Notes under the pieces: generated by a model | What the model was told of the DNA's origin: nothing | What the model saw: the letters and a program-made list of their open reading frames with translations, nothing else | Databases searched by the model: none | Translations under genes and position numbers: made by a program | Part shown: in pieces, positions 1-64,000 of the stretch | How the letters are laid out: every line of letters starts with the position of its first letter | Numbering within the stretch: the stretch's first letter is position 1 | NCBI GenBank assembly: GCA_964497315.1 | Contig: CAZCCH010000004.1 | Location: forward strand, 18,307 to 82,306 | Reading direction: 5' to 3' | Origin: an uncultured Planctomycetia bacterium | GTDB taxonomy: Bacteria > Omnitrophota > Gorgyraeia > Taenaricolales > CAZCCH01 | Length of the DNA: 64,000 nt

Positions 1-150
1 ACTTCTGCCAGGGCAGTAAAGGGAGGGCAAACTACAATATCTGCTTCAGTAATATCATAGAGTTCTCTTTTTAAGCCATTGACTAACTCAATGGCCTCGG
101 TTAAGGTTTTATACATCTTCCAATTGCCTGCTATAATTGGTCTTCTCATA
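1..150 (-). CDS. tpiA: Triosephosphate isomerase, N-terminal ~50 aa only (gene continues beyond the window start).
   Basis: The reverse-complement of 1..150 translates to MRRPIIAGNWKMYKTLTEAIELVNGL...CPPFTALAE, with the TIM signature IAGNWKM. It lies immediately downstream of pgk on the same strand, the classic gap-pgk-tpi order. It is absent from the ORF track because it is truncated. Confidence 0.75.
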
Positions 151-164
151 TTATACGCTCCATT

Positions 165-1349
165 TTACTTGGCTAAGGCTGCTATACCAGGAAGTGCTTT
201 TCCTTCTAAAAATTCCAAAGATGCACCCCCTCCTGTTGAAACATGTGACATTTTATCCTTTAGCTCCAACTTGGCTATTGCAGCAGCCGTATCACCACCA
301 CCTATAATTTTAACTGCATCCATACTAGCTATAAACTGTGCGATTTGTCTTGTTCCTTCTGAAAATTCATCTATTTCAAAAATTCCTAAAGGACCATTCC
401 AAATAATCGTCTTTGCATCTTTCAAGCAAAATTTAAAATTTTCAACCGTGTCTGGCCCAATATCAACCCCAAGGTATCCATCAGGTATATCTTCTTGAAC
501 ATGTTTTATATTTGTTTTTGTCTCTATATTGTCTGTAATAACATGATCGACTGGCAATTCTAACCTTACATTCGCATCCTTTGCTTTGTTTATTAAATCA
601 GCGGCTATATCTATTTTATCTTGTTCTAGCTTAGATGAACCAATTTGTTTCCCCTGTGCCTTTAGGAATGTATAAGCCATTCCACCACCTATAATCAAGG
701 CATTAACTTTCTCTAACAGGTTTTCTATAACTGCGATTTTATCCGAGACTTTAGCACCGCCTAAAATTGCCGCAAAAGGCTTGGCAGGACTCTCAAGGGC
801 ACCACCGAGATATTCTACTTCTTTTTCCAATAGAAATCCAGCAGCTACTGAATCCAAATACTTGGTTATTCCTTCCGTTGAGGCATGCGCTCTATGTGCT
901 GTCCCAAATGCATCGTTTATGTAGACCTCACCCAATGAGGCAAGCTGCTTGGCAAATTCGGGGTTATTGTCTTTTTCCTCTGGATGAAATCTTAAATTTT
1001 CAAGCAGGATGATATCTCCTTCTTTCATCGCATCAACCGCTTTCTTCACATCATTGCCTATACAGTTATCCATTTTCTTTACAGATCTACCTAAAAGCTC
1101 TGATAACTTCTTTGCGACAGGGTCCATCCTTAAAGAATCATTTACCTTTCCCTTTGGTCTACCAAGATGACTCATTAAAATAAGCTTAGCCTTTCTATTC
1201 AAGGTGTACCTTATCGTAGGTAAGGCAGCGTTTATGCGAGTATCGTCTGCAACCTTTAAACTATTCGTCAAGGGTACATTAAAATCTACCCTCATTAATA
1301 CTCTTTTTCCCCCAAGTTCTAATTCTTTTATAGTAGGAATCTTTGCCAT
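165..1349 (-). CDS. pgk: Phosphoglycerate kinase.
   Basis: The 394-aa product starts MAKIPTIKELELGGKRVLMRVDFNVPL and carries PGK hallmarks (hinge and nucleotide-binding GGGASLE motif). Length is typical. Confidence 0.95.
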   Translation of the reverse strand: MAKIPTIKELELGGKRVLMRVDFNVPLTNSLKVADDTRINAALPTIRYTLNRKAKLILMSHLGRPKGKVNDSLRMDPVAKKLSELLGRSVKKMDNCIGNDVKKAVDAMKEGDIILLENLRFHPEEKDNNPEFAKQLASLGEVYINDAFGTAHRAHASTEGITKYLDSVAAGFLLEKEVEYLGGALESPAKPFAAILGGAKVSDKIAVIENLLEKVNALIIGGGMAYTFLKAQGKQIGSSKLEQDKIDIAADLINKAKDANVRLELPVDHVITDNIETKTNIKHVQEDIPDGYLGVDIGPDTVENFKFCLKDAKTIIWNGPLGIFEIDEFSEGTRQIAQFIASMDAVKIIGGGDTAAAIAKLELKDKMSHVSTGGGASLEFLEGKALPGIAALAK

Positions 1350-1361
1350 TTCTTTACTCCT

Positions 1362-3376
<2,015 letters not shown>

Positions 3377-3402
3377 TTTTAATTCACTTCGCTAGTTAAA
3401 AT

Positions 3403-4434
3403 CTATGGTTTTATCTCTCTTAAAAACTTGGCAGCATCTTCTGGTGAAGTTGAGTTAATATAAAACCCAGTACCCCACTCAAAACCTGCAACCCTTGTTA
3501 AGCGTGGTATGATTTCAATGTGCCAGTGATAATCACGTTCTATTGTTGTCCAATATCCAGTCTTCGCCTTAGTTCTAAAAGGTGCTGTATGCAAAACAAA
3601 ATTATATGGTACATCCTTTATGAGCCTGGATAATTTCAACAAGGCCAATTTTAAAACTTTTGCAAGTTGTTTTGTCTGTGCCTCTTCCATCTTATGAAAA
3701 TCACAAGAATGTTTTGTGGGTAATATCCACATTTCAAAAGGAAATCTGGAAGCAAAGGGAGCAAGTATCGCAAATCCGTCTTGTTCGGTTATTAGGCGCT
3801 CACCACTTTTTAGCTCTTGCTTTATTATATCGCAGAAAATGCAACGTTCTTTATAATCAAAGTACTGCCTTGCACCATTTAGTTCTTCTTTTACCCGCTT
3901 TGGGTTAACTGGCATAGCCATTAATTGAGAACGGGCATGTTCAATACGGCCGCCACCTGCAATCCATCCGTAATTTTTAAACAAGAGCACGTACTTTAAT
4001 CTCTCATCTTTTTGAAGCTCTGTAATTCTGGCAATATAGGTTTTAATTATTGACTCTACCTGTCCAATGGGCAATTCTGCAAAGTTTGAGGTGTGTTCAG
4101 GTGTTTCTACAATAATTTCATGAGCACCCACGCCATTTATGACATCATACATCCCAACACCCTGTCTATCTAATTCACCTTCTTTTTCCAACATGGGCGC
4201 GATACTTGGGACCACTCTTACATTCCAACCTGGTTTATTGGGTTTTGAGTTAGGTTTTCTTATTGCGAATATCTCAGGTGGAGTATGTTGTTCATTGTGT
4301 TCACAGAAAGGACAAGGCCCTGGCCATGGCCTCTGCTTTTCTTTTATGAGTTTATAATCGTTAGGTCGTCCCGCGCGTTCTGTGGCGATTATAACCCATC
4401 TGCCTATTATCGGATCTTTTCGTAATTGTGGCAT
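3403..4434 (-). CDS. GalT-like HIT-family nucleotidyltransferase, tandem paralogue 2.
   Basis: The product is 343 aa, with CPFCEHNE, an HARSQLMAMP triad and the N-terminus MPQLRKDPIIGRW. Its domain layout is colinear with the 2378..3376 product. Confidence 0.75.
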   Translation of the reverse strand: MPQLRKDPIIGRWVIIATERAGRPNDYKLIKEKQRPWPGPCPFCEHNEQHTPPEIFAIRKPNSKPNKPGWNVRVVPSIAPMLEKEGELDRQGVGMYDVINGVGAHEIIVETPEHTSNFAELPIGQVESIIKTYIARITELQKDERLKYVLLFKNYGWIAGGGRIEHARSQLMAMPVNPKRVKEELNGARQYFDYKERCIFCDIIKQELKSGERLITEQDGFAILAPFASRFPFEMWILPTKHSCDFHKMEEAQTKQLAKVLKLALLKLSRLIKDVPYNFVLHTAPFRTKAKTGYWTTIERDYHWHIEIIPRLTRVAGFEWGTGFYINSTSPEDAAKFLREIKP

Positions 4435-4452
4435 TTTAAATATAGTTATTAG

Positions 4453-5394
4453 TTAATTGCCTAATGTGTCCCCTGTTTTTAAATCATGGCCTGCCAAAAA
4501 TGCAGCAATATCCATTTGCTTTGAGTTAGCAGGTTGCAATCTATTTATCTCTAAAACCTCAGAACCTGTTGCGATCTGAAGTTTATTATCCTTTTTGGAA
4601 ACCACTTCACCCGGCTTTTTACCTTCTGCTTTTATTGCACTTATTCTTGCCTCCCAAACCCTAAGAAGCTTACCCTTTAAAAAAGTGTGTGCAATTGGCC
4701 AAGGAATAAAAGCCCTAACTCTGTTGTGTATTTGCCTGGCAGACATCTTCCAGTCAATTAATCCATCCTGCTTTTTTAATTTAGGTGCGTAAGTTGTCTT
4801 ACTTTCATCCTGCGGAGTGAAGGTTGCGCGTCCTTTTTCTATGGAATCTATTGTTTCTAACAGCAAGTCTGCGCCTGCCTGAGCTAATTTTTCTGATAGG
4901 CTAAGATAAGTATCGGTTTCTTTTATGGGAATTTGGGGACTCTGGGCAATAATGTCACCTGCGTCCATAGTTTGGTTCATTCTTATAATGCTAAGTCCTG
5001 TGGCCTTCTCACCATTTACTATTGCCCAGTGCATAGGGCTTGCACCCCTGTATTTTGGAAGAAGGGAACCATGCATATTTATACAAGATTTATCCGGTAA
5101 AGTCAATACTTTATTACATAATATATGACCATAAGCTATAACACAGAAAAGATCTGCCTTATATGCTGCTATATTTTCAATGAACTTTCCAATTGAAGGA
5201 TCTGGTGGTTGATATATATCTTTTATGCCATGTTTTAACGCCTCTATCTTTATTGGGGGTTGGGATAGCTTCAGATGGCGTCCTTTTTTTCTATCAGGCT
5301 GAGTTACTACAGCCAAAACCTCATGTTTGGAGGCTACTAGTTTTCTCAAGCTTGGAATGGCAAATTCTGATGTCCCAAAAAATATTACTTTCAT
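4453..5394 (-). CDS. fmt: Methionyl-tRNA formyltransferase.
   Basis: The product is 313 aa. It has the formyltransferase core HGSLLPKYRGASPMHWAIVNGEKATG followed by the Fmt C-terminal domain. Confidence 0.9.
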   Translation of the reverse strand: MKVIFFGTSEFAIPSLRKLVASKHEVLAVVTQPDRKKGRHLKLSQPPIKIEALKHGIKDIYQPPDPSIGKFIENIAAYKADLFCVIAYGHILCNKVLTLPDKSCINMHGSLLPKYRGASPMHWAIVNGEKATGLSIIRMNQTMDAGDIIAQSPQIPIKETDTYLSLSEKLAQAGADLLLETIDSIEKGRATFTPQDESKTTYAPKLKKQDGLIDWKMSARQIHNRVRAFIPWPIAHTFLKGKLLRVWEARISAIKAEGKKPGEVVSKKDNKLQIATGSEVLEINRLQPANSKQMDIAAFLAGHDLKTGDTLGN

Positions 5395-7397
5395 TATGTT
5401 GGATCCACGTCTATTGTTAAACGAACTCCTGAATACCTAGGGCACTGTTTTAATGTCTGTTTCAGGTAAAAGCGTGCATCTTTGACATCTTTTGCCCTTA
5501 TGAAGACATTCCATCTATAGTGCATCTTTAATCTTGGGATAATTGCAGGTGCGGGACCCGTTATGTGTATTTTTTTATTAATGGATTTGGCCTTTGCGAC
5601 TACTGATCTTAGAAGACTGGCAAAGTTAGAGGCTTCTTTGCTAGTCTTATCATGGTTTCTCCCCTTTACCGTAATGCATATTATATGGGTAAAAGGAGGA
5701 AGTTTCAAGCTTTTTCGCTGCAGAATCTCTTTTTTATAAAATTCTGCGTAATCATGTCGACTGGCTGCTGCTATGCAATAATGCTTTGGTGTATAGGTTT
5801 GCACTATGACTTTTCCTTGCACGTGCCCCCTACCTGCCCTGCCTGCCACTTGAGTCAAAAGGCTAAATGTCCTTTCATCTGACCTAAAATCAGGTATGTG
5901 TAAAGCAGTATCTGCTGATACAACACCCACTAGGGCAACCTTTGGGTAATCAAGGCCCTTGGCAATCATTTGCGTTCCTATAAGAAGTTGAATTTTGCCT
6001 TTTTGGAAATCCTTCAGTATTTTTTCATGACTACCTCTTTTTCGTGTAGTATCAGTATCCATCCGTTCAATTTTTGTATCTAAAAAGAGCCTGTGCATCT
6101 CAGATTCAACCTTTTCTGTACCCATTCCAAAATAGTTTATATGTGCACTCTTACATTCAGGGCACATATGCGGAGGAGCTATTTTATAATTGCACCAGTG
6201 ACATATTAGTTTTTTATCGCAAAAGTGATATGTAAGTGTCGTACTACAATTTTTACACTTAAGTACAAACCCACATTTTTTACAATGCATATATGTAGAA
6301 AACCCCCTCCTATTTAAAAAAAGGATCGCTTGTAAACCTCTCTCTAAAATATCCCTTACATTTTCTTCTAATATTTTTGAAAATATAGAGAATTTCTTTA
6401 GGTTGTATTCATTTTTCATATCGATTATTTCCACCTTCGGTAAATCTTTTTCTTTTATTCTTTCTGTAAGGCGGGCAAGTTTATAAATATTCTTTTCTGC
6501 CTTATAATAAGACTCCAAAGATGGAGTGGCACTGCCTAATATCACTACTGCCTTTGATAACTTCGCCCTGTAAATAGCAACATCTCTAGCGTGATACCTT
6601 GGTATGTCTTGCTGTTTATATGTATTCTCATGTTCTTCGTCTACTACAATAAGCCCGATATTTTTCAATGGTGCAAAAATAGCGGATCTTGCACCAACAA
6701 CAATTCTTGCCTTTTGCTCTTTAATCTTCTTCCACTCAGTAAATCTTTCACCGGCAGTTAAACGACTGTGTAAAATTGCTACCTCTTCTTGAAACCTTGA
6801 CTTAAATCTTTCAACAGCCTGAGGGGTAAGAGATATCTCAGGAACAAGCACAATGCTTGAGCGCCCTTGAGCTAATGCAGAACCTATTGCCTGTAGGTAT
6901 ACCTCTGTCTTCCCGCTACCGGTTATGCCGTGTAGCAAATAAACATGATGTGTGTTGGTGTTTAAATCATTGCAGATTGCCCGCAACGCCCTATCTTGCT
7001 GAACAGTAGGTTTTAAATCCCTTGTTGGTTTAAACTGGCCTATTGCGCTAGGTTTTCTTTGCTTTATGTTGCTTTTTCCCTTCTTTAGCCCCCCTGGAAT
7101 AACCGCCTGTATTGCTTCACCCCAACTGCAAAAATAATACTGTGAAATCCATTTAGTCAACTCGAGCAGTTCTTTATCTAAAATAGGTTCCTCATCAATA
7201 ATTGAATGAATAGGTCTGGTTTGCTTTAACACAGTTTTATCTGAAAGGCCTACTATATAACCCACTAATTCTCTTGTTTTAAAAGGTACCCATACCCTCT
7301 TGCCAATTGCAGCAAAGTCAACTAATTCATCTGGTATGGAATAATCAAAAGGGCCTTCTACGGGAAGACCCACTACAACTTTAGCAAACCTTTTCAT
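5394..7397 (-). CDS. priA: Primosomal protein N' (PriA helicase).
   Basis: The product is 667 aa. It has a Walker A GITGSGKT, a DEEH box (VVDEEHENTY) and a Cys-rich zinc finger CKKCGFVLKCKNCSTTLTYHFCDKKLICHWC inside the helicase core, which is PriA-specific. Confidence 0.9.
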   Translation of the reverse strand: MKRFAKVVVGLPVEGPFDYSIPDELVDFAAIGKRVWVPFKTRELVGYIVGLSDKTVLKQTRPIHSIIDEEPILDKELLELTKWISQYYFCSWGEAIQAVIPGGLKKGKSNIKQRKPSAIGQFKPTRDLKPTVQQDRALRAICNDLNTNTHHVYLLHGITGSGKTEVYLQAIGSALAQGRSSIVLVPEISLTPQAVERFKSRFQEEVAILHSRLTAGERFTEWKKIKEQKARIVVGARSAIFAPLKNIGLIVVDEEHENTYKQQDIPRYHARDVAIYRAKLSKAVVILGSATPSLESYYKAEKNIYKLARLTERIKEKDLPKVEIIDMKNEYNLKKFSIFSKILEENVRDILERGLQAILFLNRRGFSTYMHCKKCGFVLKCKNCSTTLTYHFCDKKLICHWCNYKIAPPHMCPECKSAHINYFGMGTEKVESEMHRLFLDTKIERMDTDTTRKRGSHEKILKDFQKGKIQLLIGTQMIAKGLDYPKVALVGVVSADTALHIPDFRSDERTFSLLTQVAGRAGRGHVQGKVIVQTYTPKHYCIAAASRHDYAEFYKKEILQRKSLKLPPFTHIICITVKGRNHDKTSKEASNFASLLRSVVAKAKSINKKIHITGPAPAIIPRLKMHYRWNVFIRAKDVKDARFYLKQTLKQCPRYSGVRLTIDVDPT

Positions 7398-8071
7398 TTT
7401 TTAAGCTCGTTTATAATCTTTTTTAAATCCTGCCAGGCTAAAATTTTACCGTTTGGATTCCGTAATAAATATGCAGGGTGAAATGTTGGCATGGTCTTTA
7501 TTCCGCGAAAATCACAAAATTTGCCGCGCAATGTAGTAATGGGTTCCTTTTTGCCTAACAAGGCAAACACAGCATGTCTACCAAGACAGCAAATCACCTT
7601 TGGTGCAATAATATCAAGTTGTTTTAGGAGATAACTTCTGCAAATGGCTATTTCCGTAGGAAAGGGGTCGCGATTTTGCGGTGGCCTGCATTTAAGAACA
7701 TTGCATATAAAAACATCTTCTCTTTTTAATTTCATCGCCTCAATCATCTTTGTAAGGAGTTGTCCGGCCCTACCAACAAATGGTCTTCCTTGTTTATCCT
7801 CTTCAAAACCCGGTGCTTCTCCGACAAATACAAGCTTAGCCCCAGGATTACCCTCTCCTAATACAATATGTGACCTGCCCCTATGAAGTTCACATTCTTC
7901 GCAGGATAAAATTTTCTTATGAAATTGTCTTAATTGTTCTGCCTTGCTTTTCTTTGTTTCATTGGTCTTAATCGCTGAGGTATTCTTTAAATGGTACCCC
8001 TTTATTCCTGTTTCTTTTTCAGCAGAGATATAAGCTTTAACAGATTTTATTAACTCTTTGGTTTTCCTCAT
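7394..8071 (-). CDS. Uracil-DNA glycosylase, family 4 (4Fe-4S type).
   Basis: The product is 225 aa. The motif [35 protein letters not shown] matches the family-4 UDG signature GE[GA]PG...F.G.AG. The preceding CEECELHR cysteines fit the Fe-S ligands. Confidence 0.8.
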
Positions 8072-9186
8072 TTGTCCTCAATGGCTAATTCAATAATTCT
8101 TTTTGCAGAATTAGGTTTTGCCAATTTAGAAACACCATTTTTTAATTGCATAAGCTTTGTAGGATCAGTTATAAGTTCGGTGAGTCTTTCTTTTGCCTCT
8201 TTGACGTTTTTTACTTTTACAGCAGCTTGTAATTGCACTAAAGCTTTACAATTACCCGATTCTTGTCCAGGTATCGGTCTTAGCACAATCATCGCAAGAC
8301 CAGATGTAAGTGCCTCTGAGGTAGTCATACCCCCAGATTTACTTATCAACACATCGCTTACGCTCATAAGTTGGTGTATTCTTTCAGTAAATCCAAAAAT
8401 TTTAACCCTGTTGCATGCAGCATATTTCTTCTGTAAGTTTGTAAAAAGTCTTTTGTTTTTACCACAAACTACAATAAAATTAGCCTTCTCTGATACATTA
8501 ACTAATGAATCGGTTAATTTTCCAAGCGGCCCCACACCAAACCCACCTCCAATTATCAAAGCAATAAATAGGTTCTGCTCTAATCCTAGTTGTTTTTTAA
8601 GGGTTTTTTTATCATGGGGTTGTTCAAATTTTGGACTCACAGCTACACCTGTAACAGCTATTTTTTTATAATCAACCCCTCTGTCTATTAAATCCTGCAT
8701 TGTTTTCTCTGCAGCCACAGCATAAGTATCGACCTCCTTAGCTATCCAGAAAGAGTGAACTTTGAAATCTGTTACAGCAGTAACTAAGCGGCAATTGAGC
8801 CTGCCTTTCTGTTTCAAATAAGAAACTATCTCATTAGTCATGAAATGTGTTGCAATAACCACATCAGGTTGATAGTCACAAAGAAAACGTTCAAACTTTT
8901 TTAAGGCACATCCATTTATTAATCGCCTTATGGAGTTCGTTAGCTTATAAATCCTTTGGTTATCAAGGGAATAATAAAAAAATCCCCAGATAAGTGGAAG
9001 ATAATTTATTAAAGTTATATATTGCCTTCCATAGAGCCATTTAAAAAAGTGGCTTGAATAATCAAGCGAATCAATGAGTTTAATGTCATGTTCTGCGCTA
9101 GGTGTAAGTCTAAGTGCTTCATATAAGGCTTCTGCGCACTTTTTATGCCCTGCACCTGCTGAAGCGTATACGATTAAGATTTTCAT
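8068..9186 (-). CDS. MGDG-synthase/UgtP-like glycolipid (diacylglycerol) glycosyltransferase, GT28.
   Basis: The product is 372 aa. The N-terminus MKILIVYASAGAGHKKCAEALYEAL has the GxGH motif of the UgtP/YpfP/MGD family. The C-terminal half has GT-B-type UDP-sugar-binding features. Confidence 0.65.
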   Translation of the reverse strand: MKILIVYASAGAGHKKCAEALYEALRLTPSAEHDIKLIDSLDYSSHFFKWLYGRQYITLINYLPLIWGFFYYSLDNQRIYKLTNSIRRLINGCALKKFERFLCDYQPDVVIATHFMTNEIVSYLKQKGRLNCRLVTAVTDFKVHSFWIAKEVDTYAVAAEKTMQDLIDRGVDYKKIAVTGVAVSPKFEQPHDKKTLKKQLGLEQNLFIALIIGGGFGVGPLGKLTDSLVNVSEKANFIVVCGKNKRLFTNLQKKYAACNRVKIFGFTERIHQLMSVSDVLISKSGGMTTSEALTSGLAMIVLRPIPGQESGNCKALVQLQAAVKVKNVKEAKERLTELITDPTKLMQLKNGVSKLAKPNSAKRIIELAIEDK

Positions 9187-10089
9187 TTATTTTTTTATAA
9201 TTTTAGCAATTTGGCGGATGTGCTCAGGGGTACTACCGCAACATCCTCCGATGATGTTAATCTTTAGATTTAATAATTCCGGCAAGACCTTTGTGAAATC
9301 TTCTGGTGTTTCGGTAAAAATAGTTTTATCATTTTCCAGCTTAGGCATACCTGCATTTGACTGGGCAATAAGAAATATATCGTTTCTTTTTAACTCATCT
9401 AGTCGTTTTCTCATTAATTCTATGACTTTTACCATTTGTTTTATGCCGCATCCACAGTTTGAACCCATTATCTTAACACCCATATCAAGCATCTTATCGA
9501 CTGCCTCATCAGTAGAAACCCCCATCATTGTTTTACAGATGCCCGGTTGAAATGTCATGCTAGCTATCACTGGAAACTCGCTGCCAATGTTTAAGGCGGC
9601 TTCTTTGGCAGCCATAAAGGCTGCTTTTAATTCTCCTAAGTCAGCCATCGTTTCAATAATAATACCATCTACACCGGCTTGTACAAGTATCTCTGCTTGG
9701 TTTTTAAATACGTCAAAAAGTTCTTCGTACTTTAAATTTCCCACGGGTTCTATAAATTCCCCTGTTGGACCTATATCACCAAGCACATAGGTAGAATCTC
9801 CTGTTACTTCTTTAGCTAATTGCACAGCTTTCAAATTAAAGTCACTAAGTTTACCCTCAAGTCCTGCACGTTTTAACTTAAGGCTATTTGCTCCAAAGGT
9901 ATTTGTTGTGATAATGTCACACCCTGCATCAACATAGCTTTTATGGATAGATTTTATAACCTCAGGATGTGATAAATTCCACTCTTCTGGAAAATCACCT
10001 GTCTTTAGGCTTTGCTCTTGCAGGGCAGTACCCATAGCACCATCACAAATTAATACTTCTGACTTTAGCTTCTCTAATAAAGGTTTCAT
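9187..10089 (-). CDS. Stand-alone homocysteine S-methyltransferase (Hcy-binding) domain protein.
   Basis: The product is 300 aa. It has the N-terminal ICDGAMGTALQ and the C-terminal zinc-binding GGCCGSTPEHI motifs of the S-methyl_trans (MetH N-domain / MmuM) fold. Confidence 0.75.
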   Translation of the reverse strand: MKPLLEKLKSEVLICDGAMGTALQEQSLKTGDFPEEWNLSHPEVIKSIHKSYVDAGCDIITTNTFGANSLKLKRAGLEGKLSDFNLKAVQLAKEVTGDSTYVLGDIGPTGEFIEPVGNLKYEELFDVFKNQAEILVQAGVDGIIIETMADLGELKAAFMAAKEAALNIGSEFPVIASMTFQPGICKTMMGVSTDEAVDKMLDMGVKIMGSNCGCGIKQMVKVIELMRKRLDELKRNDIFLIAQSNAGMPKLENDKTIFTETPEDFTKVLPELLNLKINIIGGCCGSTPEHIRQIAKIIKK

Positions 10090-10092
10090 AGG

Positions 10093-10635
10093 TCAGTCCT
10101 TTTTTAAAATAACCTCTTTAACAGCCTGGAACAAATCTTTACATGTTTCATCTGGTTGAAACTCTAAAGTATCTAAATTCTCTTTCTTTGTTTTTCCGGA
10201 AAATACAAGTATCGTCTTGCAACCTAAATTCTTACCAGCCTCAATATCTCTTTCGTCATCACCTATGAAATAAACATCTTTAAAGCCACTGCTGAGGTTA
10301 CCTGCTGCTTGTTTAAAAAGTGTTGTTTTAGGTTTTCTGCAATCACAGTCATCTTTATGGGTGCAATAAAAAACACCCGCTATCTCACCTTTGTTCTCTT
10401 TAAGTCCTGAAAGCATCTTTTGTGTTATTTTATCTAAATCCGCTTGAGTGAAAAGCCCTTTACCGACACCCCTTTGATTTGAAATAACATATATCTTATA
10501 CCCTGCCTCTGTAAGTAGTCTTATTGCCTCAAGAGAACCGTCTATAAAATGGAAATCTTTTGCGTTTGTGACATACTCTCCATGACCAGGATATACATTT
10601 ATTACACCATCTCTATCGAGAAAAATTATCTTCAT
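10093..10635 (-). CDS. gmhB: D-glycero-D-manno-heptose 1,7-bisphosphate phosphatase (HAD-IIIA).
   Basis: The product is 180 aa. It has the HAD motif I FLDRDGVIN and the GmhB-type zinc site CTHKDDCDCRKP. The length fits GmhB. Confidence 0.75.
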   Translation of the reverse strand: MKIIFLDRDGVINVYPGHGEYVTNAKDFHFIDGSLEAIRLLTEAGYKIYVISNQRGVGKGLFTQADLDKITQKMLSGLKENKGEIAGVFYCTHKDDCDCRKPKTTLFKQAAGNLSSGFKDVYFIGDDERDIEAGKNLGCKTILVFSGKTKKENLDTLEFQPDETCKDLFQAVKEVILKKD

Positions 10636-10661
10636 TTAATTAAATGCCTTTTTGTTACTCT

Positions 10662-11297
10662 TTAGGCTTTAACAGCAATAATATTTAAATTCAAAGCCAG
10701 CTCTTCTCCTGGAAATACTTCATTGTTTATATCTTCTATTTGAAACCCGTTGCGGCCTAACAATTCTTTTATAGTAGCTTTGGTAAAAATATCCTTATGC
10801 AGTTGATAGGGTGAATTCTTTAGCGTGGGGTCACCATGGGTCAACCTATAAACCTCAAAAAGGTCAAATCTTTCACTGGAAATGCCCTTTTCTTGTTTAA
10901 TGTAGGCATCAATAATGGCATCGAAATCTGGGAGCCATTTAATAATAAGACGGCCGCCTTTTTTCAGTATCCTGTGAAAATCCTTTAGTATCTTATCCTG
11001 ACTATATCGGTAGAAATGCTCAAAGACAGCCTCCAACCTTACTTCAGAAGCTATGTCGGAGGGTACAAGATGAAGGTCTTCTGAGACATCCAACGCCGCA
11101 TCTGTGCCTTCTGTAGGGACTATATCTATATTGACGTAGTCTTTTAGCTTTTTATCTCCGCAGCCAATGTAGAGCTTCACGCCATCTTTCAATAAATCTT
11201 CTATCCTGGTCCTTAAAATCCTTTTTCTCCTGCACGAAATCCATGTCCACCTTCGCCAGATCTGCCTGGAATTTTTTGCTATCTTTTTATGCAACAT
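10662..11297 (-). CDS. Class I SAM-dependent methyltransferase.
   Basis: The product is 211 aa. It has the glycine-rich motif I LYIGCGDKKL and motif-post-I acidic residues, in a Methyltransf_11/23-like layout. Confidence 0.6.
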   Translation of the reverse strand: MLHKKIAKNSRQIWRRWTWISCRRKRILRTRIEDLLKDGVKLYIGCGDKKLKDYVNIDIVPTEGTDAALDVSEDLHLVPSDIASEVRLEAVFEHFYRYSQDKILKDFHRILKKGGRLIIKWLPDFDAIIDAYIKQEKGISSERFDLFEVYRLTHGDPTLKNSPYQLHKDIFTKATIKELLGRNGFQIEDINNEVFPGEELALNLNIIAVKA

Positions 11298-11344
11298 GGC
11301 TGCACCTTTTGGTTTTTGTCATCATTTTCATATTTGGCTCCATT

Positions 11345-12820
11345 TTAAAGGGGTAATGTTCCTTGGTTACTACTATATTTCTTTCGTATCGCAGGTAATA
11401 CTTCCTCACGGGTTCGCTTTAAATCATGGATTGTGTCATTATCATTCCAGAGAAGTCCAGTTATGCTTTCGATGCACAGCCTGTGCCCTTTGAACACCAG
11501 ATGTTCAAATGCTTCCATAAGGTACGCCCAGGCATTGCCTTCTCTTATTATTCTGTCTATCTCATTTATCAAAACCGCGGCCCCCCATCGGTTAAACTTG
11601 GCAATACCGATGAATTCACCGTAGGCCTTATCGGAAGATATGCATTTATGCTTCGGGAAGGGCAAAGAATAGTAGTCTTCCGGAAGGGTCATTATATTCC
11701 CTGCCGCGCAGATCTTTTCATCTTCCTCGTCACAGGCCTTTTCGTCTGCCCCCAGCACAATTTCATTAGGGTTTCTGATAATTTTTTTCAATATCTCGGG
11801 CTCAAAAATTATATCCCCATATATGACTATAAAACCCTTATGTAAAAATTCGCGTACGAGCCAAAACGTAATTAACATATTTGAACTCTCGTACCAGGGA
11901 TTATATACTATATTGATATCCGTCTTCTTTAGTTTCTCGTAAACAAAATTACGCACAAGGGCATCTCCCTTGCCAGTTGCGATGATAATATCCTCATCGT
12001 GAATATTGCATTTTTTAAACGCATCTAACTGTGTTTCTAAGATAGTTGTTCCTCCTGCATCCACTAAGCAGGTGTGGTGGGTTGCAGTCAAAGCACCCAT
12101 CCCCAAAGAAGGACCGGCAGAAAGAAGCACTATCTTGTATTTATCCTCCAGTTCTCTTATTATTTTTTTTACTATATCTACAGAGTGCTGGGAATACTCG
12201 CCGATGGCCGTTTCTTCGGAAAGCATGATAAAATCGGAACCGTCGGAAATAGCGTTGGCTATATCTACTACTTCTGACTTTGTAGGTTCTGATTTCTCTA
12301 CCATGGACAGAAGGAACTCCGTAGCTACAATTACCAGTTTCCCCTGTCTATTGCATTTACGTATAATCCTCTTCTGCGCATGCGGCAATTTCTCTATGCC
12401 TATTGCCGTAGCCAAATCTCCCCTGTCTATCATCACTACATCAGAGAAAAAAATAATGTTATCTAAATCTTCCAGCGCCTCGGCAGTTTCTATTTTGGCT
12501 ACAATCTTTATGTCAAGTCCTTTGAATTGATTCCTGAATTTTTCTACATCCTTATGGTGCTTAACATATGACAGGGCCACATAGTGTGGATTTATTTGTT
12601 TTGTTAGCCTAAGCAGATCTTCAAATGATAAGTTGTTAGTCCGAGTCTTTTTTCTTTCAGTAGGCAAGTCTAATAATAACTGATACCCCCATGCATCTTT
12701 TATTTTAGCTGCCAGGCTATGTATTTCTTCTTTCGTTCCAAAAGCACAGTTTATCCTGCCCACATCTATTCCCTGTAGTTTTTCTGTGTAAGGACTAACA
12801 GTTGAAATTATTTTGACCAT
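11345..12820 (-). CDS. Fusion protein: pyruvate-kinase-like TIM-barrel (PEP-binding) domain (N) plus LicC/MobA-like nucleotidyltransferase domain (C).
   Basis: The N-terminal ~240 aa align to the PK barrel (IVAKIETAEALEDLDNII..MIDRGDLATAIG; VIVATEFLLSM; PTKSEV.DIANAISDG.DFIMLSEETAIGEY, compared with PK MLSGETAKGKYP). They lack the PK B- and C-domains. The C-terminal ~240 aa carry an NTP-transferase glycine loop LLSAGPSLGMG and a LicC-like NPWYESSNMLITFWLV....IVIYGDIIF segment. Confidence 0.55.
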   Translation of the reverse strand: MVKIISTVSPYTEKLQGIDVGRINCAFGTKEEIHSLAAKIKDAWGYQLLLDLPTERKKTRTNNLSFEDLLRLTKQINPHYVALSYVKHHKDVEKFRNQFKGLDIKIVAKIETAEALEDLDNIIFFSDVVMIDRGDLATAIGIEKLPHAQKRIIRKCNRQGKLVIVATEFLLSMVEKSEPTKSEVVDIANAISDGSDFIMLSEETAIGEYSQHSVDIVKKIIRELEDKYKIVLLSAGPSLGMGALTATHHTCLVDAGGTTILETQLDAFKKCNIHDEDIIIATGKGDALVRNFVYEKLKKTDINIVYNPWYESSNMLITFWLVREFLHKGFIVIYGDIIFEPEILKKIIRNPNEIVLGADEKACDEEDEKICAAGNIMTLPEDYYSLPFPKHKCISSDKAYGEFIGIAKFNRWGAAVLINEIDRIIREGNAWAYLMEAFEHLVFKGHRLCIESITGLLWNDNDTIHDLKRTREEVLPAIRKKYSSNQGTLPL

Positions 12821-12825
12821 AACTT

Positions 12826-13983
12826 TCAGCCTTTCCCAGTGAGAATGTCAGTAATACACCGAGCTGCTATATCTGAAGACTGCCCGAAGGCATATATACT
12901 CTCATTCCTAAGCTGGGCAATGCGTTGTCTATTGGTGTCAGTATGTGCAATTAACCTGGAGATAACCTTAGGCACCATATCTAGTTTGTCCGGAACAACT
13001 ACCTCTCCTATTTCAGAACGGATAGAAACCTCTAACGGCTCAAGTCCCAATTCTTTATAATTGGGGTTTTTGGCCGCAACAGGTACATCAATAGAAATAA
13101 CCGGTTTCTCAGTACCAAAGGCATATTCAAGAGCAACACCTGAGTAGTCGCATATCAGACAGTCAGCACGAATCAGCGAATCATCAGTGGCTACGGATTT
13201 CTCCAAGATGAAATGCGGGTTTGATCCAAATTTAAAAACAAGCGAGGCTATTAACTCCGGAGAACGCTTTGTGGTTTCTGGATGCGGCCTCATAATTACT
13301 GCAAAACCTGCTTTTAAGAGTATGTCGGTCAGGCGCTCACCGCAGCTTTCGAGAAGATTACTATCTCCCCACGAAGGCGCAATAAGAACCATTGTCTTTT
13401 CCTCCGAAGATAAATCCTTTGCCGATAAGTATTTTTGATACGCAGCATAGATTCGTTCCAGCCGGTAATATCCACCTTCAAGGAGCTTTTTGGATTTTAG
13501 CCCAGCAAGTTCCTCACGCCTGCGAATTTCTTTCATGTGGTAGGGGCCAGGGCACAATATATAGTCATAATGATCATAAGACCCTTCGCGGAATTTCATA
13601 TGCGTGCTGGCGAGGGAGTGAAAAATATAAACATACTGGACCGGATTGTATGAGCGTTTAAGGTGAAACTGATTGAGGTCAGTCAGGGTAATAACAAAAA
13701 CCCTGCAATTTACAAAGAGCATAAAAACAGCAAGTAATTTGTCTAGGTAAAAGGCATTTATCTTCTCTGTCTGTTTTTCAAAAATCGGGTCGTTAAAATC
13801 TGAGGTAATATAACATAGGTTTCGACTGTATTTTTCCGTAAGCTCTGCAATTACACCCTCAAAGTAGGGGTAATAACCCTCGTGTTCTGAATAAAAAATT
13901 ATTTCCTTTTTCTTTATCGGTGTCCTGAAGAAAAACCTACAGAAATCTGCAATTTCTCGAAAAAAATTGGATGTGCGATACAA
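12826..13983 (-). CDS. TagB/TagF-family CDP-alcohol (CDP-glycerol-type) phosphotransferase.
   Basis: The product is 385 aa. Glyphos_transf-like motifs include VLIAPSWGDSN (compared with ILYAPTWR) and IMRPHP (compared with KPHP). The size and layout match teichoic acid primases and polymerases. Confidence 0.6.
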   Translation of the reverse strand: MYRTSNFFREIADFCRFFFRTPIKKKEIIFYSEHEGYYPYFEGVIAELTEKYSRNLCYITSDFNDPIFEKQTEKINAFYLDKLLAVFMLFVNCRVFVITLTDLNQFHLKRSYNPVQYVYIFHSLASTHMKFREGSYDHYDYILCPGPYHMKEIRRREELAGLKSKKLLEGGYYRLERIYAAYQKYLSAKDLSSEEKTMVLIAPSWGDSNLLESCGERLTDILLKAGFAVIMRPHPETTKRSPELIASLVFKFGSNPHFILEKSVATDDSLIRADCLICDYSGVALEYAFGTEKPVISIDVPVAAKNPNYKELGLEPLEVSIRSEIGEVVVPDKLDMVPKVISRLIAHTDTNRQRIAQLRNESIYAFGQSSDIAARCITDILTGKG

Positions 13984-14062
13984 TTCTCACAACTCCTTTT
14001 TTATGGTATTTTATCCTTCAACTTCTATTTCTAAAAAAGACAGCATGTCACAAGTGTGTTTT

Positions 14063-15247
14063 CTATTTAAAAATATTCCCTTTCTGCCTACTCTGTTTTT
14101 TTATCCACTGGCTAATTTCTGGCCTCATGAATTCTTCAGGCGGAGTCATTCCTTCGCCAAACATCTTGCGTATCTTTGTCCCACTTATCTGGATTCTGCA
14201 GGCCTGGGGGTGAGAACAAGTTTTCTCTGTAGCTACTGCTCTACACTTTTTGCAATAAAATGGGCCGTTGAACCGCAACGGAGCAATGCCCAAGTCAGTG
14301 AAATTATCAAAAATTTTATGGGCCGCGTAGGTATCGTAGTAACCTTTTACTCCGGCATGATCCCTTCCTATAACTATGTGCGTGCAGCCGTAATTTTTCC
14401 TTACGATCGCATGAAACAGTGCTTCCCTTGGACCCGCAAACGCCATCTTCATATTAAGCGGCGCCAAAAGCACCCTTGCCTTGGGGTAATAATGTCGGAT
14501 AAGAAGCCTATAACTTTCAAGAACAAGAGTGGGAGAAAAATCGCCTTCTTTTGTCTGGCCAACTATGGGGTTTATGAATAAACCGTCCACAAATTCAAGC
14601 GCGCACCTCTGTAGGTATTCGTGTGCCCTGTGAACGGCATTTCTCGTATGAAACGCACAGATTGTCTTCCAGCCAAGCTTTTTAAAAATCTTTCTCGTCT
14701 GATGCGGGTCCATTATCATGTCCCTGAAGGGCAGCTTCGGCTTGTTTAGCAATATAATCTCACCGCCTAAAAGCACATCGCCCATTGCATCTACGGCTGC
14801 AACGCCGGGATGATCCGGATTTGCTGTACCATAGACAGCTTCACACCTCTGGGCTTTTTCATGTACGAATTTTTCTTCTACAAAAATCACCGCCACGGCT
14901 TCGTTTTGCGTGCTTGTAATAAGTAATTGTTGCCCGGACTTTATTCCGGAGGCATCTTTTTCGCTGACCGAGAACGTTACGGGTATGCTCCAAGGGGTTC
15001 CGTCTGAAAGTCTGCTTCTTTTAAGTACCGAAACATAATTCCGCTTTTTCATAAATCCGGTAAGCGGGCTAAAACCACCAACAGCAATCTGCTCTATATC
15101 AGTAAGTACATTGGTATCAACAGCAATTTTTTGCAGCTTTGCAACGTGTGCTAAAATTCTCTTTCGCTTTTTGCCTGCGGCAACTCTGTTTACTAATATG
15201 TTCTTCATGTCACATAAAAGGCCTCCCGTCCATATCCTTGAATTCAT
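14063..15247 (-). CDS. sat: Sulfate adenylyltransferase (ATP sulfurylase).
   Basis: The product is 394 aa. It has GFSPLTGFM, AFHTRNAVHRAHE (a QTRN-HRAH-type motif with Q replaced by H) and IGRDHAGV motifs. There is no fused APS-kinase domain. The start codon is uncertain; an internal Met (MKNILVNR) is an alternative. Confidence 0.8.
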   Translation of the reverse strand: MNSRIWTGGLLCDMKNILVNRVAAGKKRKRILAHVAKLQKIAVDTNVLTDIEQIAVGGFSPLTGFMKKRNYVSVLKRSRLSDGTPWSIPVTFSVSEKDASGIKSGQQLLITSTQNEAVAVIFVEEKFVHEKAQRCEAVYGTANPDHPGVAAVDAMGDVLLGGEIILLNKPKLPFRDMIMDPHQTRKIFKKLGWKTICAFHTRNAVHRAHEYLQRCALEFVDGLFINPIVGQTKEGDFSPTLVLESYRLLIRHYYPKARVLLAPLNMKMAFAGPREALFHAIVRKNYGCTHIVIGRDHAGVKGYYDTYAAHKIFDNFTDLGIAPLRFNGPFYCKKCRAVATEKTCSHPQACRIQISGTKIRKMFGEGMTPPEEFMRPEISQWIKKQSRQKGNIFK

Positions 15248-17285
15248 CCTCGGGAATACCTAGGATTTTCAATATCGTGGGTACCACATCAACTATTGCC
15301 GGATTTGCAGCTTCTATCTTTCTGTTGGTAAAAAGAACCCCGGGCAAAAGGGACGGATCAGAGAGATGGTCGCCGCTCCAGGCCTTTTTGTTATCTTCAA
15401 TTATTTCCTCAGGCACGCTGCCTAAAGCGGTCTGCCAGGAAGAGCGGTAACCGATGTTATATCCAACAAGCAAGTCCGGCGCCTCATTTATATAAGGCCC
15501 CCAGAAAATCTCGTCTCTGTTATAGACTTTGTTTATTACATTGCTGGCGAATTTTTCATCATAAAGGGAGGTCAGCCTATCTGCGATCTCTTTTTTTATT
15601 TTTTGCGTCTCGGCCCCGGGCCGTACGCACCCCTTTGCCTCCCGGCCGATCTGATTAACAAAAATTTCACCAAAACCTACGCTGTAGGCTGTGGTACGAG
15701 ACCAGTCTACATCCTTAAAAAATTCGCCTCCTTTAACCGCGGCTGGATCTTCCAGGAAAAGAAACCCATTTTCCCTAAGCCATGTGTTCAAATGAACCGA
15801 TCTCCGAAACGTCTTAAATCCATGGTCAGACAAAACTATCAAAAGCGTATCCTCATCCGTCTTCGCAAACACCCTGCCTAGAATATTATCCATCCTCTCA
15901 TACATCTTATCAATCACACCCGAGTAAACAACAGCTAATTCTTCGTCATATGCCGGATGCTGAGGGTCTATAAAACGCCAGAATGCATGCTGAATGAAAC
16001 TGGGCGAGTCAAGATAATAGAAAAAAACGCCTTTTTTGAAACGCTCAAGTTCGATATCAAGCATTTGTTGTTTTTCCTCAATAATCATATCGGCCTGTTC
16101 TAAAAACGCAACTTCATCAAGTTTATTTTCATTTAGCGCCCATGTATCATGAGGCATGCCCAAGGTATGATAGAGGCCCAGCCTATCTGCGAGCTCTTTT
16201 GAATAACCAGCAGGGTATGATATCGCAAAAGGTGGATCCCGGGGGTCAAAATTGATGGGGGAGATATAAAGTTCGAATTCCGGTGTTATGCTCTTGAGGT
16301 AAAATTTACATATCCCCTTGACCCTCTTGAAAAAATTAATTTTAAAAGTAAAGGCCTGCCATTGACTCCACTGTTTAGGCCTAAGCATGAACTGGTTTCC
16401 TCCAACATCAACAGTTGCAGTTTGGGCCTGTTCATCTATAGCCACCTTCATGGGTATTATTATATCATTTGCTTTTCTTAAAGATGTGTCCACGGGGCCG
16501 GATAAATAGGTATTTATATTAGCTCCTCTTTTGGTAACTTTAATGAGTCGACCTCCAATATCCTTGCCTTTTTCAATGTCTGCTGTGGTATAAAAAGAGG
16601 ATGTACCCATAGTCCCCCGTATATCCGGCACGCCCATACCTGAAAGCAAGCGGCCGTAAACCTTATCAGGTGGAAATGCATTGGGGCAACACAGAAGGAC
16701 TGTGGGAATTTTATATTTACGCGTAATATTCCAGAAAGGCGTACCGCCAGCTACCCTCTTAAGCTTCTTTGTATCTTTATCAACCCGGCTGAAAGCCAAA
16801 TATGGCATGTATGTATTTGGGTCACGTTTTAGGAAACCATAGGCACCGTGTTTACCTGCATTGGATCCGGTAGCAAAGTTGGTCCAGGCCACTAGCGATT
16901 CCGCAGGATAAGAAGTAGCTAAACGCGCATAAGTACCTTGCTCTTTCAGTTTTTTGAAATTGGGAAGCTTGCCTTCTCCCATCAACCGTTCCATAATCTC
17001 AGGCTCCAGACCATCCAACCCAATTATGACTATTTTTTCTTTGCAGCCCGCCACTTCTTTTGTGATATTTATATAAAACACAACGCCGGCAATAACAGCC
17101 GTTAGAATTAACAGCCATAACAGCTTCTTTCCCTTGAGGAAAAATCTTAAAATGCGTCTCGCCCAGAAAAGCAGCCCGCCAAGGAAACCTATTATGACTC
17201 CCAGGATAATCGAACCCATGGTAAAAAACGGCAGTCCCACTCCTGGATCTATGTATCCAAAGTTTATTAGTCTAAATATCTCCAT
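15210..17285 (-). CDS. Membrane-anchored alkaline-phosphatase-superfamily enzyme, type I phosphodiesterase / nucleotide pyrophosphatase (NPP)-like.
   Basis: The product is 691 aa. Two N-terminal hydrophobic helices are followed by the PF01663-type IVIIGLDGLEPEIMERL opening and metal-site-like residues. The gene overlaps sat by a few codons. Confidence 0.6.
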   Translation of the reverse strand: MEIFRLINFGYIDPGVGLPFFTMGSIILGVIIGFLGGLLFWARRILRFFLKGKKLLWLLILTAVIAGVVFYINITKEVAGCKEKIVIIGLDGLEPEIMERLMGEGKLPNFKKLKEQGTYARLATSYPAESLVAWTNFATGSNAGKHGAYGFLKRDPNTYMPYLAFSRVDKDTKKLKRVAGGTPFWNITRKYKIPTVLLCCPNAFPPDKVYGRLLSGMGVPDIRGTMGTSSFYTTADIEKGKDIGGRLIKVTKRGANINTYLSGPVDTSLRKANDIIIPMKVAIDEQAQTATVDVGGNQFMLRPKQWSQWQAFTFKINFFKRVKGICKFYLKSITPEFELYISPINFDPRDPPFAISYPAGYSKELADRLGLYHTLGMPHDTWALNENKLDEVAFLEQADMIIEEKQQMLDIELERFKKGVFFYYLDSPSFIQHAFWRFIDPQHPAYDEELAVVYSGVIDKMYERMDNILGRVFAKTDEDTLLIVLSDHGFKTFRRSVHLNTWLRENGFLFLEDPAAVKGGEFFKDVDWSRTTAYSVGFGEIFVNQIGREAKGCVRPGAETQKIKKEIADRLTSLYDEKFASNVINKVYNRDEIFWGPYINEAPDLLVGYNIGYRSSWQTALGSVPEEIIEDNKKAWSGDHLSDPSLLPGVLFTNRKIEAANPAIVDVVPTILKILGIPEDEFKDMDGRPFM

Positions 17286-17300
17286 ATCGTCAATCCTGTT

Positions 17301-19199
17301 TTATTGTAAATATCCAAGTCCTTGTAATTGCCGTTTTGTTGTTTCGTCAATCTTCACCGACTCCGTAGAACCCTCCTTGGACTTAGAACCCATTTTTTCT
17401 GAAAGTATCATATTTTCAAAAATATAATTAACTATCAGCCCGTGACACATCTCGGTGGCCTTCGGCTCTTTGCCGATAAGATTATTCTGTTCTTGAGAAT
17501 CTATATCTATATTGTACAACTCTCGTTTTTTACTCCATAGGTTATATATGTATTTCCATGGCGGGATCCTCACGGAAACCAGATGGCTGTCAGGAAGCAT
17601 GAATGTAGGTCCTAATTCACTGAAGGCTGGCCTTGGGCTTGCCTTTTGCGGTTCCTGCGACAAAATCCCCTGCATATCCATGCCCTGCATGATATCTTCC
17701 GGCTCCAGATCCAGGACAGACAATATAGTAGGCATAATGTCTATACCCTGCACCTGTTCTTGAAGCTTTAGGCCGGAAGGAAAAACTCCAGGCAATCTCA
17801 TTACAAGAGGTATCTTTATATCATCTTCATATAAGAATTCCCCGGGTTTTATCTCATCTAACTCATCCAGACTCCTACCATTATCCGCACTAACAATAAT
17901 AAGGGTCTTATCCTCTATTCCCAGCTTACGCAACTTTTCCATCAATAGACCTATATGATAATCTGTATACCAAACCTGAACCTCATACATAGAAACTTCC
18001 GTTTTGCTGGGATGTGCAGAACCTACTTCATCGGCATATACAAAATCGGTATTTGATAAATCGTGCCTTATATGTGGTCCGTGAACATCCATATAATGAA
18101 GATATAGGAAGAAATTTTTGTCTTTGAATTTATCTATCCAATTAATGGCTTCGGCGGTAAGTAAATCCGCCGTTGGATAACAGCTGGGAGGAGTTTTTAA
18201 TAGGTCTGAATGCGTCCCCAGCTTATAATACAAGTCGTACCATCTAGATGCATCTCTCTCTATAAGGTTTACATAAAAATCAAAGCCCTGGTCAAGATTG
18301 AACTGCTTCGAAACCCATGGATCGGTCATAAAAGCGCAGGTTGCATATCCATTTGCCTGCAATACTTCAGCAATAGTAGTCATCGACTCAGGAAGACCTT
18401 TATTTTCATCGACTACACCGTGAACTGAGGGATAGGTGGAGGTAAAAAGAGATGGAACTAAGGCGTGCGTCCAGTTGGTCTGGGTTATGGCATTTAAAAA
18501 AACCGTTCCTTCCCCTGCAAGAACATCTACGTTAGGACTTAAGCGCTTTAATTGTCCGTAAGCTCCTAATTTAGCTGGAAGTAATGAATCTACAATTATC
18601 AGAATTACGTTTAAGTCTTCACCTCGCGCAAATTCCGAAAAGGCCTTTTTAAAAGAAAATCCGCGCTGTACATATCCTGACGCCAACCACTCCCCAGATA
18701 GAAACAGCACTAGGATAATGCTTATGGTTATAATTCTAATGGGGCGGTTGCTTTTTGAAATAATTTTCAATAGCATAAAAAATATAAGAAAAAACAACAC
18801 CGCATATACAACCAGAAGAAAATCCGCAACCCAATGAAAAAGATAGTGTCTGTATCCGAAAAATATATTACTAAGCCACCAGTCAACCGCATACGCGGCT
18901 GCAAAGGAGAAAAACAAGGTAAGGTATATGGATATGAGCCGACCCGTAGAAACTTTTTTCTTGTAAATTAGTCTGGCCGCAACAAATATTAACCCAAATA
19001 CAATCCCGCTAAGGCCGCAAAATATGCCGTAAATCGCCAGGTTGGCTAAAAAGGGGTGTGTGCCTTCTGTAAAATAGAGGTATGGCGAAGCAAATAGCAC
19101 CTTAACCACGCTAATAAAAAACGCGAATGCAACCCCCGTCAAAAGGCCCACGCCTACAGCTTTAATAAAGTAATCTATTTTACTGCGGTATGCCACCAT
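17301..19199 (-). CDS. LtaS/EptA/MdoB-like membrane phospho-transferase (sulfatase fold, Thr nucleophile).
   Basis: The product is 632 aa. About five N-terminal TM helices precede an extracytoplasmic sulfatase-fold domain starting ILIIVDSLLP. The sulfatase signature position reads THALVPS...YPSVHG, with T in place of the formylglycine Cys/Ser. LtaS and phosphoethanolamine transferases have the same substitution. Confidence 0.6.
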   Translation of the reverse strand: MVAYRSKIDYFIKAVGVGLLTGVAFAFFISVVKVLFASPYLYFTEGTHPFLANLAIYGIFCGLSGIVFGLIFVAARLIYKKKVSTGRLISIYLTLFFSFAAAYAVDWWLSNIFFGYRHYLFHWVADFLLVVYAVLFFLIFFMLLKIISKSNRPIRIITISIILVLFLSGEWLASGYVQRGFSFKKAFSEFARGEDLNVILIIVDSLLPAKLGAYGQLKRLSPNVDVLAGEGTVFLNAITQTNWTHALVPSLFTSTYPSVHGVVDENKGLPESMTTIAEVLQANGYATCAFMTDPWVSKQFNLDQGFDFYVNLIERDASRWYDLYYKLGTHSDLLKTPPSCYPTADLLTAEAINWIDKFKDKNFFLYLHYMDVHGPHIRHDLSNTDFVYADEVGSAHPSKTEVSMYEVQVWYTDYHIGLLMEKLRKLGIEDKTLIIVSADNGRSLDELDEIKPGEFLYEDDIKIPLVMRLPGVFPSGLKLQEQVQGIDIMPTILSVLDLEPEDIMQGMDMQGILSQEPQKASPRPAFSELGPTFMLPDSHLVSVRIPPWKYIYNLWSKKRELYNIDIDSQEQNNLIGKEPKATEMCHGLIVNYIFENMILSEKMGSKSKEGSTESVKIDETTKRQLQGLGYLQ

Positions 19200-19214
19200 T
19201 ACACCTCCGTTTTT

Positions 19215-20192
19215 TTATCTTTTATACAAATAAAAGCATGCCGAATCGCCTTCTGCCTTTTTGTTGAGCTCAACGGCTGCACTGTCGAAATCCTTTATTT
19301 GTCTTTCTGAAAAAATAGACGCCTGAGGACTTACATAATAAGACTTGCTGTCCCTGAGGGGTATATCCCTACGGTATTGCTCACTACCCCAAAATTGAAA
19401 TGCAGTTGAGTCAAACGTAATATTCCTAAGTTCTAAACCTGTTTGTTCTGCTAAGATTTGAATACTTTTGGGTGTATGTAAAAAAAGATGACGCGGTACA
19501 TCAAGTTGAACCCAATCAACACCATATTTCCTCCATGCAAAACACCCAGATACGGGTGTCTTAATCAAAATACACCCCTTGGTCTCCAATCGGAGATATA
19601 ATTCCTTAAATACAGCTAAAGGTTCCTGCATGTGCTCAAAAGAATCGTGTAGCATAATAAAATCAAACTGTCCTTCTAGTTCGAATATAGACTTTTTAAA
19701 AATCCTTACACTGTTCTCATAGTGGATATCATCTCTGATAAAAGGATCTATCCCAGTAAGATTTGAAAATCCATATTTTGCTAGTTCGAGAAGGAGGCCT
19801 CCCCCGCCGCAACCTATATCCAGGATTTTTGACTCAAATTTTACTTTTGACATCCTTAGCCAATCAAAATAATGAGGTTTTTTCCTTCCAATAGAAAGCA
19901 ATATACCTATAAGGTTTTTCTCATAAAGCCAATACCTTGCCCTTTGGTGTCTGCGAAATCTTTTAAAAAAATTAGGCCTAGAATAATTTAACCCTTGAAA
20001 CGAATAGTAATCTTTGGGATAGTATTTCGTTGGGTTAGTTAGAGCTTCTTTTATCTGCAAGCATCCACATTTTGCACATTCAAAATATTCAAATTTATCT
20101 CTATAGCCAAACATCATTTCTTGTACGATGTAGGATTTATTATTGCTTACATTATTACATATTTTACAAATAGATATATCGCTTTGACTCAT
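19215..20192 (-). CDS. SAM-dependent methyltransferase with N-terminal zinc-ribbon (Methyltransf_13-like Zn domain plus class I MTase).
   Basis: The product is 325 aa. A CKICNN..(27 aa)..CAKCGC four-Cys ribbon is followed by the ILDIGCGGGGLLLELAK motif I. This layout is typical of NDP-sugar C- and O-methyltransferases. Confidence 0.6.
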   Translation of the reverse strand: MSQSDISICKICNNVSNNKSYIVQEMMFGYRDKFEYFECAKCGCLQIKEALTNPTKYYPKDYYSFQGLNYSRPNFFKRFRRHQRARYWLYEKNLIGILLSIGRKKPHYFDWLRMSKVKFESKILDIGCGGGGLLLELAKYGFSNLTGIDPFIRDDIHYENSVRIFKKSIFELEGQFDFIMLHDSFEHMQEPLAVFKELYLRLETKGCILIKTPVSGCFAWRKYGVDWVQLDVPRHLFLHTPKSIQILAEQTGLELRNITFDSTAFQFWGSEQYRRDIPLRDSKSYYVSPQASIFSERQIKDFDSAAVELNKKAEGDSACFYLYKR

Positions 20193-20228
20193 AACTGTTT
20201 TTCGTTGTTCATATTAAAAACTTAGCTG

Positions 20229-21668
20229 TCAATTAAGCGTAGCCTTTCTGGAATTCAATTTATTAACTATGGACCTTAAATTCTTTCGATAATAAAAGTT
20301 ACACATTGATATGGGGTGATGTTGTATATGATATTTTTTAAAATTTCCCTTATTTAAAGGTCCAACGATCTCTTTTTGGATTTCGTGGGTTAATTCAATA
20401 AACCTATCTGAAGAAATCTTGGTAAAGTTTTGTGTACAATCCGTACAATCATTCCATTCGATTTTATAACCTCTATTCAAGAGTTCTTTATAGGCACATG
20501 TTCCAGGCAAAGGCCAAAACTGGTTGAAATGAGCAAAATACGGCCTTATAGATTTAATAAAATTTGCAGACAGCATAAAATCTTCTTCTGTTTGGTCAAC
20601 ATAACCCTTGATCATATTTGCCCTAAAATTTAAACCTACGTCATGGGCCGCCTTTGCTGCTTCGCAATACCTTTCTACATTAATGTTCTTATTCATCCTA
20701 TTTAGTTCTTGTTGTGAACCTGATTCAAAACCGCATTCAACTAATACACAACCCGCGCTTTTCATTAATTTCAAAATTTTTGCTTTTGCCGCAACAGCTG
20801 TAAGCTGACAAATCCATTTGATCTTTTTATGCAAACCTTTTTTCTTAATCATTTCGCATATAGTCTCTGTTCTTTCCACATTGCTCAAAAACATATCGTC
20901 AGCAAAATAAATATAATCAACTTTGTAAGAGCAGATAATTTTTTCCATCTCTTCTAAGACATAATGTGGAGAATGATATCGCACCTTTCCTGGGAACATT
21001 AATGGGCCTGCACAATAATGGCACCTCCTAACACAACCGCGAGAAGAAAATATTGTTGTATGCTTACCTAGGAGATGTCGTTCTTCAACAGGTTTCAAAT
21101 AAAAGTTCATATTCAATAAACTTCTATCTGGAATAGGAATCTTATCTAAATTTTGTATCATTTCCCTTTTGCCAACAGTGTAGAAATCTTCACCCTTCCT
21201 GCTCCATACTCCAGGCATATCAAAAGAGGGAAGGTTATTGACTATATCTAACATGGTCATCTCTCCTTCCCCATCAACTACTAAGTCTATGTCTGGACAG
21301 CACATCAATGTCTCTTTTGGCTCAGCAGTAGGATGTGGTCCTCCTACAATATTAATAACATTAGGGTGAACTCGTTTAATCTTTTTAGAAAAATGTATAA
21401 CATCATACATAAGAGGTGTAGTAGCACTAAAACCGACAAGTTGAGGCTTAAATGATTTTATTCTTTCTAAAAGCTCTTGGTCTGTTGCGGCCAAGTCGTA
21501 ATTGTTCTTAATCAATAATTCATTCCTATCAGCTATCTTTACCTTATGTCCGTTATTTTGCAAGACTGTGGCAATATAAACTAATCCAAGTGGTGGAAAT
21601 GGGTGGTAACCATGAGAGAATTTATCTATTTTTTGAAGGACCAAAGGGTAAATAAAGAAAACGTTCAT
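20229..21668 (-). CDS. B12-binding-domain radical SAM enzyme (class B).
   Basis: The product is 479 aa. An N-terminal cobalamin-binding Rossmann region (PLGLVYIATVLQNNGHKVKIAD) is followed by the CxxxCxxC cluster motif SRGCVRRCHYC. Confidence 0.8.
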   Translation of the reverse strand: MNVFFIYPLVLQKIDKFSHGYHPFPPLGLVYIATVLQNNGHKVKIADRNELLIKNNYDLAATDQELLERIKSFKPQLVGFSATTPLMYDVIHFSKKIKRVHPNVINIVGGPHPTAEPKETLMCCPDIDLVVDGEGEMTMLDIVNNLPSFDMPGVWSRKGEDFYTVGKREMIQNLDKIPIPDRSLLNMNFYLKPVEERHLLGKHTTIFSSRGCVRRCHYCAGPLMFPGKVRYHSPHYVLEEMEKIICSYKVDYIYFADDMFLSNVERTETICEMIKKKGLHKKIKWICQLTAVAAKAKILKLMKSAGCVLVECGFESGSQQELNRMNKNINVERYCEAAKAAHDVGLNFRANMIKGYVDQTEEDFMLSANFIKSIRPYFAHFNQFWPLPGTCAYKELLNRGYKIEWNDCTDCTQNFTKISSDRFIELTHEIQKEIVGPLNKGNFKKYHIQHHPISMCNFYYRKNLRSIVNKLNSRKATLN

Positions 21669-21687
21669 TATAAATAACTTCCTATAT

Positions 21688-22794
21688 TTAGACTATAACC
21701 TCAGCTTTATGAATAAGCTTAAGTTTTTTAAAAATCTCTGCAGAATTTTTATCGTTTGTTATTATTGAATCATACTTTTTTCGCTTTTTTAGCACTCTCC
21801 AAATACACCTTAAAATGAAAAAATTATCAGGTAAAATGAATACCTTAATTCTAAAATGATCGCATAGTTTAATTTCTTTCGCTATATTCTTTTTAAAATA
21901 GACAAAAACACTTGAGGCCTTGTTGGCTTCCTGTCTTGTCTGCTTTTTAAGATTTTGCAAATATGAAGTATCTCTAGATGAAACTATATACACTAGGCGT
22001 TTCGGCTTATCCCATTTTTTATAAAACACTTCTGCATTTTTTGTGAAGATTCTTTTCGCATCGGTTGAGTCTGACCAAGAAGCACCTCCTATGTGCCATA
22101 CGTATGCCCTTTCTGCCATAACGCATCTATAGCCAATGGCCTGAATTCTCCTGCAAAAATCTACTTCTTCAAAATACCCCATGCCAAAGGTTTCATCAAG
22201 ATATCCAATTCTTTCTATTAGCTGACGCTTTATCAGCATGCAAAAGCCTTCACCGCTGTGAATCTCAATCGAGCGGCTATAAGAAGATTTTATTCTTTTT
22301 GCATATTCATCAATTGTTTCATTTGTTCTGGGATTTTTGCTAAAGGTATTACTAGCAGGTGTAACTACGCCTATTGACTCATCGCTTTCTGCGACAGCGA
22401 TTATTTCGCTTAACCAACCATCTGTGACTAATATATCATTATTTAAAAGACAAACATAATCGGCACTAGATTGCTTCATTCCTATATTCATACCTTTAGG
22501 ATATCCCTCATTGGCTTTATTAAATAAAACCGTAATACTTATCAAGTCATTGCCCTTTAGGTTTCTTAAATACCCCATAAAGTCTTCATTCTTGCTGCCA
22601 TTGTCAACAATTATAAGCCTGGTGGGTACGTGCGTATGTTTCAATATGCTCTCAATGCAAGGCTTGGTAAGCTTTAAGTATTCCCATGTTAAAAGAATTA
22701 AATCACAGCTTTTCGTCATTTTTACAAATTTCCCAATATTTTGCCCATCTTGAAAAATCAACCCAGGAAAAAAGAACTGCAAAAATAAACCCAT
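21688..22794 (-). CDS. GT2 glycosyltransferase, paralogue of the N-terminal module of 29308..31422.
   Basis: The segment CDLILLTWEYLKLTKPCIESILKHT..RLIIVDNGS has a DxD-type core. Its C-terminal FFILRCIWRVLKKRKKYD segment is colinear with the 29308 protein. The real start is probably the internal Met near 22719, because the upstream part overlaps the preceding gene. Confidence 0.7.
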   Translation of the reverse strand: MGLFLQFFFPGLIFQDGQNIGKFVKMTKSCDLILLTWEYLKLTKPCIESILKHTHVPTRLIIVDNGSKNEDFMGYLRNLKGNDLISITVLFNKANEGYPKGMNIGMKQSSADYVCLLNNDILVTDGWLSEIIAVAESDESIGVVTPASNTFSKNPRTNETIDEYAKRIKSSYSRSIEIHSGEGFCMLIKRQLIERIGYLDETFGMGYFEEVDFCRRIQAIGYRCVMAERAYVWHIGGASWSDSTDAKRIFTKNAEVFYKKWDKPKRLVYIVSSRDTSYLQNLKKQTRQEANKASSVFVYFKKNIAKEIKLCDHFRIKVFILPDNFFILRCIWRVLKKRKKYDSIITNDKNSAEIFKKLKLIHKAEVIV

Positions 22795-24280
22795 GCATAC
22801 CTTCTAGAAAACCTTTCTTTTTGATGTATAGCTTACGAAATATTTTTAAAGGTCTAAAAATTAATTTTTTACGCAACTTTTTATCTAGCATGCTTCCTTT
22901 TTGTTCATACATCTCAATGGCTTCATAGGTGGTATAACGATTGTGCCTGGCTATAAAGGTTTCTATATCCTTAAAAGGGTAATGCTCTATTTCTTCTTCT
23001 AGGGTTCCTATTTTGCCATTTACAATAAGTTCATGGTGCACTCTCCCTTTATATCTGGCAAATCCCTTTTTGAAAAAATGCAAAGAATAATGATACCACC
23101 CTCCGTATTTCATTGGACGTCCTAAAAAGAAATTTTTGCGTCTAAATTTATAGGCTACGAACTCCGTAGGACAGCTTAAAACTTCCATAACCTTCTTTTT
23201 AAAGGCCTCTGTGACTATTTCATCTGCGTCTAGCTGCACTATCCAATCTCCACTAGAGTTATCAATGCCTATATTTCTTTCCAGTCCAAAATCGCCCTCA
23301 AATTCATGCTGGATAACCTTGGCACCATATTCATTGCAGATATCAACTGTCTTATCAGTACTCATGCCGTCAACTACTACAATTTCATCTACCCATTTAA
23401 TAGACTCAAGGCAATTTCTGATTTTTTCTTCTTCATTTTTGACTATTAAAACTGCTGTAATTGCCTGCCTTTCATTATTCTGCATAGTGCTTCCTGCTTG
23501 TGTTTTTTGAACCATGGGTTGATTTTTATCTAATAGCATTTCCCACAATTTAGCAAAGGTTAAGATTTGATAAAATCCTGCAAACACAGCAAGGATAAAT
23601 CCCCAAGAACCATCCTTGTAACCTTTTTTTCCAACAAGACTGCGCCAGAATCTATCAATGGTCCTGCGTAGAGATCTACTAAAACCCATTTTTTTTTCTG
23701 CCCTGGCTTGCTTCTGCGCTTCTCTTGTTGTTTGATTATTGAGTTTGATTAAAAAATCTTCAATATCCCTGTAAGAGCAATGAATTATATCACTTTTTAA
23801 ATTGCCACATTCGCCTCCCATAAAGGCCCTCGGATGGACTTCTACCTCTTCATATCTGAATTCACTTTTTTTAAACAACTTAAGTTGTGCACTGGGGTAC
23901 CATCCGCCATATCTAACCCAATAATTACCAATGTAGTTTCTTCGCGCGATGTTATATCCATTCGCCGTTGGTGCAGTCTTTAATAAAGCTTCTATTTCAT
24001 CCATGAGTTCTGGCGTAGCCCGTTCATCAGCATCAAGGCTCAAAATCCATTCATTGTCTGCTAGTGAGTATGCGTAGTTTCTATGCTTGCCTTCTATGTC
24101 CATCTTGCGCTGATATACCTTAGCGCCAAGACTGCGGGCAATCTCTACTGTATCATCCTGGCTAAAATCATCCAGGACTACTACTTCATTCGCCCTTTTG
24201 ACAGATTCCAAGCATTCTTTAATTCTGTCTTTCTCATTCTTCGTGATTATTACAATTGATATTGGAATGTTTTCTTTCAT
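22703..24280 (-). CDS. Tandem double-GT2 glycosyltransferase (two GT-A domains in one polypeptide).
   Basis: The product is 525 aa. Two repeats of the GT2 opening are present: ISIVIITKNEKDRIKECLESV..DDFSQDDT and ITAVLIVKNEEEKIRNCLESI..VDGMSTDKT. Each is followed by LDADE or DADE catalytic motifs. Confidence 0.8.
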   Translation of the reverse strand: MKENIPISIVIITKNEKDRIKECLESVKRANEVVVLDDFSQDDTVEIARSLGAKVYQRKMDIEGKHRNYAYSLADNEWILSLDADERATPELMDEIEALLKTAPTANGYNIARRNYIGNYWVRYGGWYPSAQLKLFKKSEFRYEEVEVHPRAFMGGECGNLKSDIIHCSYRDIEDFLIKLNNQTTREAQKQARAEKKMGFSRSLRRTIDRFWRSLVGKKGYKDGSWGFILAVFAGFYQILTFAKLWEMLLDKNQPMVQKTQAGSTMQNNERQAITAVLIVKNEEEKIRNCLESIKWVDEIVVVDGMSTDKTVDICNEYGAKVIQHEFEGDFGLERNIGIDNSSGDWIVQLDADEIVTEAFKKKVMEVLSCPTEFVAYKFRRKNFFLGRPMKYGGWYHYSLHFFKKGFARYKGRVHHELIVNGKIGTLEEEIEHYPFKDIETFIARHNRYTTYEAIEMYEQKGSMLDKKLRKKLIFRPLKIFRKLYIKKKGFLEGMHGFIFAVLFSWVDFSRWAKYWEICKNDEKL

Positions 24281-25779
24281 TTCCTTCTATATATAATTAC
24301 CTTGTGAGGCCAATTCGCTACAGTCTTAAATTTATGATATCCTGGATCAGGCCGGTTCTCGAATCTTATATCAGGAACCGGCAGGTGTATTTTTTCATAT
24401 AAAGACTCTATTCTTTTCTGGTACCTACTACCAATAAATTCCTGAGGTTGCCAATCCCTGCGATAGACTATCCATTCCGGATAGGTTTCAGCCATAAAGG
24501 GTCCATTATCGACCTTCAAGTCAGTGTAGAATATCGCAGCGAAATCTCCATAATTCATTTTAACTGTATCGGCAGGATCAGCCTCTTTCTTTAAATATTC
24601 CACTATACCTTCGGCTGGACCATCATAGTCGTGATTTACCTCCCAGAGGTAATCATATAAATGCAACTTTGTTTGTTTTGCAAATGGTGCTCCGGTATGA
24701 AATATATTTGTAAAACCCACAAGTATAAACAAGCTAAATGCTAAGAGGCTCGATTGCTTTTGCCATCCGGCTAAGACAAGTGCCATTAACATAAAACATA
24801 ACGGTACTAAGTGGATTATATATCGCAACTGCCTTTCATCCGCTAATAATAGAAAAAAGATAGTAGAAATGATAACTATGATGGGTAACCATAAAGACGA
24901 TTTATCCAAAGGATCCTCTAAAACCGGAAACCGCCTCCTAATCCGAAAATACACTAAAGAAATAAATACAAATAGCAACGGGAATATATACTTGTTCAAA
25001 ACTCTGACATAGAATTCCAGGTGATCCTCTGTGCGCTCCAAAGAAAACTGCCCGCTATATTCGAAGCTACCTAAGTAAAGCAAGGAAGGTGCAGTCAATA
25101 TAAACACTGCAAACAATATAATTGATATTATTCTTAGCTTAAGTACATTTCTATGGAATAAAATATAATGAACGAAAATCGCACTCAAAACAGGAAAAAA
25201 TATCCCATAATTGCTATGAAATAAACACGCAGCAGAAATTATAAATCCGAAAGCAGGGGCAATTTTTCTATTCCGCAATAAGTCCAAATAGGATAAAACT
25301 AGCCATAGTGTAAAAAATATAGTCAGGGCATACCAGCGACACTGCCGTACATACAAAAGGAAGGGAACGAAAAATACCATTAAAGCAACACTAACGCGGG
25401 ATACAAATCTGTTTTTAAAAAGTCTATTAGCTAAAAGAAAACACATAGGCACACAACCAAGACCAAACAGCACAAAAACTAATCTGGCGGTAAATGTAGA
25501 TTCCCCGAATAACCAAAAGATACCTGCTACAAGATAGAATTGAAGCCAAGCAGCGTATTTCCAACCTTTATTTACACATGGATCTTCATATATATTCCTA
25601 ACTAAATTTTTACCATCATATGCCTGTGGAATTCCGAACTTGAGAGTATTTCTAGCCAAAACCGCCGTCTCTGCCTCATCCTGCCAAAGATATACATTGC
25701 CTAAATTGGTAAATAAAAGTACTCCTGCCAATAGACAAAGTAAAACCAATATTAAGTCTCTTCTGCCATGCTCCATCAT
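24277..25779 (-). CDS. ArnT/PMT-like GT-C glycosyltransferase (polyprenyl-phosphate-sugar dependent; GT83/GT39-like).
   Basis: The product is 500 aa and polytopic. The first periplasmic loop reads LWQDEAETAVLARN (compared with ArnT LWQPDETRYAEISREM), followed by the WLFGESTF segment. Confidence 0.7.
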   Translation of the reverse strand: MMEHGRRDLILVLLCLLAGVLLFTNLGNVYLWQDEAETAVLARNTLKFGIPQAYDGKNLVRNIYEDPCVNKGWKYAAWLQFYLVAGIFWLFGESTFTARLVFVLFGLGCVPMCFLLANRLFKNRFVSRVSVALMVFFVPFLLYVRQCRWYALTIFFTLWLVLSYLDLLRNRKIAPAFGFIISAACLFHSNYGIFFPVLSAIFVHYILFHRNVLKLRIISIILFAVFILTAPSLLYLGSFEYSGQFSLERTEDHLEFYVRVLNKYIFPLLFVFISLVYFRIRRRFPVLEDPLDKSSLWLPIIVIISTIFFLLLADERQLRYIIHLVPLCFMLMALVLAGWQKQSSLLAFSLFILVGFTNIFHTGAPFAKQTKLHLYDYLWEVNHDYDGPAEGIVEYLKKEADPADTVKMNYGDFAAIFYTDLKVDNGPFMAETYPEWIVYRRDWQPQEFIGSRYQKRIESLYEKIHLPVPDIRFENRPDPGYHKFKTVANWPHKVIIYRRK

Positions 25780-26468
25780 GATGTAAACCTCAAGATTATC
25801 AATTCTACAATCGTAATTATTACATTCAGCGGTAAATCTCCCTTTGCGATTCCCGCTTTCCTAGGAAGATAATCCACCTCTACTTCTTTAAAGTTACAGC
25901 CATTGCGTTTTGCCTTAAATATGACCTCAGCATCCACGCATATACCTCTTGATGTAATTTCCATATTTTTAAATACATCTTTTTTGAAAAGTTTTACCCA
26001 GTTTACATCTTTTAAAGTAATACCAAATAGAAAAAACATTGCCAACCTAAAAACTTTGGTTTTTATCCTTCGAAGTAAAGGATCTGTGTGTCTATATTTA
26101 CGACAGCCCACAATGACATCAAAATCTTTCCATTCTATAAATTTATCTAAATCATCTATGTTGAATTGTCCATCCGAAGGCACAAGTGTTAAATAATCGT
26201 ACCTTGCTGACAATATGCCTGATTTCTGCGCCCCGCCATAACCTATATTAAAAGGATGGTGAATTACTTTAATCATTGCATGTTCGCTAGACAGCCTTTC
26301 TGCAATTTTACGAGTTGCGTCTTTACTGCCATCATTGACTATAAGTATTTCATATTCTTTTGCTAGGGAAGGTAGCTTATTTCTAACTGCTTCAACTACA
26401 ACTTCTAATAACTCTTGTTCATTAAAGGCTGGTATAACTACTGTTAAATTCGGAAGTAGCTCTTTCAT
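25776..26468 (-). CDS. GT2 polyprenyl-phosphate glycosyltransferase, DPM1/GtrB-like, soluble catalytic domain.
   Basis: The product is 230 aa. It has LTVVIPAFNEQE...EILIVNDGSKDAT and DGQ motifs. The C-terminal TM hairpin is absent. Confidence 0.7.
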   Translation of the reverse strand: MKELLPNLTVVIPAFNEQELLEVVVEAVRNKLPSLAKEYEILIVNDGSKDATRKIAERLSSEHAMIKVIHHPFNIGYGGAQKSGILSARYDYLTLVPSDGQFNIDDLDKFIEWKDFDVIVGCRKYRHTDPLLRRIKTKVFRLAMFFLFGITLKDVNWVKLFKKDVFKNMEITSRGICVDAEVIFKAKRNGCNFKEVEVDYLPRKAGIAKGDLPLNVIITIVELIILRFTS

Positions 26469-26470
26469 AT

Positions 26471-27877
26471 CTAAATAAAATCCTCTCGCGTTTTATCTTT
26501 AGAACAAACTAAATGGCTAATTAAATAAAAACCTCCCCGCATGGATTCCAAAGGGTATCTAATGAAAAATTTGGCCCTGGAAGCTATATACTTTGGCCTG
26601 AGATAGTATTCTTTTAAAAACCTACCCTCCCATGCAGTTAATTTCTTCTCAAATTCAACATCTTTTAAACGGTTTTTGTATGGAAAAAGCGAAAAATCTA
26701 TTTTCTCTTTCATGTCATTGAAAAAGGCTGTACCAGGATATGGAACAGTTTTAAAAATGGTACAGTAGTCTAGTTTGCACTTCTTTGCCAACTTTAGTGT
26801 CTCATTGAAATCTTCTTCTGTTTCAATAGGAGCTCCAACCATAAAAAACCCTGCTACTTCTATTTTGGCCTTATTAACAAGATTTATTTTCTCAGGTATC
26901 TCTTCCACCTTGTATGACTTTTTGTAATAATCTAAAATTTTCTGCGAACCGCTTTCTATTCCTATGTACAACCGCTTACAACCTGCCTTTTTCATTGCCC
27001 CAAGCATATTCCCATCAAGGGTATTAATTCTACTTAAAGCTGCCCAATTGACCTTTAGGCCTTTTTCTAATATCAAGTCACATATCTTTATAACGCGTTC
27101 TTTTTTGACCGTGAAGGTATCATCTAGAAATCTAATGTTTCTTATTTTAAAGCGCTGGACGATTTCCTCTATTTCTGCAACTACACTTTCTGCTGAACGA
27201 AATGCAAGTCTATTTCCGTATGTCCGTACACAATACGTACAAGCATAGGGGCAACCCCTCGAAGTAAGGATTGTAGTAAATGGTTTGCCTAAAAAAAGAT
27301 CATTGTAAAGTCTATTGTCTATGAGGCTACGCTCAGGATGGGGTAATGAGTCTAAATCCTTTATTCTGCCTCTGGGTTCATTAATGGTTACATTGCCGTT
27401 ACGCTTAAATGCAATACCGTTTATATTGCCTATGTCCTCATTTTTAATTAGGCTATCGCAAAAAACTGAGAATGTCTCCTCGGGTTCATCCATTATTATA
27501 ATATCTACCTTAGATTTATTGAGTATTTCTTCAGGAAATAGGGTTGGATAATAACCTATTGCTATAAACTTTGTAGTTACAAGTTTGCCTTTTAAAAAAT
27601 CCAAAACTTCTATATCTTCACCAAATATCTCAAAGCCTGGCATAAATACTAAAAGGTCTGGCTTTGCTTCTTTTAGCCTTTCAGAAACCGCCTCAGCATT
27701 CATTCCCTGGGCGATTGCATCGATTATCTCTGTTTCTACACCCTCCTTTTTATGCGCTACTGCAGCTAAATACATCAACTCTATTGGAGGAAACAAAAAA
27801 TTTGGTGCATTATAAGAACACATGTATCTACGAATAACTTTATTTCTATTTGGTAGGTTTAAAAATGTTATTTTCAT
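26471..27877 (-). CDS. B12-binding-domain radical SAM enzyme.
   Basis: The product is 468 aa. It has an N-terminal B12-like domain and the cluster motif SRGCPYACTYC. Confidence 0.8.
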   Translation of the reverse strand: MKITFLNLPNRNKVIRRYMCSYNAPNFLFPPIELMYLAAVAHKKEGVETEIIDAIAQGMNAEAVSERLKEAKPDLLVFMPGFEIFGEDIEVLDFLKGKLVTTKFIAIGYYPTLFPEEILNKSKVDIIIMDEPEETFSVFCDSLIKNEDIGNINGIAFKRNGNVTINEPRGRIKDLDSLPHPERSLIDNRLYNDLFLGKPFTTILTSRGCPYACTYCVRTYGNRLAFRSAESVVAEIEEIVQRFKIRNIRFLDDTFTVKKERVIKICDLILEKGLKVNWAALSRINTLDGNMLGAMKKAGCKRLYIGIESGSQKILDYYKKSYKVEEIPEKINLVNKAKIEVAGFFMVGAPIETEEDFNETLKLAKKCKLDYCTIFKTVPYPGTAFFNDMKEKIDFSLFPYKNRLKDVEFEKKLTAWEGRFLKEYYLRPKYIASRAKFFIRYPLESMRGGFYLISHLVCSKDKTREDFI

Positions 27878-27889
27878 AGTGCAATCTTT

Positions 27890-29311
27890 TTAGATGCCCC
27901 CTGCTATGGCTAGAAAACCATCGAAGTAACGTTTGATATCATTCAAACTTCTAATTTGTTTAATCTGTTGAAAAATATATTTTGGCCTGAGATAAAACCT
28001 TTTATGTATAACAGAAGATATTGAGCGTAATTGTTCTTCAGTCATCCCTTTGGGTATATAAGCAATATCTGCCGAATCCGGGATGTTCAACTGGCAAAAT
28101 TGACTCCATTTTCTATGAAGAAGCGTCCCTTCTTTTGATGCAATATCAAACAATTCATTTCCAGGGTATAGCGTCACATTATAAAAATTGGCTATATCTA
28201 TAGGTAAGGATTTAGCAAATTCCAAGCTGCGGTTTATGGAATCGAGGGTATCTCCTGGCATGCCAATAACAAAAAATGCCCTCACGTTAAGCCCTGCCTT
28301 TTTTGCCTGCTTAACTGCTCTGGAGCTATCCTCTATGGTCATGCCCTTCTTCATGCTAGCTAAGATAGCTGGATCTCCTGATTCTAGGCCGAATCCTATC
28401 TGCCAGCACCCTGCTTGTTTCATAAGTCTTAAAAGTTCTTCATTCACACAGCGCACATGTGAGAGACAAGACCAGATAATATCTAATTTCTTTTTTATTA
28501 TCTGTTGGCATATAGCCATAGCTCTTTCTTTATTAACTGTGAAAGTATCATCGAAGAATTTTATCTCTTTAACACCATATTTAAACTTAAGCTCTTCTAT
28601 TTCCTCTAATACGTTTTGTACTGAACGAGCTCTAAACTTATTGCCAAATACCTTCCTATCGCAAAATGTACATCCAAAGGGACACCCCCTACTGGTCATC
28701 ATATGTGCAAAAGGCAACTTTCTATATGAAGCAGCAACAGGTTTGTAATACTTTAAGTCAGGATAGAGATGGCGTGCCGGAGGTGGTAATTTATCCAAAT
28801 TGTCTATATAACCAGCTCTTTGTGTTATTTTTATACGACCATTTTCTTTATACGCTACACCTTCTATCTTTTCTAGTTGCAGGGAATTTTCTTGTATTTG
28901 TTTTGCTAATTCCAAAAATGCATACTCGCCTTCTCCTATAATACCTATATCAAAATTAGAATTCTGCATTGCTTCTTCTGGAATAGCGGTCATGTGGGGT
29001 CCTCCTAATACCAGAAAAACCCCTGACAATGCATCTTTTATCTTTTTTGCAACTGAACAGGCATTCGGATAAGAAAGTGTTGTGGCGGTTATTCCAATAA
29101 TTTGCGGGTTAGCCTCCTTAAGCATACCAACTAACTCCTCTTCTTGTGTATTTAAAGGACGACTGTCGATTATGCTAATATCAAAACCTTCTCTTTCTAA
29201 AACTGCAGCTATATAACCCAGCCCCAAAGATGGTAAAACATTGGCTATCCTCTTAAATTTTCCAGCATATTCTGGCCTAGATAAAGGGGGGTCTATTAAG
29301 CAAATCTTCAT
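27890..29311 (-). CDS. B12-binding-domain radical SAM enzyme.
   Basis: The product is 473 aa. An N-terminal B12-like domain (LGLGYIAAVLEREGFDISIID) is followed by SRGCPFGCTFC. Confidence 0.8.
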   Translation of the reverse strand: MKICLIDPPLSRPEYAGKFKRIANVLPSLGLGYIAAVLEREGFDISIIDSRPLNTQEEELVGMLKEANPQIIGITATTLSYPNACSVAKKIKDALSGVFLVLGGPHMTAIPEEAMQNSNFDIGIIGEGEYAFLELAKQIQENSLQLEKIEGVAYKENGRIKITQRAGYIDNLDKLPPPARHLYPDLKYYKPVAASYRKLPFAHMMTSRGCPFGCTFCDRKVFGNKFRARSVQNVLEEIEELKFKYGVKEIKFFDDTFTVNKERAMAICQQIIKKKLDIIWSCLSHVRCVNEELLRLMKQAGCWQIGFGLESGDPAILASMKKGMTIEDSSRAVKQAKKAGLNVRAFFVIGMPGDTLDSINRSLEFAKSLPIDIANFYNVTLYPGNELFDIASKEGTLLHRKWSQFCQLNIPDSADIAYIPKGMTEEQLRSISSVIHKRFYLRPKYIFQQIKQIRSLNDIKRYFDGFLAIAGGI

Positions 29312-31422
29312 AATTCAACCCTTGTTAATTCCATATTGGCGCAATGGTTAACTACCTCGGCAGGTGTGGTAACCCAAGCTTTCGTATCTTTAGTAACAAT
29401 TTCCAAAAAACTTCTATATATATCAAAAATCTTTCCTTTCATGCCAAAGTGAGAATCTGGATGTATATTTAAAGTAGCCAAGCCACCCATTTCCTTTATC
29501 CAGCTTAATTTATTAAGCCATAATTTCAAAATTTCCTCTGGTGTCTTTTTCAAAAAAACACAAGTAGAGTCTTGTGGCAAGGTTAATGGTAATTCCATAA
29601 GTTTACCCAAACGATATGGAAAAATGCTGCAGCAACCGCTTCTATAAGGAGGCCTTGCAGAAATTTCAGTATCTGGGAATGTAGAATCGTATTCAAAAAA
29701 TTCTGAAATTGCACGCAATAAAGTCGGCGTCCTCAACAATGAAGGTGATCTAAAACCCTTCATGTTGTATTCCTTTATTGTATTTCGATATTTCTCTAAC
29801 CTAGAACATATCTCTGATTGCGAAAGATAAGGTAAACTTTCATCGTGGTTATCGCCATGACAGGCTACTTCATTTTCTCCTTTAAGTACTTCATGGAAAA
29901 ACCGCCCACCAAACTCTACATTCTTCAATACAACAAACCAGCAGGATTTAACACCAAATTCTGCTTCAAGGTGTAGGAATTTTTCTGCTGGCTTAAAACC
30001 TTTGTTTGTATCTATGTCATGCGTTAAACATACAGCATATTTTTTTTCTTCGGGCCATTTAATCTGACTAAGTTTACCTCTTATAGTCCTTTTTAGTAAA
30101 TCAACTGTTATGTCTTCAGGCCAATTTGGAAAGTTTACACGTTGTCTTTTTAAACTATGTAAACCTGTCAGCCACTGGGCAATCAAAACCCTTATTGAAC
30201 CAGGTACTAAATGATAGTGAAAAGGTAAGTATGAAGTCCAGGGTCTTTTGGATTTTAGGTATCTTTCTGCTAAGATGCAATCTATGGTATCATTTATGTC
30301 CAAATCAAGATTTAGTCTTTCTTTAAAGTTAACATATTTGGCAGGGATTCTCCGTAACGCCTCAAGCACCCCTTTGGTTATGCTCAAAGTTACCCTTGCC
30401 TTATTCAAGAATCTTACTTTATTAAACTGCTCTGCCAGTTTTACATCTGGACAAAAAATGATATCATAACGTTTTTTCTTTACACTGCTTCGCCATAGAC
30501 AGCGTAGATTAAAAAATTGTGCAGGAAAATCCATGGTACGTAAATCACTATGAGAAATATTATTAGATAAACCATTTCTAACTTGTGATTTGCTTGTAAA
30601 ATCTACAAAATTACCTTGCCTGGCTATTTCAAGGCATTTAAGATGAAAATCTCTTAAAAAATCTAAATCTGTGTTTGAAGTAACTGCCATAATTCTTAAT
30701 GGCCTGCCCCATTTTTGATAAAACCTTTGTCTACTCTCGTCAAATTTCTTCTGGCGGTCACTTAATTTTTGAACAGATTTGTGTTCATAATGATGAACGT
30801 AAGCACCCTTTGCAATTACACAAATAAACCCAATCTCTTTGGCCCTATAAGAATAATCTGTATCTTCAAAAAAGAACCCACTTAAAAAATCATCTAGATA
30901 TCCTATTTTTTCTATTAACTGGCGTTTAACCAACATGCAAAAACCTATCGTACTGCCGATTTCGCGAAATCCACCACCTTCTAACTTGAGTAGTTCTTTA
31001 GATAAAGTATCTACTGTCTCAGATCCCTTAAGGCAAATACCAAAGTTATTGCTATTTGGATTAACTATGCCTATGTCTTCCCTTAGGTTTGCAACCCGAA
31101 TCATTTCAGAAAGCCACCCCTTAGTTACTAAGGTATCATTATTGAGAATACAGGAAAAAGGTGCGCTTGAGGCCTTCAGTCCTACATTATTTCCACCTAC
31201 AAACCCGAGGTTTTCTTTATTCGTAATCAATTTAATTTCAACATGTTCTGTGGACTTAAGGTTTTGTAGGTATAGCTTAGTTAAATTATCGCTATTATTA
31301 TCTACAATAAGAAGGCGTGAGGGGCATGTGGTTTTTTTTAAGACGCTTTCAATGCAAGGCTTTGTATATTCAAGGTTATTCCAAACCAAAACTATAATAT
31401 CGCAAATAGGAGTTTTCTTCAT
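29308..31422 (-). CDS. Bifunctional GT2 glycosyltransferase (N) plus ArnD/NodB-like polysaccharide deacetylase/deformylase domain (C).
   Basis: The product is 704 aa. The N-terminal ~360 aa are colinear with the 21688 GT2. The C-terminus carries the CE4/ArnD-type motifs CLTHDIDTNKG (compared with ArnD RIDVDT) and VACHGDNHD. Confidence 0.65.
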   Translation of the reverse strand: MKKTPICDIIVLVWNNLEYTKPCIESVLKKTTCPSRLLIVDNNSDNLTKLYLQNLKSTEHVEIKLITNKENLGFVGGNNVGLKASSAPFSCILNNDTLVTKGWLSEMIRVANLREDIGIVNPNSNNFGICLKGSETVDTLSKELLKLEGGGFREIGSTIGFCMLVKRQLIEKIGYLDDFLSGFFFEDTDYSYRAKEIGFICVIAKGAYVHHYEHKSVQKLSDRQKKFDESRQRFYQKWGRPLRIMAVTSNTDLDFLRDFHLKCLEIARQGNFVDFTSKSQVRNGLSNNISHSDLRTMDFPAQFFNLRCLWRSSVKKKRYDIIFCPDVKLAEQFNKVRFLNKARVTLSITKGVLEALRRIPAKYVNFKERLNLDLDINDTIDCILAERYLKSKRPWTSYLPFHYHLVPGSIRVLIAQWLTGLHSLKRQRVNFPNWPEDITVDLLKRTIRGKLSQIKWPEEKKYAVCLTHDIDTNKGFKPAEKFLHLEAEFGVKSCWFVVLKNVEFGGRFFHEVLKGENEVACHGDNHDESLPYLSQSEICSRLEKYRNTIKEYNMKGFRSPSLLRTPTLLRAISEFFEYDSTFPDTEISARPPYRSGCCSIFPYRLGKLMELPLTLPQDSTCVFLKKTPEEILKLWLNKLSWIKEMGGLATLNIHPDSHFGMKGKIFDIYRSFLEIVTKDTKAWVTTPAEVVNHCANMELTRVEL

Positions 31423-31447
31423 TAAATGTTTTCTTGCTTAAAACTTT

Positions 31448-33271
31448 TTAAATATCTCTAAACTGCATATCATACAACTTCTTATACAATCCATCTGTTT
31501 CCATAAGGTCGTCGTGTTTTCCAATGGCTTCTATTTTACCTTTTTCCAACACAATAATCTTATCTGCATTACGCACAGTAGATAACCTATGGGCTATAAC
31601 AAAAACGGTTCTGTTCTTCATTAATTTATTAAGGGCTTCTTGAACTAATTGTTCCGATTCAGTATCTAACTGAGAGGTAGCTTCATCCAAAATTAGTACA
31701 GGCGGGTTTTTCAACAATGCCCGTGCGATTGACAACCTTTGCCTTTCTCCTCCTGAAATAGTATGCCCCCTATCTCCTATAAACGTATCGTAGCCCTCTG
31801 GGAATTTTGTTATAAAATTATGCGCATTAGCAGCTCTGGCTGCGTTTATAACGTCTTTCTCCGATGCATCTTCTCTGCCATAGGAAATATTGGCAAAGAT
31901 TGTATCATTAAACAATATTGTTTCCTGAGTAACTAAACCTATTTGTGCACGTAGTGAATCTAAGCTAGCAACTCTTATATCCTGGTTATCTACTAATATT
32001 CTTCCTGATGTAGGATCGTAAAAGCGAGGGATTAAATTTACAAAGGTGCTCTTGCCTGCACCGCTTGGTCCTACGATAGCGATGATTTCACCTTTTTTAA
32101 CTTCGATAGATATAGAGTCTAAGGTCGGTTTTGTATCATAGCTAAAATTAACGTTATCAAAAACTATTTTTTCATGTAATGGTTTTAGCTTAACTGCACG
32201 CTTTGCCTCTATCACTGTGGGCTTTTCATCTAGGATATGATATACCCTCTCACTCGCTGAAATTGCCTGTTGGTTTATCATATGAACTTTACTGAGACGT
32301 TTTATTGGTCTTATTAATGAAAGCAAGGCTGCCAAAAAGGCGATAAATGCTCCTGGGCTTAAGCCTTCATATATAACCTGTTTTCCACCAAGCCACAAAA
32401 CTACTGCTACAGCTAACATGCTCAAAAATTCCGTAATAGGCCTTACGGAATTCATCCTTTTAACGGATTTCATCGAAAGTCTGTAAAATTTCTGGTTTTC
32501 TTTGCGGAATTTTTCAGATTCAGATTTCTCCATAGTAAAGGCTTTGACAACCTGCATACCAGATATAGCCTCAAGCAAAAGGGAATTTATATCTGCTGTC
32601 TTTACCTGGCTTTGCGTAGTAATTCTTTTTAGGCGGCTGCCTATTTTTATAATTGGATAAGCCATTAAAGGGAGCAGGGCAGCTATAATAAATACAAAAC
32701 TCCAGGAAATTGAGAAGTAATTTCTAATCACAAGAAGCATTGTTAAATACACTAAAAATTGCACTGGCTGATAAAATATTTCAGTTAAACCCTCAGCAAT
32801 TGCCTGCTGTATCAAAGCGGTATCATTGGTTATCCTACTCATTAGAGTAGCAGTTTTATTACGATGATAAAAATTCATGGATAACCCCAGTAATTTGTTG
32901 TAAATTCTATTTTGAACATCCCTCACTGACCTTTTGCTGGCAGCTACCATCAAATAAGAATGAGCAAATACAAGGACTTCCTTAAGCACAACCATGCCCA
33001 TAACAATTAATATGATATAGTTTAATAGAGTACCTCGTGGCAGGGTATTGATTTTATTCACTAACCCCTTGACTATTTCTGGTATGGCATTAGAATTTGG
33101 TAAGATAATTTCTTTACCGGCAAGTATCTTATCTACCAATGGAATTATCATGCCCACAGAAACACCATCAAACAGCGATGACAAAATCATACATACCACC
33201 GCAAATGCCAGAATTTTGGTGTGGGGACCTATGAATTTTAACATGCGAAAATAATTTTTGATATTAATCAT
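31448..33271 (-). CDS. ABC transporter, fused permease/ATPase, MsbA-like lipid/glycolipid exporter.
   Basis: The product is 607 aa. Six predicted TM helices are followed by a Walker A GPSGAGKST, the ABC signature LSGGERQRLSIARAL and a Walker B ILDEATS. Confidence 0.85.
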   Translation of the reverse strand: MINIKNYFRMLKFIGPHTKILAFAVVCMILSSLFDGVSVGMIIPLVDKILAGKEIILPNSNAIPEIVKGLVNKINTLPRGTLLNYIILIVMGMVVLKEVLVFAHSYLMVAASKRSVRDVQNRIYNKLLGLSMNFYHRNKTATLMSRITNDTALIQQAIAEGLTEIFYQPVQFLVYLTMLLVIRNYFSISWSFVFIIAALLPLMAYPIIKIGSRLKRITTQSQVKTADINSLLLEAISGMQVVKAFTMEKSESEKFRKENQKFYRLSMKSVKRMNSVRPITEFLSMLAVAVVLWLGGKQVIYEGLSPGAFIAFLAALLSLIRPIKRLSKVHMINQQAISASERVYHILDEKPTVIEAKRAVKLKPLHEKIVFDNVNFSYDTKPTLDSISIEVKKGEIIAIVGPSGAGKSTFVNLIPRFYDPTSGRILVDNQDIRVASLDSLRAQIGLVTQETILFNDTIFANISYGREDASEKDVINAARAANAHNFITKFPEGYDTFIGDRGHTISGGERQRLSIARALLKNPPVLILDEATSQLDTESEQLVQEALNKLMKNRTVFVIAHRLSTVRNADKIIVLEKGKIEAIGKHDDLMETDGLYKKLYDMQFRDI

Positions 33272-33298
33272 TGCCGCGCCCTCTATTTGTATTAGAAG

Positions 33299-34180
33299 TT
33301 ACAATTGCAATTCTTTAAATTTAGTTCCAAAATTTCCACGAATTAGCTGGAACATTTCCTCAACGCGGTTGCGATATGTGTGGCTCTTAATAGCTTGTTC
33401 GTATCCATTTTTGGCAATTACCTCCCTTTTTTCTTCATGCGCTAAATAATAATCTATAAGTTTAAAAAGTTGCCGTCTGTTTTTATACATCACAAGATGC
33501 ATGTCATTTTGAAATCCTAATTCTTCTATGCGGCAATCTTCTATCCAATTGTTCAAAAGTAACGTTTGGCAACAAAGTATTTCAAAAAATCTCATATTAC
33601 ATCCAACCTTTTTCCCTCTGTGTCTTATTGCATAATTAAAACCTATTTTTGCAGATGAATAAATTTCATCCAACTGCTTGAAATCTGCCTTACCTATGAA
33701 ACTGTTAGGATATCTTTTTTTTAGGCGTCTTAACAATTTTGGCCTGTAGCCCTTGCCCTCTGTTCCAACAAAAGCTAGGTCATATTTCTTATCAGCTGCT
33801 CTGGGTTTGTGAACTGAGGGGTCACAGGCAAATGGTATCCAATAGGCATTAATTCCTAGTCTTTGCATCTGTTGTGCGCTTTGTTTGAGCGCACAAAATA
33901 CCAAGTCATAGTTAACCGCTTGTCTGACTATCTTTCTTGAGGGATGTTTTAAGTGTGTATCCAACGCCCAGAAAACCTTTGGTTTTAAATTAAGGGGTAA
34001 ATCATGTTGATAATCACCATGGTCTATCCTGCAATACAAATCATACTCTGGCTGAATATTACCAACATCACTGGTGTTAAAATGATCTACCTTAAGATGT
34101 GGGCTATCCTTTAGGATCCTTTCTATATAAAAACCCGTAGTTCCTTCTCTGTCTTTGTTAAAAACCAATGCTATTTTCAC
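33299..34180 (-). CDS. CgeB-like putative glycosyltransferase (DUF3880 / Glyco_trans_1_2-type C-domain).
   Basis: The product is 293 aa. It has YDLAFVGTEGKGYRPKLL and a C-terminal E..REVIAKNGYEQAIKSHTYRNRVEEM region typical of CgeB-family proteins. Confidence 0.45.
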   Translation of the reverse strand: MKIALVFNKDREGTTGFYIERILKDSPHLKVDHFNTSDVGNIQPEYDLYCRIDHGDYQHDLPLNLKPKVFWALDTHLKHPSRKIVRQAVNYDLVFCALKQSAQQMQRLGINAYWIPFACDPSVHKPRAADKKYDLAFVGTEGKGYRPKLLRRLKKRYPNSFIGKADFKQLDEIYSSAKIGFNYAIRHRGKKVGCNMRFFEILCCQTLLLNNWIEDCRIEELGFQNDMHLVMYKNRRQLFKLIDYYLAHEEKREVIAKNGYEQAIKSHTYRNRVEEMFQLIRGNFGTKFKELQL

Positions 34181-34183
34181 GAT

Positions 34184-35293
34184 TTAAGAACCAACTATGT
34201 CTGTAAGTTGAGAGATAACATATTCAATCTCAATTTTTGTTAGACCAGGATATATGGGAAGTGAGATAACCTCTCTGCATAGTTTTTCTGCAACTGGGAA
34301 TTTCCCTTTCTTATATCCTGAATCCCTGTATGCGCCTTGGAGATGCAAAGGTATTGGATAATGTACCAATACCTTGATCCCTCTTTTAGAAAGTTCTTTG
34401 ATAACGTGATTACGCCTAGGCACTCTCACTACATACTGATGATATACATGTTTTGCATATGGTGCTTCTAGTGGGGTAATCACATTAGCCTTTGATCTTG
34501 TGAATAATTTATTGTAAATTTTTGCATTTAATCTTCTTTTGTTATTCCATTCGTCCAATTCATTCAACTTTATATTCAATATAGCTGCTTGAATAGAATC
34601 AAGGCGCGAATTGTAGCCTTTTATCATATGTTCATATTTTGACTTTCTGCCATAATCCCTTAAAAGCAACAATTTTTTATATATCTTGCTGTTATTGGTA
34701 ACTGCTACTCCGGCATCTCCATATGCACCTAGGTTTTTGCCTGGGTAAAGACTGAAAGCACCTATATCCGAAAAGCGCCCTACCTTTTTACCTTTATATT
34801 TTGCACCATGGGCTTGAGAAGCATCTTCGATTATCTTCAGGCCATGCCTTCTAGCTATTTTTCTGACAGAATCCATATCGCACGGTTGGCCGTATAGATG
34901 GACTGGTATAATTGCCTTTGTCTTTTTTGTGATAGCCTTTTCTATTTTATCTACATCTATGTTGTATGTTATTGGATCAGCATCTACTAGCACTGGCCTG
35001 GCACCGGTAAAGGAAATAGCCAATGCAGTAGCTATATAAGTATTCGCTGTAGTAATTACTTCATCGTTTGCGCCTATGCCTAATGCTAGAAGCGACAAAA
35101 ACAAAGACTCTGTACCGTTTGCCACTCCTACTGCATATCTAACACCGCAATATTTGGCAAATCGCTCCTCAAATATCTTAACATCAGGACCAAGTATAAA
35201 GGAACCCTTAGCTATTGCCTTCTTTACAGAAGATTCTATCTGTTTAGAAACTTTTGCGTCCTGTTTTTTTAAATCCATAAAAGCTACCTTCAC
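34184..35293 (-). CDS. DegT/DnrJ/EryC1/ArnB-family PLP-dependent nucleotide-sugar aminotransferase.
   Basis: The product is 369 aa. It has FILGPDVKIFEERFAKYCGVRYAVGVANGTESL and the PLP lysine region DASQAHGAKYKGK. Confidence 0.85.
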   Translation of the reverse strand: MKVAFMDLKKQDAKVSKQIESSVKKAIAKGSFILGPDVKIFEERFAKYCGVRYAVGVANGTESLFLSLLALGIGANDEVITTANTYIATALAISFTGARPVLVDADPITYNIDVDKIEKAITKKTKAIIPVHLYGQPCDMDSVRKIARRHGLKIIEDASQAHGAKYKGKKVGRFSDIGAFSLYPGKNLGAYGDAGVAVTNNSKIYKKLLLLRDYGRKSKYEHMIKGYNSRLDSIQAAILNIKLNELDEWNNKRRLNAKIYNKLFTRSKANVITPLEAPYAKHVYHQYVVRVPRRNHVIKELSKRGIKVLVHYPIPLHLQGAYRDSGYKKGKFPVAEKLCREVISLPIYPGLTKIEIEYVISQLTDIVGS

Positions 35294-35916
35294 TTTTTAC
35301 CTCCTGTATATGGTTTTTGTCTTTTATTTAAACCTGTTACGCACTTCAACTTTCTAACATCCTTCCTAACGCGTGCAGGATTTCCGTAAACCAGGGCATT
35401 CTTAGGAACATCTTTGGTGACTACACTCCCTGCGCCTATTAGACTATTCTCACCTATTTTCACAAAAGGCAAAATAGTTACATTTACCCCAATCTTGGCA
35501 TTCTTTTTTATAACAGGTCCTCTTTGGCATTCTCTTGAAAGCCTGCACCCAGGATGTATATCATTGGCTATGGTTACGCCCGGCGCTAAAAATACCCCAT
35601 CTTCTATTCTGGTATACTGTGCCACATAACAGTTTGAGTGTATTTTTACATCTTTTCCAATGTTACAGCCATAGTCAACAATAGAGTTGTTCCAAATTTT
35701 AAAATCATCTCCGATCTTATTCTCTTCTCTTATAACTACCCCATGACCTGTCTCTAAATTTTTACCTATGCTTGAGCCCTCATATACAACCGTTCCGCAT
35801 CTTATCTTGGCGTTTTTACCTATGCGGAGCATGCGATTCTTTATCTTCCTTGGGCAGGCATAGCCTATCTTTACGTCATCATCAATCTTAGAGGGTTTTA
35901 CGATACTAACCTTCAT
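35290..35916 (-). CDS. Left-handed beta-helix (hexapeptide-repeat) sugar N-acetyltransferase, WbpD/PglD-like.
   Basis: The product is 208 aa. Repeated [LIV]G..xx hexapeptides are visible across the length (for example IGKNLETGHGVVI and IGKDVKIHSNCYV). Confidence 0.8.
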   Translation of the reverse strand: MKVSIVKPSKIDDDVKIGYACPRKIKNRMLRIGKNAKIRCGTVVYEGSSIGKNLETGHGVVIREENKIGDDFKIWNNSIVDYGCNIGKDVKIHSNCYVAQYTRIEDGVFLAPGVTIANDIHPGCRLSRECQRGPVIKKNAKIGVNVTILPFVKIGENSLIGAGSVVTKDVPKNALVYGNPARVRKDVRKLKCVTGLNKRQKPYTGGKK

Positions 35917-36989
35917 AGCTTTACCACCTTTCCTCTGTTTCTTAGAGATTCTTCGACGGCATTTATAACCCTCACAACATCCTCTCCGTTTTTGGCATCC
36001 GAAATTGGTGTATTTTTATTTTTAATACAATCTAAGAAATGCTGACATAATAACTTCACCGGTTCTTGCAAGTCAATCTTCGGACTTACTATGTCTCCGT
36101 CCCTAAGTATATACTGAAATTCTCCGAAATTATCATAGGGCTTATCCGTAGAAATGCCTTTTTGAAAAAACTTTATCTTTTCTAAGTTGTCTAAATCGTT
36201 AAAAACAATTCTAGCATCACTTCCAACTACCCGTACTTCCCTAACCTTATTGGAATCAGCCCAGGAAACATGTATGTTGGCTATAATATTATTCTCATAT
36301 ACTAAGTTGATAAAAGCTACGTCTTCACGTCCTTCCTTGAGATAAGTTCCTCCAATAGCAGAAACCTCAACTGGGTTACTATCTAAAAGGAAGGAAAATA
36401 TAGAAATATCATGGGGTGCTAAATCCCAAACGGCATTCACGTCTTCTCTTATAAGTCCTAAATGCGTCCGCGTAGAATGTAGGTAGTATATCTGGCCAAG
36501 TTTTCCTTCTTTTATGTATTCTTTCATCTTTGCAATAGCTGGATTATACAAAAAAGTATGGGATACCATCAGCATAACATTCTTTTTTTTTGATAGCCCG
36601 CCTAGTTCTTGACATTGCCTGTAATCAAGGGTCAGGGGTTTTTCTACTAAGGTATGCTTGCCTGCCGATATAGATTCCTTTGCAAGTTGGTAGTGAGTTT
36701 TTGTTGGGGTCGCTATCACAATCGCATGAATCTCATCGTTTGAAAGCAAATCTTTATAATCTGTTGTGGTATTAACATTATGAAACTGCTGTTTAATCTT
36801 TTTTAATTTACTTTTATCCAGGTCGCAGCAGAAAAGCACATCTAAGTCATCCAAAGAGTTGAAATTTCTGATATAGTTCGGTCCCCAATGTCCACAACCT
36901 ATGACGCCAACGTTAATCATTTCATATCCTCCTATTTCCTGCAAATTCCAATAAATCCCGCAAAATCCCTGCTCTTTCATTAAATACAC
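35913..36989 (-). CDS. Gfo/Idh/MocA-family NAD-dependent nucleotide-sugar oxidoreductase (WbpB/GnnA-like).
   Basis: The Rossmann opening is INVGVIGCGHWGPNYIRNF. The likely true start is the internal MINVGV Met near 36920, which removes the overlap with the upstream gene. Confidence 0.8.
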   Translation of the reverse strand: MYLMKEQGFCGIYWNLQEIGGYEMINVGVIGCGHWGPNYIRNFNSLDDLDVLFCCDLDKSKLKKIKQQFHNVNTTTDYKDLLSNDEIHAIVIATPTKTHYQLAKESISAGKHTLVEKPLTLDYRQCQELGGLSKKKNVMLMVSHTFLYNPAIAKMKEYIKEGKLGQIYYLHSTRTHLGLIREDVNAVWDLAPHDISIFSFLLDSNPVEVSAIGGTYLKEGREDVAFINLVYENNIIANIHVSWADSNKVREVRVVGSDARIVFNDLDNLEKIKFFQKGISTDKPYDNFGEFQYILRDGDIVSPKIDLQEPVKLLCQHFLDCIKNKNTPISDAKNGEDVVRVINAVEESLRNRGKVVKL

Positions 36990-37809
36990 TTAAGGCCCTT
37001 TTGCCATCTTGTACATATCCATGGAGGGTTTCTTTGGCCTTTTTCATTCCAAATATATTTATGAAATTTAGTGTCGTCTTATCTTGCTTGGTATGCTTCC
37101 CTAGCTTCCCATCTGAAACTGTAACACTTAAAATATCATCAGCCATCTGGAATGCAAGACCCAAGTTTCTCCCGTAGCTCTTTAGGGCATTTAGCTCTTT
37201 AACTTTAGCATCACAAAGAAGTCCTGCCATCTCGCAACACGATATAAAAAGAGAGGCTGTCTTTTTAAAATGTATATCCTTGATAGCCTTCTTGCTTATC
37301 CTTTTAGACTTTGTCTTTAGATCTTCAAATTGTCCCGCTGTAACACCTGCTACGCCCATCGCGCCAGAAATGGAACTTATCAGTTTCTTTGCTGTTAGTA
37401 TATTAACTTTACGTCGCCCTAAATCTTTCACCATTAAATCAAATGCCAGCATTTCCAATGCATAGGAAGCTAAAATAGCTGTGCTTTCTGAAAATTTTAT
37501 ATGGGTAGATGGTACGCCTCTTCTAAGATTCGAATTGTCCATACAGGGTAAATCATCTAGTATTAATGTGGATGTGTGTAAAAGTTCCACTGCACAAGCA
37601 AAGGCCAAAACCCTAGCTTTGTCTTTGCCTAACATATCTGCTATTGTCAGCATCAATATAGGTCTGATCCTTTTGCCACCAGATAACATTGAATGATTTA
37701 AAGATTTATATAAATCTTTGGGGGAAGCTGTTTTTAGTGATAAAAGATATTTTCTAATAGCTGTATTTACATAAGCTCGATCTTTTTTAAAGATCTGCTG
37801 TATCTTCAT
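36922..37809 (-). CDS. trans-Polyprenyl diphosphate synthase (FPP/GGPP-synthase family).
   Basis: The product is 295 aa. It has the first aspartate-rich motif LILDDLPCMDN and the second FQMADDILS. Confidence 0.8.
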   Translation of the reverse strand: MKIQQIFKKDRAYVNTAIRKYLLSLKTASPKDLYKSLNHSMLSGGKRIRPILMLTIADMLGKDKARVLAFACAVELLHTSTLILDDLPCMDNSNLRRGVPSTHIKFSESTAILASYALEMLAFDLMVKDLGRRKVNILTAKKLISSISGAMGVAGVTAGQFEDLKTKSKRISKKAIKDIHFKKTASLFISCCEMAGLLCDAKVKELNALKSYGRNLGLAFQMADDILSVTVSDGKLGKHTKQDKTTLNFINIFGMKKAKETLHGYVQDGKRALSVFNERAGILRDLLEFAGNRRI

Positions 37810-37882
37810 TTAAATCTCCAATTACTAGTTAACCTTTTCTCAGACTTCAAGAATAATCCTCTGATCTCTACCGGTTTACTTT

Positions 37883-38971
37883 TTAATCGTTTTTTAACTT
37901 AAGCAGCTGTTGTGCCGCTTTTATGGTTTCATCAAAATTTATAGAATTAAGGCAAATCTGATTATTGCATTTCTCATTGAATCTAAATTTTTCATAACAA
38001 GGTCTGCACTCTACATCAGCCTTTATTACAATATGATTAGGACTTGGTGGATATGGTCCGTATACAATTTCATCTACAGGTCCAAAAACTGAAACAGTCT
38101 TAGTCTCTACGGCTACTGATAAATGGAGTGGACCGCCATCATTACATATTAAAAGATTGCACTCACTAAGAAGACCGGCAAACTGCCTAAGGTCTGTCTG
38201 TCCACATAGATTAGTCGCATTGAATGACATAGAATTGGCCATTTCCTGGCAAATATCTGTCTCATTTCGGGTTCCAAAAATGATAATCTTGGCATCATGT
38301 TTGGATATTAGTATATCTGCCAGTTTTGCAAAGTTTTCATACGACCAATGCTTGTAAGGAGCTTGCTCTCCCCAGCTTGCTCCTCCTGCAGGAGCAAAAC
38401 CAATTACTAAATCTCCCTGCTTTATCTCTTTGTCCTGCAAGAAATCTCTTGCCTCTTTTTTTTCCTGTTCACTCAAATAAACGCTTAAGTTCTCCCCCGC
38501 CTTTGAATGAAAATCACCCAGAGATTCTAAAAGTAAATTATAGTATTCAACCATATGCCTATTGGAATATCCATCTATTTCTACTTTCGATGTTAAAAAC
38601 CTCCCCCTTCCCTTGAAATCATATCCAATCCTTTTAGGTATCCCTAAGAACATAAGGAAAAAACTATACTGACTGTTTAAAGAAAAATCAAAAACAACAT
38701 CAAAGTGTTCGTTTTTAATTTCACTTAAGAAACCCTTGAGTTTTTTTAAAAAATCTATCTTGGAATTTTTCCACAGGCTTCTATATTCATCCTTTTCAAA
38801 GATCCATATTTTATCTATTGCTGGATTATTAACAAGCAAAGGTTGTGTTCGTACATTACATATGTACCCTATAAAACTCTCAGCAAAGTTTTCTTTAAGC
38901 GCAGCAATAAAAGGTGTAGTAAAAAGAACATCTCCTATGCCGAAAGGGTTTAATATTAAAATTTTTTTCAT
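37883..38971 (-). CDS. GT9 ADP-heptose:LPS heptosyltransferase-family glycosyltransferase.
   Basis: The product is 362 aa. The N-terminus KKILILNPFGIGDVLFTTPFIAALKE matches the GT9 opening. The GT-B C-terminal half includes the CNDGGPLHL region. Confidence 0.75.
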   Translation of the reverse strand: MKKILILNPFGIGDVLFTTPFIAALKENFAESFIGYICNVRTQPLLVNNPAIDKIWIFEKDEYRSLWKNSKIDFLKKLKGFLSEIKNEHFDVVFDFSLNSQYSFFLMFLGIPKRIGYDFKGRGRFLTSKVEIDGYSNRHMVEYYNLLLESLGDFHSKAGENLSVYLSEQEKKEARDFLQDKEIKQGDLVIGFAPAGGASWGEQAPYKHWSYENFAKLADILISKHDAKIIIFGTRNETDICQEMANSMSFNATNLCGQTDLRQFAGLLSECNLLICNDGGPLHLSVAVETKTVSVFGPVDEIVYGPYPPSPNHIVIKADVECRPCYEKFRFNEKCNNQICLNSINFDETIKAAQQLLKLKND

Positions 38972-38974
38972 AAA

Positions 38975-40078
38975 TCAAATGGCTGATTTAAAAATATCCA
39001 GCATACGCTCTGCAGTTTTTTCCCAGGTAAACTCTCCAGCCCTCCTACGTCCTTTTTCTATCAATTGTTCCCTTAGGTCCTTGTCTACCAAAATGCATTC
39101 TATTGCATCAGCTATCTCGCTTGGTTTGTATGGATTAATTAGATAGGCAGCATCTCCTGCAATTTCAGGTAGACAAGACGCATTTGAACAAATAACTGGC
39201 AAGCTACAACTGAATGCTTCCAGTATAGGTAATCCTGCGCCTTCGTAAAAAGAAGGATAAATAAACATATCTGCCAAACAATAAAAAATCCCTACTTGAT
39301 CCCTAGGCACATACCCGGTGAAGATTACATCTTTAGCCAGACCACGTCTTTTCACAAAGGCAAAAACCTCATCATGCATCCAGCCCTTCATACCTACAAT
39401 CACAAGCTTATGCCTATTGGTCTTATTGTGCGACTTAAACAAAATGAATGCTTCAAGAAGGCCCTTAATGTTCTTCCTCGGTTCTATCGTGCCTACATAA
39501 AGTATATAGTCACCGTCTATATTGTATTTTTTTCTAACTAAATCTAAAGAGGCCTTATCAGTCCTTGTAGAAAGACTAAGTATTTCATCAACTCCGGGAT
39601 ACACAACCTCTATTTTGTCAGCTGCAACAGGATAGTGTGTAAGCAGCTCTTTACGTGAATAGTCTGCATCGACAATTATTTTGCATGCGCGCTCTAAAAA
39701 AACCTCTAGGTCTCTGTCTAATCTATCTATCGTATCCTGCGTATGTCCTTCTGGAAAAACCTTAGGTATTATATCGTGTATTGTACCTATTAATTTGGTG
39801 CTCTCATGCGGGAGCAGGTCAAAACTAGAAGTATGGTATAAATCGCACTCTTTGCCAATGCGGTTGCTAATAGGTTTCAGGTGATACACCTTATGTTTAA
39901 AATTCTTACTAGGCAGACAAGGTAGTTTCTTATTAAAGTTAAAAAATTTAATATAGCTAAAAAGTTGATATCTATTTAGCTTATCAATTTCACCGAGGGC
40001 ATTTATTAAATTCAGAGTATAATAGCCAATCCCTGTTTTTCTCTTCAGCGTTGGCCTTATATCAACACATATCTGCAT
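38975..40078 (-). CDS. GT4 (GT-B, Glycos_transf_1) glycosyltransferase.
   Basis: The product is 367 aa. A conserved E..G.P..EA-type region (EGAGLPILEAFSCSLPVICS) is present in the C-terminal domain. Confidence 0.75.
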   Translation of the reverse strand: MQICVDIRPTLKRKTGIGYYTLNLINALGEIDKLNRYQLFSYIKFFNFNKKLPCLPSKNFKHKVYHLKPISNRIGKECDLYHTSSFDLLPHESTKLIGTIHDIIPKVFPEGHTQDTIDRLDRDLEVFLERACKIIVDADYSRKELLTHYPVAADKIEVVYPGVDEILSLSTRTDKASLDLVRKKYNIDGDYILYVGTIEPRKNIKGLLEAFILFKSHNKTNRHKLVIVGMKGWMHDEVFAFVKRRGLAKDVIFTGYVPRDQVGIFYCLADMFIYPSFYEGAGLPILEAFSCSLPVICSNASCLPEIAGDAAYLINPYKPSEIADAIECILVDKDLREQLIEKGRRRAGEFTWEKTAERMLDIFKSAI

Positions 40079-40082
40079 ATTA

Positions 40083-41867
40083 TTACTTGGATATAATCTC
40101 TGTCATCCATCTGCAGGTTACATTTGCCTTTTCGCAACTATATAAAATTTCAGCTCTTGCCTCTTCTGTTAAGGAAGAAATAGCTACAATGATCTCAGCA
40201 ATTTTATATTTATTGGTAAGCTTAGCTATATCCTGCCTGCTGCCCAATATAGGTATCCCATGTATTTTCTTGTCAAATTTAGTTGGGTTATCATCCAAGA
40301 AACCAATAGGCTTGAGATTTAACACTTTATTGCGGCGCAATTCTCTTAAGAGAAGCTCACCGGCGTCACCAGCACCCATTATAAAAACATCTTTTTTGCC
40401 TTCTTTGGAAAAATTAACGAATACCTCGCTAAAAATTCTTAAAACTACTCTTATGCCAGAAACTGCCACAAGTAAAATCAACCAGTCAATAAAAAACAAT
40501 GCCCTGGAATAGCCCTGGAATCTAAAAAGAAGCACCAATGTCATAACTGACAAAACAGAACTCACAGTAACAGCTTTAAAAATAGCAATAAGGTCATAAA
40601 GTCCTGCATACTTCCAAACTCCCCTGTACAATCCAAAACGGAAAAAGGTAATAAGCCTTATGATGATTATTATCGGCAATGAATCCACAATAAGTTTAAG
40701 ATTTATACTAGAGATAATACCTTCAAACCTCAAAAGATAGGCGGAAATATAAGATAAGCATATTATTATCAAATCTACAAAAAATTCCAAAATTCTGCGC
40801 TTGTAATAGACCATACCGCTTAAAATTATCTTGTTATTCTGTCTTCTATTATTGGTTTTAGGTTCTTCGGAATATGCCTTGACGTCACTTAGAAAAAGCC
40901 CAAAAAACAAAAGTAGAATAATGCCTGAAACAATTAAAACCAGGCTAATTGCCAAATTTAATACGCCCTGTAAGAGCACGAGGGCAGTAAAGGCTGCACT
41001 TACAGCATACAGAGTCAACACGGCTCTTCTTTCTGACATACCTAAAACTACTAATCTATGTGAGGTATGATCTCTGCCGCCCCTGTAAATAGATCGACCG
41101 TTAGAAGAACGTGTCAATGCAACAAAGATTGTATCAAACACAGGAACTGCCAATACTAAAACCGGGATGGCCAGAGTGATAAGCAAGTTTGAAATATCTC
41201 TTGAAGATCCAAGCGCCGCACATGATGCCAGCATAAAACCCAAAAACATAGAACCGCAGTCTCCCATAAATATCTTGGCAGGATAAAAATTGTACAATAG
41301 AAATCCAAGGTTTGAAGCTAGTAAAAGAGCCGCGCATAGCGCAATTATATAGTCTCCGTTAAATCCATAATATAAAAATAGACCTGCTGATGCTATGGTA
41401 GCTATTCCAGCACAAAGACCGTCCATATTGTCTAATATATTGACTGCGTTCATAACTATTACAAACCAAAAGATCGTTACCGGAATGTTTATTAAGGGGT
41501 TGGCAATGATTTTGAAACTCATTCCCATCAAAACCATAGTACAAGCTATTATTACCTGAGTGGCTATTTTGGAATATGGAGTAATGTGAAATATATCATC
41601 AAATAAACCTAACCCAAAAGACATAACAGCGCCTAGGAGGAATGCATAAAAAATGTTATTTTTATCAGGAGTGAACAAGGCAAATGGTATAATAAATGCA
41701 AAAAATATTGCAATGCCACCATACAGAGCTGTTGGATGTTTGTGCCACCTGTCTTCTTTGGGCAAAGATAAGAAATTACACCGTACAGCCCATAATCTTA
41801 CGGCGGGCGTCAATAATAGCGACAAAAAGAGACTAATGCTAAATGCCTGTAGATATTTTTCTATCAT
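40083..41867 (-). CDS. WecA/MraY-family polyprenyl-phosphate HexNAc-1-phosphate transferase fused to a C-terminal cytoplasmic Rossmann-like (CoA-binding-like) domain.
   Basis: The product is 594 aa. The N-terminal ~330 aa form a polytopic domain with NILDNMDGL, a D..D motif and the FMGDCGSMFLGF motif. The C-terminal ~130 aa carry VFIMGAGDAGELLLREL..GFLDDNP, resembling the N-domain of WbpM/PglF/WbaP. Confidence 0.75.
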   Translation of the reverse strand: MIEKYLQAFSISLFLSLLLTPAVRLWAVRCNFLSLPKEDRWHKHPTALYGGIAIFFAFIIPFALFTPDKNNIFYAFLLGAVMSFGLGLFDDIFHITPYSKIATQVIIACTMVLMGMSFKIIANPLINIPVTIFWFVIVMNAVNILDNMDGLCAGIATIASAGLFLYYGFNGDYIIALCAALLLASNLGFLLYNFYPAKIFMGDCGSMFLGFMLASCAALGSSRDISNLLITLAIPVLVLAVPVFDTIFVALTRSSNGRSIYRGGRDHTSHRLVVLGMSERRAVLTLYAVSAAFTALVLLQGVLNLAISLVLIVSGIILLLFFGLFLSDVKAYSEEPKTNNRRQNNKIILSGMVYYKRRILEFFVDLIIICLSYISAYLLRFEGIISSINLKLIVDSLPIIIIIRLITFFRFGLYRGVWKYAGLYDLIAIFKAVTVSSVLSVMTLVLLFRFQGYSRALFFIDWLILLVAVSGIRVVLRIFSEVFVNFSKEGKKDVFIMGAGDAGELLLRELRRNKVLNLKPIGFLDDNPTKFDKKIHGIPILGSRQDIAKLTNKYKIAEIIVAISSLTEEARAEILYSCEKANVTCRWMTEIISK

Positions 41868-42823
41868 CTTTTAAAATACTCAATTACTTTCATTGTAATC
41901 GCATCTAAATTTAAGGTTGGTTTATATCCGATGAGTCTTTTTATCTTATTAATATTAGGTGTGCGCCTCTGCATATCTTCAAAACCTATTCCGTAAGCTT
42001 TCTCATATGGTATATAAATAATTTCTGATTCGCTACTTGCCAACTTCTTTACCTTCTTGGCCAAATTCTTTATAGTAATCTCCTCTTCGCTGCCAATATT
42101 GAATACATCTCCAACTGCCTTAGGGTGTTCCATAAGTTTTATCACAGCACCTACTACATCTGATACATAGGTAAAACTTCTGCTTTGGTTGCCAGTCCCA
42201 TATACGGTAATGGGTTTATTTAAAAGTGCGCTCTGGACAAAATTCGGCAGGACCATGCCGTAGGCACCTGTCTGCCTGGGGCCTACTGTATTAAAAAATC
42301 TTGCCACTATCACAGGGAGTTTTTTCTCAATGTAGTATGCAAAGGCCAAAAATTCATCTAGGGTTTTAGAGCATGCATATGCCCATCTTCTTTTCCTGAC
42401 TGAACCCATAACTCTATTATCGTCTTCCTTCAAAGTATGCTGTAAGTGGTTTCCATAAATTTCTGAAGTAGAGGCAACAAGTACTTTCTTTTTGTATTTG
42501 TTGGCGAGCCTTAAGACAATTTCTGTACCGTTAACATTTGTCTCCAATGTTTCAATTGGCCTATCCATTATAAGCTTAACCCCAACAGCTGCTGCTAAAT
42601 GATAAATATGGCTACATTCGGAAACCAACCCTTCCATTAGCTTTTTATTCATTATTGTGTCTATATGATAAGAAAAATTCTTGTCTTTCATTAAGCTAGA
42701 AATATTATCTAAACTACCTGTAGATAAATTATCTACCGCAGAAACCTTGTGTCCGTTGGACAAAAGCCTTTCCGCTAAATGCGACCCGATAAAACCAGCT
42801 CCTCCCGTAATCAATATGTTCAT
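41864..42823 (-). CDS. NAD-dependent epimerase/dehydratase (extended SDR), UDP-glucuronate decarboxylase (UXS/ArnA-C)-like or UDP-sugar 4-epimerase.
   Basis: The product is 319 aa. It has MNILITGGAGFIGSHLAERLL and the catalytic YACSK. Confidence 0.75.
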   Translation of the reverse strand: MNILITGGAGFIGSHLAERLLSNGHKVSAVDNLSTGSLDNISSLMKDKNFSYHIDTIMNKKLMEGLVSECSHIYHLAAAVGVKLIMDRPIETLETNVNGTEIVLRLANKYKKKVLVASTSEIYGNHLQHTLKEDDNRVMGSVRKRRWAYACSKTLDEFLAFAYYIEKKLPVIVARFFNTVGPRQTGAYGMVLPNFVQSALLNKPITVYGTGNQSRSFTYVSDVVGAVIKLMEHPKAVGDVFNIGSEEEITIKNLAKKVKKLASSESEIIYIPYEKAYGIGFEDMQRRTPNINKIKRLIGYKPTLNLDAITMKVIEYFKR

Positions 42824-42825
42824 CT

Positions 42826-44001
42826 TTATGCAATCCCCTTTTCTTGTAATAATTTATTGTAAAGGTCTTCCATATTATTTATCAATTTATCCTTTGAAAA
42901 TTTATCTTTGACGATTTCACGACCGCGCATGCCAAAATCTATCCTTTTTTGTTCGTTGTTTAACAGCTCCTCAATGACTTTCGCAAACCCTTCAGAGTCT
43001 TCGGATTTCACTAAGATTGCTGTATTTCCATCTACAACAATATCTCTAGTGCCTCCCACATCAGTAGCTACTACAGGTTTGCCAGAGGCCTGGGCCTCTA
43101 TCAAACTTACTGGTGTTCCTTCATTAAGCGATGTTAGGCAAACTATATCTAAATCTGCATATATTACATCAAGGTCTCTTCTCCAACCCAAAAAGATTAC
43201 ATCATCAGCAAGGCCAATGGCCTTTGCGTATTCCTCCAGCTCCCTTCTCAGCTCACCGTCACCTACTATAATAAATTTGATTTTTAACTCTTCATTTCTA
43301 ATTTTCAATTCTCGTGCTGCGTCCAAGAACATCTTATGGCCCTTAATAGGCACTAAACGGCCTACTATACCTACTAAATAGCAATATTGTATTATATTTA
43401 GCTCATATCTTAGCTTGCCCTTGTGCTTCTCACATTTTAGGAACTTTTCTAAATCAAAACCCAAACGTATCACCTTGACTTTATCTGCAGGTGCAATTTT
43501 GTATTTGTTGCAAAGTTCTTCTTTTACTCTTTCTCCAACAGCGATTACTCTGTCAGTAAATCTGGCTAAAAATCTTTCTATCCAGATAAAACACTTTGTC
43601 TTTGCAGGGCTAAAATAACTATTGAATATATGCCCATGAAATGTGTGTACTTTCACTGGGACTCCTGCTAAAATTGCCGCACACCTACCCAATGTGCCTG
43701 CTTTAGCAGTATGGGTATGCACTATACAGGGTTTTTCCTTTTTAATCAAGTAAAATATCTTCCACAACCCCATAATGTCACCCAGCCACCTTATATCTCT
43801 GCCTAATCCTTCTATGACAACGGGGAAAATTTTTTCCTCGTGGGCAAGGTAAGAAATATCTCCCTCTTGTGAACCTATCTGCCCTGTAACTAAAACAGAT
43901 TCAAATTCCTTGCTTAATCCTTCTGTAAGCAAAATAGCATTTATGGCAGGACCTCCAATATTCAACCTTGCTATTATGCGCATTATCTTTATTGTCTTCA
44001 T
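42826..44001 (-). CDS. GT4 glycosyltransferase.
   Basis: The product is 391 aa. It has the typical GT4 opening MRIIARLNIGGPAINAI and a C-terminal EGTPVSLIEAQASGKPVVATDVGG. Confidence 0.75.
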   Translation of the reverse strand: MKTIKIMRIIARLNIGGPAINAILLTEGLSKEFESVLVTGQIGSQEGDISYLAHEEKIFPVVIEGLGRDIRWLGDIMGLWKIFYLIKKEKPCIVHTHTAKAGTLGRCAAILAGVPVKVHTFHGHIFNSYFSPAKTKCFIWIERFLARFTDRVIAVGERVKEELCNKYKIAPADKVKVIRLGFDLEKFLKCEKHKGKLRYELNIIQYCYLVGIVGRLVPIKGHKMFLDAARELKIRNEELKIKFIIVGDGELRRELEEYAKAIGLADDVIFLGWRRDLDVIYADLDIVCLTSLNEGTPVSLIEAQASGKPVVATDVGGTRDIVVDGNTAILVKSEDSEGFAKVIEELLNNEQKRIDFGMRGREIVKDKFSKDKLINNMEDLYNKLLQEKGIA

Positions 44002-45014
44002 ATGACAATATCATTCAGCTTTATCGCTAATCCGTTTTGCCTCAAGGATTCTTGTGCAGCTTCAATAATTTGTACCACCTTAAGGCCATTTATTCCATCG
44101 CTACGCGGCTTGGTGTCTTTACTAAGGCAATCTATAAAATGTTGACATTCTAGTCGTAAAGGTTCAATCATGTCCACGTGGGGTATTTTAACATCGCCAA
44201 ACCGTAATGCAAGATAATCTCCATATGTTTCAAAGTCTCTTTTTTCCACGCCTTTGTCATATATCTTTATTTTACTCGAGGTCTCCATATCATCAAATAC
44301 CACCATCTTTTTGCTGCCAACTATTGTGGTCTTTCGTACCTTATGGGGATCAAGCCAACTCAGCTGTACATGTGCCATTTTTCTATCTTTGTAGTGCAAA
44401 GAGGCAAAAACTACGTCTTCTACTCCTCTTTGAAGGTAAGATTGTCCCCGGGCACTTACATTGTCAGGTATTTCTCCTAGGAGATAATTAATTACAGATA
44501 TATCGTGTGGTGCGAGGCTCCAAAGTGCGTTCTCCTTCTGTCTAACTTGTCCCAAATTTACTCTTTGAGAATAAATATAATACACATCTCCTATTTGACC
44601 TGAAGCTATGAGGTCCTTAATCATTATTAGCGCAGGATGATAGAGCAACAAATGTCCTGTCATTAAAATACATCTTTTCTCTTTTGCAAGCTCAACTAGT
44701 TTATTAGCTTCTTTAGTGCTCAAGGCCAAGGGTTTCTCAACAAACAAATGCTTACCCGTCAAAATGCTATCTTTGGCTATTGTATAATGTGTTTCTGCAG
44801 GGGTGGAAATTACCAAGGCATCTACAGTTGAATCTTCTAAAATCTCCTCTAGTTTACAAGTAGATTTTATAGCAGGATAAGAAAACTCCACCCAAGAAGT
44901 CCTTTCCTTATCAATATCACAACAATACTTCACTTCACAGTCGCTAAGTCCAGTAAATATTCTTAGTAAGTTTTTACCCCAATTTCCTATACCAACACAG
45001 GCAATCTTTACCAT
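43998..45014 (-). CDS. Gfo/Idh/MocA-family nucleotide-sugar oxidoreductase, second paralogue.
   Basis: The product is 338 aa. It has KIACVGIGNWGKNLLRIF and shares the LAPHDIS block with the 35913 product. Confidence 0.8.
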   Translation of the reverse strand: MVKIACVGIGNWGKNLLRIFTGLSDCEVKYCCDIDKERTSWVEFSYPAIKSTCKLEEILEDSTVDALVISTPAETHYTIAKDSILTGKHLFVEKPLALSTKEANKLVELAKEKRCILMTGHLLLYHPALIMIKDLIASGQIGDVYYIYSQRVNLGQVRQKENALWSLAPHDISVINYLLGEIPDNVSARGQSYLQRGVEDVVFASLHYKDRKMAHVQLSWLDPHKVRKTTIVGSKKMVVFDDMETSSKIKIYDKGVEKRDFETYGDYLALRFGDVKIPHVDMIEPLRLECQHFIDCLSKDTKPRSDGINGLKVVQIIEAAQESLRQNGLAIKLNDIVI

Positions 45015-45018
45015 TCGG

Positions 45019-46962
45019 CTATATTCCCTTCGTCAATAAGTTCCTTCTCTTGTCTCTATCAATGAATATCCTGTGCCAAAGTTCGAGATTTAATAAACTC
45101 CATATCTTAGCACCATTATTAACCTTGCCGCTGACATGTACATCTAAAATTTCTTTTATCTTATCTTTCCTGAAATATCCTCGACTCATTGCCTTCGAAT
45201 CCAGTAAAACATCATACGCATAATCTTTTAGTTCGTCCCTAAACCATCTTCCAACCGGAACGCCAAAACCCAATTTTTCTCTTCTTAAGATACTGTCAGG
45301 TAATATTTTTTGGAAGGCTTTCTTTAGGATATATTTAGTAACAATACCTTTGATCTTTAGACGTGAAGGTAGTTGAGCGCTGAATTCCAAAAACTTATGA
45401 TCTAAAAATGGCGATCGCGCCTCAAGTGAATTAGCCATTGAGGTTATGTCTACCTTAGGCAACAAATCCCCAGGCATATAGGTCATTAAATCAACATAAA
45501 GTGTTGAATCTATTAAATCCTTTACGCCTGATTTCTGATATTCTTTCGATATAACTCGGGGCCTTTCATTTTTACCTATTTCTTCTCTTAAGCGATCGGA
45601 ATAAATTTCCATTCTTTTATTTTCACTAAAAATGGCCATGAGTTTTGAATATCTACTTTCTCTATTCAGATTGGATATACTTAAAAACCTTTTTATTCTG
45701 TTTATTTTATCCTTTTTATGCATTGATTCCGGTATATTTTTTATAATTTTTCCAAATAGGTTATTAGCAATGACTGATGGAATTCTATAATGTTCCGCCA
45801 TCAGATTAGCAACATAGCGCTCATACCCCCCGAAGGATTCATCTCCGCCATCACCATTTAAAGCCACGGTTACATCCTGACGTGTCATTTTGGAAAGATA
45901 GTATGTCGGAATAGCTGACGAATCTCCATATGGCTCGCCAAAGCGTGTAATTAGTTCTGGCAATACTTCTAATGCATTTGGCTTTACTATAAACTCTTTA
46001 TGCTCTGTGTTAAATTCTTTAGCAACTATTCTGGCAAACTTGGTCTCATCAAAAGTCTTACCTTCAAATCCTATCGAAAAAGTCTTTACCGGTTTATTCA
46101 TAAATTGAGCCATCAATGCCACGACAGAACTTGAGTCTACGCCCCCACTTAAAAAGGCCCCTAAGGGAACATCACTTATAAGCCTAATCCTTAAGGCTTC
46201 TTTAAATAAATCTAATGTCCTTTCACAATATTCATCTTTCTTCAAATTTAGTTTTTTTGAGTAATCCAATTTCCAGTATCTATTTAATTTTACTTCTCCA
46301 TTCTTCCACATTAAAAAATAAGCTGGAGGCAATTTCTTAATCTCTTTAAATATACTATGCGGTGCTGGAATATATTGATAATTTAAAAAATCGTCTATAC
46401 TAGCTAAATCAATATCTTTTCTTACGTTTCTATCCTGCAATAATGCGTTTATCTCAGATGCGAAAGTCAAATTACCGTTCTTGAAGGAATAAAATAGTGG
46501 TTTTTGCCCCACCCTGTCCCTGGCAAGCATAAGACTTTTTCTTTCTTGATCCCAGATCGCAAATGCAAACATCCCTCTTAAATATTTCAGGCAATCTGTA
46601 CTCCTGGACTCATAAAGATGTATGATAACTTCGGTATCTGTGTGCGATTTAAATTGATGCCCCTCCCTTACCAACATCTCACGAAGTTCCTGAAAATTAT
46701 ATATCTCACCATTCATTACTATCCAGATAGTCCCTTTTTCGTTACTCATTGGTTGATGGCCCGCAGAAGACAAATCAATAATACTTAATCTTCTATGTCC
46801 CAAACCAACCCTGCTTGCTAATGAATGGTCTCCGACCTCTGAAAGATAAATACCTTCATCATCGGGTCCTCTATGCGCCATAGCAGAAGACATTTTGCCT
46901 ATTAACTCTTCATTTACAATATTTTCAGTTCCTATATTAATTTTTCCGCATATACCGCACAT
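45019..46962 (-). CDS. Asparagine synthetase B-family glutamine amidotransferase (WbpS-like sugar-carboxylate amidotransferase candidate).
   Basis: The product is 647 aa. It starts MCGICGKI (Cys2 nucleophile) and has a PP-loop SGGVDSS. Confidence 0.85.
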   Translation of the reverse strand: MCGICGKINIGTENIVNEELIGKMSSAMAHRGPDDEGIYLSEVGDHSLASRVGLGHRRLSIIDLSSAGHQPMSNEKGTIWIVMNGEIYNFQELREMLVREGHQFKSHTDTEVIIHLYESRSTDCLKYLRGMFAFAIWDQERKSLMLARDRVGQKPLFYSFKNGNLTFASEINALLQDRNVRKDIDLASIDDFLNYQYIPAPHSIFKEIKKLPPAYFLMWKNGEVKLNRYWKLDYSKKLNLKKDEYCERTLDLFKEALRIRLISDVPLGAFLSGGVDSSSVVALMAQFMNKPVKTFSIGFEGKTFDETKFARIVAKEFNTEHKEFIVKPNALEVLPELITRFGEPYGDSSAIPTYYLSKMTRQDVTVALNGDGGDESFGGYERYVANLMAEHYRIPSVIANNLFGKIIKNIPESMHKKDKINRIKRFLSISNLNRESRYSKLMAIFSENKRMEIYSDRLREEIGKNERPRVISKEYQKSGVKDLIDSTLYVDLMTYMPGDLLPKVDITSMANSLEARSPFLDHKFLEFSAQLPSRLKIKGIVTKYILKKAFQKILPDSILRREKLGFGVPVGRWFRDELKDYAYDVLLDSKAMSRGYFRKDKIKEILDVHVSGKVNNGAKIWSLLNLELWHRIFIDRDKRRNLLTKGI

Positions 46963-46996
46963 TTATAAAATGACCTATTGTTTAAAAACCTTTTTT

Positions 46997-48442
46997 CTAT
47001 TTGCTTAGCAAGGTGTATTTAAAAAGCGACAAAAATCCTTTGAGGCTGGCGAAAAAATTGCCCAAATTTCGCATTCTTAACAGATGGTGAAATATTATTT
47101 TTGGCCGCATATAAAACCTTTTAAAAGCTAACCTGTTATATTTCACTAAAATATCCTCGGTTAAACCAAAAGGAATAAATGTCGGTTTTTTATGCATGTG
47201 TAGTTCTGACCATTCAAGATTTGAAGACCCGTATTTGTTAATCTCGCTATGAATTTGTGATCCTGGAAACGGTGCCAAATAATTTATTTTAAAATCATCC
47301 AATTCTAGTTTTAACGCAAAATTAACTGAATCCTGTAAATCTTTTTCTGTTTCTGTTGGAAGCCCCATCATAAAAAAACCTATCGTCTTAATACCCACCT
47401 TGCGAGTTAAGCTAACGGCGTTTTCAATCTGCTGTAAACTTATTTTTTTATTTATCGCATTAAGAACCTCTTGCGAACCACTTTCTATGCCATAGCGTAT
47501 TTGCCAGCATCCTGCTCTCTTCATTATCCGCAGAAGACCTTCATCTGCATCATCCACTCTCCCTAAGCACGACCATGAAATATCCAGTTTTTCCTTTAAA
47601 ATCCTGCTGCATACATTTTTAACGTGATTTTTATCTAACATAAACTCATCGTCATTAATACGTATGTCCCGAATTCCATATCTAAAAATTAGATCCTTCA
47701 TCATTTCAATAATATATTCAGGGCTGTGTTTTCTGTACCTATTGCCAAATACACTTCTATCGCAAAATGTACATTTAAAACTACAACCTCGAGACGTAAC
47801 CAAGGAAAACGAAGGAAATCTATTGACAGCATACCCCGTAGGTTTATAGTGTTTTCTTATATCAGGTAAAAGATTCCATGCTGGCATTGGTAAAGAATCC
47901 AAGTCCGAGATTAAATTGTTTCTCTCGGTTTGAAAAATATTTCCGTCACGCCTAAACACTATTCCTCTTATACTTGATAAGTCATTTCCATTTTCTAGGC
48001 TTTTAAGGAGTCTAATAATCGTGTCCTCGCCTTCTCCTATAATACCCACATCAAAACATTCGTATTTTGCAAAAGTTTGTTCTGGCTCAGCTGTTATGTG
48101 GCTACCGCCTATCAAAATCTTTAGACTTGGATTACTGTTTTTTAAAATGCTTGCCAGCTTAGCAGCATTATCGACAGCTAATGATACAGCAGTAAACCCA
48201 ACATAATCTGGCTTCTTGCTTGCAATAATATTGGCTGCTTCATTAAGAGATAAATTTAGAGCTGGCATATCTACTATTTCTGTAGCTAGACCTTCACTTT
48301 TCGTAATTGCAGCCAGATAGCATATACCTAAAAGGGCCTCGGTGCTACCCCCGCCAGCCAGCTCTCCATACAATTCCTCCTGGGATATTATAGGGCTTAC
48401 AAAAACTATTTTTGGTTTTTTAAAATTTCTTGAATTATCCAT
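46997..48442 (-). CDS. B12-binding-domain radical SAM enzyme.
   Basis: The product is 481 aa. It has a B12-like N-domain and SRGCSFKCTFC. Confidence 0.8.
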   Translation of the reverse strand: MDNSRNFKKPKIVFVSPIISQEELYGELAGGGSTEALLGICYLAAITKSEGLATEIVDMPALNLSLNEAANIIASKKPDYVGFTAVSLAVDNAAKLASILKNSNPSLKILIGGSHITAEPEQTFAKYECFDVGIIGEGEDTIIRLLKSLENGNDLSSIRGIVFRRDGNIFQTERNNLISDLDSLPMPAWNLLPDIRKHYKPTGYAVNRFPSFSLVTSRGCSFKCTFCDRSVFGNRYRKHSPEYIIEMMKDLIFRYGIRDIRINDDEFMLDKNHVKNVCSRILKEKLDISWSCLGRVDDADEGLLRIMKRAGCWQIRYGIESGSQEVLNAINKKISLQQIENAVSLTRKVGIKTIGFFMMGLPTETEKDLQDSVNFALKLELDDFKINYLAPFPGSQIHSEINKYGSSNLEWSELHMHKKPTFIPFGLTEDILVKYNRLAFKRFYMRPKIIFHHLLRMRNLGNFFASLKGFLSLFKYTLLSK

Positions 48443-48443
48443 G

Positions 48444-49211
48444 TTACTTTTTTTTGAAGCTGATCGTTACTCCCCAACTTTCATGTTTTATTATAGGAAT
48501 ATGCGAAAATATTGAATCAATAAATATCAATATCCGAGATACAATAGTGTTGAATGCAATGTATCGCATAACAGGAATAAAATCTGGTAGGCCACATAAA
48601 GGAAATGCTAAAAACCCAAATTTTTTCACCCTTACTTTCTCAAATCCATATTTTTTGAATTTATCAATAATTTTTTTTGTAAAAAATGACTTGTGATGGC
48701 CTGAAATCTTTCTCGATCGCCTCCTGTAATACCACCTAGGAAGACGCAATAGCCAAGAATCTGCACAAGGCTCTGAAATAACAAAAAAGCCACCGGGAAT
48801 GAGAATTCTATGCACCTCTTTAATTACGCTTTCGGTTCTTGCTGTGTGGTGCAATGACCCTCTGCACACAACTACCTCAATTGTATTATCTTTGATTGGC
48901 AAAGTTTCCATATCCATGTTAACTAGCTTGTGTTTTTGTCTTGCATTCATTAGCATATCTAAAGATAGGTCTAGCCCATAAATCCTTTTAAATCTATGAT
49001 TACTTGACAAAAAATTGAGTAAAATTCCAGTTCCACAGCCACAATCAATGGCAATTTCACAAAACTTTTTCGGAAGAAAACTAATAATCTCTTTATTCCA
49101 ATGTTCGTGGTAGATCTTTGAAAATTCCAGCTCTTCTCTTAACCGGTAATCACTGGTTAACCTTTTATGGGTCAATATTTCTTCTTTTTTCTCAATGCAC
49201 AATTTTTCCAT
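48444..49211 (-). CDS. Class I SAM-dependent methyltransferase.
   Basis: The product is 255 aa, with the motif I AIDCGCGTGILLNFL. Confidence 0.6.
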   Translation of the reverse strand: MEKLCIEKKEEILTHKRLTSDYRLREELEFSKIYHEHWNKEIISFLPKKFCEIAIDCGCGTGILLNFLSSNHRFKRIYGLDLSLDMLMNARQKHKLVNMDMETLPIKDNTIEVVVCRGSLHHTARTESVIKEVHRILIPGGFFVISEPCADSWLLRLPRWYYRRRSRKISGHHKSFFTKKIIDKFKKYGFEKVRVKKFGFLAFPLCGLPDFIPVMRYIAFNTIVSRILIFIDSIFSHIPIIKHESWGVTISFKKK

Positions 49212-49214
49212 CTT

Positions 49215-50186
49215 TTATTCGATAATTTCTCTGATGTAAAAAGTTTTAGACCTATCCAATTCATGATAAACCTTGCTGACAATTTCACCAAGAAGGCCAA
49301 GTGTTAAAAACTGTATGCCTGTAATAAAGAGGAGTATGGAAAGAATAAAAAGAACGGGCCTGTGCACAAGTATCCCAAGGCCAAAGGCATACTTTAAAAA
49401 GATAAGATAGGACATTACAGTAAACCCTGCCAATGAAACAAACAGTCCGAATGTCCCAAAAAACTGAAGCGGTCGTGAAAGATATCTAGATAAAAAATTA
49501 ATTCTTAATAAATCGAAAAATACTGTCCATGTCCGCAACAGGTTGTAGCTCGACCTACCCCGGTTCCTTTCAATATTTTTTATAGGTATTTCAATAATGG
49601 AAGCTCCAGTTTTAGAAGCTAAAACAGGTATAAATCTATGGAAATCACCATAAAGCTTTACATTCTTTATCACTTCTTTCCTGTAGGCCTTAAACGTTGT
49701 GCCAAAATCATGCAGCTTTATGCCTGACATTTTAGCCATTGCCATGTTAGCAATAAACGAAGGTATTCTTCTTAGCCAAAAGTTATCGACCCTATTTTTT
49801 CTCCATCCACTGACAACATCGTAACCTTTATCAATATGCCTAATAAATGACGGTAAATCTTCCGGGTCATGCTGTAAATCTGAATCCATGAGTACAATAA
49901 TGCTGCCGTGAGAATATTCTATGCCTGCGGATAAAGATGCAGTTTGGCCAAAATTTCTTTTTAATCTGACAATCTTAACTTTTTCATCCTTATGGTTTAT
50001 CTCTTTTAGGAGTGCGGCTGAATTGTCAGTTGATCCATCATCCACAAAAATTAATTCATATGTTCTTTCAAGCTTAACAAGTACAGCGCTGAGTTTATCG
50101 TAAAGCTCCTGTAGATTTTCTTCTTCATTAAAAACTGGCAATACAACAGATATATCGCATGGATATTGCGTATTAGTCTCTTCCAT
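49215..50186 (-). CDS. ArnC-like undecaprenyl-phosphate glycosyltransferase (GT2 with C-terminal TM hairpin).
   Basis: The product is 323 aa. The segments ISVVLPVFNEEENLQELYDKL..ELIFVDDGSTDNSAALL..DSDLQHDPEDLP are nearly colinear with E. coli ArnC. Two C-terminal TM helices are present. Confidence 0.8.
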   Translation of the reverse strand: MEETNTQYPCDISVVLPVFNEEENLQELYDKLSAVLVKLERTYELIFVDDGSTDNSAALLKEINHKDEKVKIVRLKRNFGQTASLSAGIEYSHGSIIVLMDSDLQHDPEDLPSFIRHIDKGYDVVSGWRKNRVDNFWLRRIPSFIANMAMAKMSGIKLHDFGTTFKAYRKEVIKNVKLYGDFHRFIPVLASKTGASIIEIPIKNIERNRGRSSYNLLRTWTVFFDLLRINFLSRYLSRPLQFFGTFGLFVSLAGFTVMSYLIFLKYAFGLGILVHRPVLFILSILLFITGIQFLTLGLLGEIVSKVYHELDRSKTFYIREIIE

Positions 50187-51592
50187 TACGCTTTTCCTTT
50201 CTTGTGAATTACATCATTTTCATTTGCAGGGTGATCTGATAATCTTTTTAACGCATATGTCAGTGCAAAAGTAAACCATAAAAATCTAAAATTCATTATG
50301 TCCATATCAATGCCTTGGATTGTAAAAGCCACCAAAATTGAAAAAAATGTCCACGCAAGAAATTTTTCATGCTTGGTATGAGCTGCCTTATGTGCATTAA
50401 AGGAATATTTTAAAAAATAAACCCAAACCATTAAAAGTGAAAAAAGGCCCAGGATGCCTGTTTCCGCCAATCTACCCAAAAATGTACAATGAGGATCAAG
50501 GAGTGGAAATTTTTCGGGCAGTTTAGAGGTCTTGCGTAAATAGGCTATTTTATCACGAAATGTCCCAAGCCCAATTCCAATATAAGGTTTTGTTAAAAAT
50601 TCTTTATATGCGAATTTTTTAAGTGCTAAATAATGCGTTTCTGTTATACCAAGGCTAAAATTGGCTCTTAATAGGCCCTTTATGGGATCTACGATGGATG
50701 TATCCTCTACTACATTAAATTCTTTATCGTAATAATGATTAAATTGCACCTCAACTGGTTCCCACAGAGAAATACATATAATAAATATTCCAAAGACAAT
50801 AACAAAAAGAAGTAAAAAATTCTTTGCGAACTTCATTAAAAAACTCGCGTTTTGTACTTTAGTCATCATTAAACATAAACACACAGCAAGACCTAGCCAT
50901 CCGCGTGAAAAAGTAAAGAATAAAGCAAGAAACAATACACATAAACTGATAATCCAATAGTTTCTTTCTTTTTTATTTTTCGAAGCATGCGCTTTCCAGA
51001 TGGTCAATGGTATTCCGATAGTCAAATAGCTGCTTAAAAATTTAGCATTTGGCATAAAAGTAGAGCGGGCCCTAAACACATGCCCTAAATATGGAAACAC
51101 CTTATATTCCATTACAAGAAAAGTATTAATTTTAAAGAAGCATGCCAAAAATATTCCAAGGACGCCCAGTGATGCAACAGCAATGCTGGTAAAAATCCAC
51201 AAATCTACTGCAAGATGTAAACGTTCTTTGCTTCTAATTACCTCAATAAGCAAAGCGAATAACAAAACAGTATACACAATGCTGGCAAACTCAACTATGC
51301 TCTCTTTTACATTGATTGAATTCATAAATGAAGGCAGAGAACATAAAATATACAGCAATAAAACATAATGGACATTTTTGGCTTTTAATGTAATTTTACC
51401 TTGAAAAATTTTCAACATAAACGAGGCAAAAAGGAGTATAAACGCAAAATCTGCCAATTGAACTCTTCCGCCAAGCGGCTGCTGAAATAGTGGGCTCTCA
51501 GGTGTATTTAACATTATAGGTACAGATATTAGCAATAAAACAAAGGCAAAAAGTCCAAAATCTGTAATTATATTCTTAATAATACGAAACAT
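50186..51592 (-). CDS. Polytopic membrane protein, O-antigen ligase/polymerase (Wzy_C)-like.
   Basis: The product is 468 aa with at least 10 predicted TM helices. It has an FTFSRGWLGL segment like the O-antigen ligase family, and a large loop toward the C-terminus. Confidence 0.45.
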   Translation of the reverse strand: MFRIIKNIITDFGLFAFVLLLISVPIMLNTPESPLFQQPLGGRVQLADFAFILLFASFMLKIFQGKITLKAKNVHYVLLLYILCSLPSFMNSINVKESIVEFASIVYTVLLFALLIEVIRSKERLHLAVDLWIFTSIAVASLGVLGIFLACFFKINTFLVMEYKVFPYLGHVFRARSTFMPNAKFLSSYLTIGIPLTIWKAHASKNKKERNYWIISLCVLFLALFFTFSRGWLGLAVCLCLMMTKVQNASFLMKFAKNFLLLFVIVFGIFIICISLWEPVEVQFNHYYDKEFNVVEDTSIVDPIKGLLRANFSLGITETHYLALKKFAYKEFLTKPYIGIGLGTFRDKIAYLRKTSKLPEKFPLLDPHCTFLGRLAETGILGLFSLLMVWVYFLKYSFNAHKAAHTKHEKFLAWTFFSILVAFTIQGIDMDIMNFRFLWFTFALTYALKRLSDHPANENDVIHKKGKA

Positions 51593-51593
51593 A

Positions 51594-53444
51594 TTATAAA
51601 TACCCTTTCCAGAAGTAATAAATAATGCTTACGTATTCATGTATAATGGCGCGTATGTGCTTGGCCATCACAACTTTTCTGTCGGCAAAAAATAGACTAT
51701 GGGATACTGGAGCATAGGTAACAACCAAATGAGGAGCTATTTTTTTATAAATTAAGGATACCCTCCTCATATGATAAGGCGAACTCACTACAAGAACTTT
51801 CTTCCAATTATAAGAAAAGGCTATCTTATTAGTGTAGAGCACATTTTCATATGTGCTGGCTGCCTCTTTATCCAGTAAAATAACGCCTGCAGGAACCCCC
51901 ATAGAAATGGCCAAATCTTTCATTTTCTCTGCTTCTTGCAGCATATAAACATAGCCCGAAGAAAATACCAAATAATCCACAAAACCTCTTTTATACAAGC
52001 TTACGGCATGCGCAACCCTTTCTTCATACCCCTGCCCTGCCTGTCCTGACTCACCTACTCCTCCGGCAAAGACTACAGCGGCATCTGCTGATGCCGGAGG
52101 CTGTCTTATTTCTAAAGGCCTTGCAATAAACCACAAAAACTGTGTATGGAATAACAATAAATAGGCTAAGATACATATTGCGGCTATTCTGACTGTCTTT
52201 TTCCGAGATGCCCTGTAAAATTGCAGTAGGCTTTCTTTCCACAGCAGGTCTTTACCACGCTTCCTCTCTTCTACTGCCTGTTCTATCAAATTACTCATTT
52301 GATCAATCCTGTTCTTCCAGGTATTCTCATGGGCTATCTCAATCTTTCTTTGTATGTCTTCTTCGCGATTCACGTCTTCAACCGCATTCCTGATACCCTC
52401 AGTAAAATCTTTGGAGGTTTTACACATAGAAACCACATCCTTATATCGCTTATTGAACTTTTCTATTTCTGGAAGATCTGTAGATACCACCGGCTTACCA
52501 AGAGCCAAATATTCGTTTAGCTTGGTAGGATAGACATTCATTGTATAATCTGTTAGGATATACGGAATTATTCCCACATCAAATAAATTAACATAATATG
52601 GCAATTGTTCATGAGGCTTATGTCCTAAGAAATAGACATTTTTTATTTTTGATAACTTAGAAACGTTTTCTTGAAGCGGGCCCACGAAAACAAAAGAATA
52701 ATGCGGAAATTCCCTAGCCAAACTTCCAATTAAATCTTGATCAACCCACTTATGTATGCCGCCTACATAACCAATTACAGGACCTTTAATTTTTCTTAAG
52801 TCTTCGGGAACATAAGGCTGTTCTTCAAGCCTTGTCTTATCAAAATTTTCAATGTTTACGCCAAAAGGAAATTTATAAACTTTTTCATTGTATGCCAAAC
52901 AGTAATTATACAGCTCTTCTGCCGTAACAAATACAACATCTGCCTGTGAAATGAAATTTTGCTCTGACCGTTTTATTTTATGTACTGCTGGCGAACTTGC
53001 AGAAAAATTATCAATACAATAATAAATACTAACTTTAACATCCAGACTGTTAATAAGATCTAACGATAACGCTGTAGGTAAAAATGACCATACGACAACA
53101 TCGTTAAAACCCATAACCTTCGTCCATTTTCTTAAATTAGTCAATAATAGCCTTTTATTAATCCATCTTGCTATGCGTGAATATGGGAATGGTAATACTA
53201 CAGGTGAAAACACATAGAGATTTTCTCTTTCTTTTCTTATGCCGCTAATACCCCTGCGCCAGTTAAGTAAACGTTTTTTTAAACGTGGTAAATCTCGCAA
53301 TCTTGGTACCCTAACACCCGTATTTTCTATAAAAAGGACTCTATTACCATTATCTGCCAACCTAGACATTATTTCTTGATGCCCCTGCCAGATAAAATCC
53401 CAATCTATAGAAGATATGCATATAATATTTTCATTCTTTAGCAT
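51594..53444 (-). CDS. Fusion: GT4-type glycosyltransferase (N) plus membrane segment plus DUF218 (SanA/YdcF/ElyC-like) domain (C).
   Basis: The product is 616 aa. It has a TuaH-like opening ICISSIDWDFIWQGHQEIMSRLA and GT-B features in the N-terminal part. A TM helix follows near aa 410. The C-terminal DUF218 block is VVFAGGVGESGQ...VVSSPYHMRR. Confidence 0.6.
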   Translation of the reverse strand: MLKNENIICISSIDWDFIWQGHQEIMSRLADNGNRVLFIENTGVRVPRLRDLPRLKKRLLNWRRGISGIRKERENLYVFSPVVLPFPYSRIARWINKRLLLTNLRKWTKVMGFNDVVVWSFLPTALSLDLINSLDVKVSIYYCIDNFSASSPAVHKIKRSEQNFISQADVVFVTAEELYNYCLAYNEKVYKFPFGVNIENFDKTRLEEQPYVPEDLRKIKGPVIGYVGGIHKWVDQDLIGSLAREFPHYSFVFVGPLQENVSKLSKIKNVYFLGHKPHEQLPYYVNLFDVGIIPYILTDYTMNVYPTKLNEYLALGKPVVSTDLPEIEKFNKRYKDVVSMCKTSKDFTEGIRNAVEDVNREEDIQRKIEIAHENTWKNRIDQMSNLIEQAVEERKRGKDLLWKESLLQFYRASRKKTVRIAAICILAYLLLFHTQFLWFIARPLEIRQPPASADAAVVFAGGVGESGQAGQGYEERVAHAVSLYKRGFVDYLVFSSGYVYMLQEAEKMKDLAISMGVPAGVILLDKEAASTYENVLYTNKIAFSYNWKKVLVVSSPYHMRRVSLIYKKIAPHLVVTYAPVSHSLFFADRKVVMAKHIRAIIHEYVSIIYYFWKGYL

Positions 53445-53457
53445 AACTGCCCACTTT

Positions 53458-54786
53458 TCACTTTATAGCTTCTTCCAGCACTTCCTTTAACTGTCTCGTA
53501 AGCCGTCTTCTGTCAAATTTTTTCACAATATAATCATTTATCTTTCTGTTTTGGTCTTCTCCTGCCTTGTACTTGCTATAGAATTCATACACTGCATTGC
53601 TAATAGCCTTGATATCCTCTGGAGAAACAACTTTGCCGCATTGAACTTCTTGAACAACTTCACTGATAGCTCCCTTGTTACACAAAGCCAAAATAGGACG
53701 TCCTGCCCCAATATAATCAAAGATTTTAGCCGACAGAAATCTATGTGCAATTTCTACTTGGTCCTCTATAAACAAGAGAAGGTCGCTGCTAATCATACGG
53801 CTCAAGGTATCCCTGTAACTCAAGAATCCAGAAAAGGAAACGATTTTCTTAAGTATCGGGCTATTAACTAATGAGATTATCTCTGGTTCAATGTCACCTA
53901 TAAATGAAAGATTTATGTCATCTGCGATGTGCGGGTTTTTACTTATTAAATTCTCCAAGCCCATAAGAAAATACTTAGGTGAGCGGTGCTTGTAAAGAGA
54001 ACCAGCGCATATAATAGAAAATTTCTCTTTTCTACTGATTTTAACGTTAGTAAAATCATCAAGATCAAAACCGTTTGTGATACAAACAAATTTATGTTCA
54101 TAAGCCCTGTATCTTCTTCTAAAATTTTCTACAATGGGCTCTGTTACAGATATGACTGTATCAGAGTTTTTAATTACAAATCTCTCCATATTCTCTTCTA
54201 TCTTGCATCTTAGCTTTTTCTTCTGTGGGAAAAAATACCTATTAAATTCAACCCATTCATCGCGAAAGTCAACAATAAGAGGCTTGCGGGTGATGAATTT
54301 CAATAAGACCCCTGTAAGAAAGCTGGAAAATGGCTCTCCCGTTGCATAGATAACATCTACTTTCTCATTTTTTATGACTGAGCTACCTTTTAATACTGCA
54401 AATGGAATCCAACCCACCCTTGTATCCGGAATCAGTATCCACCACTTTAGTTTTGATAAAAAAGAATAGAATATGTCTTTAATCATGCTAAATTTTTTGG
54501 TGGTTTTGGTATTCTCTGGTTTTAGGATGTTTGATATACGGTTATTAGATTCTATGGAATTAGTTCTGATAATTTTAATATCCTGGGGTATTTCATTTAT
54601 TAAATCGTAATCGTACACCGAAACAGACGGTTTCTTAACCGTCAAGACAATGGGTTCCCATTCGAATTCTTTTAAATATTTTACGAATTTTAATATCCTT
54701 CGTACTCGGCCTCCCCCAACAGGTGGGAAGCTATATGCTATCATCAATATCTTTTTCATATTGCCACTATTTAAAATATCTTTCAT
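53458..54786 (-). CDS. GT4 glycosyltransferase.
   Basis: The product is 442 aa. It has the N-terminus KKILMIAYSFPPVGGGRV and the C-terminal GT-B nucleotide-binding half. Confidence 0.7.
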   Translation of the reverse strand: MKDILNSGNMKKILMIAYSFPPVGGGRVRRILKFVKYLKEFEWEPIVLTVKKPSVSVYDYDLINEIPQDIKIIRTNSIESNNRISNILKPENTKTTKKFSMIKDIFYSFLSKLKWWILIPDTRVGWIPFAVLKGSSVIKNEKVDVIYATGEPFSSFLTGVLLKFITRKPLIVDFRDEWVEFNRYFFPQKKKLRCKIEENMERFVIKNSDTVISVTEPIVENFRRRYRAYEHKFVCITNGFDLDDFTNVKISRKEKFSIICAGSLYKHRSPKYFLMGLENLISKNPHIADDINLSFIGDIEPEIISLVNSPILKKIVSFSGFLSYRDTLSRMISSDLLLFIEDQVEIAHRFLSAKIFDYIGAGRPILALCNKGAISEVVQEVQCGKVVSPEDIKAISNAVYEFYSKYKAGEDQNRKINDYIVKKFDRRRLTRQLKEVLEEAIK

Positions 54787-56671
54787 GCCAATTAGTTAGG
54801 CACAAGAGGCTCCATATGTGATTTGAATCCATAAGTGCACTCTTAAACAACCCATCAATCTTTTTTTTATCAACAACCCCCAATTCATAAAGTGCTCCTG
54901 AATTAAGTGATTCCTCAATATAGCTCTTCAATGATCTACTTGCCCACAATTTAAAAGGAGTATTAAAACCAACCTTATCTTTTCTGTTAAGAATTGCATC
55001 AGGGAGGAGGTCTTTACCAGCTTCCCTTAGGACCTTTTTGGTTGCTAAATTTCCAATTTTTATCTCCTCTGGTATAGAAAAAGCCAGCTCAGCAATTCTG
55101 TAATCCAATAACGGAGATCTTGCCTCAACCGATGAAACCATGCTAATTCTATCATCTACGTGTAATAACGCAGGTAAATAAACCTTGAAATCAAAATATA
55201 GCATTTTATCCAAAATCCCGGCTCTATGACCTTTATTAAAAATTTGCAAAAATCTTTCGATTTGGCTCTTTTGTCTATTCCTTATAAAATCTTTCATATA
55301 AAAATGTTTTTGTCTGTTCATCGTGTTCATTAAATAGTAGTATCTTCTACCTAAATCACAACCAGACCTTGTAGCCAGAAACGTCAATAATTCTTTAATT
55401 GTAACTTTTGAAAAAATGCTCTTTGCTGCAGATAACACCGCCTTTCTCTTCTTTAACGACCTTATAAATATCTCCTCTGAATATGTCCTAATGTATCTAT
55501 GGTAACCTCCAAAAAGTTCATCTCCTCCTTCACCGCCAAGCAAAACTTTAACATGCGCCCTTGATGCCTCTTTTGCAATAAAATGCTGTGCGTACATGCC
55601 GGGGCCGCCTGCCGGTTCATCAAGATGCCAAATTAGATCTGAGAAAATACGTGAAAAATCCTCTGTGGATGGAATAACTTCGTTATATTTAATATTAGTC
55701 TCTTTAGCTAAAAGTCTTGCATAATGAGATTCGTCATATTGGGGATCCTCTGTAAATCTTCCGTTAAAACTTGTGATAGACTTGGGGGATTCTCTCGTCG
55801 CAATCATCCCAACAATACTTGAGTCTATACCTCCGCTTAATGAGAGACCAACAGATACGTCAGACCTTAACCTTAATCTTACAGAATCATATAATAAATC
55901 CTTTAATTGAATCGCATAATCTTCTTCAAGTCTATTCTCATAATTAAATTTAATATCCCAATAACGAGCGCTTTTAACATTATCTTTGGTAATTACGAGA
56001 TAATGTGCGGGTTTTAGCTTTTTTATGCCTTTAAAGAATGTAGCATCGCCAAGTGAAAACTGAAATGAAAGATAATCATAAATTGCATCTAGCTCTGGAG
56101 TTTTCTTAAAATTATCATATTCCAAAATTGACTTTATCTCGGAAGCAAATAAAATTTTGTCAGGGCCTATGGAATAATATAGCGGTTTTATGCCAATTCT
56201 GTCTCTTGCTAAAAATAATGATTTTTGTTTGCAGTCCCAAATTGCGATTGCGAACATACCGTTAAAACGCTGTAAGCAATCCACTCCAAATTCTTCATAA
56301 GCATGCAGGATTACTTCTGCATCTGTCTTTGTCTTAAATATATGCCCCTTACTTTTAAGAAAACTCTGCAGTTCAATATAATTATAAATACATCCATTAA
56401 ATACTAACCACACAGACCCATTCTCGTTGCTCATCGGCTGCTTAGCCGATTCAGATAAATCTATAATGCTCAGCCTACGATGTCCCAGTCCTATATCTCT
56501 GTCTTTATAAAACCCTTCATTGTCAGGGCCTCTGTGTGAAAGCATTGCTGTCATTCTTTTTAAAGACAGCTCATCGACATTCTTTCCATTTCGGTTATAG
56601 ATTCCGGTTATGCCGCACATATGTTTATTTCTCCAGAAAAATATAGAGGAAAAACCCAAATCTTTTTTCAA
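54767..56671 (-). CDS. Asparagine synthetase B-family amidotransferase, second paralogue.
   Basis: The mature start is probably the internal MCGITGIY near 56620, because the catalytic Cys must follow the initiator Met. It has the PP-loop SGGIDSS. Confidence 0.85.
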   Translation of the reverse strand: MKKDLGFSSIFFWRNKHMCGITGIYNRNGKNVDELSLKRMTAMLSHRGPDNEGFYKDRDIGLGHRRLSIIDLSESAKQPMSNENGSVWLVFNGCIYNYIELQSFLKSKGHIFKTKTDAEVILHAYEEFGVDCLQRFNGMFAIAIWDCKQKSLFLARDRIGIKPLYYSIGPDKILFASEIKSILEYDNFKKTPELDAIYDYLSFQFSLGDATFFKGIKKLKPAHYLVITKDNVKSARYWDIKFNYENRLEEDYAIQLKDLLYDSVRLRLRSDVSVGLSLSGGIDSSIVGMIATRESPKSITSFNGRFTEDPQYDESHYARLLAKETNIKYNEVIPSTEDFSRIFSDLIWHLDEPAGGPGMYAQHFIAKEASRAHVKVLLGGEGGDELFGGYHRYIRTYSEEIFIRSLKKRKAVLSAAKSIFSKVTIKELLTFLATRSGCDLGRRYYYLMNTMNRQKHFYMKDFIRNRQKSQIERFLQIFNKGHRAGILDKMLYFDFKVYLPALLHVDDRISMVSSVEARSPLLDYRIAELAFSIPEEIKIGNLATKKVLREAGKDLLPDAILNRKDKVGFNTPFKLWASRSLKSYIEESLNSGALYELGVVDKKKIDGLFKSALMDSNHIWSLLCLTNWHERYFK

Positions 56672-57473
56672 ACCATCTCATGCGATCTAAAAAACGTTCG
56701 TGACTCCCCCTTATATCAAAATCAATCTTCGAAAAATTTCTTACTAGTTCACTTGCTGCCTGTTTTGTATAGACCTTTGTTACAGGGTTTGCCCTGCCAT
56801 CGCTAACCCTTATTGCATATTGCGTAAGATCTTGCCAAGAAAACACGCTAACATCTTTTTTAATATCTTTTACGGAAGGCTTTAATCTGGCAATTAAATC
56901 TATCGTTGCGTTAGGCAGCAATTTAATTAAGAGGTATTTGAGCCGTAGTCTTACCAAAACATCCCAGTAATAAAAAATTGAATTTTTGTAATAAAGCATC
57001 AGGATGGCGTCGCCTCCTTTTTTTAAAACCCTGTAAATTTCATCTGCCGCCTTCTGAGTATCTACGGTATGGTGAATAACCCCGAGTGAATAGATCCTGT
57101 CAAAGGTATTATTTCCGTAAGGAAGATTTTCTGCATCGGCCTGCATAACCCTTGCTTTTTTGCCAAAGGTTTCAAATCGTTTTTTTGTAATAGAGGTTGA
57201 TCTAAAATTAAAATCAAGCGCGTAAAATTCCTGTGCGTAACTAGCCATTTTTAATGAGTGGCTCCCCATGCCACAACCTACCTCCAGAACTCTTTTATCG
57301 AAACAGCTACCATACTGCAGTATGGATGAATAAGGATATAACCTCTCAATAAGTTTATCATGCGTAAGGAAAAATTCATGCGTGCCTTCTTTAAGCTCGA
57401 TTCGATCAAAAGAACAGGGATTTTTATTCCAGAATTCTTTCACTCTGTTTTTTAGCAAGTTTTTTTTCTTCAT
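56625..57473 (-). CDS. Class I SAM-dependent methyltransferase.
   Basis: The product is 282 aa, with the motif I VLEVGCGMGSHSLKMA. Confidence 0.6.
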   Translation of the reverse strand: MKKKNLLKNRVKEFWNKNPCSFDRIELKEGTHEFFLTHDKLIERLYPYSSILQYGSCFDKRVLEVGCGMGSHSLKMASYAQEFYALDFNFRSTSITKKRFETFGKKARVMQADAENLPYGNNTFDRIYSLGVIHHTVDTQKAADEIYRVLKKGGDAILMLYYKNSIFYYWDVLVRLRLKYLLIKLLPNATIDLIARLKPSVKDIKKDVSVFSWQDLTQYAIRVSDGRANPVTKVYTKQAASELVRNFSKIDFDIRGSHERFLDRMRWFEKRFGFFLYIFLEK

Positions 57474-57574
57474 TTTGAATTACATTTAAACCTTTTACAT
57501 ATTCCAGCAAAAACCGAATTCTTTAATTAGACTAACGCCTGCGCGTTTCTTAAGGACTACCTATGATTTCTGGC

Positions 57575-59014
57575 TTAATGCAACAGGGAATATCCATAAT
57601 GTTTGACTCTATCCTTCCACCAACCGGCAATCTCATTCGGCAAGGCTACCCAGGCATTCTCTTTTGATAAATACTCCAGTATGTTTTTATAGACTTCAAT
57701 CCACCCGGGATATGCCTTAGTATCCCAAACCCTTAAATGCCACAGTATGCACGCAAAGCCGTTAAACTCTTTAATCTTCTCTAAAATCTGTATACATTTT
57801 CTTGTGGCTTCTTCGACTCCAAAATTTAATTCCATAAATAACGCGCTATCCATTATCACAAGTGGTAGCTCCAGAATCATATGCGCTCTTTTTAATGTCC
57901 GGTTATAAGGAAAAAATGGGAAGGCCGCTCCAGCACGGAAACCAAGGGCCTCATTATAGCCTAAAGACATATCATATTCAATACCGCTCTCGCGTTGGAC
58001 ATCCCAAGTTTTTTGATAGTCCAACCTGAGATAATGCTGACAAATACCTCCTACTTTATTCTTGATCACTCTTTCAAGCATATTCTTTTCTTCGGACAAT
58101 TTATCCTTATCAAGATAGCTCTCGTAGCTTCCGTGCAGACCTATTTCCCATCCACGTGCCTTTATTAATTCCATTATCTTAATAATTCTTGAATTATATA
58201 TCGAATATGTTGGATCATAAAGAATATTGCCCTGGTCAATTAAGGATGCAAAATTAAAAATAGACTTAAATCCGTATTTCCCCTCAAGTTTAATATAATC
58301 CTGAAAATTACAATATGGGTCTTTCAACTTAAAAGCTTTGTATATGAAACCCCAGATTATATGCTTGGTAGCCTGCTTTATTCCTTTAAACTTGTGTGCA
58401 TAACGCTTGAGCATATTAAGGCCTGAGTAAATATCTCCCTTAAATGGCTGATCCACATCATGTATAAGGCAAACTGAGAATTTCTTATTATCTTTATTTA
58501 AAGCTGTATAATCAAACTCCGCAGGAAACAATTTATCTAAAAGCTGCTTGAGAAGAAACGCGTAACTATTGACTACTGGAAAATCCAAAACTCCTAATTT
58601 TTTTAAAATTGTATAATTTCCAGAAAAACACCCCCAGGTATCGCGCCTTTTGTCTAACCTTTCTTCCTCGCGAGATAATAAATAAAAACTAGCTGCAATG
58701 ATATCAAATGTCAGATTGATTGCCTCATCTTCATAAAAATAAAGCGAGTCTCGTTTGGGCTTTTCTACGTACATTACAGGTATTCCATCTCGCCAATCTA
58801 GGGAAGGTTGATTCTCTAGCCATTTTTGATAATTGTCCGATGGAATTCCGATAGACTTCTCTTTGGCTTTGTAGCCATAACACAGGTGAGCCTTTTCATC
58901 GTCTCTTACAATTTTAAAACAAATACCCAGAACATAACCGTAGGTTTGGAAAATATATCTTGCCTCTTTTGCAAATGATAACTCTGGGTTAATTTTTACG
59001 TTTATAGTCTTCAT
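57575..59014 (-). CDS. ArnD/NodB-like polysaccharide deacetylase-domain protein, paralogue of the C-terminal module of 29308..31422.
   Basis: The product is 479 aa. It has CLIHDVDQPFKG and IGLHGSYESY motifs, colinear with the C-terminal domain of the 704-aa fusion. Confidence 0.5.
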   Translation of the reverse strand: MKTINVKINPELSFAKEARYIFQTYGYVLGICFKIVRDDEKAHLCYGYKAKEKSIGIPSDNYQKWLENQPSLDWRDGIPVMYVEKPKRDSLYFYEDEAINLTFDIIAASFYLLSREEERLDKRRDTWGCFSGNYTILKKLGVLDFPVVNSYAFLLKQLLDKLFPAEFDYTALNKDNKKFSVCLIHDVDQPFKGDIYSGLNMLKRYAHKFKGIKQATKHIIWGFIYKAFKLKDPYCNFQDYIKLEGKYGFKSIFNFASLIDQGNILYDPTYSIYNSRIIKIMELIKARGWEIGLHGSYESYLDKDKLSEEKNMLERVIKNKVGGICQHYLRLDYQKTWDVQRESGIEYDMSLGYNEALGFRAGAAFPFFPYNRTLKRAHMILELPLVIMDSALFMELNFGVEEATRKCIQILEKIKEFNGFACILWHLRVWDTKAYPGWIEVYKNILEYLSKENAWVALPNEIAGWWKDRVKHYGYSLLH

Positions 59015-60018
59015 GCGTCCTTATACATAAATTTTCTATATACCCTCTTCAATGACTGTACTCCTTTAGATCTTAAGCTCATAGCTTTGCTTATCTGGTA
59101 ATGCGGGATAAGCCTGACTCCAAACGTACTTTTGTAATCTGCTATGGTCTCTATATCTGCGCCCACGAAGTCTGTAATTGAATAATGCGGGGTTATTTTT
59201 TCCAAAATTTCCTTTACTATAAGCTGGTTGCCTCCAGTATTTAACAGTTGTGGATTGGAAGCAGCCATCCAATAAAAAAGCCTGTCATCATCTATTAAAA
59301 GAATTGCTCCGGAAATAACTCTATTATCTCTTGTTTTTGCTAAAAGCAGCTTGATGGATGATTTAGCAAAAAGATCTTTAAAAAAATCTAAAAATTTATC
59401 TTCGTCAAGATTTATGCATATTTTTTTCTTGCTAAACATTTGCTTCCATAAAATATAAAACTCTTTTATATCTTTGCTGTCTTCAATAAATACCCCATTA
59501 TCATGGGCATAAGCAGCTCGTCTTTCGATGTCTCTGCTGAGAGGTATTTCGTCGTTTTTGTTTCTGTAGTAAGTATATCGGACCGCGGTAGACCACCTCC
59601 TCCATATAAATGGCCTTATGTCCAAAAATCCTGGAGAATTAATAATAGTTACATAATCAAAGTTGTCTTCCAGGTAATCAATAATGCCATTCGATATGTC
59701 TTTGACATCGTTTTCAGACTTATAGTTATACTTTAGTGCTTTCAGCTCCACAATCAGGCCATTATATGGCGTAAGAAAAGGAACTTCTGCTATTCTGCCT
59801 TCCAGAGATTGCCTTACTCTTAAGCAACATCCCCCTACAATTCTCTCTCCTGAATAACAACACACAATCTTGAGATTTTGATTTGTCGCATGAGCAAATG
59901 AATCATTCCATAAAGATGAGTAAAATATTGGGCTTTTCGAATGTTGTTTAATAAAGTCTTCCCATCTGTCTAAGTCTTTACTTTGCAATTCTTTTACTAT
60001 ATATTTATTAGAATTCAT
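59011..60018 (-). CDS. Putative GNAT-fold FemAB/Acetyltransf_6-like (BioF2-like) acyl- or aminoacyl-transferase.
   Basis: The product is 335 aa. This is a weak family-level match only, resting on size, predicted fold pattern and the frequent presence of this family in exopolysaccharide loci. Confidence 0.3.
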   Translation of the reverse strand: MNSNKYIVKELQSKDLDRWEDFIKQHSKSPIFYSSLWNDSFAHATNQNLKIVCCYSGERIVGGCCLRVRQSLEGRIAEVPFLTPYNGLIVELKALKYNYKSENDVKDISNGIIDYLEDNFDYVTIINSPGFLDIRPFIWRRWSTAVRYTYYRNKNDEIPLSRDIERRAAYAHDNGVFIEDSKDIKEFYILWKQMFSKKKICINLDEDKFLDFFKDLFAKSSIKLLLAKTRDNRVISGAILLIDDDRLFYWMAASNPQLLNTGGNQLIVKEILEKITPHYSITDFVGADIETIADYKSTFGVRLIPHYQISKAMSLRSKGVQSLKRVYRKFMYKDA

Positions 60019-60938
60019 AGGACCTTATAGCTCTCAAAAAGCAAGTTATGATCTTGGCATCCAACCAACAATCTATTCTTCTTCATCGATATTATGTCGC
60101 CTATCTCTGATTCCTTTTTACCCAAATCACGTTTTATTATCCTGGGTTCTCCGACCAGTATTTTTCTGTTATTCGAGATAATATAGGTTTTAACAAACGG
60201 TGTTGATGCCCTGAAACATCTGCAAATATCTGCAGCGGATTTATTCAAGTCAAGAAATTGGTCTTCGACATTTTTATAATATGACTCCCTGTCCTTGCCC
60301 TGCGCTATCCGTTTAACACTACCATTGGCAATAGAATTTAAAACTGAGCGTACGTTCCTACCTGCTAATTTGGCACATTTCTCTGCGAGGCTGCCTGCTG
60401 TATCATTAATATCTATACTAACCTTATCTTTCAATATAATGTCACCTGTATCTATGCCAAGATCTATATAATGGAATGTAAAACCTGTTTCTTGCTCATC
60501 GTTAATTATGATCCAATAAAAGGGGTTGGGACCCCTGAATTTCGGTAGTAATGACGGGTGGCAATTTATGCATCCATAACGCGGAAAGTTTATCAGGGTG
60601 CTTGATAATCTTTCTTCCCAGCCTGCAACTAAAATTAAATTCACATGCTTCCTTTCCAGTAAGTGGCGAAATGAAGGACTATTAGTGGACTCAGTAATAA
60701 TTATAGGAACTTTAAAACGGGTCACAGCTGCATACAACTTATTACTTCTAAAATTAAAGCGTAGTTTTAGAAATAAAGAAATTCGGAATAAGGTTTTGCG
60801 AATCACACTAATCTTGAAACGTACAGCATAACTTTTAGGAATGAGAAATGTTATGCCCTTTACATTATGTCCTGAAGTCACGATGGGATCGATTAAATAT
60901 CTGGCCCATTCAACGCCAAAGAATAAAACAATATTCAT
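60015..60938 (-). CDS. Formyltransferase-domain protein (ArnA-N / sugar N-formyltransferase-like).
   Basis: The product is 307 aa. The core CHPSLLPKFRGPNPFYWIIINDEQETGFTFHYIDLGIDTGDIILK aligns to the formyl_trans_N motif, with the catalytic His and Asp. The N-terminal ~90 aa are atypical. Confidence 0.65.
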   Translation of the reverse strand: MNIVLFFGVEWARYLIDPIVTSGHNVKGITFLIPKSYAVRFKISVIRKTLFRISLFLKLRFNFRSNKLYAAVTRFKVPIIITESTNSPSFRHLLERKHVNLILVAGWEERLSSTLINFPRYGCINCHPSLLPKFRGPNPFYWIIINDEQETGFTFHYIDLGIDTGDIILKDKVSIDINDTAGSLAEKCAKLAGRNVRSVLNSIANGSVKRIAQGKDRESYYKNVEDQFLDLNKSAADICRCFRASTPFVKTYIISNNRKILVGEPRIIKRDLGKKESEIGDIISMKKNRLLVGCQDHNLLFESYKVL

Positions 60939-61669
60939 CTCACCTTCCTAAATAATAGCACCATCTCTGAAAAATCCTGCCTAAATAATGAATTAAAAGA
61001 ACTTGGGATTTTATTTGCGGAAATAAAAAGGTTATATCCACAAAATGGGCATATCGTGCGCATTGGCCTTCTCTCTGATCTATTGAAAACAATCTGTTTC
61101 AGACGCATTGTCAGATCATGCAATTTAAAACGTGGTGGTTCGCAGTACTTGAAATCCAAAAGTTCAAAATTTGGAAAAATTTCCAATATACTATCCTTGG
61201 TAAAACTCCTTGCGTGCCAGTTTAAATGAAATACCTCACCACATCCGGGACACTTTGTGGTGTTTAAGGTTATATCCTCGTTGTTGGGTACATTAATAAG
61301 TATATATTTGCTACTTAGTGCCTGCACCTGACTTATGACCCTGGATAAAAGCTCATCGCTTAAATGTTCTAGGATATCGCTCAGTAAAATTAAATCAAAT
61401 GTGCCCTTCTTGAACGGGAGATTCTCTGCGGCAGCCTGTAATTTCTTTGCTTGTACATGTATCAATGCCTCTATGCTAAAATCGATAGCGACAACATCAA
61501 ATCGTTTTGCTAATGGATTACATATGATACCGTCACCGCACCCAACATCAAGTACGGTTTTCACATCATCCGGTATAGTAAGGTTAATAGCATTTAACCT
61601 GCTTACCTCATGATCACCTATCTCTGCAGCGCTTTTCCCATCGCGAGGCAAGTCATAGTATGTCAGCAT
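60935..61669 (-). CDS. Class I SAM-dependent methyltransferase.
   Basis: The product is 244 aa. It has the motif I VLDVGCGDGIICNPLAKRF and C-terminal CxxC pairs (CPGCG...CPFCG). Confidence 0.6.
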   Translation of the reverse strand: MLTYYDLPRDGKSAAEIGDHEVSRLNAINLTIPDDVKTVLDVGCGDGIICNPLAKRFDVVAIDFSIEALIHVQAKKLQAAAENLPFKKGTFDLILLSDILEHLSDELLSRVISQVQALSSKYILINVPNNEDITLNTTKCPGCGEVFHLNWHARSFTKDSILEIFPNFELLDFKYCEPPRFKLHDLTMRLKQIVFNRSERRPMRTICPFCGYNLFISANKIPSSFNSLFRQDFSEMVLLFRKVR

Positions 61670-62628
61670 AATGATTTCTCTCGATTATTAATTAGATCAA
61701 ACTGCAATGACTGTTTTAACCTCCAAAAAAACCACATCCTATAAATAGACATCTTCTCTCTCATAGTTTTATCATGCGGAGACCATCTATCTGCAGCACC
61801 CTTAAAGGCTTCCTCTCTTGTGATATCGTAAAGGGATAACAATAGGCAAAAATTAAATTTATTATACATTCTATCCGACAATTTTTTTCCAGGATAATAC
61901 CAACTCCACAAGTTATTAAAATTCCAAATAGATATCTGCCTGGTTAGGGTATTAATGCCTTCATCAAACAAAATTTTTGCTCGGCTGGAATTTGTGTATT
62001 TAAATGCATCGTATAAACCCAATAGAGCGACCAAAAAACCGTCTAATATGCGTACTGAATCATTGGTGCCATGATATTCTTCATAAAATACAAGTCCTTC
62101 TCTTTTAGACTTCACGCCACCATCTCTTACTTCTGTCTCAAATAAATTTAAGATATTCTCAAAATCCTCAATATATCTTTCATCATTTTTAAGTCTATAA
62201 ACCCTACTCAATAAACTTAACGCCATGCCATGACCCATAGCTGATATCCAAGGAGGCGTAAGTAAAATTCCGTCTTCCACCCAAGGATAGTCATGAGCCC
62301 AAAAACAACCCCTCTTATTATCTCTCGAAACATTTTTTATAAGCCAATCTGCTTGCTTATAGGTTTTTCTAAGCCATTTTTCTGACTTATTTTTCAAATA
62401 GCTCTGCAAGCAAAATATTCCCCATATAGCAACAAATAAATAGTTTCGCTGGACTCCAATAGGAGATTTGTATTTTCTTAAAGGAATTTTATCTTCATCG
62501 AAAGTCAGGTGAAAATAATCTGCAACATCCATGCCTGTAAAGTCAACATAATAATTTATGTCTCCTGATGCATCTGACACATGTAAGGGAAAATCTAAAT
62601 TTAGGTAATTTCTGAGCATCTTAAGCAC
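61663..62628 (-). CDS. D-glucuronyl C5-epimerase C-terminal-domain homologue (C5-epim_C).
   Basis: The product is 321 aa. WISAMGHGMALSLLSRVY matches metazoan GLCE WISAMAQGQAIS.LVRAY. YEEYHGT...ILDGFLVALLGLYD matches YEEYPTT..VLNGFMYSLIGLYD. RWSPHD matches RWKSY. Confidence 0.55.
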   Translation of the reverse strand: MLKMLRNYLNLDFPLHVSDASGDINYYVDFTGMDVADYFHLTFDEDKIPLRKYKSPIGVQRNYLFVAIWGIFCLQSYLKNKSEKWLRKTYKQADWLIKNVSRDNKRGCFWAHDYPWVEDGILLTPPWISAMGHGMALSLLSRVYRLKNDERYIEDFENILNLFETEVRDGGVKSKREGLVFYEEYHGTNDSVRILDGFLVALLGLYDAFKYTNSSRAKILFDEGINTLTRQISIWNFNNLWSWYYPGKKLSDRMYNKFNFCLLLSLYDITREEAFKGAADRWSPHDKTMREKMSIYRMWFFWRLKQSLQFDLINNREKSLC

Positions 62629-63731
62629 GCCGGGTATACTCCATTTCTTTTTAACTTTTTCCTAAAATCACGGAAATTGCTATTATTCCATATAAATCTA
62701 AAGCTTGACTTATGGATATTTCCAAAAACAACATTAAAGCAACGCATTCTAGGGATTACTTCACCTCTTGCTGTAATCTGCGCCATAACCCAAGGAGACT
62801 GACACCTACTGCCATCATATAGAACTTTTTCCGGATCGCAATAATAAGTACCTAAAAGATCTCTACTAAGTATCTTAGTATAAATCCTAATTCCTGAGGC
62901 CCTCCCCAGTTTCTTAGCATCTTTTAACTGCTGTAAAAGTACGGGGATATCAATTCTGTCCAAATCTTGACCATTAATACCACTCTTAGAAACAGTAATA
63001 TCAGGGTGCTTTAAGTTATGTTTCTGTGCAACCTCCTCAGTTATAAAGTTTAAATGCGAAAAAGTAATTGAAGATAACCCTTTTTCCTTTATAGCTTCTA
63101 CTGTTTCTACTAAATTATGAAAATTTGAGTTTGAAATCGTATATATTATGTGCATTTTAGGACTTCGAATGCCGTATTGTTTTTTAAAGTGCTTTATTCT
63201 TTCAATGCCATCTAGGATTTGTTCATATATCCCTATTTTTCCGCGAATTTTCTCATGCACGGCCTTTGTGCCATCTAGTGAAATAAAAATATCGTCAAGC
63301 TTTAATTTTACAAGTGACTCTGCATGCCTGACCAAAAACACCCCATTTGTCGTCAGGCTGCAATGCAACACATTCTCTTTTACATAACCGACAATTCTGG
63401 CTATATCAGGGTGCAAGAGAGGTTCACGAGAAGTCAAAGAGATTGAAGGTTGGAAAAATTTCACGTTATCAACTATATTCTTAAAGTTATCAAATGAAAG
63501 AATTGCGTTTTCGCTTACGGTTCCGGCGTTTTTTGTAAAGGTAGAACTTGGCAAATTCTTAGCCGCATCGCACATCTCGCATCTTAAATTGCAAGTGGTA
63601 TTAACGGCTATGAATAATACTGATGGGGATAAAGCGCGCCCGTTACCAAGATAGTAAAACACTCTTTTATTTAATTCGTACCTAGCTTTGGAATAAAGCT
63701 TACCGTAATTGATATTAATGAGTTTACGCAT
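62601..63731 (-). CDS. Radical SAM enzyme (SPASM/twitch-like C-terminal Cys).
   Basis: The product is 376 aa. It has the N-terminal cluster motif NTTCNLRCEMCD and the C-terminal cysteines CQSP....CLRCSE. Confidence 0.75.
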   Translation of the reverse strand: MRKLININYGKLYSKARYELNKRVFYYLGNGRALSPSVLFIAVNTTCNLRCEMCDAAKNLPSSTFTKNAGTVSENAILSFDNFKNIVDNVKFFQPSISLTSREPLLHPDIARIVGYVKENVLHCSLTTNGVFLVRHAESLVKLKLDDIFISLDGTKAVHEKIRGKIGIYEQILDGIERIKHFKKQYGIRSPKMHIIYTISNSNFHNLVETVEAIKEKGLSSITFSHLNFITEEVAQKHNLKHPDITVSKSGINGQDLDRIDIPVLLQQLKDAKKLGRASGIRIYTKILSRDLLGTYYCDPEKVLYDGSRCQSPWVMAQITARGEVIPRMRCFNVVFGNIHKSSFRFIWNNSNFRDFRKKLKRNGVYPACLRCSEIT

Positions 63732-64000
63732 GATATGAGCTAAATAAGTTTGTGCATCTGTAACCAGCTGGAAATAGTTTGTTTTTCCTAAGGCGCTTTC
63801 TAAATTCTTTATACGGCTTGCCTAACCATATATCTTTGAAATCTTTTTCATTTACATTGCCCATTTTTAAGCCGAAACACTTAAAGCCTGGCGTCACATC
63901 GCCATTGGGTAATAGCCAACAGTATTTCCACGGATAATAACAGCGGTTAAAATGGCTTACCGGCTCTAGGTGCTTTTTATAATAGGTGATGAGGTCATCG
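63724..64000 (-). CDS. C-terminal SPASM-domain fragment of a further radical-SAM-type protein (gene continues beyond the window end).
   Basis: The reverse-complement frame reads ..CYYPWKYCWLLPNGDVTPGFKCFGLKMGNVNEKDFKDIWLGKPYKEFRKRL..RCTNLF..*. Its stop overlaps the start of the 62601..63731 gene. It is not in the ORF track because it has no in-window start. Confidence 0.5.
   Translation of the reverse strand, partial: DDLITYYKKHLEPVSHFNRCYYPWKYCWLLPNGDVTPGFKCFGLKMGNVNEKDFKDIWLGKPYKEFRKRLRKNKLFPAGYRCTNLFSSYHA

Follow-up and report, generated by a model that had tools for sequence, protein, structure and literature searches.

A candidate envelope-sulfation cassette of ATP sulfurylase and a TagF-like transferase in an Omnitrophota genome

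Biological O-sulfation is taught as a PAPS-dependent process, and no O-sulfotransferase working from APS is known to us; our literature search likewise found no APS-dependent sulfotransferase. Several described systems can be compared with the locus analysed here. For sulfate activation, these are the homo-oligomeric ATP sulfurylases (Sat; PF01747, TIGR00339) and the bifunctional Sat-CysC PAPS synthases. The TagF/TarL transferases (PF04464; PDB 3l7i, 8va1), pyruvate kinase (PK), and LtaS and EptA, which are extracytoplasmic transferases of phospho-groups, are the nearest counterparts of the neighbouring genes. Additionally, there is the tailoring of phosphonates through nucleotide-activated intermediates, such as CMP-HEP and CMP-AEP, by Fom1 and PntC (PMC6697681). 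No description of pyruvate kinase fused to or paired with sulfate adenylyltransferase was found in the literature, nor anything relevant on ATP sulfurylase with a glycerophosphotransferase or on Omnitrophota with sat.

The sat gene that concerns us lies in the window, that is, the whole 64-kb stretch of DNA that was analysed, as an open reading frame at 14063-15247 on the minus strand. Its 394-aa translation matches the Pfam domains PUA_2 (PF14306, 155.6 bits, E 1e-45) and ATP-sulfurylase (PF01747, 287.1 bits, E 9e-86) and scores above the curated NCBIfam cut-offs of NF003166 (481.7 against 387) and TIGR00339 (362.2 against 322.95). Gene callers place the start at Met14 (base 15208), which yields a product of 381 aa (P0001) and is probably the true start; with it, the overlap with the upstream gene disappears. 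In domain order and motifs (PUA_2 followed by ATP-sulfurylase, with HXXH, GRD, GxxKxxD and the Zn site), the protein is the same as homo-oligomeric Sat and the Sat-CysC enzymes.

The exception is the RNP loop. As the initial annotation had pointed out, this otherwise complete ATP sulfurylase has HTRN for QTRN: the codons at 14621-14650(-), which cover the loop and the HXXH motif, read HTRNAVHRAH in place of QTRNP[IV]HRAH, so that Gln is replaced by His and the Pro after RN by Ala. The Arg and Asn of the loop are retained, while the Gln of Q-X-R-N is not (H-T-R-N). In the structure of the A. vinosum enzyme, this Gln hydrogen-bonds a sulfate oxygen of APS (PMC3779200). Under the motif definitions of the same paper, the window Sat retains HXXH (HRAH), the GRD loop (IGRDHAGV), the GxxKxxD mobile loop (GQTKEGD) and the Zn site of three Cys and one His (CKKC...CSH) and, besides the Gln, all the sulfate, phosphate and ribose ligands named there. 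Among the 120 best 90%-cluster matches to the protein, the loop is QTRN in 111 and HTRN in nine. When the change was compared across Sats, His proved common at this position (51 of the 150 nearest family representatives), and H-T-R-N is consequently a subfamily state rather than a sign of lost Sat membership. The window protein is a genuine, intact ATP sulfurylase and, as we infer from its His-type relatives, would form APS from ATP and sulfate.

Those relatives also bear on the substrate. All 25 PK-fused Sat representatives carry the His, among them three PK-Sat-APS-kinase triple fusions, in which, as in the bifunctional PAPS synthases, Sat and APS kinase share one chain. An APS kinase gene follows the PK-Sat gene in 14 loci, and Sulfotransfer_1/3 genes flank PK-Sat in five (L010, L013, L014, L024 and L035). 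The neighbour-joining (NJ) tree of Sat does not place the window clade as sister to the PK-Sat fusions. We read the Q-to-H change from these sequences as a lineage marker of PK-associated Sats and not as a change of substrate. The motif pattern also matched in Xanthomonas hortorum, Salinibius, Fimenecus, a Clostridia MAG and L028, but in each case without a Sat gene, and these hits were set aside as chance or unrelated.

The initial annotation had also allowed that the variant enzyme acts on another anion or nucleotide. Sat would then activate an oxyanion other than sulfate (phosphoramidate, phosphonate, phosphate, molybdate) or work with a different nucleotide, and the resulting group would be installed by the module. 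Such a reading could appeal to C. jejuni Cj1415, a sulfate-activation-type enzyme recruited to phosphoramidate chemistry, to the phosphonate chemistry with which the TagF-like family is otherwise linked, and to the fact that the replaced Gln is the one in contact with the sulfate of APS. Against it, nevertheless, stand the His-type Sats that are fused to APS kinase and neighbour PAPS-type sulfotransferases (Sulfotransfer_1/3), and the QTRN Sats of the orthologous modules (L044, L045 and L046, see below). Furthermore, the enzyme retains GxxKxxD, HXXH and GRD as well as the Arg and the Ala backbone, with every remaining A. vinosum ligand kept (PMC3779200), and the Pfam scan of the window revealed neither Ppm nor anything else that could supply an alternative anion. 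We therefore regard this reading as very improbable. A MeOPN-like route, in which the PK-like protein makes phosphoramidate and Sat adenylylates it, was rejected, as His-type Sats partner APS kinase and sulfotransferases.

If the enzyme makes APS, partners that use it would be expected in the form of APS kinase and a PAPS sulfotransferase or of an assimilation pathway. The Pfam scan, which covered all 52 window ORFs of at least 100 aa, gave no match to APS_kinase (PF01583), any Sulfotransfer_* family, PAPS_reduct or CysD/N, and no cysH, cysI/J, cysK or cysDN domain. Searches of the window by tblastn returned nothing with four CysC proteins from related loci (best E 0.58) or with five sulfotransferases from sister loci (best E 0.046). 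Over the 64 kb, it is thus borne out that APS kinase and PAPS sulfotransferase are missing and that sat lies apart from cysteine-assimilation genes, as had been claimed. Neither cysC nor a sulfotransferase was found in the approximately 189 kb (a total that includes duplicates) of loci with Sat, PK-like and TagF-like genes. Unlike known Sats, the window protein is not accompanied by cysC, cysH or assimilation genes, and the enzyme is always partnered by a PK-derived domain.

The surroundings of sat are distinct in composition. The six genes between 10662 and 19199 rank above all others of the 52 window genes in GC3 (0.40-0.45; mean 0.333, sd 0.039), with sat (0.451) at the top; on these compositional grounds, we take the segment to be a horizontally acquired island within an Omnitrophota surface-sugar cluster. 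Between 8 and 22 kb, promoter and terminator sites were no more numerous than in shuffled sequence, and the scans were uninformative on operon limits. The last gene of the island (10662-11297, minus strand; GC3 0.410) codes for a 211-aa protein that is weakly methyltransferase-like (Pfam Methyltransf_23, E 1e-3, below the cut-off), and no counterpart of it was found in the related loci.

The neighbours that had been assigned to sat were all confirmed by Pfam and hydropathy: a Glyphos_transf protein (12826-13983) and two membrane-anchored members of the alkaline-phosphatase (AP) superfamily. The first of these two (15210-17285, minus strand; GC3 0.438) belongs to the Phosphodiest family (PF01663, E 1e-30) and has two hydrophobic N-terminal segments; its sequence begins MEIFRLINFGYIDPGVG..., and its N-terminal 'YIDPGxG' segment is a separate gene of 64-73 aa in L044, L045 and L046. 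The second (17301-19199, minus strand) belongs to the 'Sulfatase' family (PF00884, E 1e-41). Five hydrophobic segments precede its AP-superfamily domain, an architecture shared with LtaS and EptA, although it scores far below the cut-offs of the LtaS and YejM equivalog models of NCBIfam. In contrast to true sulfatases, it lacks the C/S-x-P-x-R formylglycine motif and has Thr at the nucleophile position (NWTHALVPS), so it is not a classical sulfatase. The equivalent region reads SWSMPSH in L046 and DWTLPAF in L022. The module is followed by homologues of this protein in L046/L047 (29% identity) and L044 and, with weak similarity, in L045.

The Glyphos_transf gene (12826-13983, minus strand) is, in our proposal, the candidate user of the activated sulfate. 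Its product scores 45.2 bits against PF04464 (cut-off 22.1), and its AF2 model (pLDDT 90.3) has TagF 3l7i as top Foldseek match (E 1e-11, TM 0.59); a search of PDB sequences with a 24-member profile of the family gave no match at E <= 1. The family has two invariant residues, H122 (in F-H-S) and H128, and the motifs APSWG, RPHPE and DYSG; by motif resemblance, they may be equivalent to H444 and H584 of TagF. The protein resembles TagF/TarL in its GT-B-like fold, its score above the Pfam cut-off and motifs of the family type, and would share a chemistry of attack beyond the alpha-phosphate with NMP leaving. It differs in that the window holds no CDP-glycerol or CDP-ribitol synthase, in its partner, which is Sat here and a phosphonate pathway in relatives, and in the group proposed for transfer, sulfuryl instead of phospho-alcohol. 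Specifically, no TagD/TarI-type cytidylyltransferase was matched among the 52 ORFs in Pfam, the sole NTase-like domain being the altered one on the PK remnant described below, and no PEP_mutase or TPP-enzyme domain (Ppm, Ppd) was found either.

Relatives 58-69% identical to this protein adjoin either Sat and PK (L044, L045, L046) or phosphonate genes. The latter (58-61% identical; L048, L049 and L050) stand beside a Ppm-NTase fusion, Ppd, NTase and Fe-ADH, from which the usual donor of the family is probably a small tetrahedral oxyanion activated by an NMP and isosteric with APS; these clusters presumably supply CMP-activated phosphonates to the TagF-like relatives. Residue 131 is Phe in all four Sat-linked members and in none of 116 others, 98% of which have Tyr, and the other changes specific to the Sat-linked clade cluster near His122 and His128. 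The nucleotide-binding half is invariant between Sat-linked and phosphonate-linked members. The NJ bootstrap of the Sat-linked clade is weak (41%), and the Phe131 signature is the firmer evidence for it. Further relatives occur in Patescibacteria, Chloroflexota and other phyla, and none was found in the viral contigs scanned.

Between the TagF-like gene and the end of the island lies a gene (11345-12820, minus strand) for a 491-aa fusion. Neither this gene nor the link of the TagF-like family to phosphonate clusters had figured in the initial annotation. The N-terminal half (12143-12820) is a remnant of the PK A domain: its Pfam PK match (E 2.6e-44) is confined to model positions 182-328, there is no PK_C domain, and alignment to full PK-Sat fusions shows that the B domain has been cleanly deleted. 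Alignment to PK structures shows AKIE, IDRGDL, ATEFLLSM, PTKSEV and SEETAIG to be retained and, with them, the catalytic Lys, Glu, Asp, Thr and Ser/Glu of the A domain. It is not a full pyruvate kinase, however, since the ADP-binding B lid and the C domain are gone, and it differs further in its fusion to an NTase-like domain and its glycan-cluster setting. The PK of sister lineages, by contrast, is a complete A+B enzyme fused to Sat. The C-terminal half (NT; 11348-12142, Pfam NTP_transf_3) is a LicC/PntC-like nucleotidyltransferase domain, with LicC 1jyk as the closest PDB sequence (E 3e-4) and 25-35% identity to the stand-alone NTase of phosphonate clusters. In it, the Arg of G-x-G-[ST]-R-L is replaced by Gly and the next Lys by His, and with its triphosphate-binding Arg and Lys lost the domain appears to be degenerate. 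The PK-NT fusion mirrors the Ppm-NT fusion of phosphonate tailoring, in that a PEP-binding barrel is joined to a LicC-like NTase, and both settings share the TagF-like family and a homologous NT domain. By contrast, Ppm, Ppd and ADH are all missing from the window, where Sat stands in for the activating enzyme, and the NT domain is without its catalytic Arg and Lys.

The association of these genes is not confined to the window. L044, L045 and L046/47, the last from a Woesearchaeota archaeon, share with it a TagF-like gene (58-69% identity) together with Sat and PK-like genes; these three have, in addition, two TM genes, one small and one AP-like. The genes of all four modules often overlap by 4-11 nt. 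PK-NT is 68-76% identical to that of the window in L044 and L045, while the PK of L046 stands alone, with the B domain kept and no NT domain. Another TagF-like lineage, unrelated to that of the window (20% identity), abuts Sat and PK-like genes in L001/L019/L042, L002, L003 and L007. The MAGs that carry L019, L045 and L047 are JAHKAJ01, GCA_042570245.1 and GCA_002688315.1, respectively. Of these, L003 combines a Sat (70% identical) and a PK-NT (45%) resembling those of the window with the other TagF type, which indicates that the two types are interchangeable partners of Sat. In L001-type loci, the PK remnant is truncated to 181 aa, without the last barrel strands, and there is no AP-like gene; no NTase is present in L001 or L002, each of about 20 kb. 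Across all module loci, no nucleotide-activating enzyme other than Sat is shared. Pairs of PMT_2 and GT2 genes, typical of lipid-carrier pathways, lie near the modules. B12-radical-SAM genes near the modules were considered as Fom3-like partners and rejected, since at 25-29% identity between loci no orthology can be claimed.

We propose that the island sulfates an envelope glycan or lipid without the pair of APS kinase and PAPS sulfotransferase, the TagF-like enzyme using APS directly with release of AMP; this is the reading towards which we lean, with somewhat less than an even chance of being right. In this model, Sat would convert ATP and sulfate to APS, and the TagF-like enzyme would take up the APS, the conserved His of F-H-S activating an acceptor hydroxyl for attack on the sulfur, with AMP as the leaving group. 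For its relatives, we expect CMP-activated donors from which a phosphonyl or phospho-alcohol group is passed on while CMP is released. The PK-derived domain would have been inherited from PK-Sat(-CysC) enzymes, where PK presumably regenerates ATP; in PK-NT, from which the lid and the triphosphate-binding residues are missing, binding of PEP and a nucleotide is probably retained, as is support of Sat. Finally, the membrane AP-superfamily proteins could act on the product outside the cytoplasm, passing the group on or editing it. Of the interpretations offered initially, the other anion finds no support among the His-type Sats that work with APS kinase, while direct use of APS is favoured, without being proved, by the recurrence of the module without cysC or sulfotransferase. 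Several points weigh against direct use. The nucleotide half of the TagF-like family is invariant, which is odd if the donor is AMP-activated in one group and CMP-activated in the other; no function is allotted in the scheme to the PK-like and NT domains, conserved though they are; the bootstrap of the Sat-linked TagF clade is low; and APS is very scarce at equilibrium, so that an enzyme drawing on it directly would have to bind it very tightly or receive it by channelling.

Alternatively, sulfation may follow the ordinary PAPS route with unlinked partners. CysC and a sulfotransferase, unlinked or unrecognised, would then be encoded elsewhere, and the TagF-like protein would carry out conventional phospho-alcohol or phosphonate transfer, merely sharing an operon with Sat; its donor could be of CDP or CMP type, made by the NT domain or elsewhere. 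Sister lineages do use CysC and Sulfotransfer enzymes, the nucleotide-binding motifs of the TagF-like protein are identical to those of its phosphonate-linked relatives, and the PK remnant is fused to a homologue of phosphonate-cluster NTases. Moreover, the source genome is seen through a 64-kb window, and both missing genes may lie outside it. Simple co-residence in an operon, however, fits poorly with two unrelated TagF-like lineages that are each joined to Sat and PK-like genes, often overlapping, and with six genes that travel as a single compositional island. The compact Woesearchaeota island and L001/L002 are also without NTase, cysC or sulfotransferase within 15-21 kb, and the NT domain that would make the donor no longer carries its triphosphate-binding Arg and Lys. 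On balance, we think this explanation rather unlikely.

Sulfation could also proceed with a different division of labour, in one of two forms. PK-NT might use PEP to phosphorylate APS or AMP, thereby replacing CysC or recycling AMP, so that the donor would be PAPS-like; or the TagF-like enzyme might do no more than load sulfate onto a membrane lipid, with the five-TM AP-superfamily protein as the actual, extracytoplasmic sulfotransferase, comparable to LtaS and EptA. The first form draws on a PK remnant that keeps every PEP- and metal-related catalytic residue of the A domain, though the ADP lid is lost, and on an NT domain that keeps its fold, though not its triphosphate ligands. Nonetheless, a kinase role sits badly with the 181-aa remnant of L001-type loci and with the Woesearchaeota PK, which retains the B domain and has no NT domain. 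For the second form, the window, L044, L045 and L046 all have AP-like TM proteins, PMT_2/GT2 pairs are nearby, and in the 8-kb locus L022, which has no Sulfotransfer gene, PK-Sat-CysC is followed by a soluble AP-like protein whose nucleophile position is occupied by Thr. The AP-like gene is absent from L001-type loci, however, and the Thr-nucleophile enzymes of this superfamily are, as far as we know, associated with phosphoryl and not sulfuryl transfer. Both forms taken together appear unlikely to us.

Returning to direct use of APS, the same partners recur in bacteria and archaea without a second kinase and a sulfotransferase, and envelope sulfation may thus take a route that has not been described. 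It is conceivable, and we offer it tentatively, that the TagF-fold protein is a PAPS-independent O-sulfotransferase derived from CMP-phosphonate transferases and that, with Sat and the PK remnant, it forms a mobile envelope-sulfation cassette of Omnitrophota and DPANN archaea. The comparison has consequences beyond this proposal. The PK-Sat(-CysC) fusions represent a PAPS synthase architecture of which we found no published description, and the large TagF-like family, which has roughly 900 members and is found next to PEP-mutase genes, is a candidate for the as yet missing enzyme by which phosphonates are joined to glycans. Metagenomic surveys usually take sat in Omnitrophota, CPR and DPANN genomes as a marker of sulfur energy metabolism or assimilation, whereas many of these genes may instead be parts of surface-decoration cassettes. 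If the proposal holds, the cassette of Sat and a TagF-fold protein without APS kinase would constitute a second route of O-sulfation and a new sulfotransferase fold.

The window, every gene of which lies on the minus strand (overall GC content, 37%), codes at 14063-15247 for a complete ATP sulfurylase (Sat), with PUA_2 and ATP-sulfurylase domains, which scores above the NCBIfam cut-offs and whose start is placed by gene callers at Met14 (base 15208). Its motif is HTRNAVHRAH, with HTRN, as the initial annotation had noticed, in place of the usual QTRN. QTRN is the reading in 111 of the 120 closest clusters, and the top matches of the His type, nine in number, are the nearest relatives of the window Sat. 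Since the sulfate oxygens of APS are held in the A. vinosum structure by the Gln side chain, an Arg and the backbone NH of an Ala (PMC3779200), the substitution touches the anion site. The Arg, the GRDHAG loop, HXXH, the GxxKxxD loop and the zinc site are intact in the window enzyme. Pfam scans and sequence inspection agreed with the earlier description of the flanking genes (TagF-like on one side, two membrane proteins of the alkaline-phosphatase superfamily, or AP-like, on the other). The reported lack of a cysC-like kinase, PAPS-sulfotransferase or assimilation gene was also confirmed, as Pfam detected no APS kinase, Sulfotransfer family member or assimilation gene in any of the 52 window ORFs of at least 100 aa, and tblastn with CysC and sulfotransferase queries from related loci found none in the window.

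It had also been suggested that the variant Sat might act on an anion other than sulfate. His-type Sats were retrieved from genome and metagenome collections by a degenerate DNA pattern of the motif, and in most of them Sat is preceded, within one polypeptide of 720-790 aa, by a full pyruvate-kinase (PK) barrel, B domain included. An APS-kinase gene follows PK-Sat in 14 loci, and Sulfotransfer_1/3 genes flank it in five. Among the best 150 representatives at 50% identity in an exhaustive search, 51 carry His and 84 Gln, and wherever a PK domain could be recognised at the N-terminus (25 proteins) the residue is His; three of these proteins are PK-Sat-APS-kinase triple fusions. As His-type enzymes feed APS kinase, they therefore produce APS from sulfate, and the QTRN Sats present in orthologous copies of the window module indicate that Gln and His can replace each other within one and the same setting. 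Both observations argue against a non-sulfate anion, which we consider very improbable.

PK A and B domains placed before a His-type Sat, usually with APS kinase next, constitute a widespread PAPS-synthase architecture (loci L010, L011, L014, L015, L021, L022, L024 and L029-L043; proteins P0276, P0286 and P0351). The polysaccharide clusters that house it belong to Omnitrophota, Planctomycetes, Saccharibacteria, Bacteriovoracaceae and Alpha- and Deltaproteobacteria, and PK-Sat(-CysC) fusions were not described in any publication that our literature search turned up. In one 8-kb locus, which has no Sulfotransfer gene, PK-Sat and APS kinase are directly followed by a soluble member of the Sulfatase family (L022:3862-5520). 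In it the nucleophile position is taken by Thr, and it is a possible (P)APS-acting enzyme of the alkaline-phosphatase superfamily. At nine pattern-matching loci no Sat was found by tblastn (L012, L016, L017, L018, L020, L023, L026, L027 and L028). L012, L016, L017, L018 and L026 are Xanthomonas hortorum records matching HTRNxVHRAH, and five independent matches imply that what the pattern meets is probably an unrelated but conserved gene and not a chance stretch of DNA.

The window Sat is an ordinary member of a sizeable subfamily, and the novelty lies in its gene company. All its close relatives are neighboured by a PK-derived gene and a Glyphos_transf (TagF-like) gene, and the three form a conserved, often translationally coupled set. 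This set occurs with two unrelated TagF lineages, the window TagF-like gene (12826-13983) being about 20% identical to those beside the closest Sat relatives. Alignment shows graded forms of the PK-derived gene: PAPS-type loci have full A and B domains joined to Sat; in the window (11345-12820), L003, L044 and L045 the B lid is cleanly missing and the A domain is fused to NTP_transf_3; and L001, L002, L006 and L007 have a 181-aa stump ending past the sixth strand. The window A domain retains the catalytic Lys, Glu, Asp, Thr and Ser/Glu. The nucleotidyltransferase-like (NT) domain of this protein is a homologue of the nucleotidyltransferase that stands alone in phosphonate clusters, with Gly replacing the Arg of G-x-G-[ST]-R-L and His the following Lys. 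In this superfamily the NTP triphosphate is normally held by that Arg and Lys, so ordinary NTP-using transferase activity is unlikely for this domain.

The window TagF-like protein, with a confident AF2 model whose top structural match is TagF, belongs to a large, slowly evolving family (892 matches, the best 120 all at least 55% identical). Its named sources include Omnitrophota, Patescibacteria, Chloroflexota, Bipolaricaulota, Dehalococcoidia, candidate division CSSED10-310, Nanoarchaeota and Woesearchaeota. Genomic context was inspected for eight members, the window included. Three (L044, L045 and the archaeal L046/47) lie in modules like that of the window, with TagF-like, Sat and PK-like genes, a YIDPGTG membrane protein and a multi-TM Sulfatase-family protein; one is an orphan. 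The remaining three adjoin PEP mutase, phosphonopyruvate decarboxylase, a second nucleotidyltransferase and Fe-ADH (L048:8001-13907, L049:4059-9149 and L050:5153-10941), PEP mutase being fused to a nucleotidyltransferase in L048 and L050 and stand-alone in L049. Such a set is the Fom1/PntC-type route to CMP-activated phosphonates (PMC6697681), and the family is a candidate for the transferase attaching these to glycans; no published link between it and phosphonate clusters was found in the literature search. The four Sat-linked members cluster in a neighbour-joining tree with a bootstrap of only 41%. All four have Phe131, a position occupied by Tyr in 98% and by Phe in none of the other 116, and close to the invariant His122 and His128 there are a few further clade-specific changes. 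The C-terminal, putatively nucleotide-binding motifs are the same in Sat-linked and other members.

The six contiguous genes at 10662-19199 have the six highest GC3 values of 52 genes (0.40-0.45 vs a mean of 0.333, sd 0.039), which suggests that they were acquired as a unit. The window Sat is most similar to that of L003 (70%), whereas the TagF-like and PK-NT proteins are closest to those of L044 (69% and 76%), whose own QTRN-type Sat is only 43% identical; thus, parts have been swapped between lineages without breaking the module. The AP-like proteins, of the Phosphodiest (15210-17285) and Sulfatase (17301-19199) families, resemble LtaS and EptA in architecture; they lack a formylglycine motif, and Thr occupies the nucleophile position. 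The former begins with a short membrane segment bearing the conserved motif Y-I-D-P-G-T/V-G, whose counterpart in related modules is a separate gene of 64-73 aa (L044:10298-10519, L045:6248-6466 and L046:10306-10500).

The island is part of a single long envelope-glycan cluster that, in Pfam scans, spans 63.7 kb down to 8 kb and includes GT2, GT4 and GT9 glycosyltransferases, Wzy_C, PMT_2, an ABC exporter, sugar aminotransferases and dehydrogenases, two AsnB-like amidotransferases and several methyltransferases. The product of 61663-62628 matches the C-terminal domain of D-glucuronyl C5-epimerase (PF06662, E 5e-34); this enzyme type, known from heparan-sulfate-like glycan synthesis, fits a sulfated uronic-acid polymer. 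A 376-aa radical-SAM/SPASM protein (62601-63731) is built like anaerobic sulfatase-maturating enzymes; the Sulfatase-family protein at 17301-19199 lacks the C/S-x-P-x-R target motif and so does not suggest itself as a substrate. The cluster also holds four B12-binding radical-SAM enzymes (20229-21668, 26471-27877, 27890-29311 and 46997-48442). Similar genes near the modules of L001, L044, L045 and L050 are only 25-29% identical to these, too little for a claim of orthology. A homocysteine S-methyltransferase domain protein (9187-10089; PF02574, E 4e-71), beside a GmhB-like HAD phosphatase, is unusual inside a glycan cluster and might be linked to the methyl supply of the cobalamin enzymes. Beyond the cluster lie udg, priA, fmt, gap and pgk, the PGK having top named relatives that are all Candidatus Omnitrophota (65-67% identity). 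Between fmt and gap there are two tandem GalT/HIT-family paralogues (2378-3376 and 3403-4434), weakly similar to Ap4A phosphorylase, DUF4921 and DUF4931; the superfamily includes APS:phosphate adenylyltransferases.

No nucleotide-activating enzyme other than Sat is shared by all versions of the module, and the other habitat of the TagF-like family is beside enzymes making NMP-activated phosphonates. We tentatively propose, somewhat short of thinking it probable, that the TagF-like enzyme uses APS. The product of Sat, with an anhydride geometry shared with CDP-glycerol and CMP-phosphonates, would be the donor; the sulfuryl group would be moved to an acceptor hydroxyl and AMP would leave, and the membrane AP-like proteins may hand on or edit the group on the outer side of the membrane. 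With no APS kinase taking part, such a pathway would no longer produce ADP, and the missing PK lid is consistent with this. Conventional sulfation by an unlinked cysC and sulfotransferase, enzymes that sister lineages use, seems unlikely, and neither was found in any sampled module copy. Direct use of APS leaves the retained PK catalytic residues and the conserved, altered NT domain unexplained; we also judge it improbable that the tasks are divided otherwise, PK-NT being a PEP-dependent kinase or an AP-like enzyme the true transferase.

No published description of the Sat and TagF-like cassette was found in the literature search, and there is an appreciable, though less than even, chance that the module conceals a new kind of sulfotransferase.

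Follow-up and report, generated by a model that had tools for sequence, protein, structure and literature searches.

Four cobalamin-type radical SAM genes in an Omnitrophota envelope-sugar locus point to a widespread radical sugar-tailoring step

What would four cobalamin-type radical SAM enzymes do among genes for envelope sugars? The question is raised by an uncultured marine Omnitrophota bacterium, in which a giant LPS/envelope-glycan locus of about 56 kb lies within the window analysed here (the whole stretch of DNA, 64,000 nucleotides). The four open reading frames are where an earlier note on this DNA had placed them, all on the minus strand, as are the other genes given with coordinates below. 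R1 (20229..21668, 479 aa; PF02310 78.7 bits, PF04055 75.2 bits), R3 (27890..29311, 473 aa; PF02310 81.2 bits) and R4 (46997..48442, 481 aa; PF04055 100.3 bits, PF02310 62.6 bits) encode class-B (B12-domain) radical SAM enzymes, and R2 (26471..27877, 468 aa; PF04055 85.1 bits, PF02310 30.8 bits) a variant B12-type enzyme. R4 lies outside the interval of the earlier finding (20229-29311).

The CxxxCxxC clusters that had been quoted, SRGCVRRCHYC (R1), SRGCPYACTYC (R2), SRGCPFGCTFC (R3) and SRGCSFKCTFC (R4), were all present in the translations, and the Pfam Radical_SAM domain PF04055 scored 75-110 bits across the four. The N-terminal cobalamin-type Rossmann domain also claimed for them is carried by all four, with PF02310 matches above the gathering score of 32.1 bits in R1, R3 and R4 and just under it in R2, where the motifs are degenerate (GGPH replaced by IGYYPT, GEGE by MDEPEE). 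The R2 orthologs in a DPANN archaeon (46%) and in a relative within Omnitrophota (51%) keep these variant motifs, together with an N-terminal RRYMCSYNxPN sequence. R3 carries canonical GGPH, GEGE and CPFGCTFCDR motifs, the first two being invariant across its family. Pairwise identities of 26-36%, with R1 the most divergent (26-34% to R2-R4) and R4 and R3 sharing 36%, are those of old, anciently diverged paralogs. No membrane segments were found in R1-R4, and their products are soluble.

Open reading frames in the locus are packed in an operon-like manner, with 4-nt overlaps, and the order GT2b-R3-R2 (gaps of -4 and 12 nt) and GT2a-R1 (19 nt), read in the sense of transcription, agrees with the earlier observation that a GT2 gene directly precedes one or two of the radical SAM genes. 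As GT2a (21688..22794; PF00535 69.8 bits) shares 92 nt with the gene before it, it probably starts further downstream than its open reading frame suggests. The two GT2s are paralogs as proposed, GT2a and the N-terminal half of GT2b sharing 41% identity over 347 aa, but their "WbbL-like" label rests on 33.5 bits against a rhamnosyltransferase model with a cut-off of 200. GT2b is in fact a 704 aa fusion protein, GT2b-deAc (29308..31422), in which the WbbL-like GT2 (residues 1-346; PF00535 58.3 bits) is followed by a CE4-type deacetylase domain. The PF01522 match of this domain is sub-threshold (19.9 bits); the C-terminal half matches the deacetylase 3rxz (E 1.2e-6), contains the CE4-like motifs THDID, HGDNHD, FRSPS and LNIHPD, and has as its ortholog a stand-alone PF01522 protein in a related locus, L088.

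The context of R3 and R2 proved more specific than the earlier note had seen, comprising a polyprenyl-phosphate sugar synthase and a GT-C transferase in addition to the deacetylase. The first is a small PpgS/Dpm1-like GT2 (25776..26468, 230 aa, one C-terminal TM segment at 207-226; PF00535 90.6 bits), whose best NCBIfam match is PpgS (70.9 bits, cut-off 370), followed by weaker matches to DPM-like, AglJ and ArnC models, and which is predicted from its sequence to be a polyprenyl-phosphate (N-acetyl)hexosamine synthase. The second is an ArnT/PMT_2-like polytopic protein (24277..25779, 500 aa) with at least 10 hydrophobic segments, a sub-threshold PF13231 match (23.8 bits) and weak ArnT (19.7 bits, cut-off 567) and Agl23 matches. 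Next to it is a double-domain GT2 (22703..24280, 525 aa; two PF00535 stretches, 137.6 bits) with a half-length ortholog (58%) in L088. Ahead of the GT2b-R3-R2 block, at a distance of 25 nt, lies the gene for an MsbA-like ABC exporter (31448..33271; TIGR02203 MsbA 528.8 bits, cut-off 602; PF00664 and PF00005), a candidate flippase for lipid-linked glycans or lipid A. No flippase of the GtrA or ArnE/F type was identified.

Directly downstream of R1 lies a class I SAM methyltransferase gene (Methyltransf_23; 19215..20192; PF13489 75.7 bits). R4 is preceded, with gaps of 1-3 nt, by genes for an ArnC-like polyprenyl-phosphate sugar synthase with two C-terminal TM segments (GT2c, 49215-50186; ArnC 219 bits, cut-off 529) and a class I methyltransferase (48444-49211; PF08241 78.5 bits), and is directly followed by one for an AsnB-type glutamine amidotransferase (45019..46962; PF00733 347.9 bits; TIGR03108 EPS amidotransferase 655 bits, cut-off 817). 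Elsewhere in the window are a trio of WbpB/WbpD/WbpE-like amino-sugar genes (34184..36989) encoding a GFO oxidoreductase (PF01408/PF02894), a hexapeptide acyltransferase (PF00132) and an ArnB-like DegT aminotransferase (PF01041 410 bits), an ArnA-like formyltransferase gene, and a fifth radical SAM gene, of the SPASM type (62601..63731; PF04055 66.5 bits, PF13186 42.9 bits). No cobalamin riboswitch, transport gene or synthesis gene was found within the window.

The association with glycan genes is real and extends beyond the window. L088 (R3 ortholog 72%) retains the deacetylase, R2 (51%), the PpgS-like GT2 (57%), R3 and, directly after it, the GT-C protein (62%); L087 (65%) combines a B12-rSAM enzyme, a small GT2, R3, a GT2, a SPASM enzyme, a GT87-like protein and a PMT-type GT-C. 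R2 orthologs adjoin R3 orthologs in L007, L013 and L088, and the pair is adjacent also in DPANN archaea. A survey of 79 loci, drawn from many phyla, placed glycan-type neighbours within five genes of the enzyme in 65 loci, a small Dpm1-like GT2 being present in 40 and a polytopic protein (at least 8 TM segments) in 43. The 119 neighbours within two genes included 22 radical SAM proteins, 18 DegT aminotransferases and 14 GT2s. For R4-type orthologs (34 loci), a small Dpm1-like GT2 lay within five genes in 17 and a WbbL-like GT2 in 7. The R3-type cassette of most other phyla consists of a small radical SAM protein, DegT, R3, a SPASM enzyme (11 of the 45 related loci have one close to the R3-type enzyme) and a polytopic protein without the deacetylase, which makes the deacetylase step lineage-specific. 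R3-type enzymes are also fused to a Dpm1-like GT2 (P0033, P0054), DegT (P0452), a class I methyltransferase (P0424) or a discoidin domain (P0420), and R1-type enzymes to a class I methyltransferase of the same kind as 19215..20192 (P0305) or a GT4 N-domain (P0284). Synteny and fusions thus bear out the proposed tie to glycan assembly. The arrangement is not peculiar to this locus, several B12-rSAM paralogs per glycan locus being common in uncultured anaerobes; nor are R1-R4 a peculiarity of this genome, since they belong to a large family, with 16,017 cluster representatives, that of R1 being smaller (158 matches at E<=1e-10). None of the relatives found was a cultured organism whose glycan structure is known.

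None of the named families tried (HpnJ, BchE, AprD4) accommodates R1-R4, all models scoring far below cut-off. Grouping with BchE or lipid cyclases together with an unconserved glycosyltransferase neighbourhood, which had been named as speaking against a role in glycan tailoring, was not what we found, since the top NCBIfam matches, BchE and HpnJ, reach 25-40% of their cut-offs and the neighbourhood is conserved. In sequence-similarity networks, C-methyltransferases are present in every characterised group of B12-rSAM enzymes, and HpnJ falls into one cluster with Fom3 and MoeK5, both of them C-methylases. The two-domain architecture of R1-R4 is that described for GenK, GenD1/GntE, Fms7, MoeK5 and Fom3 (CMP-linked substrate), enzymes that modify (amino)sugars or phospho-linked compounds. 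GFO dehydrogenases, DegT aminotransferases and class I N/O-methyltransferases, the partners of such natural-product C-methyltransferases in pathways like those for gentamicin and moenomycin, all adjoin R1-R4, and both an AsnB-type amidotransferase and a lipid-phospho-linked sugar, as in moenomycin, have their counterparts near them. However, GenK/MoeK5-type enzymes belong to actinomycete secondary-metabolite clusters, whereas the setting of R1-R4 is the primary assembly of envelope glycans, alongside polyprenyl-phosphate sugar synthases and GT-C proteins.

A parallel for that context is offered by the polyprenyl-phosphate amino-sugar systems ArnC/ArnD/ArnT, Bordetella LgmA/LgmC/LgmB, Francisella FlmF2/NaxD/FlmK and mycobacterial PpgS/Rv3779. 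Like the conserved module of CE4 deacetylase, R2, PpgS/Dpm1-like GT2, R3 and GT-C transferase, they combine a small Dpm1-like GT2 bearing C-terminal TM segments, a polytopic GT-C and an enzyme that deacetylates or deformylates the lipid-bound sugar, although the window matches the ArnC, ArnT and PpgS models at family level only. We know of none among them with a radical SAM enzyme. In the literature searched, we found no paper that connects loci for LPS, O-antigen or polysaccharides with radical SAM enzymes of the cobalamin type, in line with the earlier statement that such chemistry is essentially undescribed for LPS.

We give about even odds (roughly 0.5) to the reading that R1-R4 tailor the sugars of this envelope locus in an Arn/Lgm/Flm/Ppg-type pathway with inserted radical steps, C-methylation being their likeliest chemistry. 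Substrate, step order, cobalamin use and methyl transfer are read from context as follows. The small GT2 would put HexNAc on polyprenyl phosphate at the cytoplasmic face, and the CE4 domain would take off the N-acetyl group. The 5'-deoxyadenosyl radical of R3 would then abstract hydrogen from an unactivated sugar carbon, to which, most likely, a methyl group from methylcobalamin would be transferred, yielding a C-methyl amino sugar. A second radical step would fall to R2 and may not need cobalamin. The still-activated polyprenyl-phosphate sugar would be flipped, and the GT-C protein would transfer it onto lipid A, core or O-chain; the substrate of the radical step may be either the polyprenyl-phosphate sugar or a nucleotide sugar. 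R4, with its ArnC-like GT2, methyltransferase and amidotransferase, and R1, with its WbbL-like GT2 and methyltransferase, may carry out analogous tailoring of other residues. Because a periplasmic GT-C donor would have to keep its glycosyl-phosphate bond, methylation, deoxygenation and epimerisation would be favoured over ring contraction.

The structure predicted for R3 (pLDDT 93) has the class-B fold, but its nearest solved structure is AprD4 (PDB 6fd2), the radical SAM 1,2-diol dehydratase of apramycin biosynthesis, which according to a review does not bind cobalamin; the methylases MgmA, TsrM and CysS come next. R1-R4 might accordingly use the 5'-deoxyadenosyl radical only, with a structural Rossmann domain, and dehydrate or oxidise the diol of a sugar to give a keto-deoxy product; amination of this product by DegT would open an anaerobic route to amino-deoxy sugars that needs no SDR 4,6-dehydratase. 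We consider this unlikely, if worth weighing. The protein met most often right beside R3-type enzymes is DegT (directly upstream in 13 of 45 loci, within three genes in 24 of 45), which is also fused to one of them; SDR dehydratases make up only 2 of the 119 neighbours; and the AprD4 model aligns with R2 over residues 26-386, its degenerate, sub-threshold N-domain included. At the position of TokK Trp215, after the cluster motif, where a hydrophobic residue is typical of radical methylases (review), R3 has the polar Arg219, preceded by an invariant Asp218; the equivalent of the lower-axial Trp76 of TokK is Leu, hydrophobic as in radical methylases (review). However, the AprD4-family model reaches only 64-113 bits against a cut-off of 500, and AprD4 matches the radical SAM half of R3 only, similarity to the N-domain being undetectable (score about 0). 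That domain, at 81 bits on PF02310, aligns in sequence with the cobalamin domains of OxsB, TsrM, TokK and CysS (the MgmA match starts only at position 102), and GGPH and GEGE are common to R3 and the cobalamin-dependent TokK and MgmA. The ketone for DegT, moreover, could come from the SPASM enzymes of the same cassettes, in the manner of BtrN.

Improbable, in our view, is a HpnJ/OxsB-like contraction, in which GT2 adds HexNAc, CE4 deacetylates and the pyranose ring is then turned by the radical SAM enzyme into a smaller, carbocyclic one of the cyclitol type; such a route to hopanoid cyclitol ethers has been proposed for HpnI-HpnK-HpnJ. R2, R3 and R4 all match HpnJ best in NCBIfam, in alignments of nearly full length (182-230 bits), the large network cluster also holds non-methylating members, and the order GT2, deacetylase, B12-rSAM is parallel. 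HpnK, however, is presumably not a CE4 enzyme, and the R2/R3 module adds the polyprenyl-phosphate sugar synthase and GT-C. The scores are far below the HpnJ equivalog cut-off of 577.6, HpnJ function itself rests on knockout only, no hopanoid genes were found among the window ORFs of at least 150 aa scanned, most related loci are without the deacetylase, and a ring-contracted residue would be no glycosyl-phosphate donor for the conserved GT-C partner.

We give slightly less credence again to lipid targets, with the polyprenyl carrier or the acyl/isoprenoid chains of an envelope glycolipid being methylated or cross-linked in the manner of HpnP/HpnR and of B12-rSAMs that modify GDGTs. Lipids are the substrates of many characterised enzymes in the main network cluster, the ladderane model gives 101-152 bits, Dpm1-like GT2 and GT-C substrates bear polyprenyl chains and the locus contains an FPP-synthase-like gene; yet this gene resembles housekeeping IspA, lipid-synthesis genes are not consistently adjacent, R1-R4 lack membrane segments, and synteny and fusions indicate sugar enzymes (DegT, GT2, GT4, the carbohydrate-binding discoidin domain). 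It is very unlikely that the adjacency is meaningless for function, the radical SAM genes belonging to some other pathway (cofactor, RiPP) and only being housed in a locus that is large and variable: B12-rSAM proteins are very numerous and Omnitrophota surface-glycan loci are hypervariable cargo regions, but start and stop codons overlap with glycosyltransferase genes, the partners are shared by loci from both bacterial and archaeal phyla, and several fusions to glycan enzymes are independent.

Built as they are into lipid-carrier glycosylation modules, R1-R4 point to a widespread, uncharacterised radical sugar-tailoring step.

The window has a GC content of about 36%, and all of its genes lie on the minus strand. 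Housekeeping genes (pgk, gap, fmt, priA and uracil-DNA glycosylase) occupy positions 165-8071, and the remainder of the window, from about 8 kb onwards, is an unbroken envelope-glycan locus, encoding among others GT2, GT4, GT9 and GT-C glycosyltransferases, a WecA-type initiating transferase, a Wzy_C protein, an MsbA-like exporter, DegT/GFO/hexapeptide amino-sugar proteins, ATP sulfurylase, two AsnB-type amidotransferases and several class I methyltransferases. Between gap and fmt, two GalT/HIT-family paralogs of 47.7% identity stand in tandem (2378-4434, minus strand). Since several marine metagenome assemblies contain identical copies of the locus, and the closest named relatives of the phosphoglycerate kinase encoded by pgk are all Candidatus Omnitrophota (65-67% identity), the sequence identifies the host as an uncultured marine Omnitrophota bacterium. 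No cobalamin riboswitch, nor any other Rfam family, was found in the window.

Within the glycan locus lie R1 (20229-21668), R2 (26471-27877), R3 (27890-29311) and R4 (46997-48442), all on the minus strand, which an earlier note on this DNA had read as four B12-binding radical SAM enzymes (B12-rSAMs). The CxxxCxxC cluster motifs quoted there were found exactly in all four translations, and each product matches the Radical_SAM family PF04055 at 75-110 bits (gathering score, GA, 29.5). The N-terminal cobalamin-type domain claimed for all four holds for R1, R3 and R4, which score 78.7, 81.2 and 62.6 bits against the B12-binding family PF02310, whereas R2, at 30.8 bits, falls just under the GA of 32.1. 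Pairwise identities among R1-R4 are 27-36%, a divergence that argues for old paralogs and not recent duplicates. The predicted structure of R3 packs a five-strand, five-helix Rossmann domain against a TIM-like barrel, the class I architecture of class B (cobalamin-domain) radical SAM enzymes that TokK, TsrM, OxsB and MgmA also show. The R3 N-domain has GGPH and GEGE in common with TokK, and across the R3 family GEGE is invariant throughout, as are the two glycines of GGPH. Judged by its motifs, R2 belongs to a subfamily of its own, in which G(Y/H)(Y/L)PT stands in place of GGPH and (D/N)EP(E/D) in place of GEGE, and the N-terminus carries a conserved RRYMCSYNxPN; these variants are common to orthologs in an Omnitrophota relative and a DPANN archaeon.

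A repeated order, in which a WbbL-like GT2 precedes a B12-rSAM, had also been described and is borne out: in the direction of transcription, GT2b (at 29308) is followed by R3 and R2, and GT2a (at 21688) by R1. The two GT2s are paralogous, as proposed, with 41% identity over 347 residues between GT2a and the N-terminal half of GT2b, a 704-aa protein in which the GT2 is fused to a CE4-type deacetylase domain. The transcriptional order of the block is GT2b-deacetylase, R3, R2, a PpgS-like GT2, a GT-C, a double GT2, GT2a, R1 and a class I methyltransferase, with intergenic gaps of -4 to 36 nt except for one 92-nt ORF overlap. This overlap, of the double GT2 ORF with that of GT2a (22703-22794), is probably a mis-set start, the true start of GT2a lying downstream of the called one, because another assembly calls a product of 343 aa instead of the 368 aa found here.

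The set of genes conserved around R3 and R2 comprises a membrane-anchored Dpm1/PpgS-like GT2, a putative CE4-type deacetylase and a candidate GT-C transferase. In the window, the Dpm1/PpgS-like GT2 (25776-26468, minus strand; PF00535, 90.6 bits) has PpgS as its best match and one TM segment, and an ArnC-like GT2 (49215-50186, minus strand; 219 bits on the ArnC model) has two; both matches are at family level only, under the equivalog cut-offs, and both proteins carry a C-terminal membrane anchor. The candidate GT-C (24277-25779, minus strand) has at least 10 hydrophobic segments and scores 23.8 bits on PMT_2 (GA 26.1) and 19.7 bits on ArnT. The CE4-like domain matches PDB 3rxz (E 1.2e-6) and bears the catalytic-type motifs THDID, HGDNHD, RSP and LNIHPD; a stand-alone ortholog of this domain matches PF01522. 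No GtrA (PF04138) or EamA-type (ArnE/F) flippase was found among window ORFs of at least 150 aa, and an MsbA-like ABC exporter (31448-33271, minus strand) adjoins the module, its 529 bits on the MsbA model being near-threshold (cut-off 602). The predicted make-up of the conserved set matches the architecture of the polyprenyl-phosphate amino-sugar side-branch systems ArnC/ArnD/ArnT, LgmABC, FlmF2/NaxD/FlmK and PpgS/Rv3779, none of which is known to include a radical SAM enzyme.

Four independent lines of sequence comparison indicate that the glycan context of R1-R4 is meaningful. Close relatives retain the partner genes in shuffled order. One related locus (L088, R3 ortholog 72% identical) encodes a stand-alone CE4 deacetylase, an R2 ortholog (51%), a PpgS-like GT2 (57%), the R3 ortholog, a GT-C (62%) and a WbbL-like GT2; another (L087, R3 ortholog 65% identical) encodes a B12-rSAM, a small GT2, the R3 ortholog, a GT2, a SPASM rSAM, a GT87-like protein, a PMT GT-C, a small GT2, DegT, GFO and a hexapeptide transferase. 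A scan of species-representative genomes recovered 560 or more relatives; all of the top 80 come from MAGs, of Omnitrophota, Planctomycetota, Elusimicrobiota, Desulfobacterota, Nitrospirota, CPR bacteria, and DPANN and other archaea. In a census of the genes up to five positions away from 45 R3-type and 34 R4-type copies, glycan-type neighbours occur at 65 of the 79 loci; a small Dpm1-like GT2 is present in 40/79, a polytopic protein of at least 8 TM segments in 43/79, DegT in 26/79 and another B12-rSAM in 25/79, and in 13 of the 45 R3-type loci the gene directly upstream of the R3-type copy is DegT. Among 119 neighbours within two genes, a Pfam census counted 22 radical SAM proteins (10 with SPASM), 18 DegT, 14 GT2 and 9 methyltransferases.

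Partner domains are also found fused to these enzymes: R3-type proteins to a Dpm1-like GT2 (P0033 and P0054), DegT (P0452), a class I methyltransferase (P0424) or a discoidin domain (P0420), and R1-type proteins to a GT4 N-domain (P0284) or to a class I methyltransferase (P0305), the latter mirroring the adjacency of R1 and a methyltransferase gene in the window. A cassette recurrent in other phyla comprises a small rSAM, DegT, an R3-type enzyme, a SPASM rSAM and a 570-590-aa polytopic protein without a Pfam match, whose acidic first loop is GT-C-like. As the family is very large (16,017 cluster representatives at 50% identity, E<=1e-30), the association is no peculiarity of the window.

Pfam-less polytopic proteins of 570-590 aa, with 8-13 hydrophobic segments, recur beside R3-type genes in loci L022 (7900-9657), L034 (7210-8919), L035 (12562-14283), L090 (6239-8008) and L009 (7104-8807). 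Those of L022, L034 and L035 are 40-50% identical to one another, with an N-terminal GPDxPIYxAYTASIVxDGDLN motif in L022 and L035, whereas the L090 and L009 proteins are similar to each other alone (25%); the proteins probably represent one or more unrecognised GT-C-like families. Giant polypeptides with 4-5 tandem B12-binding/radical SAM modules were also seen (P0386, 2331 aa; P0421, 2096 aa; P0406; P0423). The Pfam scan covered P0386 and P0421, and P0386 also carries a SPASM domain. Such polypeptides fit an Omnitrophota preprint in which radical SAM comes up solely as a domain of giant proteins.

The strongest rival to cobalamin-dependent chemistry is a cobalamin-independent, AprD4-like dehydration or oxidation that would make a keto group for DegT. 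It would explain the DegT adjacency and the DegT fusion, as well as the degenerate motifs of R2, and AprD4 is the best structural match, despite scores of only 64.1, 89.9, 112.8 and 92.6 bits for R1, R2, R3 and R4 on the AprD4 family model (NF033070; cut-off 500). The sequence match to AprD4 is restricted to the radical SAM half of R3; the N-domain aligns in sequence with OxsB, TsrM, TokK and CysS, and with MgmA only from position 102. Profile alignments with TokK, OxsB and TsrM, used for the residue check that the earlier note had called for, gave a mixed picture of the cobalamin site: the lower-axial position, Trp76 in TokK, is Leu in R3, hydrophobic as in radical methylases, whereas the position of TokK Trp215 is Arg219, polar and unlike radical methylases. 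This polar residue fits AprD4-like chemistry. A DxHxxG motif is absent, which is what base-off/His-off cobalamin binding would lead one to expect. According to a 2026 review, no sequence feature tells methylating from non-methylating members, and AprD4 is a cobalamin-free look-alike, so the fold alone is no proof of cobalamin binding. The strong conservation of the cobalamin-domain signature in R1, R3 and R4 nevertheless weakens the AprD4-like reading, and in these three proteins, where the cobalamin-type fold is predicted, cobalamin binding is plausible.

When profile scores were judged against the NCBIfam equivalog cut-offs, no equivalog claimed any of R1-R4. Scores on HpnJ (TIGR03471) were 142.9, 182.2, 229.9 and 200.9 bits for R1 to R4, short of the cut-off of 577.6, and those on BchE (TIGR02026) were 146-196 bits, short of 481.35; the PhpK and Sden_1168 P-methylase models gave 104-177 bits and the ladderane model 101-152 bits. 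The JGI labels "anaerobic Mg-protoporphyrin cyclase" on homologs are over-annotations. A grouping with BchE or lipid cyclases outside a conserved glycosyltransferase context, named in the earlier note as the outcome that would count against its proposal, was not found, the BchE and HpnJ scores being under cut-off and the glycan context conserved.

In the mechanism that we propose, a HexNAc would be loaded onto polyprenyl phosphate and deacetylated, and R3 and R2, which are soluble, would act at the cytoplasmic face on unactivated carbons of the lipid-linked sugar. The modified sugar would next be flipped, for which the adjacent MsbA-like exporter is a possible candidate, and the GT-C would attach it to lipid A, core or O-chain. 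R4, encoded between the ArnC-like GT2 plus a methyltransferase and an AsnB amidotransferase, and R1, between the WbbL-like GT2 and a methyltransferase, would probably tailor other residues likewise. The radical step is more likely to be C-methylation, deoxygenation or epimerisation than ring contraction. An HpnJ-type contraction is suggested by the GT2-deacetylase-rSAM order, and is less likely because the conserved GT-C partner requires an intact glycosyl-phosphate donor; the Pfam families of a hopanoid context (shc, hpnH, hpnG), which HpnJ would call for, were absent from the scanned window ORFs of at least 150 aa. Modification of a lipid chain by R1-R4 is also less likely; chance adjacency to the glycan genes is less likely as well, set against the conserved context.

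The GFO dehydrogenase, DegT, class I methyltransferase and AsnB amidotransferase partners parallel the sugar-tailoring logic of gentamicin and moenomycin, an analogy that favours C-methylation. The same chemistry is favoured because C-methylases are present, according to a review, in every characterised SSN group of B12-rSAMs, and because HpnJ falls into one cluster with Fom3 and MoeK5, both C-methylases.

Other genes of the window may also bear on glycan decoration. On the minus strand, 9187-13983 encodes a stand-alone homocysteine S-methyltransferase (9187-10089), a HAD phosphatase (10093-10635), a pyruvate-kinase barrel fragment fused to a nucleotidyltransferase (11345-12820) and a TagF-like glycerophosphotransferase (12826-13983), which may form a phospho-glycerate or glycerol-phosphate decoration pathway. 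Beside it (14063-19199, minus strand), an ATP sulfurylase gene precedes those of two alkaline-phosphatase-superfamily proteins with membrane anchors, one phosphodiesterase-like (15210-17285) and one sulfatase/LtaS-like with five N-terminal TM segments (17301-19199), which hints at sulfate or phospho-substituent transfer to the glycan. A second tailoring block (57575-63731, minus strand) encodes a VimE-like UDP-diacetamido-glucuronate deacetylase/DUF7033 protein (57575-59014), a GNAT (59011-60018), an ArnA-like formyltransferase (60015-60938), a class I methyltransferase (60935-61669), a glucuronyl C5-epimerase-like protein (61663-62628) and a radical SAM/SPASM enzyme (62601-63731). In an unusual fusion (40083-41867, minus strand), residues 1-330 form a WecA/MraY-type polyprenyl-phosphate HexNAc-1-P transferase, and residues 362-592 correspond to the N-terminal TM plus CoA_binding_3 region that WbaP/WcaJ-type phosphoglycosyl transferases typically have. 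The MsbA homolog and an FPP-synthase-like gene (36922-37809, minus strand; 238 bits, cut-off 275) may be housekeeping genes captured mid-locus. The trans-prenyl synthase encoded by the latter was considered as a sign of a special lipid anchor and rejected, as it scores as an ordinary FPP synthase.

The B12-rSAM class is well known, and its sugar-acting members are known from antibiotic pathways. A review counts more than 80,000 B12-dependent radical SAM enzyme sequences, their largest groups being without known function. In agreement with the claim that such chemistry is essentially undescribed for LPS-type glycans, the literature searched yielded no paper that connects O-antigen, LPS, polysaccharide or C-methyl sugars with cobalamin radical SAM enzymes, and no description of B12-rSAMs systematically embedded in primary envelope-glycan machinery (polyprenyl-phosphate sugar/GT-C modules). 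The locus is an example of a broad, orphan and testable association of B12-rSAMs with envelope glycans. With a probability of roughly 40%, it reflects a widespread unrecognised step in uncultivated anaerobes (Omnitrophota, Planctomycetota, Desulfobacterota, CPR bacteria, DPANN and other archaea), in which cobalamin-dependent rSAMs, commonly present in multiple copies at a locus and in some cases fused to a Dpm1-like GT2 or DegT, would C-alkylate or otherwise radically remodel polyprenyl-phosphate- or nucleotide-linked amino sugars before GT-C transfer, so that branched-chain sugars would be part of the LPS, S-layer or cell-wall glycans.

If true, radical SAM chemistry would for the first time be assigned to primary envelope polysaccharide biosynthesis, and such surfaces would be cobamide-dependent. 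For several large orphan subfamilies, the locus and its relatives provide a concrete and testable context, the proposed tailoring of envelope sugars linked to a lipid carrier, and the conserved partners (Dpm1-like GT2, DegT, SPASM rSAM and GT-C, including the Pfam-less polytopic family) offer minimal cassettes for heterologous reconstitution. Confirmation would yield soluble enzymes of about 470 aa for site-selective sugar alkylation, add radical C-H functionalisation to the reactions by which LPS and cell-wall glycans are made, and tie the surface structure of host-dependent nanobacteria and archaea to cobamide availability.

Follow-up and report, generated by a model that had tools for sequence, protein, structure and literature searches.

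A GT2 Glycosyltransferase and a CE4-Fold Deacetylase Joined in One Reading Frame of a Cell-Surface-Sugar Gene Cluster

Introduction

How did a glycosyltransferase and a predicted deacetylase come to share one polypeptide, and what would such an enzyme act on? Both questions are raised by 29308..31422, a single reading frame of 704 aa within the window, that is, the whole 64-kb stretch of DNA analyzed here. The gene belongs to a 50-kb cluster for cell-surface sugars in a bacterium that has not been cultivated. The initial annotation described it as an in-frame fusion of a GT2 domain and a CE4 (NodB-fold) domain, assembled from two free-standing paralogues at 21688..22794 (368 aa) and 57575..59014 (479 aa). 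All three ORFs are present on the minus strand, to which every coordinate below refers.

The Fusion Gene and Its Junction

The ORF is real, and both of its halves keep their conserved and catalytic residues. Read from the N-terminus, it comprises a GT2 catalytic domain, a tail domain, a linker, a helical subdomain, and a CE4/NodB barrel. The protein is encoded unchanged by two ENA contigs that stem from separate samples, the DNA being 99.99% identical to that of the window, and its stop codon shares an ATGA with the start codon of the gene that follows. Pfam recovers the GT2 domain at aa 9–173 (58.3 bits) and Polysacc_deac_1 at aa 461–569, the latter at 19.9 bits, under the cut-off (gathering score) of 23.1.

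GT2 homology stops at aa 346, and the first residue with homology to the free-standing protein P0002 is aa 360, aligned there with residue 51; the A1 profile match to the fusion begins at profile position 44. The linker in between (aa 347–359; 30346..30384) has no homology to the GT2 or the deacetylase parent family, and neither repeats nor a composition break were found at the junction. The protein possesses no signal peptide and no membrane segment (top 19-residue hydropathy, 0.93); therefore, both domains are cytoplasmic. On balance, its sequence favors a genuine bifunctional enzyme of glycan assembly that is cytoplasmic and either soluble or peripheral.

The Glycosyltransferase Half

The GT-A fold GT2 catalytic domain spans aa 1–240 (30703..31422) and carries the acidic motifs VDN (D41), NND (94–96), and FEDTD. 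Its AF2 model (pLDDT 89.8) retrieves the GT-A enzymes K4CP, ppGalNAc-T, and WrtF with Foldseek (E 1e-10 to 1e-13), and all 23 invariant family residues are kept. The tail domain (aa 241–346; 30385..30702) is small, alpha/beta, and Rossmann-like, with a beta-alpha-beta pattern in AF2 over aa 243–345; it bears the motif FF.LRC.WR..KK.YD and is conserved across 19 members of the GT2 family, though it has no match among Pfam and PDB sequences. Over GT2 plus tail, 53 of the 63 conserved columns are kept, and the 10 differences are mostly conservative. We lean toward placing this half in a chain-extending class of GT-A fold GT2 enzymes, a class that always comes with an alpha/beta tail of ~105 aa. 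In Omnitrophota-like genomes, members of the class are often fused to other proteins; known partners are a second GT2, a GT4, a methyltransferase, and Glyco_trans_1_2.

Assignment of the fused GT2 to the ArnC/PpgS type was rejected: it has no C-terminal hydrophobic helix and no match to ArnC or PpgS in NCBIfam, and a protein of that type is encoded separately at 25776..26468. The two activities joined in the protein do not have to follow one another in the pathway.

The N-half is colinear with the stand-alone GT2 at 21688..22794, its sole close paralogue in the window, just as had been proposed. Fusion aa 1–346 align with aa 24–368 of the paralogue at 142 of 347 identities (41%) with three gaps (BLASTP, E 3e-84), the tail motif included (QFFNLRCLWRSSVKKKRYD versus NFFILRCIWRVLKKRKKYD). 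The true start of the stand-alone gene is most likely the ATG at 22719 (M26), not 22794, since the family alignment begins there. In BLAST, the N-half matches this paralogue best (259 bits), but P0009, from another organism, is nearly equal (257 bits, 39%), and a neighbor-joining (NJ) tree unites the two window proteins with a bootstrap of 55%; they would be old, weakly supported sisters. Between their genes, no DNA repeats were found.

The Deacetylase Half

The deacetylase module opens with a helical N-subdomain (aa 360–460; 30043..30345) that carries LPFHYH and FPNWP motifs and is modeled as helices by AF2. It is the counterpart of DUF7033 in the 57575..59014 protein, where hhalign pairs it with aa 90–190 and DUF7033 occupies aa 102–192. 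The CE4/NodB-fold barrel follows (aa 461–704; 29311..30042), as recognized by the family profile, an AF2 model (pLDDT 89.8 for the deacetylase half), and Foldseek. In the PDB, the profile matches 3rxz (E 5e-22), HpPgdA (3e-17), and ~30 classical CE4 enzymes, and the model retrieves 3rxz (1e-12) and ArnD (8t0j; 9e-7, TM 0.64), with the CE4 pseudoenzymes 6hm9 and 7bkf also among the matches.

Loss of the CE4 metal-binding Asp/His residues had been named as a finding that would refute the proposal; the Asp/His/His motifs are intact, so it is not refuted on this count. Motif 1, H468-D469-I470-D471 (THDID; 30010..30021), is read as the catalytic base and metal-binding Asp and has FDVD as its counterpart in 3rxz; all 47 sequences share H468 and D469, and the 8 closest also share D471. 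Motif 2, H522-G-D-N-H526 (29845..29859), offers two predicted metal-binding His that are invariant in the 47 sequences and aligns with HGYLH of 3rxz. The motif 3 arginine, R558 (GFRSPS; 29749..29751), is invariant, and the motif 5 histidine, H654 (NIHPD; 29461..29463), is at least 90% conserved, these aligning with GYRAP and NHP of the same structure. With 33 of 34 family-conserved columns kept, the C-half is an intact CE4/NodB-fold domain and is predicted to act as a metal-dependent de-N-acetylase. Our preferred placement for it is in a large family that is free-standing in other organisms and distantly sister to VimE.

Its similarity to the 57575..59014 protein is harder to see. BLASTP aligns only aa 577–692 with aa 346–464 (29% over 125 aa, E 3e-6), and tblastn of the C-half on the whole window finds that gene at E 1.4e-4, with no second match. 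When a 47-member family profile is compared with the protein by hhalign (probability 99.4%, E 3.3e-21), 308 columns are colinear; fusion aa 360–699 pair with aa 90–471, and the motif pairs on which the original claim was built are aligned (CLTHDIDT/CLIHDVDQ and CHGDNH/LHGSYE). It follows that the similarity is genuine, extends over the full length, and does not come from low-complexity segments, but it is remote, at about 23–29% identity. The stand-alone protein is itself VimE-like (DUF7033, recognized by Pfam, plus a CE4-like domain; NCBIfam VimE 145 bits versus a cut-off of 440), falls in a VimE-like branch, and differs in motif 2 (HGSYE), whereas the fusion has no match to the VimE model. 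Its gene has a FemAB/VimA-like gene upstream, the VimE-like/VimA-like pair covering 57575..60018, and an AsnB/WbpS-like gene downstream. The C-half was not derived from this protein, because free-standing homologues elsewhere are much closer (57% for P0002, about 40% for many others).

Gene Neighborhood and Recurrence of Fusions

Directly after the fusion, and translationally coupled to it by the ATGA overlap, comes a B12-binding radical SAM gene (27890..29311; Pfam B12-binding and Radical_SAM), then a second B12-type radical SAM gene (26471..27877; Pfam) whose product is 48% identical to that of deacetylase locus L006. Next is a PpgS/DPM1-like polyprenyl-phosphate glycosyltransferase of 230 aa with a C-terminal hydrophobic helix (25776..26468; best NCBIfam match PpgS), which is 37–49% identical to the GT2s directly upstream of free-standing deacetylases (L006, L008, and L010) and to the GT2 half of the fusion P0174. 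A GT-C (PMT_2/ArnT-like) membrane glycosyltransferase (24277..25779) has at least nine hydrophobic segments and a weak Pfam PMT_2 match (23.8 bits versus a cut-off of 26.1). Directly upstream of the fusion is an MsbA/PglK-like ABC exporter (31448..33271; Pfam ABC_membrane and ABC_tran; NCBIfam MsbA 529 and PglK 234 bits), and upstream of that lies a WbpB/WbpD/WbpE-like triad (34184..36989) identified with Pfam as a MocA oxidoreductase (35913..36989), an LbH acetyltransferase (35290..35916), and a DegT aminotransferase (34184..35293).

Around the fusion, the window holds the same components as the deacetylase loci of relatives. A PpgS/ArnC-like GT2 is directly upstream of the deacetylase on the same strand in L004, L006, L008, and L010; L011 has such a GT2 nearby, and L009 has one next to the deacetylase in divergent orientation. 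L004 and L009 carry a B12 radical SAM gene immediately after the deacetylase, and L011 carries one nearby. Upstream of the deacetylase, L004, L006, and L010 contain MocA/LbH/DegT genes (39–59% identity to the window proteins), and L004 adds an EamA gene and two PMT_2 genes, L006 a PMT_2/DUF6541 gene. In these comparisons, a polyprenyl-phosphate GT2 is the most constant neighbor and fusion partner of the family.

Fusions of this kind had been called rare. That holds for the exact architecture, which was seen in this strain only, with no diverged orthologue of the fused form in an exhaustive search that gave 942 deacetylase-family representatives at E<=1e-30. It does not hold for the class, because the family often joins its pathway partners: at least 16 of the top 150 representatives are fused, the partners being GT4, PpgS-like GT2, B12 radical SAM, methyltransferase, epimerase, adenylating enzyme, and exosortase. 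Examples are P0218 and P0227 (radical SAM), P0170 (NAD-epimerase), P0286 (adenylating enzyme, AMP-binding), and P0174 (PpgS-like GT2), and GT2–CE4 bifunctional proteins such as MatB have already been published (PMC5972031).

P0174 (637 aa, locus L047) resembles the window fusion in its CE4 family, in the order GT2-then-deacetylase, and in its B12 radical SAM and LbH/DegT neighbors, the latter as an LbH–DegT fusion. Its GT2, however, is of the polyprenyl-phosphate type (37% identical to 25776..26468), so P0174 simply fuses a conserved adjacent gene pair. It also keeps the deacetylase N-terminus, whereas the window fusion has lost the first ~50 residues and uses another GT2 class with a tail.

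Comparison with Known Systems

In Nod-factor synthesis (NodC and NodB, with NodA), a cytoplasmic CE4 enzyme de-N-acetylates a GT2 product, and the freed amine can then be modified. NodC is a membrane-embedded processive chitin-oligomer synthase that is not fused to NodB, and NodB is a minimal classical CE4 enzyme (TFDD motif) with no helical subdomain. By analogy, NodC/NodB or ArnC/ArnD logic would fit the fusion better than that of PgaB.

The initial annotation had offered both PgaC plus PgaB and ArnC plus ArnD as models. The former fails on topology, because the fusion has no membrane segment. MatB, the bifunctional PNAG synthase/deacetylase of Streptomyces, likewise has GT2 and CE4 in one polypeptide, but a transmembrane helix connects its intracellular PgaC-like GT2 with a CE4 domain outside the cell, which works on exported polymer (PMC5972031). 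PgaC/PgaB and IcaA/IcaB belong to the same comparison; the window fusion has no such membrane helix and scores only 20.8 bits against the NCBIfam PgaC_IcaA cut-off of 422.

ArnC/ArnD logic fares better: for the deacetylase family, gene context speaks in its favor, with ArnC/PpgS-like GT2, DegT (ArnB-like), EamA, and PMT_2 (ArnT-like) genes as neighbors. In the Arn pathway, which also includes ArnB and ArnE/F, the sugar is loaded onto the lipid by ArnC, deformylated by ArnD, and transferred by ArnT (PMC4402001); the shared elements are a GT2 step, cytoplasmic N-acyl removal by a CE4 fold, flipping, and GT-C transfer. The likeness does not extend to the fused GT2, which is without the C-terminal membrane helices of ArnC. 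ArnC and ArnD are separate proteins, and the C-half, despite its structural match to ArnD, is 14% identical to it, is missed by a sequence profile, and has the additional helical N-subdomain. The likely sugar of the window is an N-acetylated diamino sugar rather than Ara4FN, and nothing in the Arn pathway corresponds to the B12 radical SAM partners.

Two further systems bear comparison. VimE, with VimA, belongs to the Wbp/Vim linking-sugar pathway of Porphyromonas gingivalis and shares with the C-half its superfamily, a DUF7033-like helical subdomain, a CE4-like barrel, and a THDxD motif; its proposed logic is that one N-acetyl group is removed from a 2,3-diacetamido sugar, leaving an amine that can be re-modified (PMC7468200). 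VimE is free-standing, the C-half is about 23% identical to the VimE-like window protein, and the partners here are a GT2 and B12 radical SAM enzymes rather than a FemAB-type aminoacyl transferase. In the PpgS/Rv3779 system, which places galactosamine on mycobacterial arabinogalactan, the PpgS product polyprenyl-P-GalNAc loses its acetyl group through factors not yet named, after which the GT-C enzyme Rv3779 transfers the sugar (PMC9671496). The order of a PpgS-like GT2 making polyprenyl-P-HexNAc, deacetylation, and GT-C transfer is alike, and 25776..26468 is itself PpgS-like; the organisms and glycans are unrelated.

Alternative Explanations

The fusion might have been assembled recently inside the cluster from copies of the 21688..22794 and 57575..59014 genes, both of which lie within the same 64 kb. 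The BLAST and NJ results for the N-half, and the B12 radical SAM gene that follows each GT2-plus-tail unit, speak for such an origin, which we nevertheless regard as very unlikely. For the C-half it is already contradicted by its far closer relatives in other organisms and by the VimE-like branch and motif 2 of the supposed source; the N-half is about as near to P0009, the copies show no similarity at the DNA level, and the two radical SAM genes are only 34% identical. The original proposal of two free-standing paralogues as parents is accordingly not supported. Less likely still, to the point of being extremely unlikely, is an assembly or sequencing error between adjacent genes, with a stop codon erased or the frame shifted: although short-read metagenome assemblies of essentially one strain are the source of all three copies, and no diverged orthologue was found, the same ORF occurs in two independent assemblies, and its clean junction holds no intergenic remnant, the deacetylase N-terminus being deleted, not read through.

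Other doubts concern function. Possible, if somewhat unlikely, is that the CE4 half acts on a nucleotide sugar (e.g., UDP-2,3-diacetamido-2,3-dideoxy-hexose or -uronate) and passes the edited donor to the fused GT2, deacetylation preceding transfer. The closest named family, VimE, is annotated as a UDP-2,3-diacetamido-2,3-dideoxy-glucuronate deacetylase (hhalign 99.4%; PMC7468200), enzymes for making such UDP-sugars, the WbpB/E/D-like triad, are encoded just upstream here and in relatives, and the epimerase and adenylating-enzyme fusions, like the missing membrane anchor, fit soluble substrates. Against this, the commonest partner of the family is a polyprenyl-phosphate GT2, and GT-C and EamA genes nearby are a signature of lipid-linked sugars; the fusion does not match the VimE model, and VimE is only a putative deacetylase according to its authors (PMC7468200). 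It is very unlikely that one half is a non-catalytic scaffold, with either the GT2 plus tail serving only to anchor the deacetylase at a membrane-associated assembly complex or the CE4 half merely binding, as the CE4 pseudoenzyme BA3943 does. The promiscuity of the GT2 class as a fusion partner, its 10 altered columns, and the pseudoenzymes among the structural matches would suit this idea, but every invariant residue of both families is kept, among them the acidic motifs with which the GT2 would bind nucleotide and metal and, in the CE4 half, the D/H/H/R/H set.

Proposed Role

The explanation that we prefer, by a little more than an even chance, is a cytoplasmic GT2 plus CE4 bifunctional enzyme in an Arn/PpgS-type module. 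We infer that its substrate is lipid-linked rather than nucleotide-linked, and the reaction order and any channeling likewise. Counted against this explanation are the type of the fused GT2, which is not that of PpgS/ArnC, the proposed UDP-sugar substrate of VimE, its nearest named relative (PMC7468200), the epimerase and adenylating-enzyme fusions, which suit nucleotide-sugar chemistry equally well, the fusion's sub-threshold Pfam CE4 score, and its origin from one strain only.

In the proposed pathway, the WbpB/WbpE/WbpD-like triad would make an N-acetylated (di)amino sugar nucleotide, and the PpgS/ArnC-like GT2 would put the sugar onto polyprenyl phosphate. The deacetylase would then unmask the amine at the cytoplasmic face, B12 radical SAM enzymes and methyltransferases may modify the sugar further, the exporter would flip the lipid-linked sugar, and the GT-C enzyme would carry out the final transfer. 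In this strain, the deacetylase, minus its first ~50 residues, is joined behind a GT2-plus-tail enzyme, so that glycosyl transfer and de-N-acetylation would be physically coupled.

Structure and authenticity of the fused ORF

The fusion is a 704-aa protein encoded at 29308..31422, and the initial annotation derived it from two other proteins of the window, a stand-alone GT2 (21688..22794; 368 aa) and a VimE-like protein (57575..59014; 479 aa; hereafter, the 57575 protein). All three ORFs were confirmed at these coordinates, each on the minus strand. BLASTP aligns residues 24-368 of the stand-alone GT2 with residues 1-346 of the fusion (142/347 identities, 41%; three gaps; E 3e-84), and the same alignment covers the tail, QFFNLRCLWRSSVKKKRYD in the fusion and NFFILRCIWRVLKKRKKYD in the stand-alone GT2; the proposed colinearity of the N-terminal half, tail motif included, is therefore borne out. 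The ATG at 22719 is probably the true start of the stand-alone GT2, since the family alignment begins there; from this start the gene overlaps its upstream neighbour by 17 nt.

The relationship of the C-terminal half to the 57575 protein is full length but remote. The sole BLASTP match pairs residues 346-464 of the 57575 protein with residues 577-692 of the fusion (29%, E 3e-6), and a tblastn search of the C-terminal half against the whole window returned this stretch and nothing else. Profile comparison extends the match to fusion residues 360-699 and 57575 protein residues 90-471 (probability 99.4%, E 3.3e-21), with the motif pairs quoted in the initial annotation in register. With 308 colinear profile columns, the similarity is not confined to low-complexity segments.

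The fused ORF is unlikely to be an artefact. Two ENA metagenome contigs, each from a separate sample, encode an identical 704-aa protein and are 99.99% identical in DNA to the window, although every copy of the fusion comes from one strain and from short-read assemblies. An assembly chimera formed through repeats was rejected, because no DNA repeat was found between the two GT2 genes; no composition break was found either. The junction is clean: GT2-plus-tail homology stops at residue 346, and homology to free-standing deacetylases runs from residue 360. As residue 360 pairs with residue 51 of P0002, a free-standing deacetylase, the fusion has lost, not read through, about 50 residues from the N-terminal end of the deacetylase lineage. 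An ATGA is shared by the stop codon of the fusion and the start codon of the following gene, which encodes a B12-binding radical SAM enzyme.

One further point concerns window position 22313, within the stand-alone GT2 gene, which is the exact end of both fusion-bearing ENA contigs (L002 and L003). No repeat was found there, and the position may be a strain-variable boundary.

The N-terminal half: a GT2 domain with a conserved tail

The N-terminal half scores 58.3 bits on the Pfam GT2 model (PF00535; cut-off 23.3) and carries D41, N94-N95-D96 and an FEDTD acidic motif. It retains 23/23 invariant residues of a 19-member alignment and 53/63 highly conserved columns. A tail of ~105 residues is found in every member of this class, whose source names place the relatives in Candidatus Omnitrophota; among them are proteins with a single unit, of about 390 aa, and tandem doubles of about 740 aa, as well as fusions of GT2 plus tail to GT4, Glyco_trans_1_2 or methyltransferase domains.

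The fusion was modelled as two separate halves, and the N-terminal model (pLDDT 89.8) has a GT-A fold with a small beta-alpha-beta tail. Its Foldseek neighbours are chain-extending GT-A enzymes (e.g., K4CP, ppGalNAc-T and WrtF), generic for the fold, and nothing among them pointed to the identity of the tail. The tail (30385..30702; 21688..22005 in the stand-alone GT2) is a conserved alpha/beta domain, and its profile gave no significant match to PDB sequences or Pfam. No ArnC or PpgS model of NCBIfam matches the N-terminal half, nor was a hydrophobic segment found in it. These features of polyprenyl-phosphate glycosyltransferases, a model match together with a hydrophobic segment, are found instead in two other genes of the cluster, a PpgS-like GT2 at 25776..26468 and an ArnC-like GT2 at 49215..50186, which has two hydrophobic helices at its C-terminus and reaches 219 bits with the ArnC model.

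The C-terminal half: a divergent CE4/NodB domain

On the Pfam model Polysacc_deac_1 (PF01522) the fusion reaches 19.9 bits, under the gathering cut-off of 23.1, yet the family profile matches CE4 structures, with E 5e-22 for 3rxz, 3e-17 for Helicobacter PgdA and matches to some thirty classical CE4 enzymes; the protein thus represents a divergent branch within the superfamily. Several free-standing members and fusions do pass the Pfam cut-off (e.g., P0170 at 39 bits and P0174 at 32 bits). A word-indexed search returned 48 homologues of the C-terminal half, all free-standing and of about 270-530 aa.

CE4 motifs 1 (THDxD), 2 (HxxxH), 3 (RxP) and 5 (H) align with FDVD, HGYLH, RAP and NHP of 3rxz. 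In a 47-sequence alignment H468, D469, H522, H526 and R558 are invariant, conservation reaches at least 90% for H654, D618, Y578 and D579, and motif 1 of the fusion also contains D471. Judged by these alignments, the putative metal triad (the Asp of motif 1 and the His-x3-His of motif 2), the motif 3 Arg and the motif 5 His (the catalytic acid of CE4 enzymes) all appear to be present; the concern that the domain might lack the CE4 metal-binding Asp and His is thus answered by D469, H522 and H526, which align with their 3rxz counterparts. Of 34 columns with at least 85% conservation among other family members, the fusion also retains 33.

The AF2 model of this half (pLDDT 89.8, pTM 0.91) has a helical N-subdomain followed by a barrel, predicted to be the distorted (beta/alpha) barrel of the NodB fold. 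Foldseek returned 66 PDB matches at E<=0.001; among the matches listed, almost all have the CE4/NodB fold, including 3rxz as the top match (1.3e-12), HP0310, the PuuE group, ArnD (9e-7) and WbmS.

Origin of the two halves

The assembly from two free-standing paralogues of the window that was first proposed is not supported, and the fusion is not a case of recent shuffling. The closest relative of the C-terminal half is the free-standing P0002 (57% identical; the next at about 40%), and sequence comparison indicates that this half does not derive from the 57575 protein. A Glyco_trans_1_2 gene upstream of P0002 is 42% identical to window 33299..34180. For the N-terminal half, the in-window GT2 is the best match (259 bits), with P0009, another database protein, nearly equal (257 bits). 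The two window GT2s are sisters in a neighbour-joining tree at 55% bootstrap and may be ancient paralogues. Recent duplication of a segment with one GT2 and one radical SAM gene was rejected, as the radical SAM enzymes are 34% and the GT2s 41% identical.

The 57575 protein belongs to a VimE-like branch: it scores 145 bits on the VimE model (NF053580; equivalog cut-off 440 bits), contains DUF7033, and has Glu in place of the second metal-binding His in CE4 motif 2 (HGSYE). It lies in a Wbp/Vim-type module on the minus strand at 54767..60018 (PMC7468200), flanked on one side by a FemAB/VimA-like gene (59011..60018) and on the other by a methyltransferase (56625..57473), beyond which comes an AsnB/WbpS-like amidotransferase (54767..56671). 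Adjoining the VimA/VimE-like pair, at 60015..62628, are a formyltransferase paralogue (31% identical to an Fmt-like gene at 4453..5394) and a glucuronyl C5-epimerase-like gene (61663..62628), which hint at N-formylated and/or C5-epimerised uronic sugars.

Conserved gene neighbourhood of the family

Loci elsewhere place the free-standing deacetylase in a recurrent setting. In L004 and L005 a triad of MocA, LbH and DegT is accompanied by a sulfatase, an epimerase and a second DegT, then by an ArnC-like GT2, the deacetylase, a B12 radical SAM gene, a methyltransferase, EamA and two PMT_2 genes. L006 and L007 have MocA, LbH, DegT, a PpgS-like GT2 and the deacetylase, with a 4-nt overlap between the GT2 and the deacetylase start and PMT_2/DUF6541 farther on. 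The same five genes occur in L010 (Planctomycetota), whose PpgS-like GT2 is 49% identical to window 25776..26468. L008 has DegT, epimerase, PpgS-like GT2, deacetylase and two methyltransferases; L009, from an archaeon, DegT, epimerase, a divergently oriented GT2, deacetylase and B12 radical SAM; and L011 (Elusimicrobiales) an ArnC-like GT2 separated by one unassigned gene from the deacetylase, with two further genes between the deacetylase and a B12 radical SAM gene. At the loci examined, the GT2 adjacent to the deacetylase is always of the polyprenyl-phosphate type and never of the GT2-plus-tail type. A locus search with a smaller alignment (A4) gave 4 true family loci among 36.

The window has the same parts as the relatives' loci, but their order differs: MocA (35913..36989), LbH (35290..35916), DegT (34184..35293), Glyco_trans_1_2 (33299..34180), an MsbA/PglK-like ABC exporter (31448..33271), the fusion, a B12 radical SAM gene directly after it (27890..29311), a second one (26471..27877), the PpgS-like GT2 and a GT-C gene (24277..25779).

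Fusions within the family

An exhaustive profile-HMM search for the family gave 942 representatives at E<=1e-30 (clusters at 50% identity), and among the best 150 of these at least 16 are multidomain, so the statement that such fusions are rare must be turned round: as a class, fusions of the family with pathway partners are common, and only the exact GT2-plus-tail and deacetylase architecture was confined to this strain in database and metagenome searches. A metagenome scan for more copies of that architecture found relatives of the N-terminal half only.

The partner precedes the deacetylase in P0174 (PpgS-like GT2), P0170 (epimerase), P0218 and P0227 ((B12) radical SAM), P0228, P0244, P0245, P0258 and P0280 (GT4), P0275 (DUF354), P0285 (methyltransferase) and P0286 (an adenylating, AMP-binding enzyme), and follows it in P0233, P0254 and P0299 (GT4) and P0256 (exosortase, EpsH domain). 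These fusions corroborate the functional links read from gene order. In P0227 the radical SAM partner is a full B12 enzyme, and P0256 echoes the VimA/exosortase association discussed in PMC7468200. At the P0174 locus of another metagenome (L047, 181..5182), pathway genes are fused in pairs: an LbH acetyltransferase to a DegT aminotransferase (547 aa), followed by the PpgS-like GT2 to the deacetylase (637 aa). A gene for a B12 radical SAM enzyme lies immediately upstream.

Other features of the cluster

Radical SAM genes are unusually dense for a polysaccharide locus, at 20229..21668, 26471..27877, 27890..29311, 46997..48442 and 62601..63731 (four B12-binding and one SPASM). The four B12-binding paralogues share 27-36% identity, and their best NCBIfam matches are HpnJ, BchE and P-methyltransferase-like. 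What looks like a second copy of the module, without a deacetylase, spans 46997..50186: a B12 radical SAM gene, a methyltransferase (48444..49211) and the ArnC-like GT2, with second MocA and AsnB paralogues just downstream (43998..46962).

The downstream end of the cluster (12826..19199) holds possible genes for sulfate or phospho-substituent decoration, namely an ATP sulfurylase (14063..15247), a membrane-anchored sulfatase/LtaS-like protein (17301..19199), a membrane phosphodiesterase-family protein (15210..17285) and a glycerophosphotransferase-like gene (12826..13983). Two tandem GalT/HIT-like genes (2378..4434; 48% mutual identity) lie outside the glycan cluster, beside the glycolysis genes gap and pgk. 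Further multidomain glycosyltransferases of the cluster are a double-GT2 protein of 525 aa (22703..24280), whose second domain has a weak SunS-family match, and a GT4 and DUF218 fusion of 616 aa (51594..53444).

Topology, known systems and mechanism

The maximum 19-residue hydropathy of the fusion is 0.93, and no signal peptide or transmembrane segment was found in it, so both domains are assigned to the cytoplasm; hydrophobic segments are present in the cluster's PpgS-like GT2, ArnC-like GT2 and GT-C protein. In PgaB-, IcaB- and MatB-type arrangements the CE4 domain is extracytoplasmic (PMC5972031). The fusion's topology excludes an arrangement like PgaC/PgaB, IcaB or MatB, and with it the suggested likeness to PgaC plus PgaB; on the NCBIfam PgaC_IcaA model the fusion scores 20.8 bits against a cut-off of 422. 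ArnC/ArnD-like or NodC/NodB-like logic therefore remains. The likeness to ArnC plus ArnD survives only loosely, because the fused GT2 is not of the polyprenyl-phosphate type. It is a resemblance of pathway logic, resting on the ArnC-like, DegT and PMT_2 genes of the cluster; the family profile has no ArnD match at E<=1, the fold match (8t0j) is at 14% identity, and an ArnA-type gene is absent beside the fusion.

Direct support extends to a real fused ORF with two intact-looking catalytic domains and a cytoplasmic location, translationally coupled to a B12 radical SAM gene and set in a conserved Arn/PpgS-type family neighbourhood. The mechanism that we somewhat favour is that the CE4 half would strip an N-acetyl group from an amino or diamino sugar carried on polyprenyl phosphate at the cytoplasmic face; the B12 radical SAM enzymes would next modify the branch to which this step belongs, and flipping and transfer by the GT-C enzyme would follow. 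With an adjacent glycosyl transfer carried out by the fused GT2, the fusion would couple two steps physically. ArnC/ArnD/ArnT (PMC4402001) and PpgS/Rv3779 are precedents for this logic, the deacetylase of the mycobacterial GalN decoration being not yet identified (PMC9671496). The main rival, which we consider possible but rather improbable, is a VimE-like role in which the CE4 half acts on a UDP-sugar that feeds the GT2. The fusion is related to VimE at the superfamily level only (hhalign 99.4%) and does not match its model at E<=0.1; a VimA-type (FemAB-like) transferase adjoins the 57575 protein and is missing at the fusion, whose neighbours are the ABC exporter and B12 radical SAM genes. 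No biochemical proof of VimE's own substrate was found in the literature.

Significance

The protein is a bifunctional glycosyltransferase/deacetylase, a Rosetta-stone fusion inside a conserved pathway. GT2-CE4 bifunctional proteins and the logic of glycosyl transfer followed by deacetylation are already established, and nothing is overturned. If both activities are real, it would be a compact, soluble two-step glycan editor that adds a sugar and exposes an amine, from a lineage of uncharted envelope chemistry.

A broader reading, which we offer as speculative and rather doubtful, is that the family, whose relatives carry source names from Omnitrophota, Planctomycetota, Elusimicrobia and archaea, is the missing cytoplasmic de-N-acetylase for polyprenyl-phosphate-linked (di)amino sugars in many uncultivated phyla. 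Its partners would be PpgS-like GT2 enzymes and B12 radical SAM enzymes, the latter acting next on the lipid-linked sugar, for instance by C-methylation, which to our knowledge has not yet been described for lipid-linked sugar donors. The window fusion and those of radical SAM or GT2 with CE4 and of LbH with DegT would then mark a multi-enzyme assembly line channelling the intermediate.

The wider value, and a more useful lead than the fusion itself, lies in the family-level pattern: a large uncharacterised CE4 branch tied by gene order and repeated fusions to polyprenyl-phosphate GT2s, Wbp-type diamino-sugar synthesis, B12 radical SAM enzymes and GT-C transferases. Its members are candidates for the de-N-acetylation step in Arn-, Lgm- and PpgS-type pathways.
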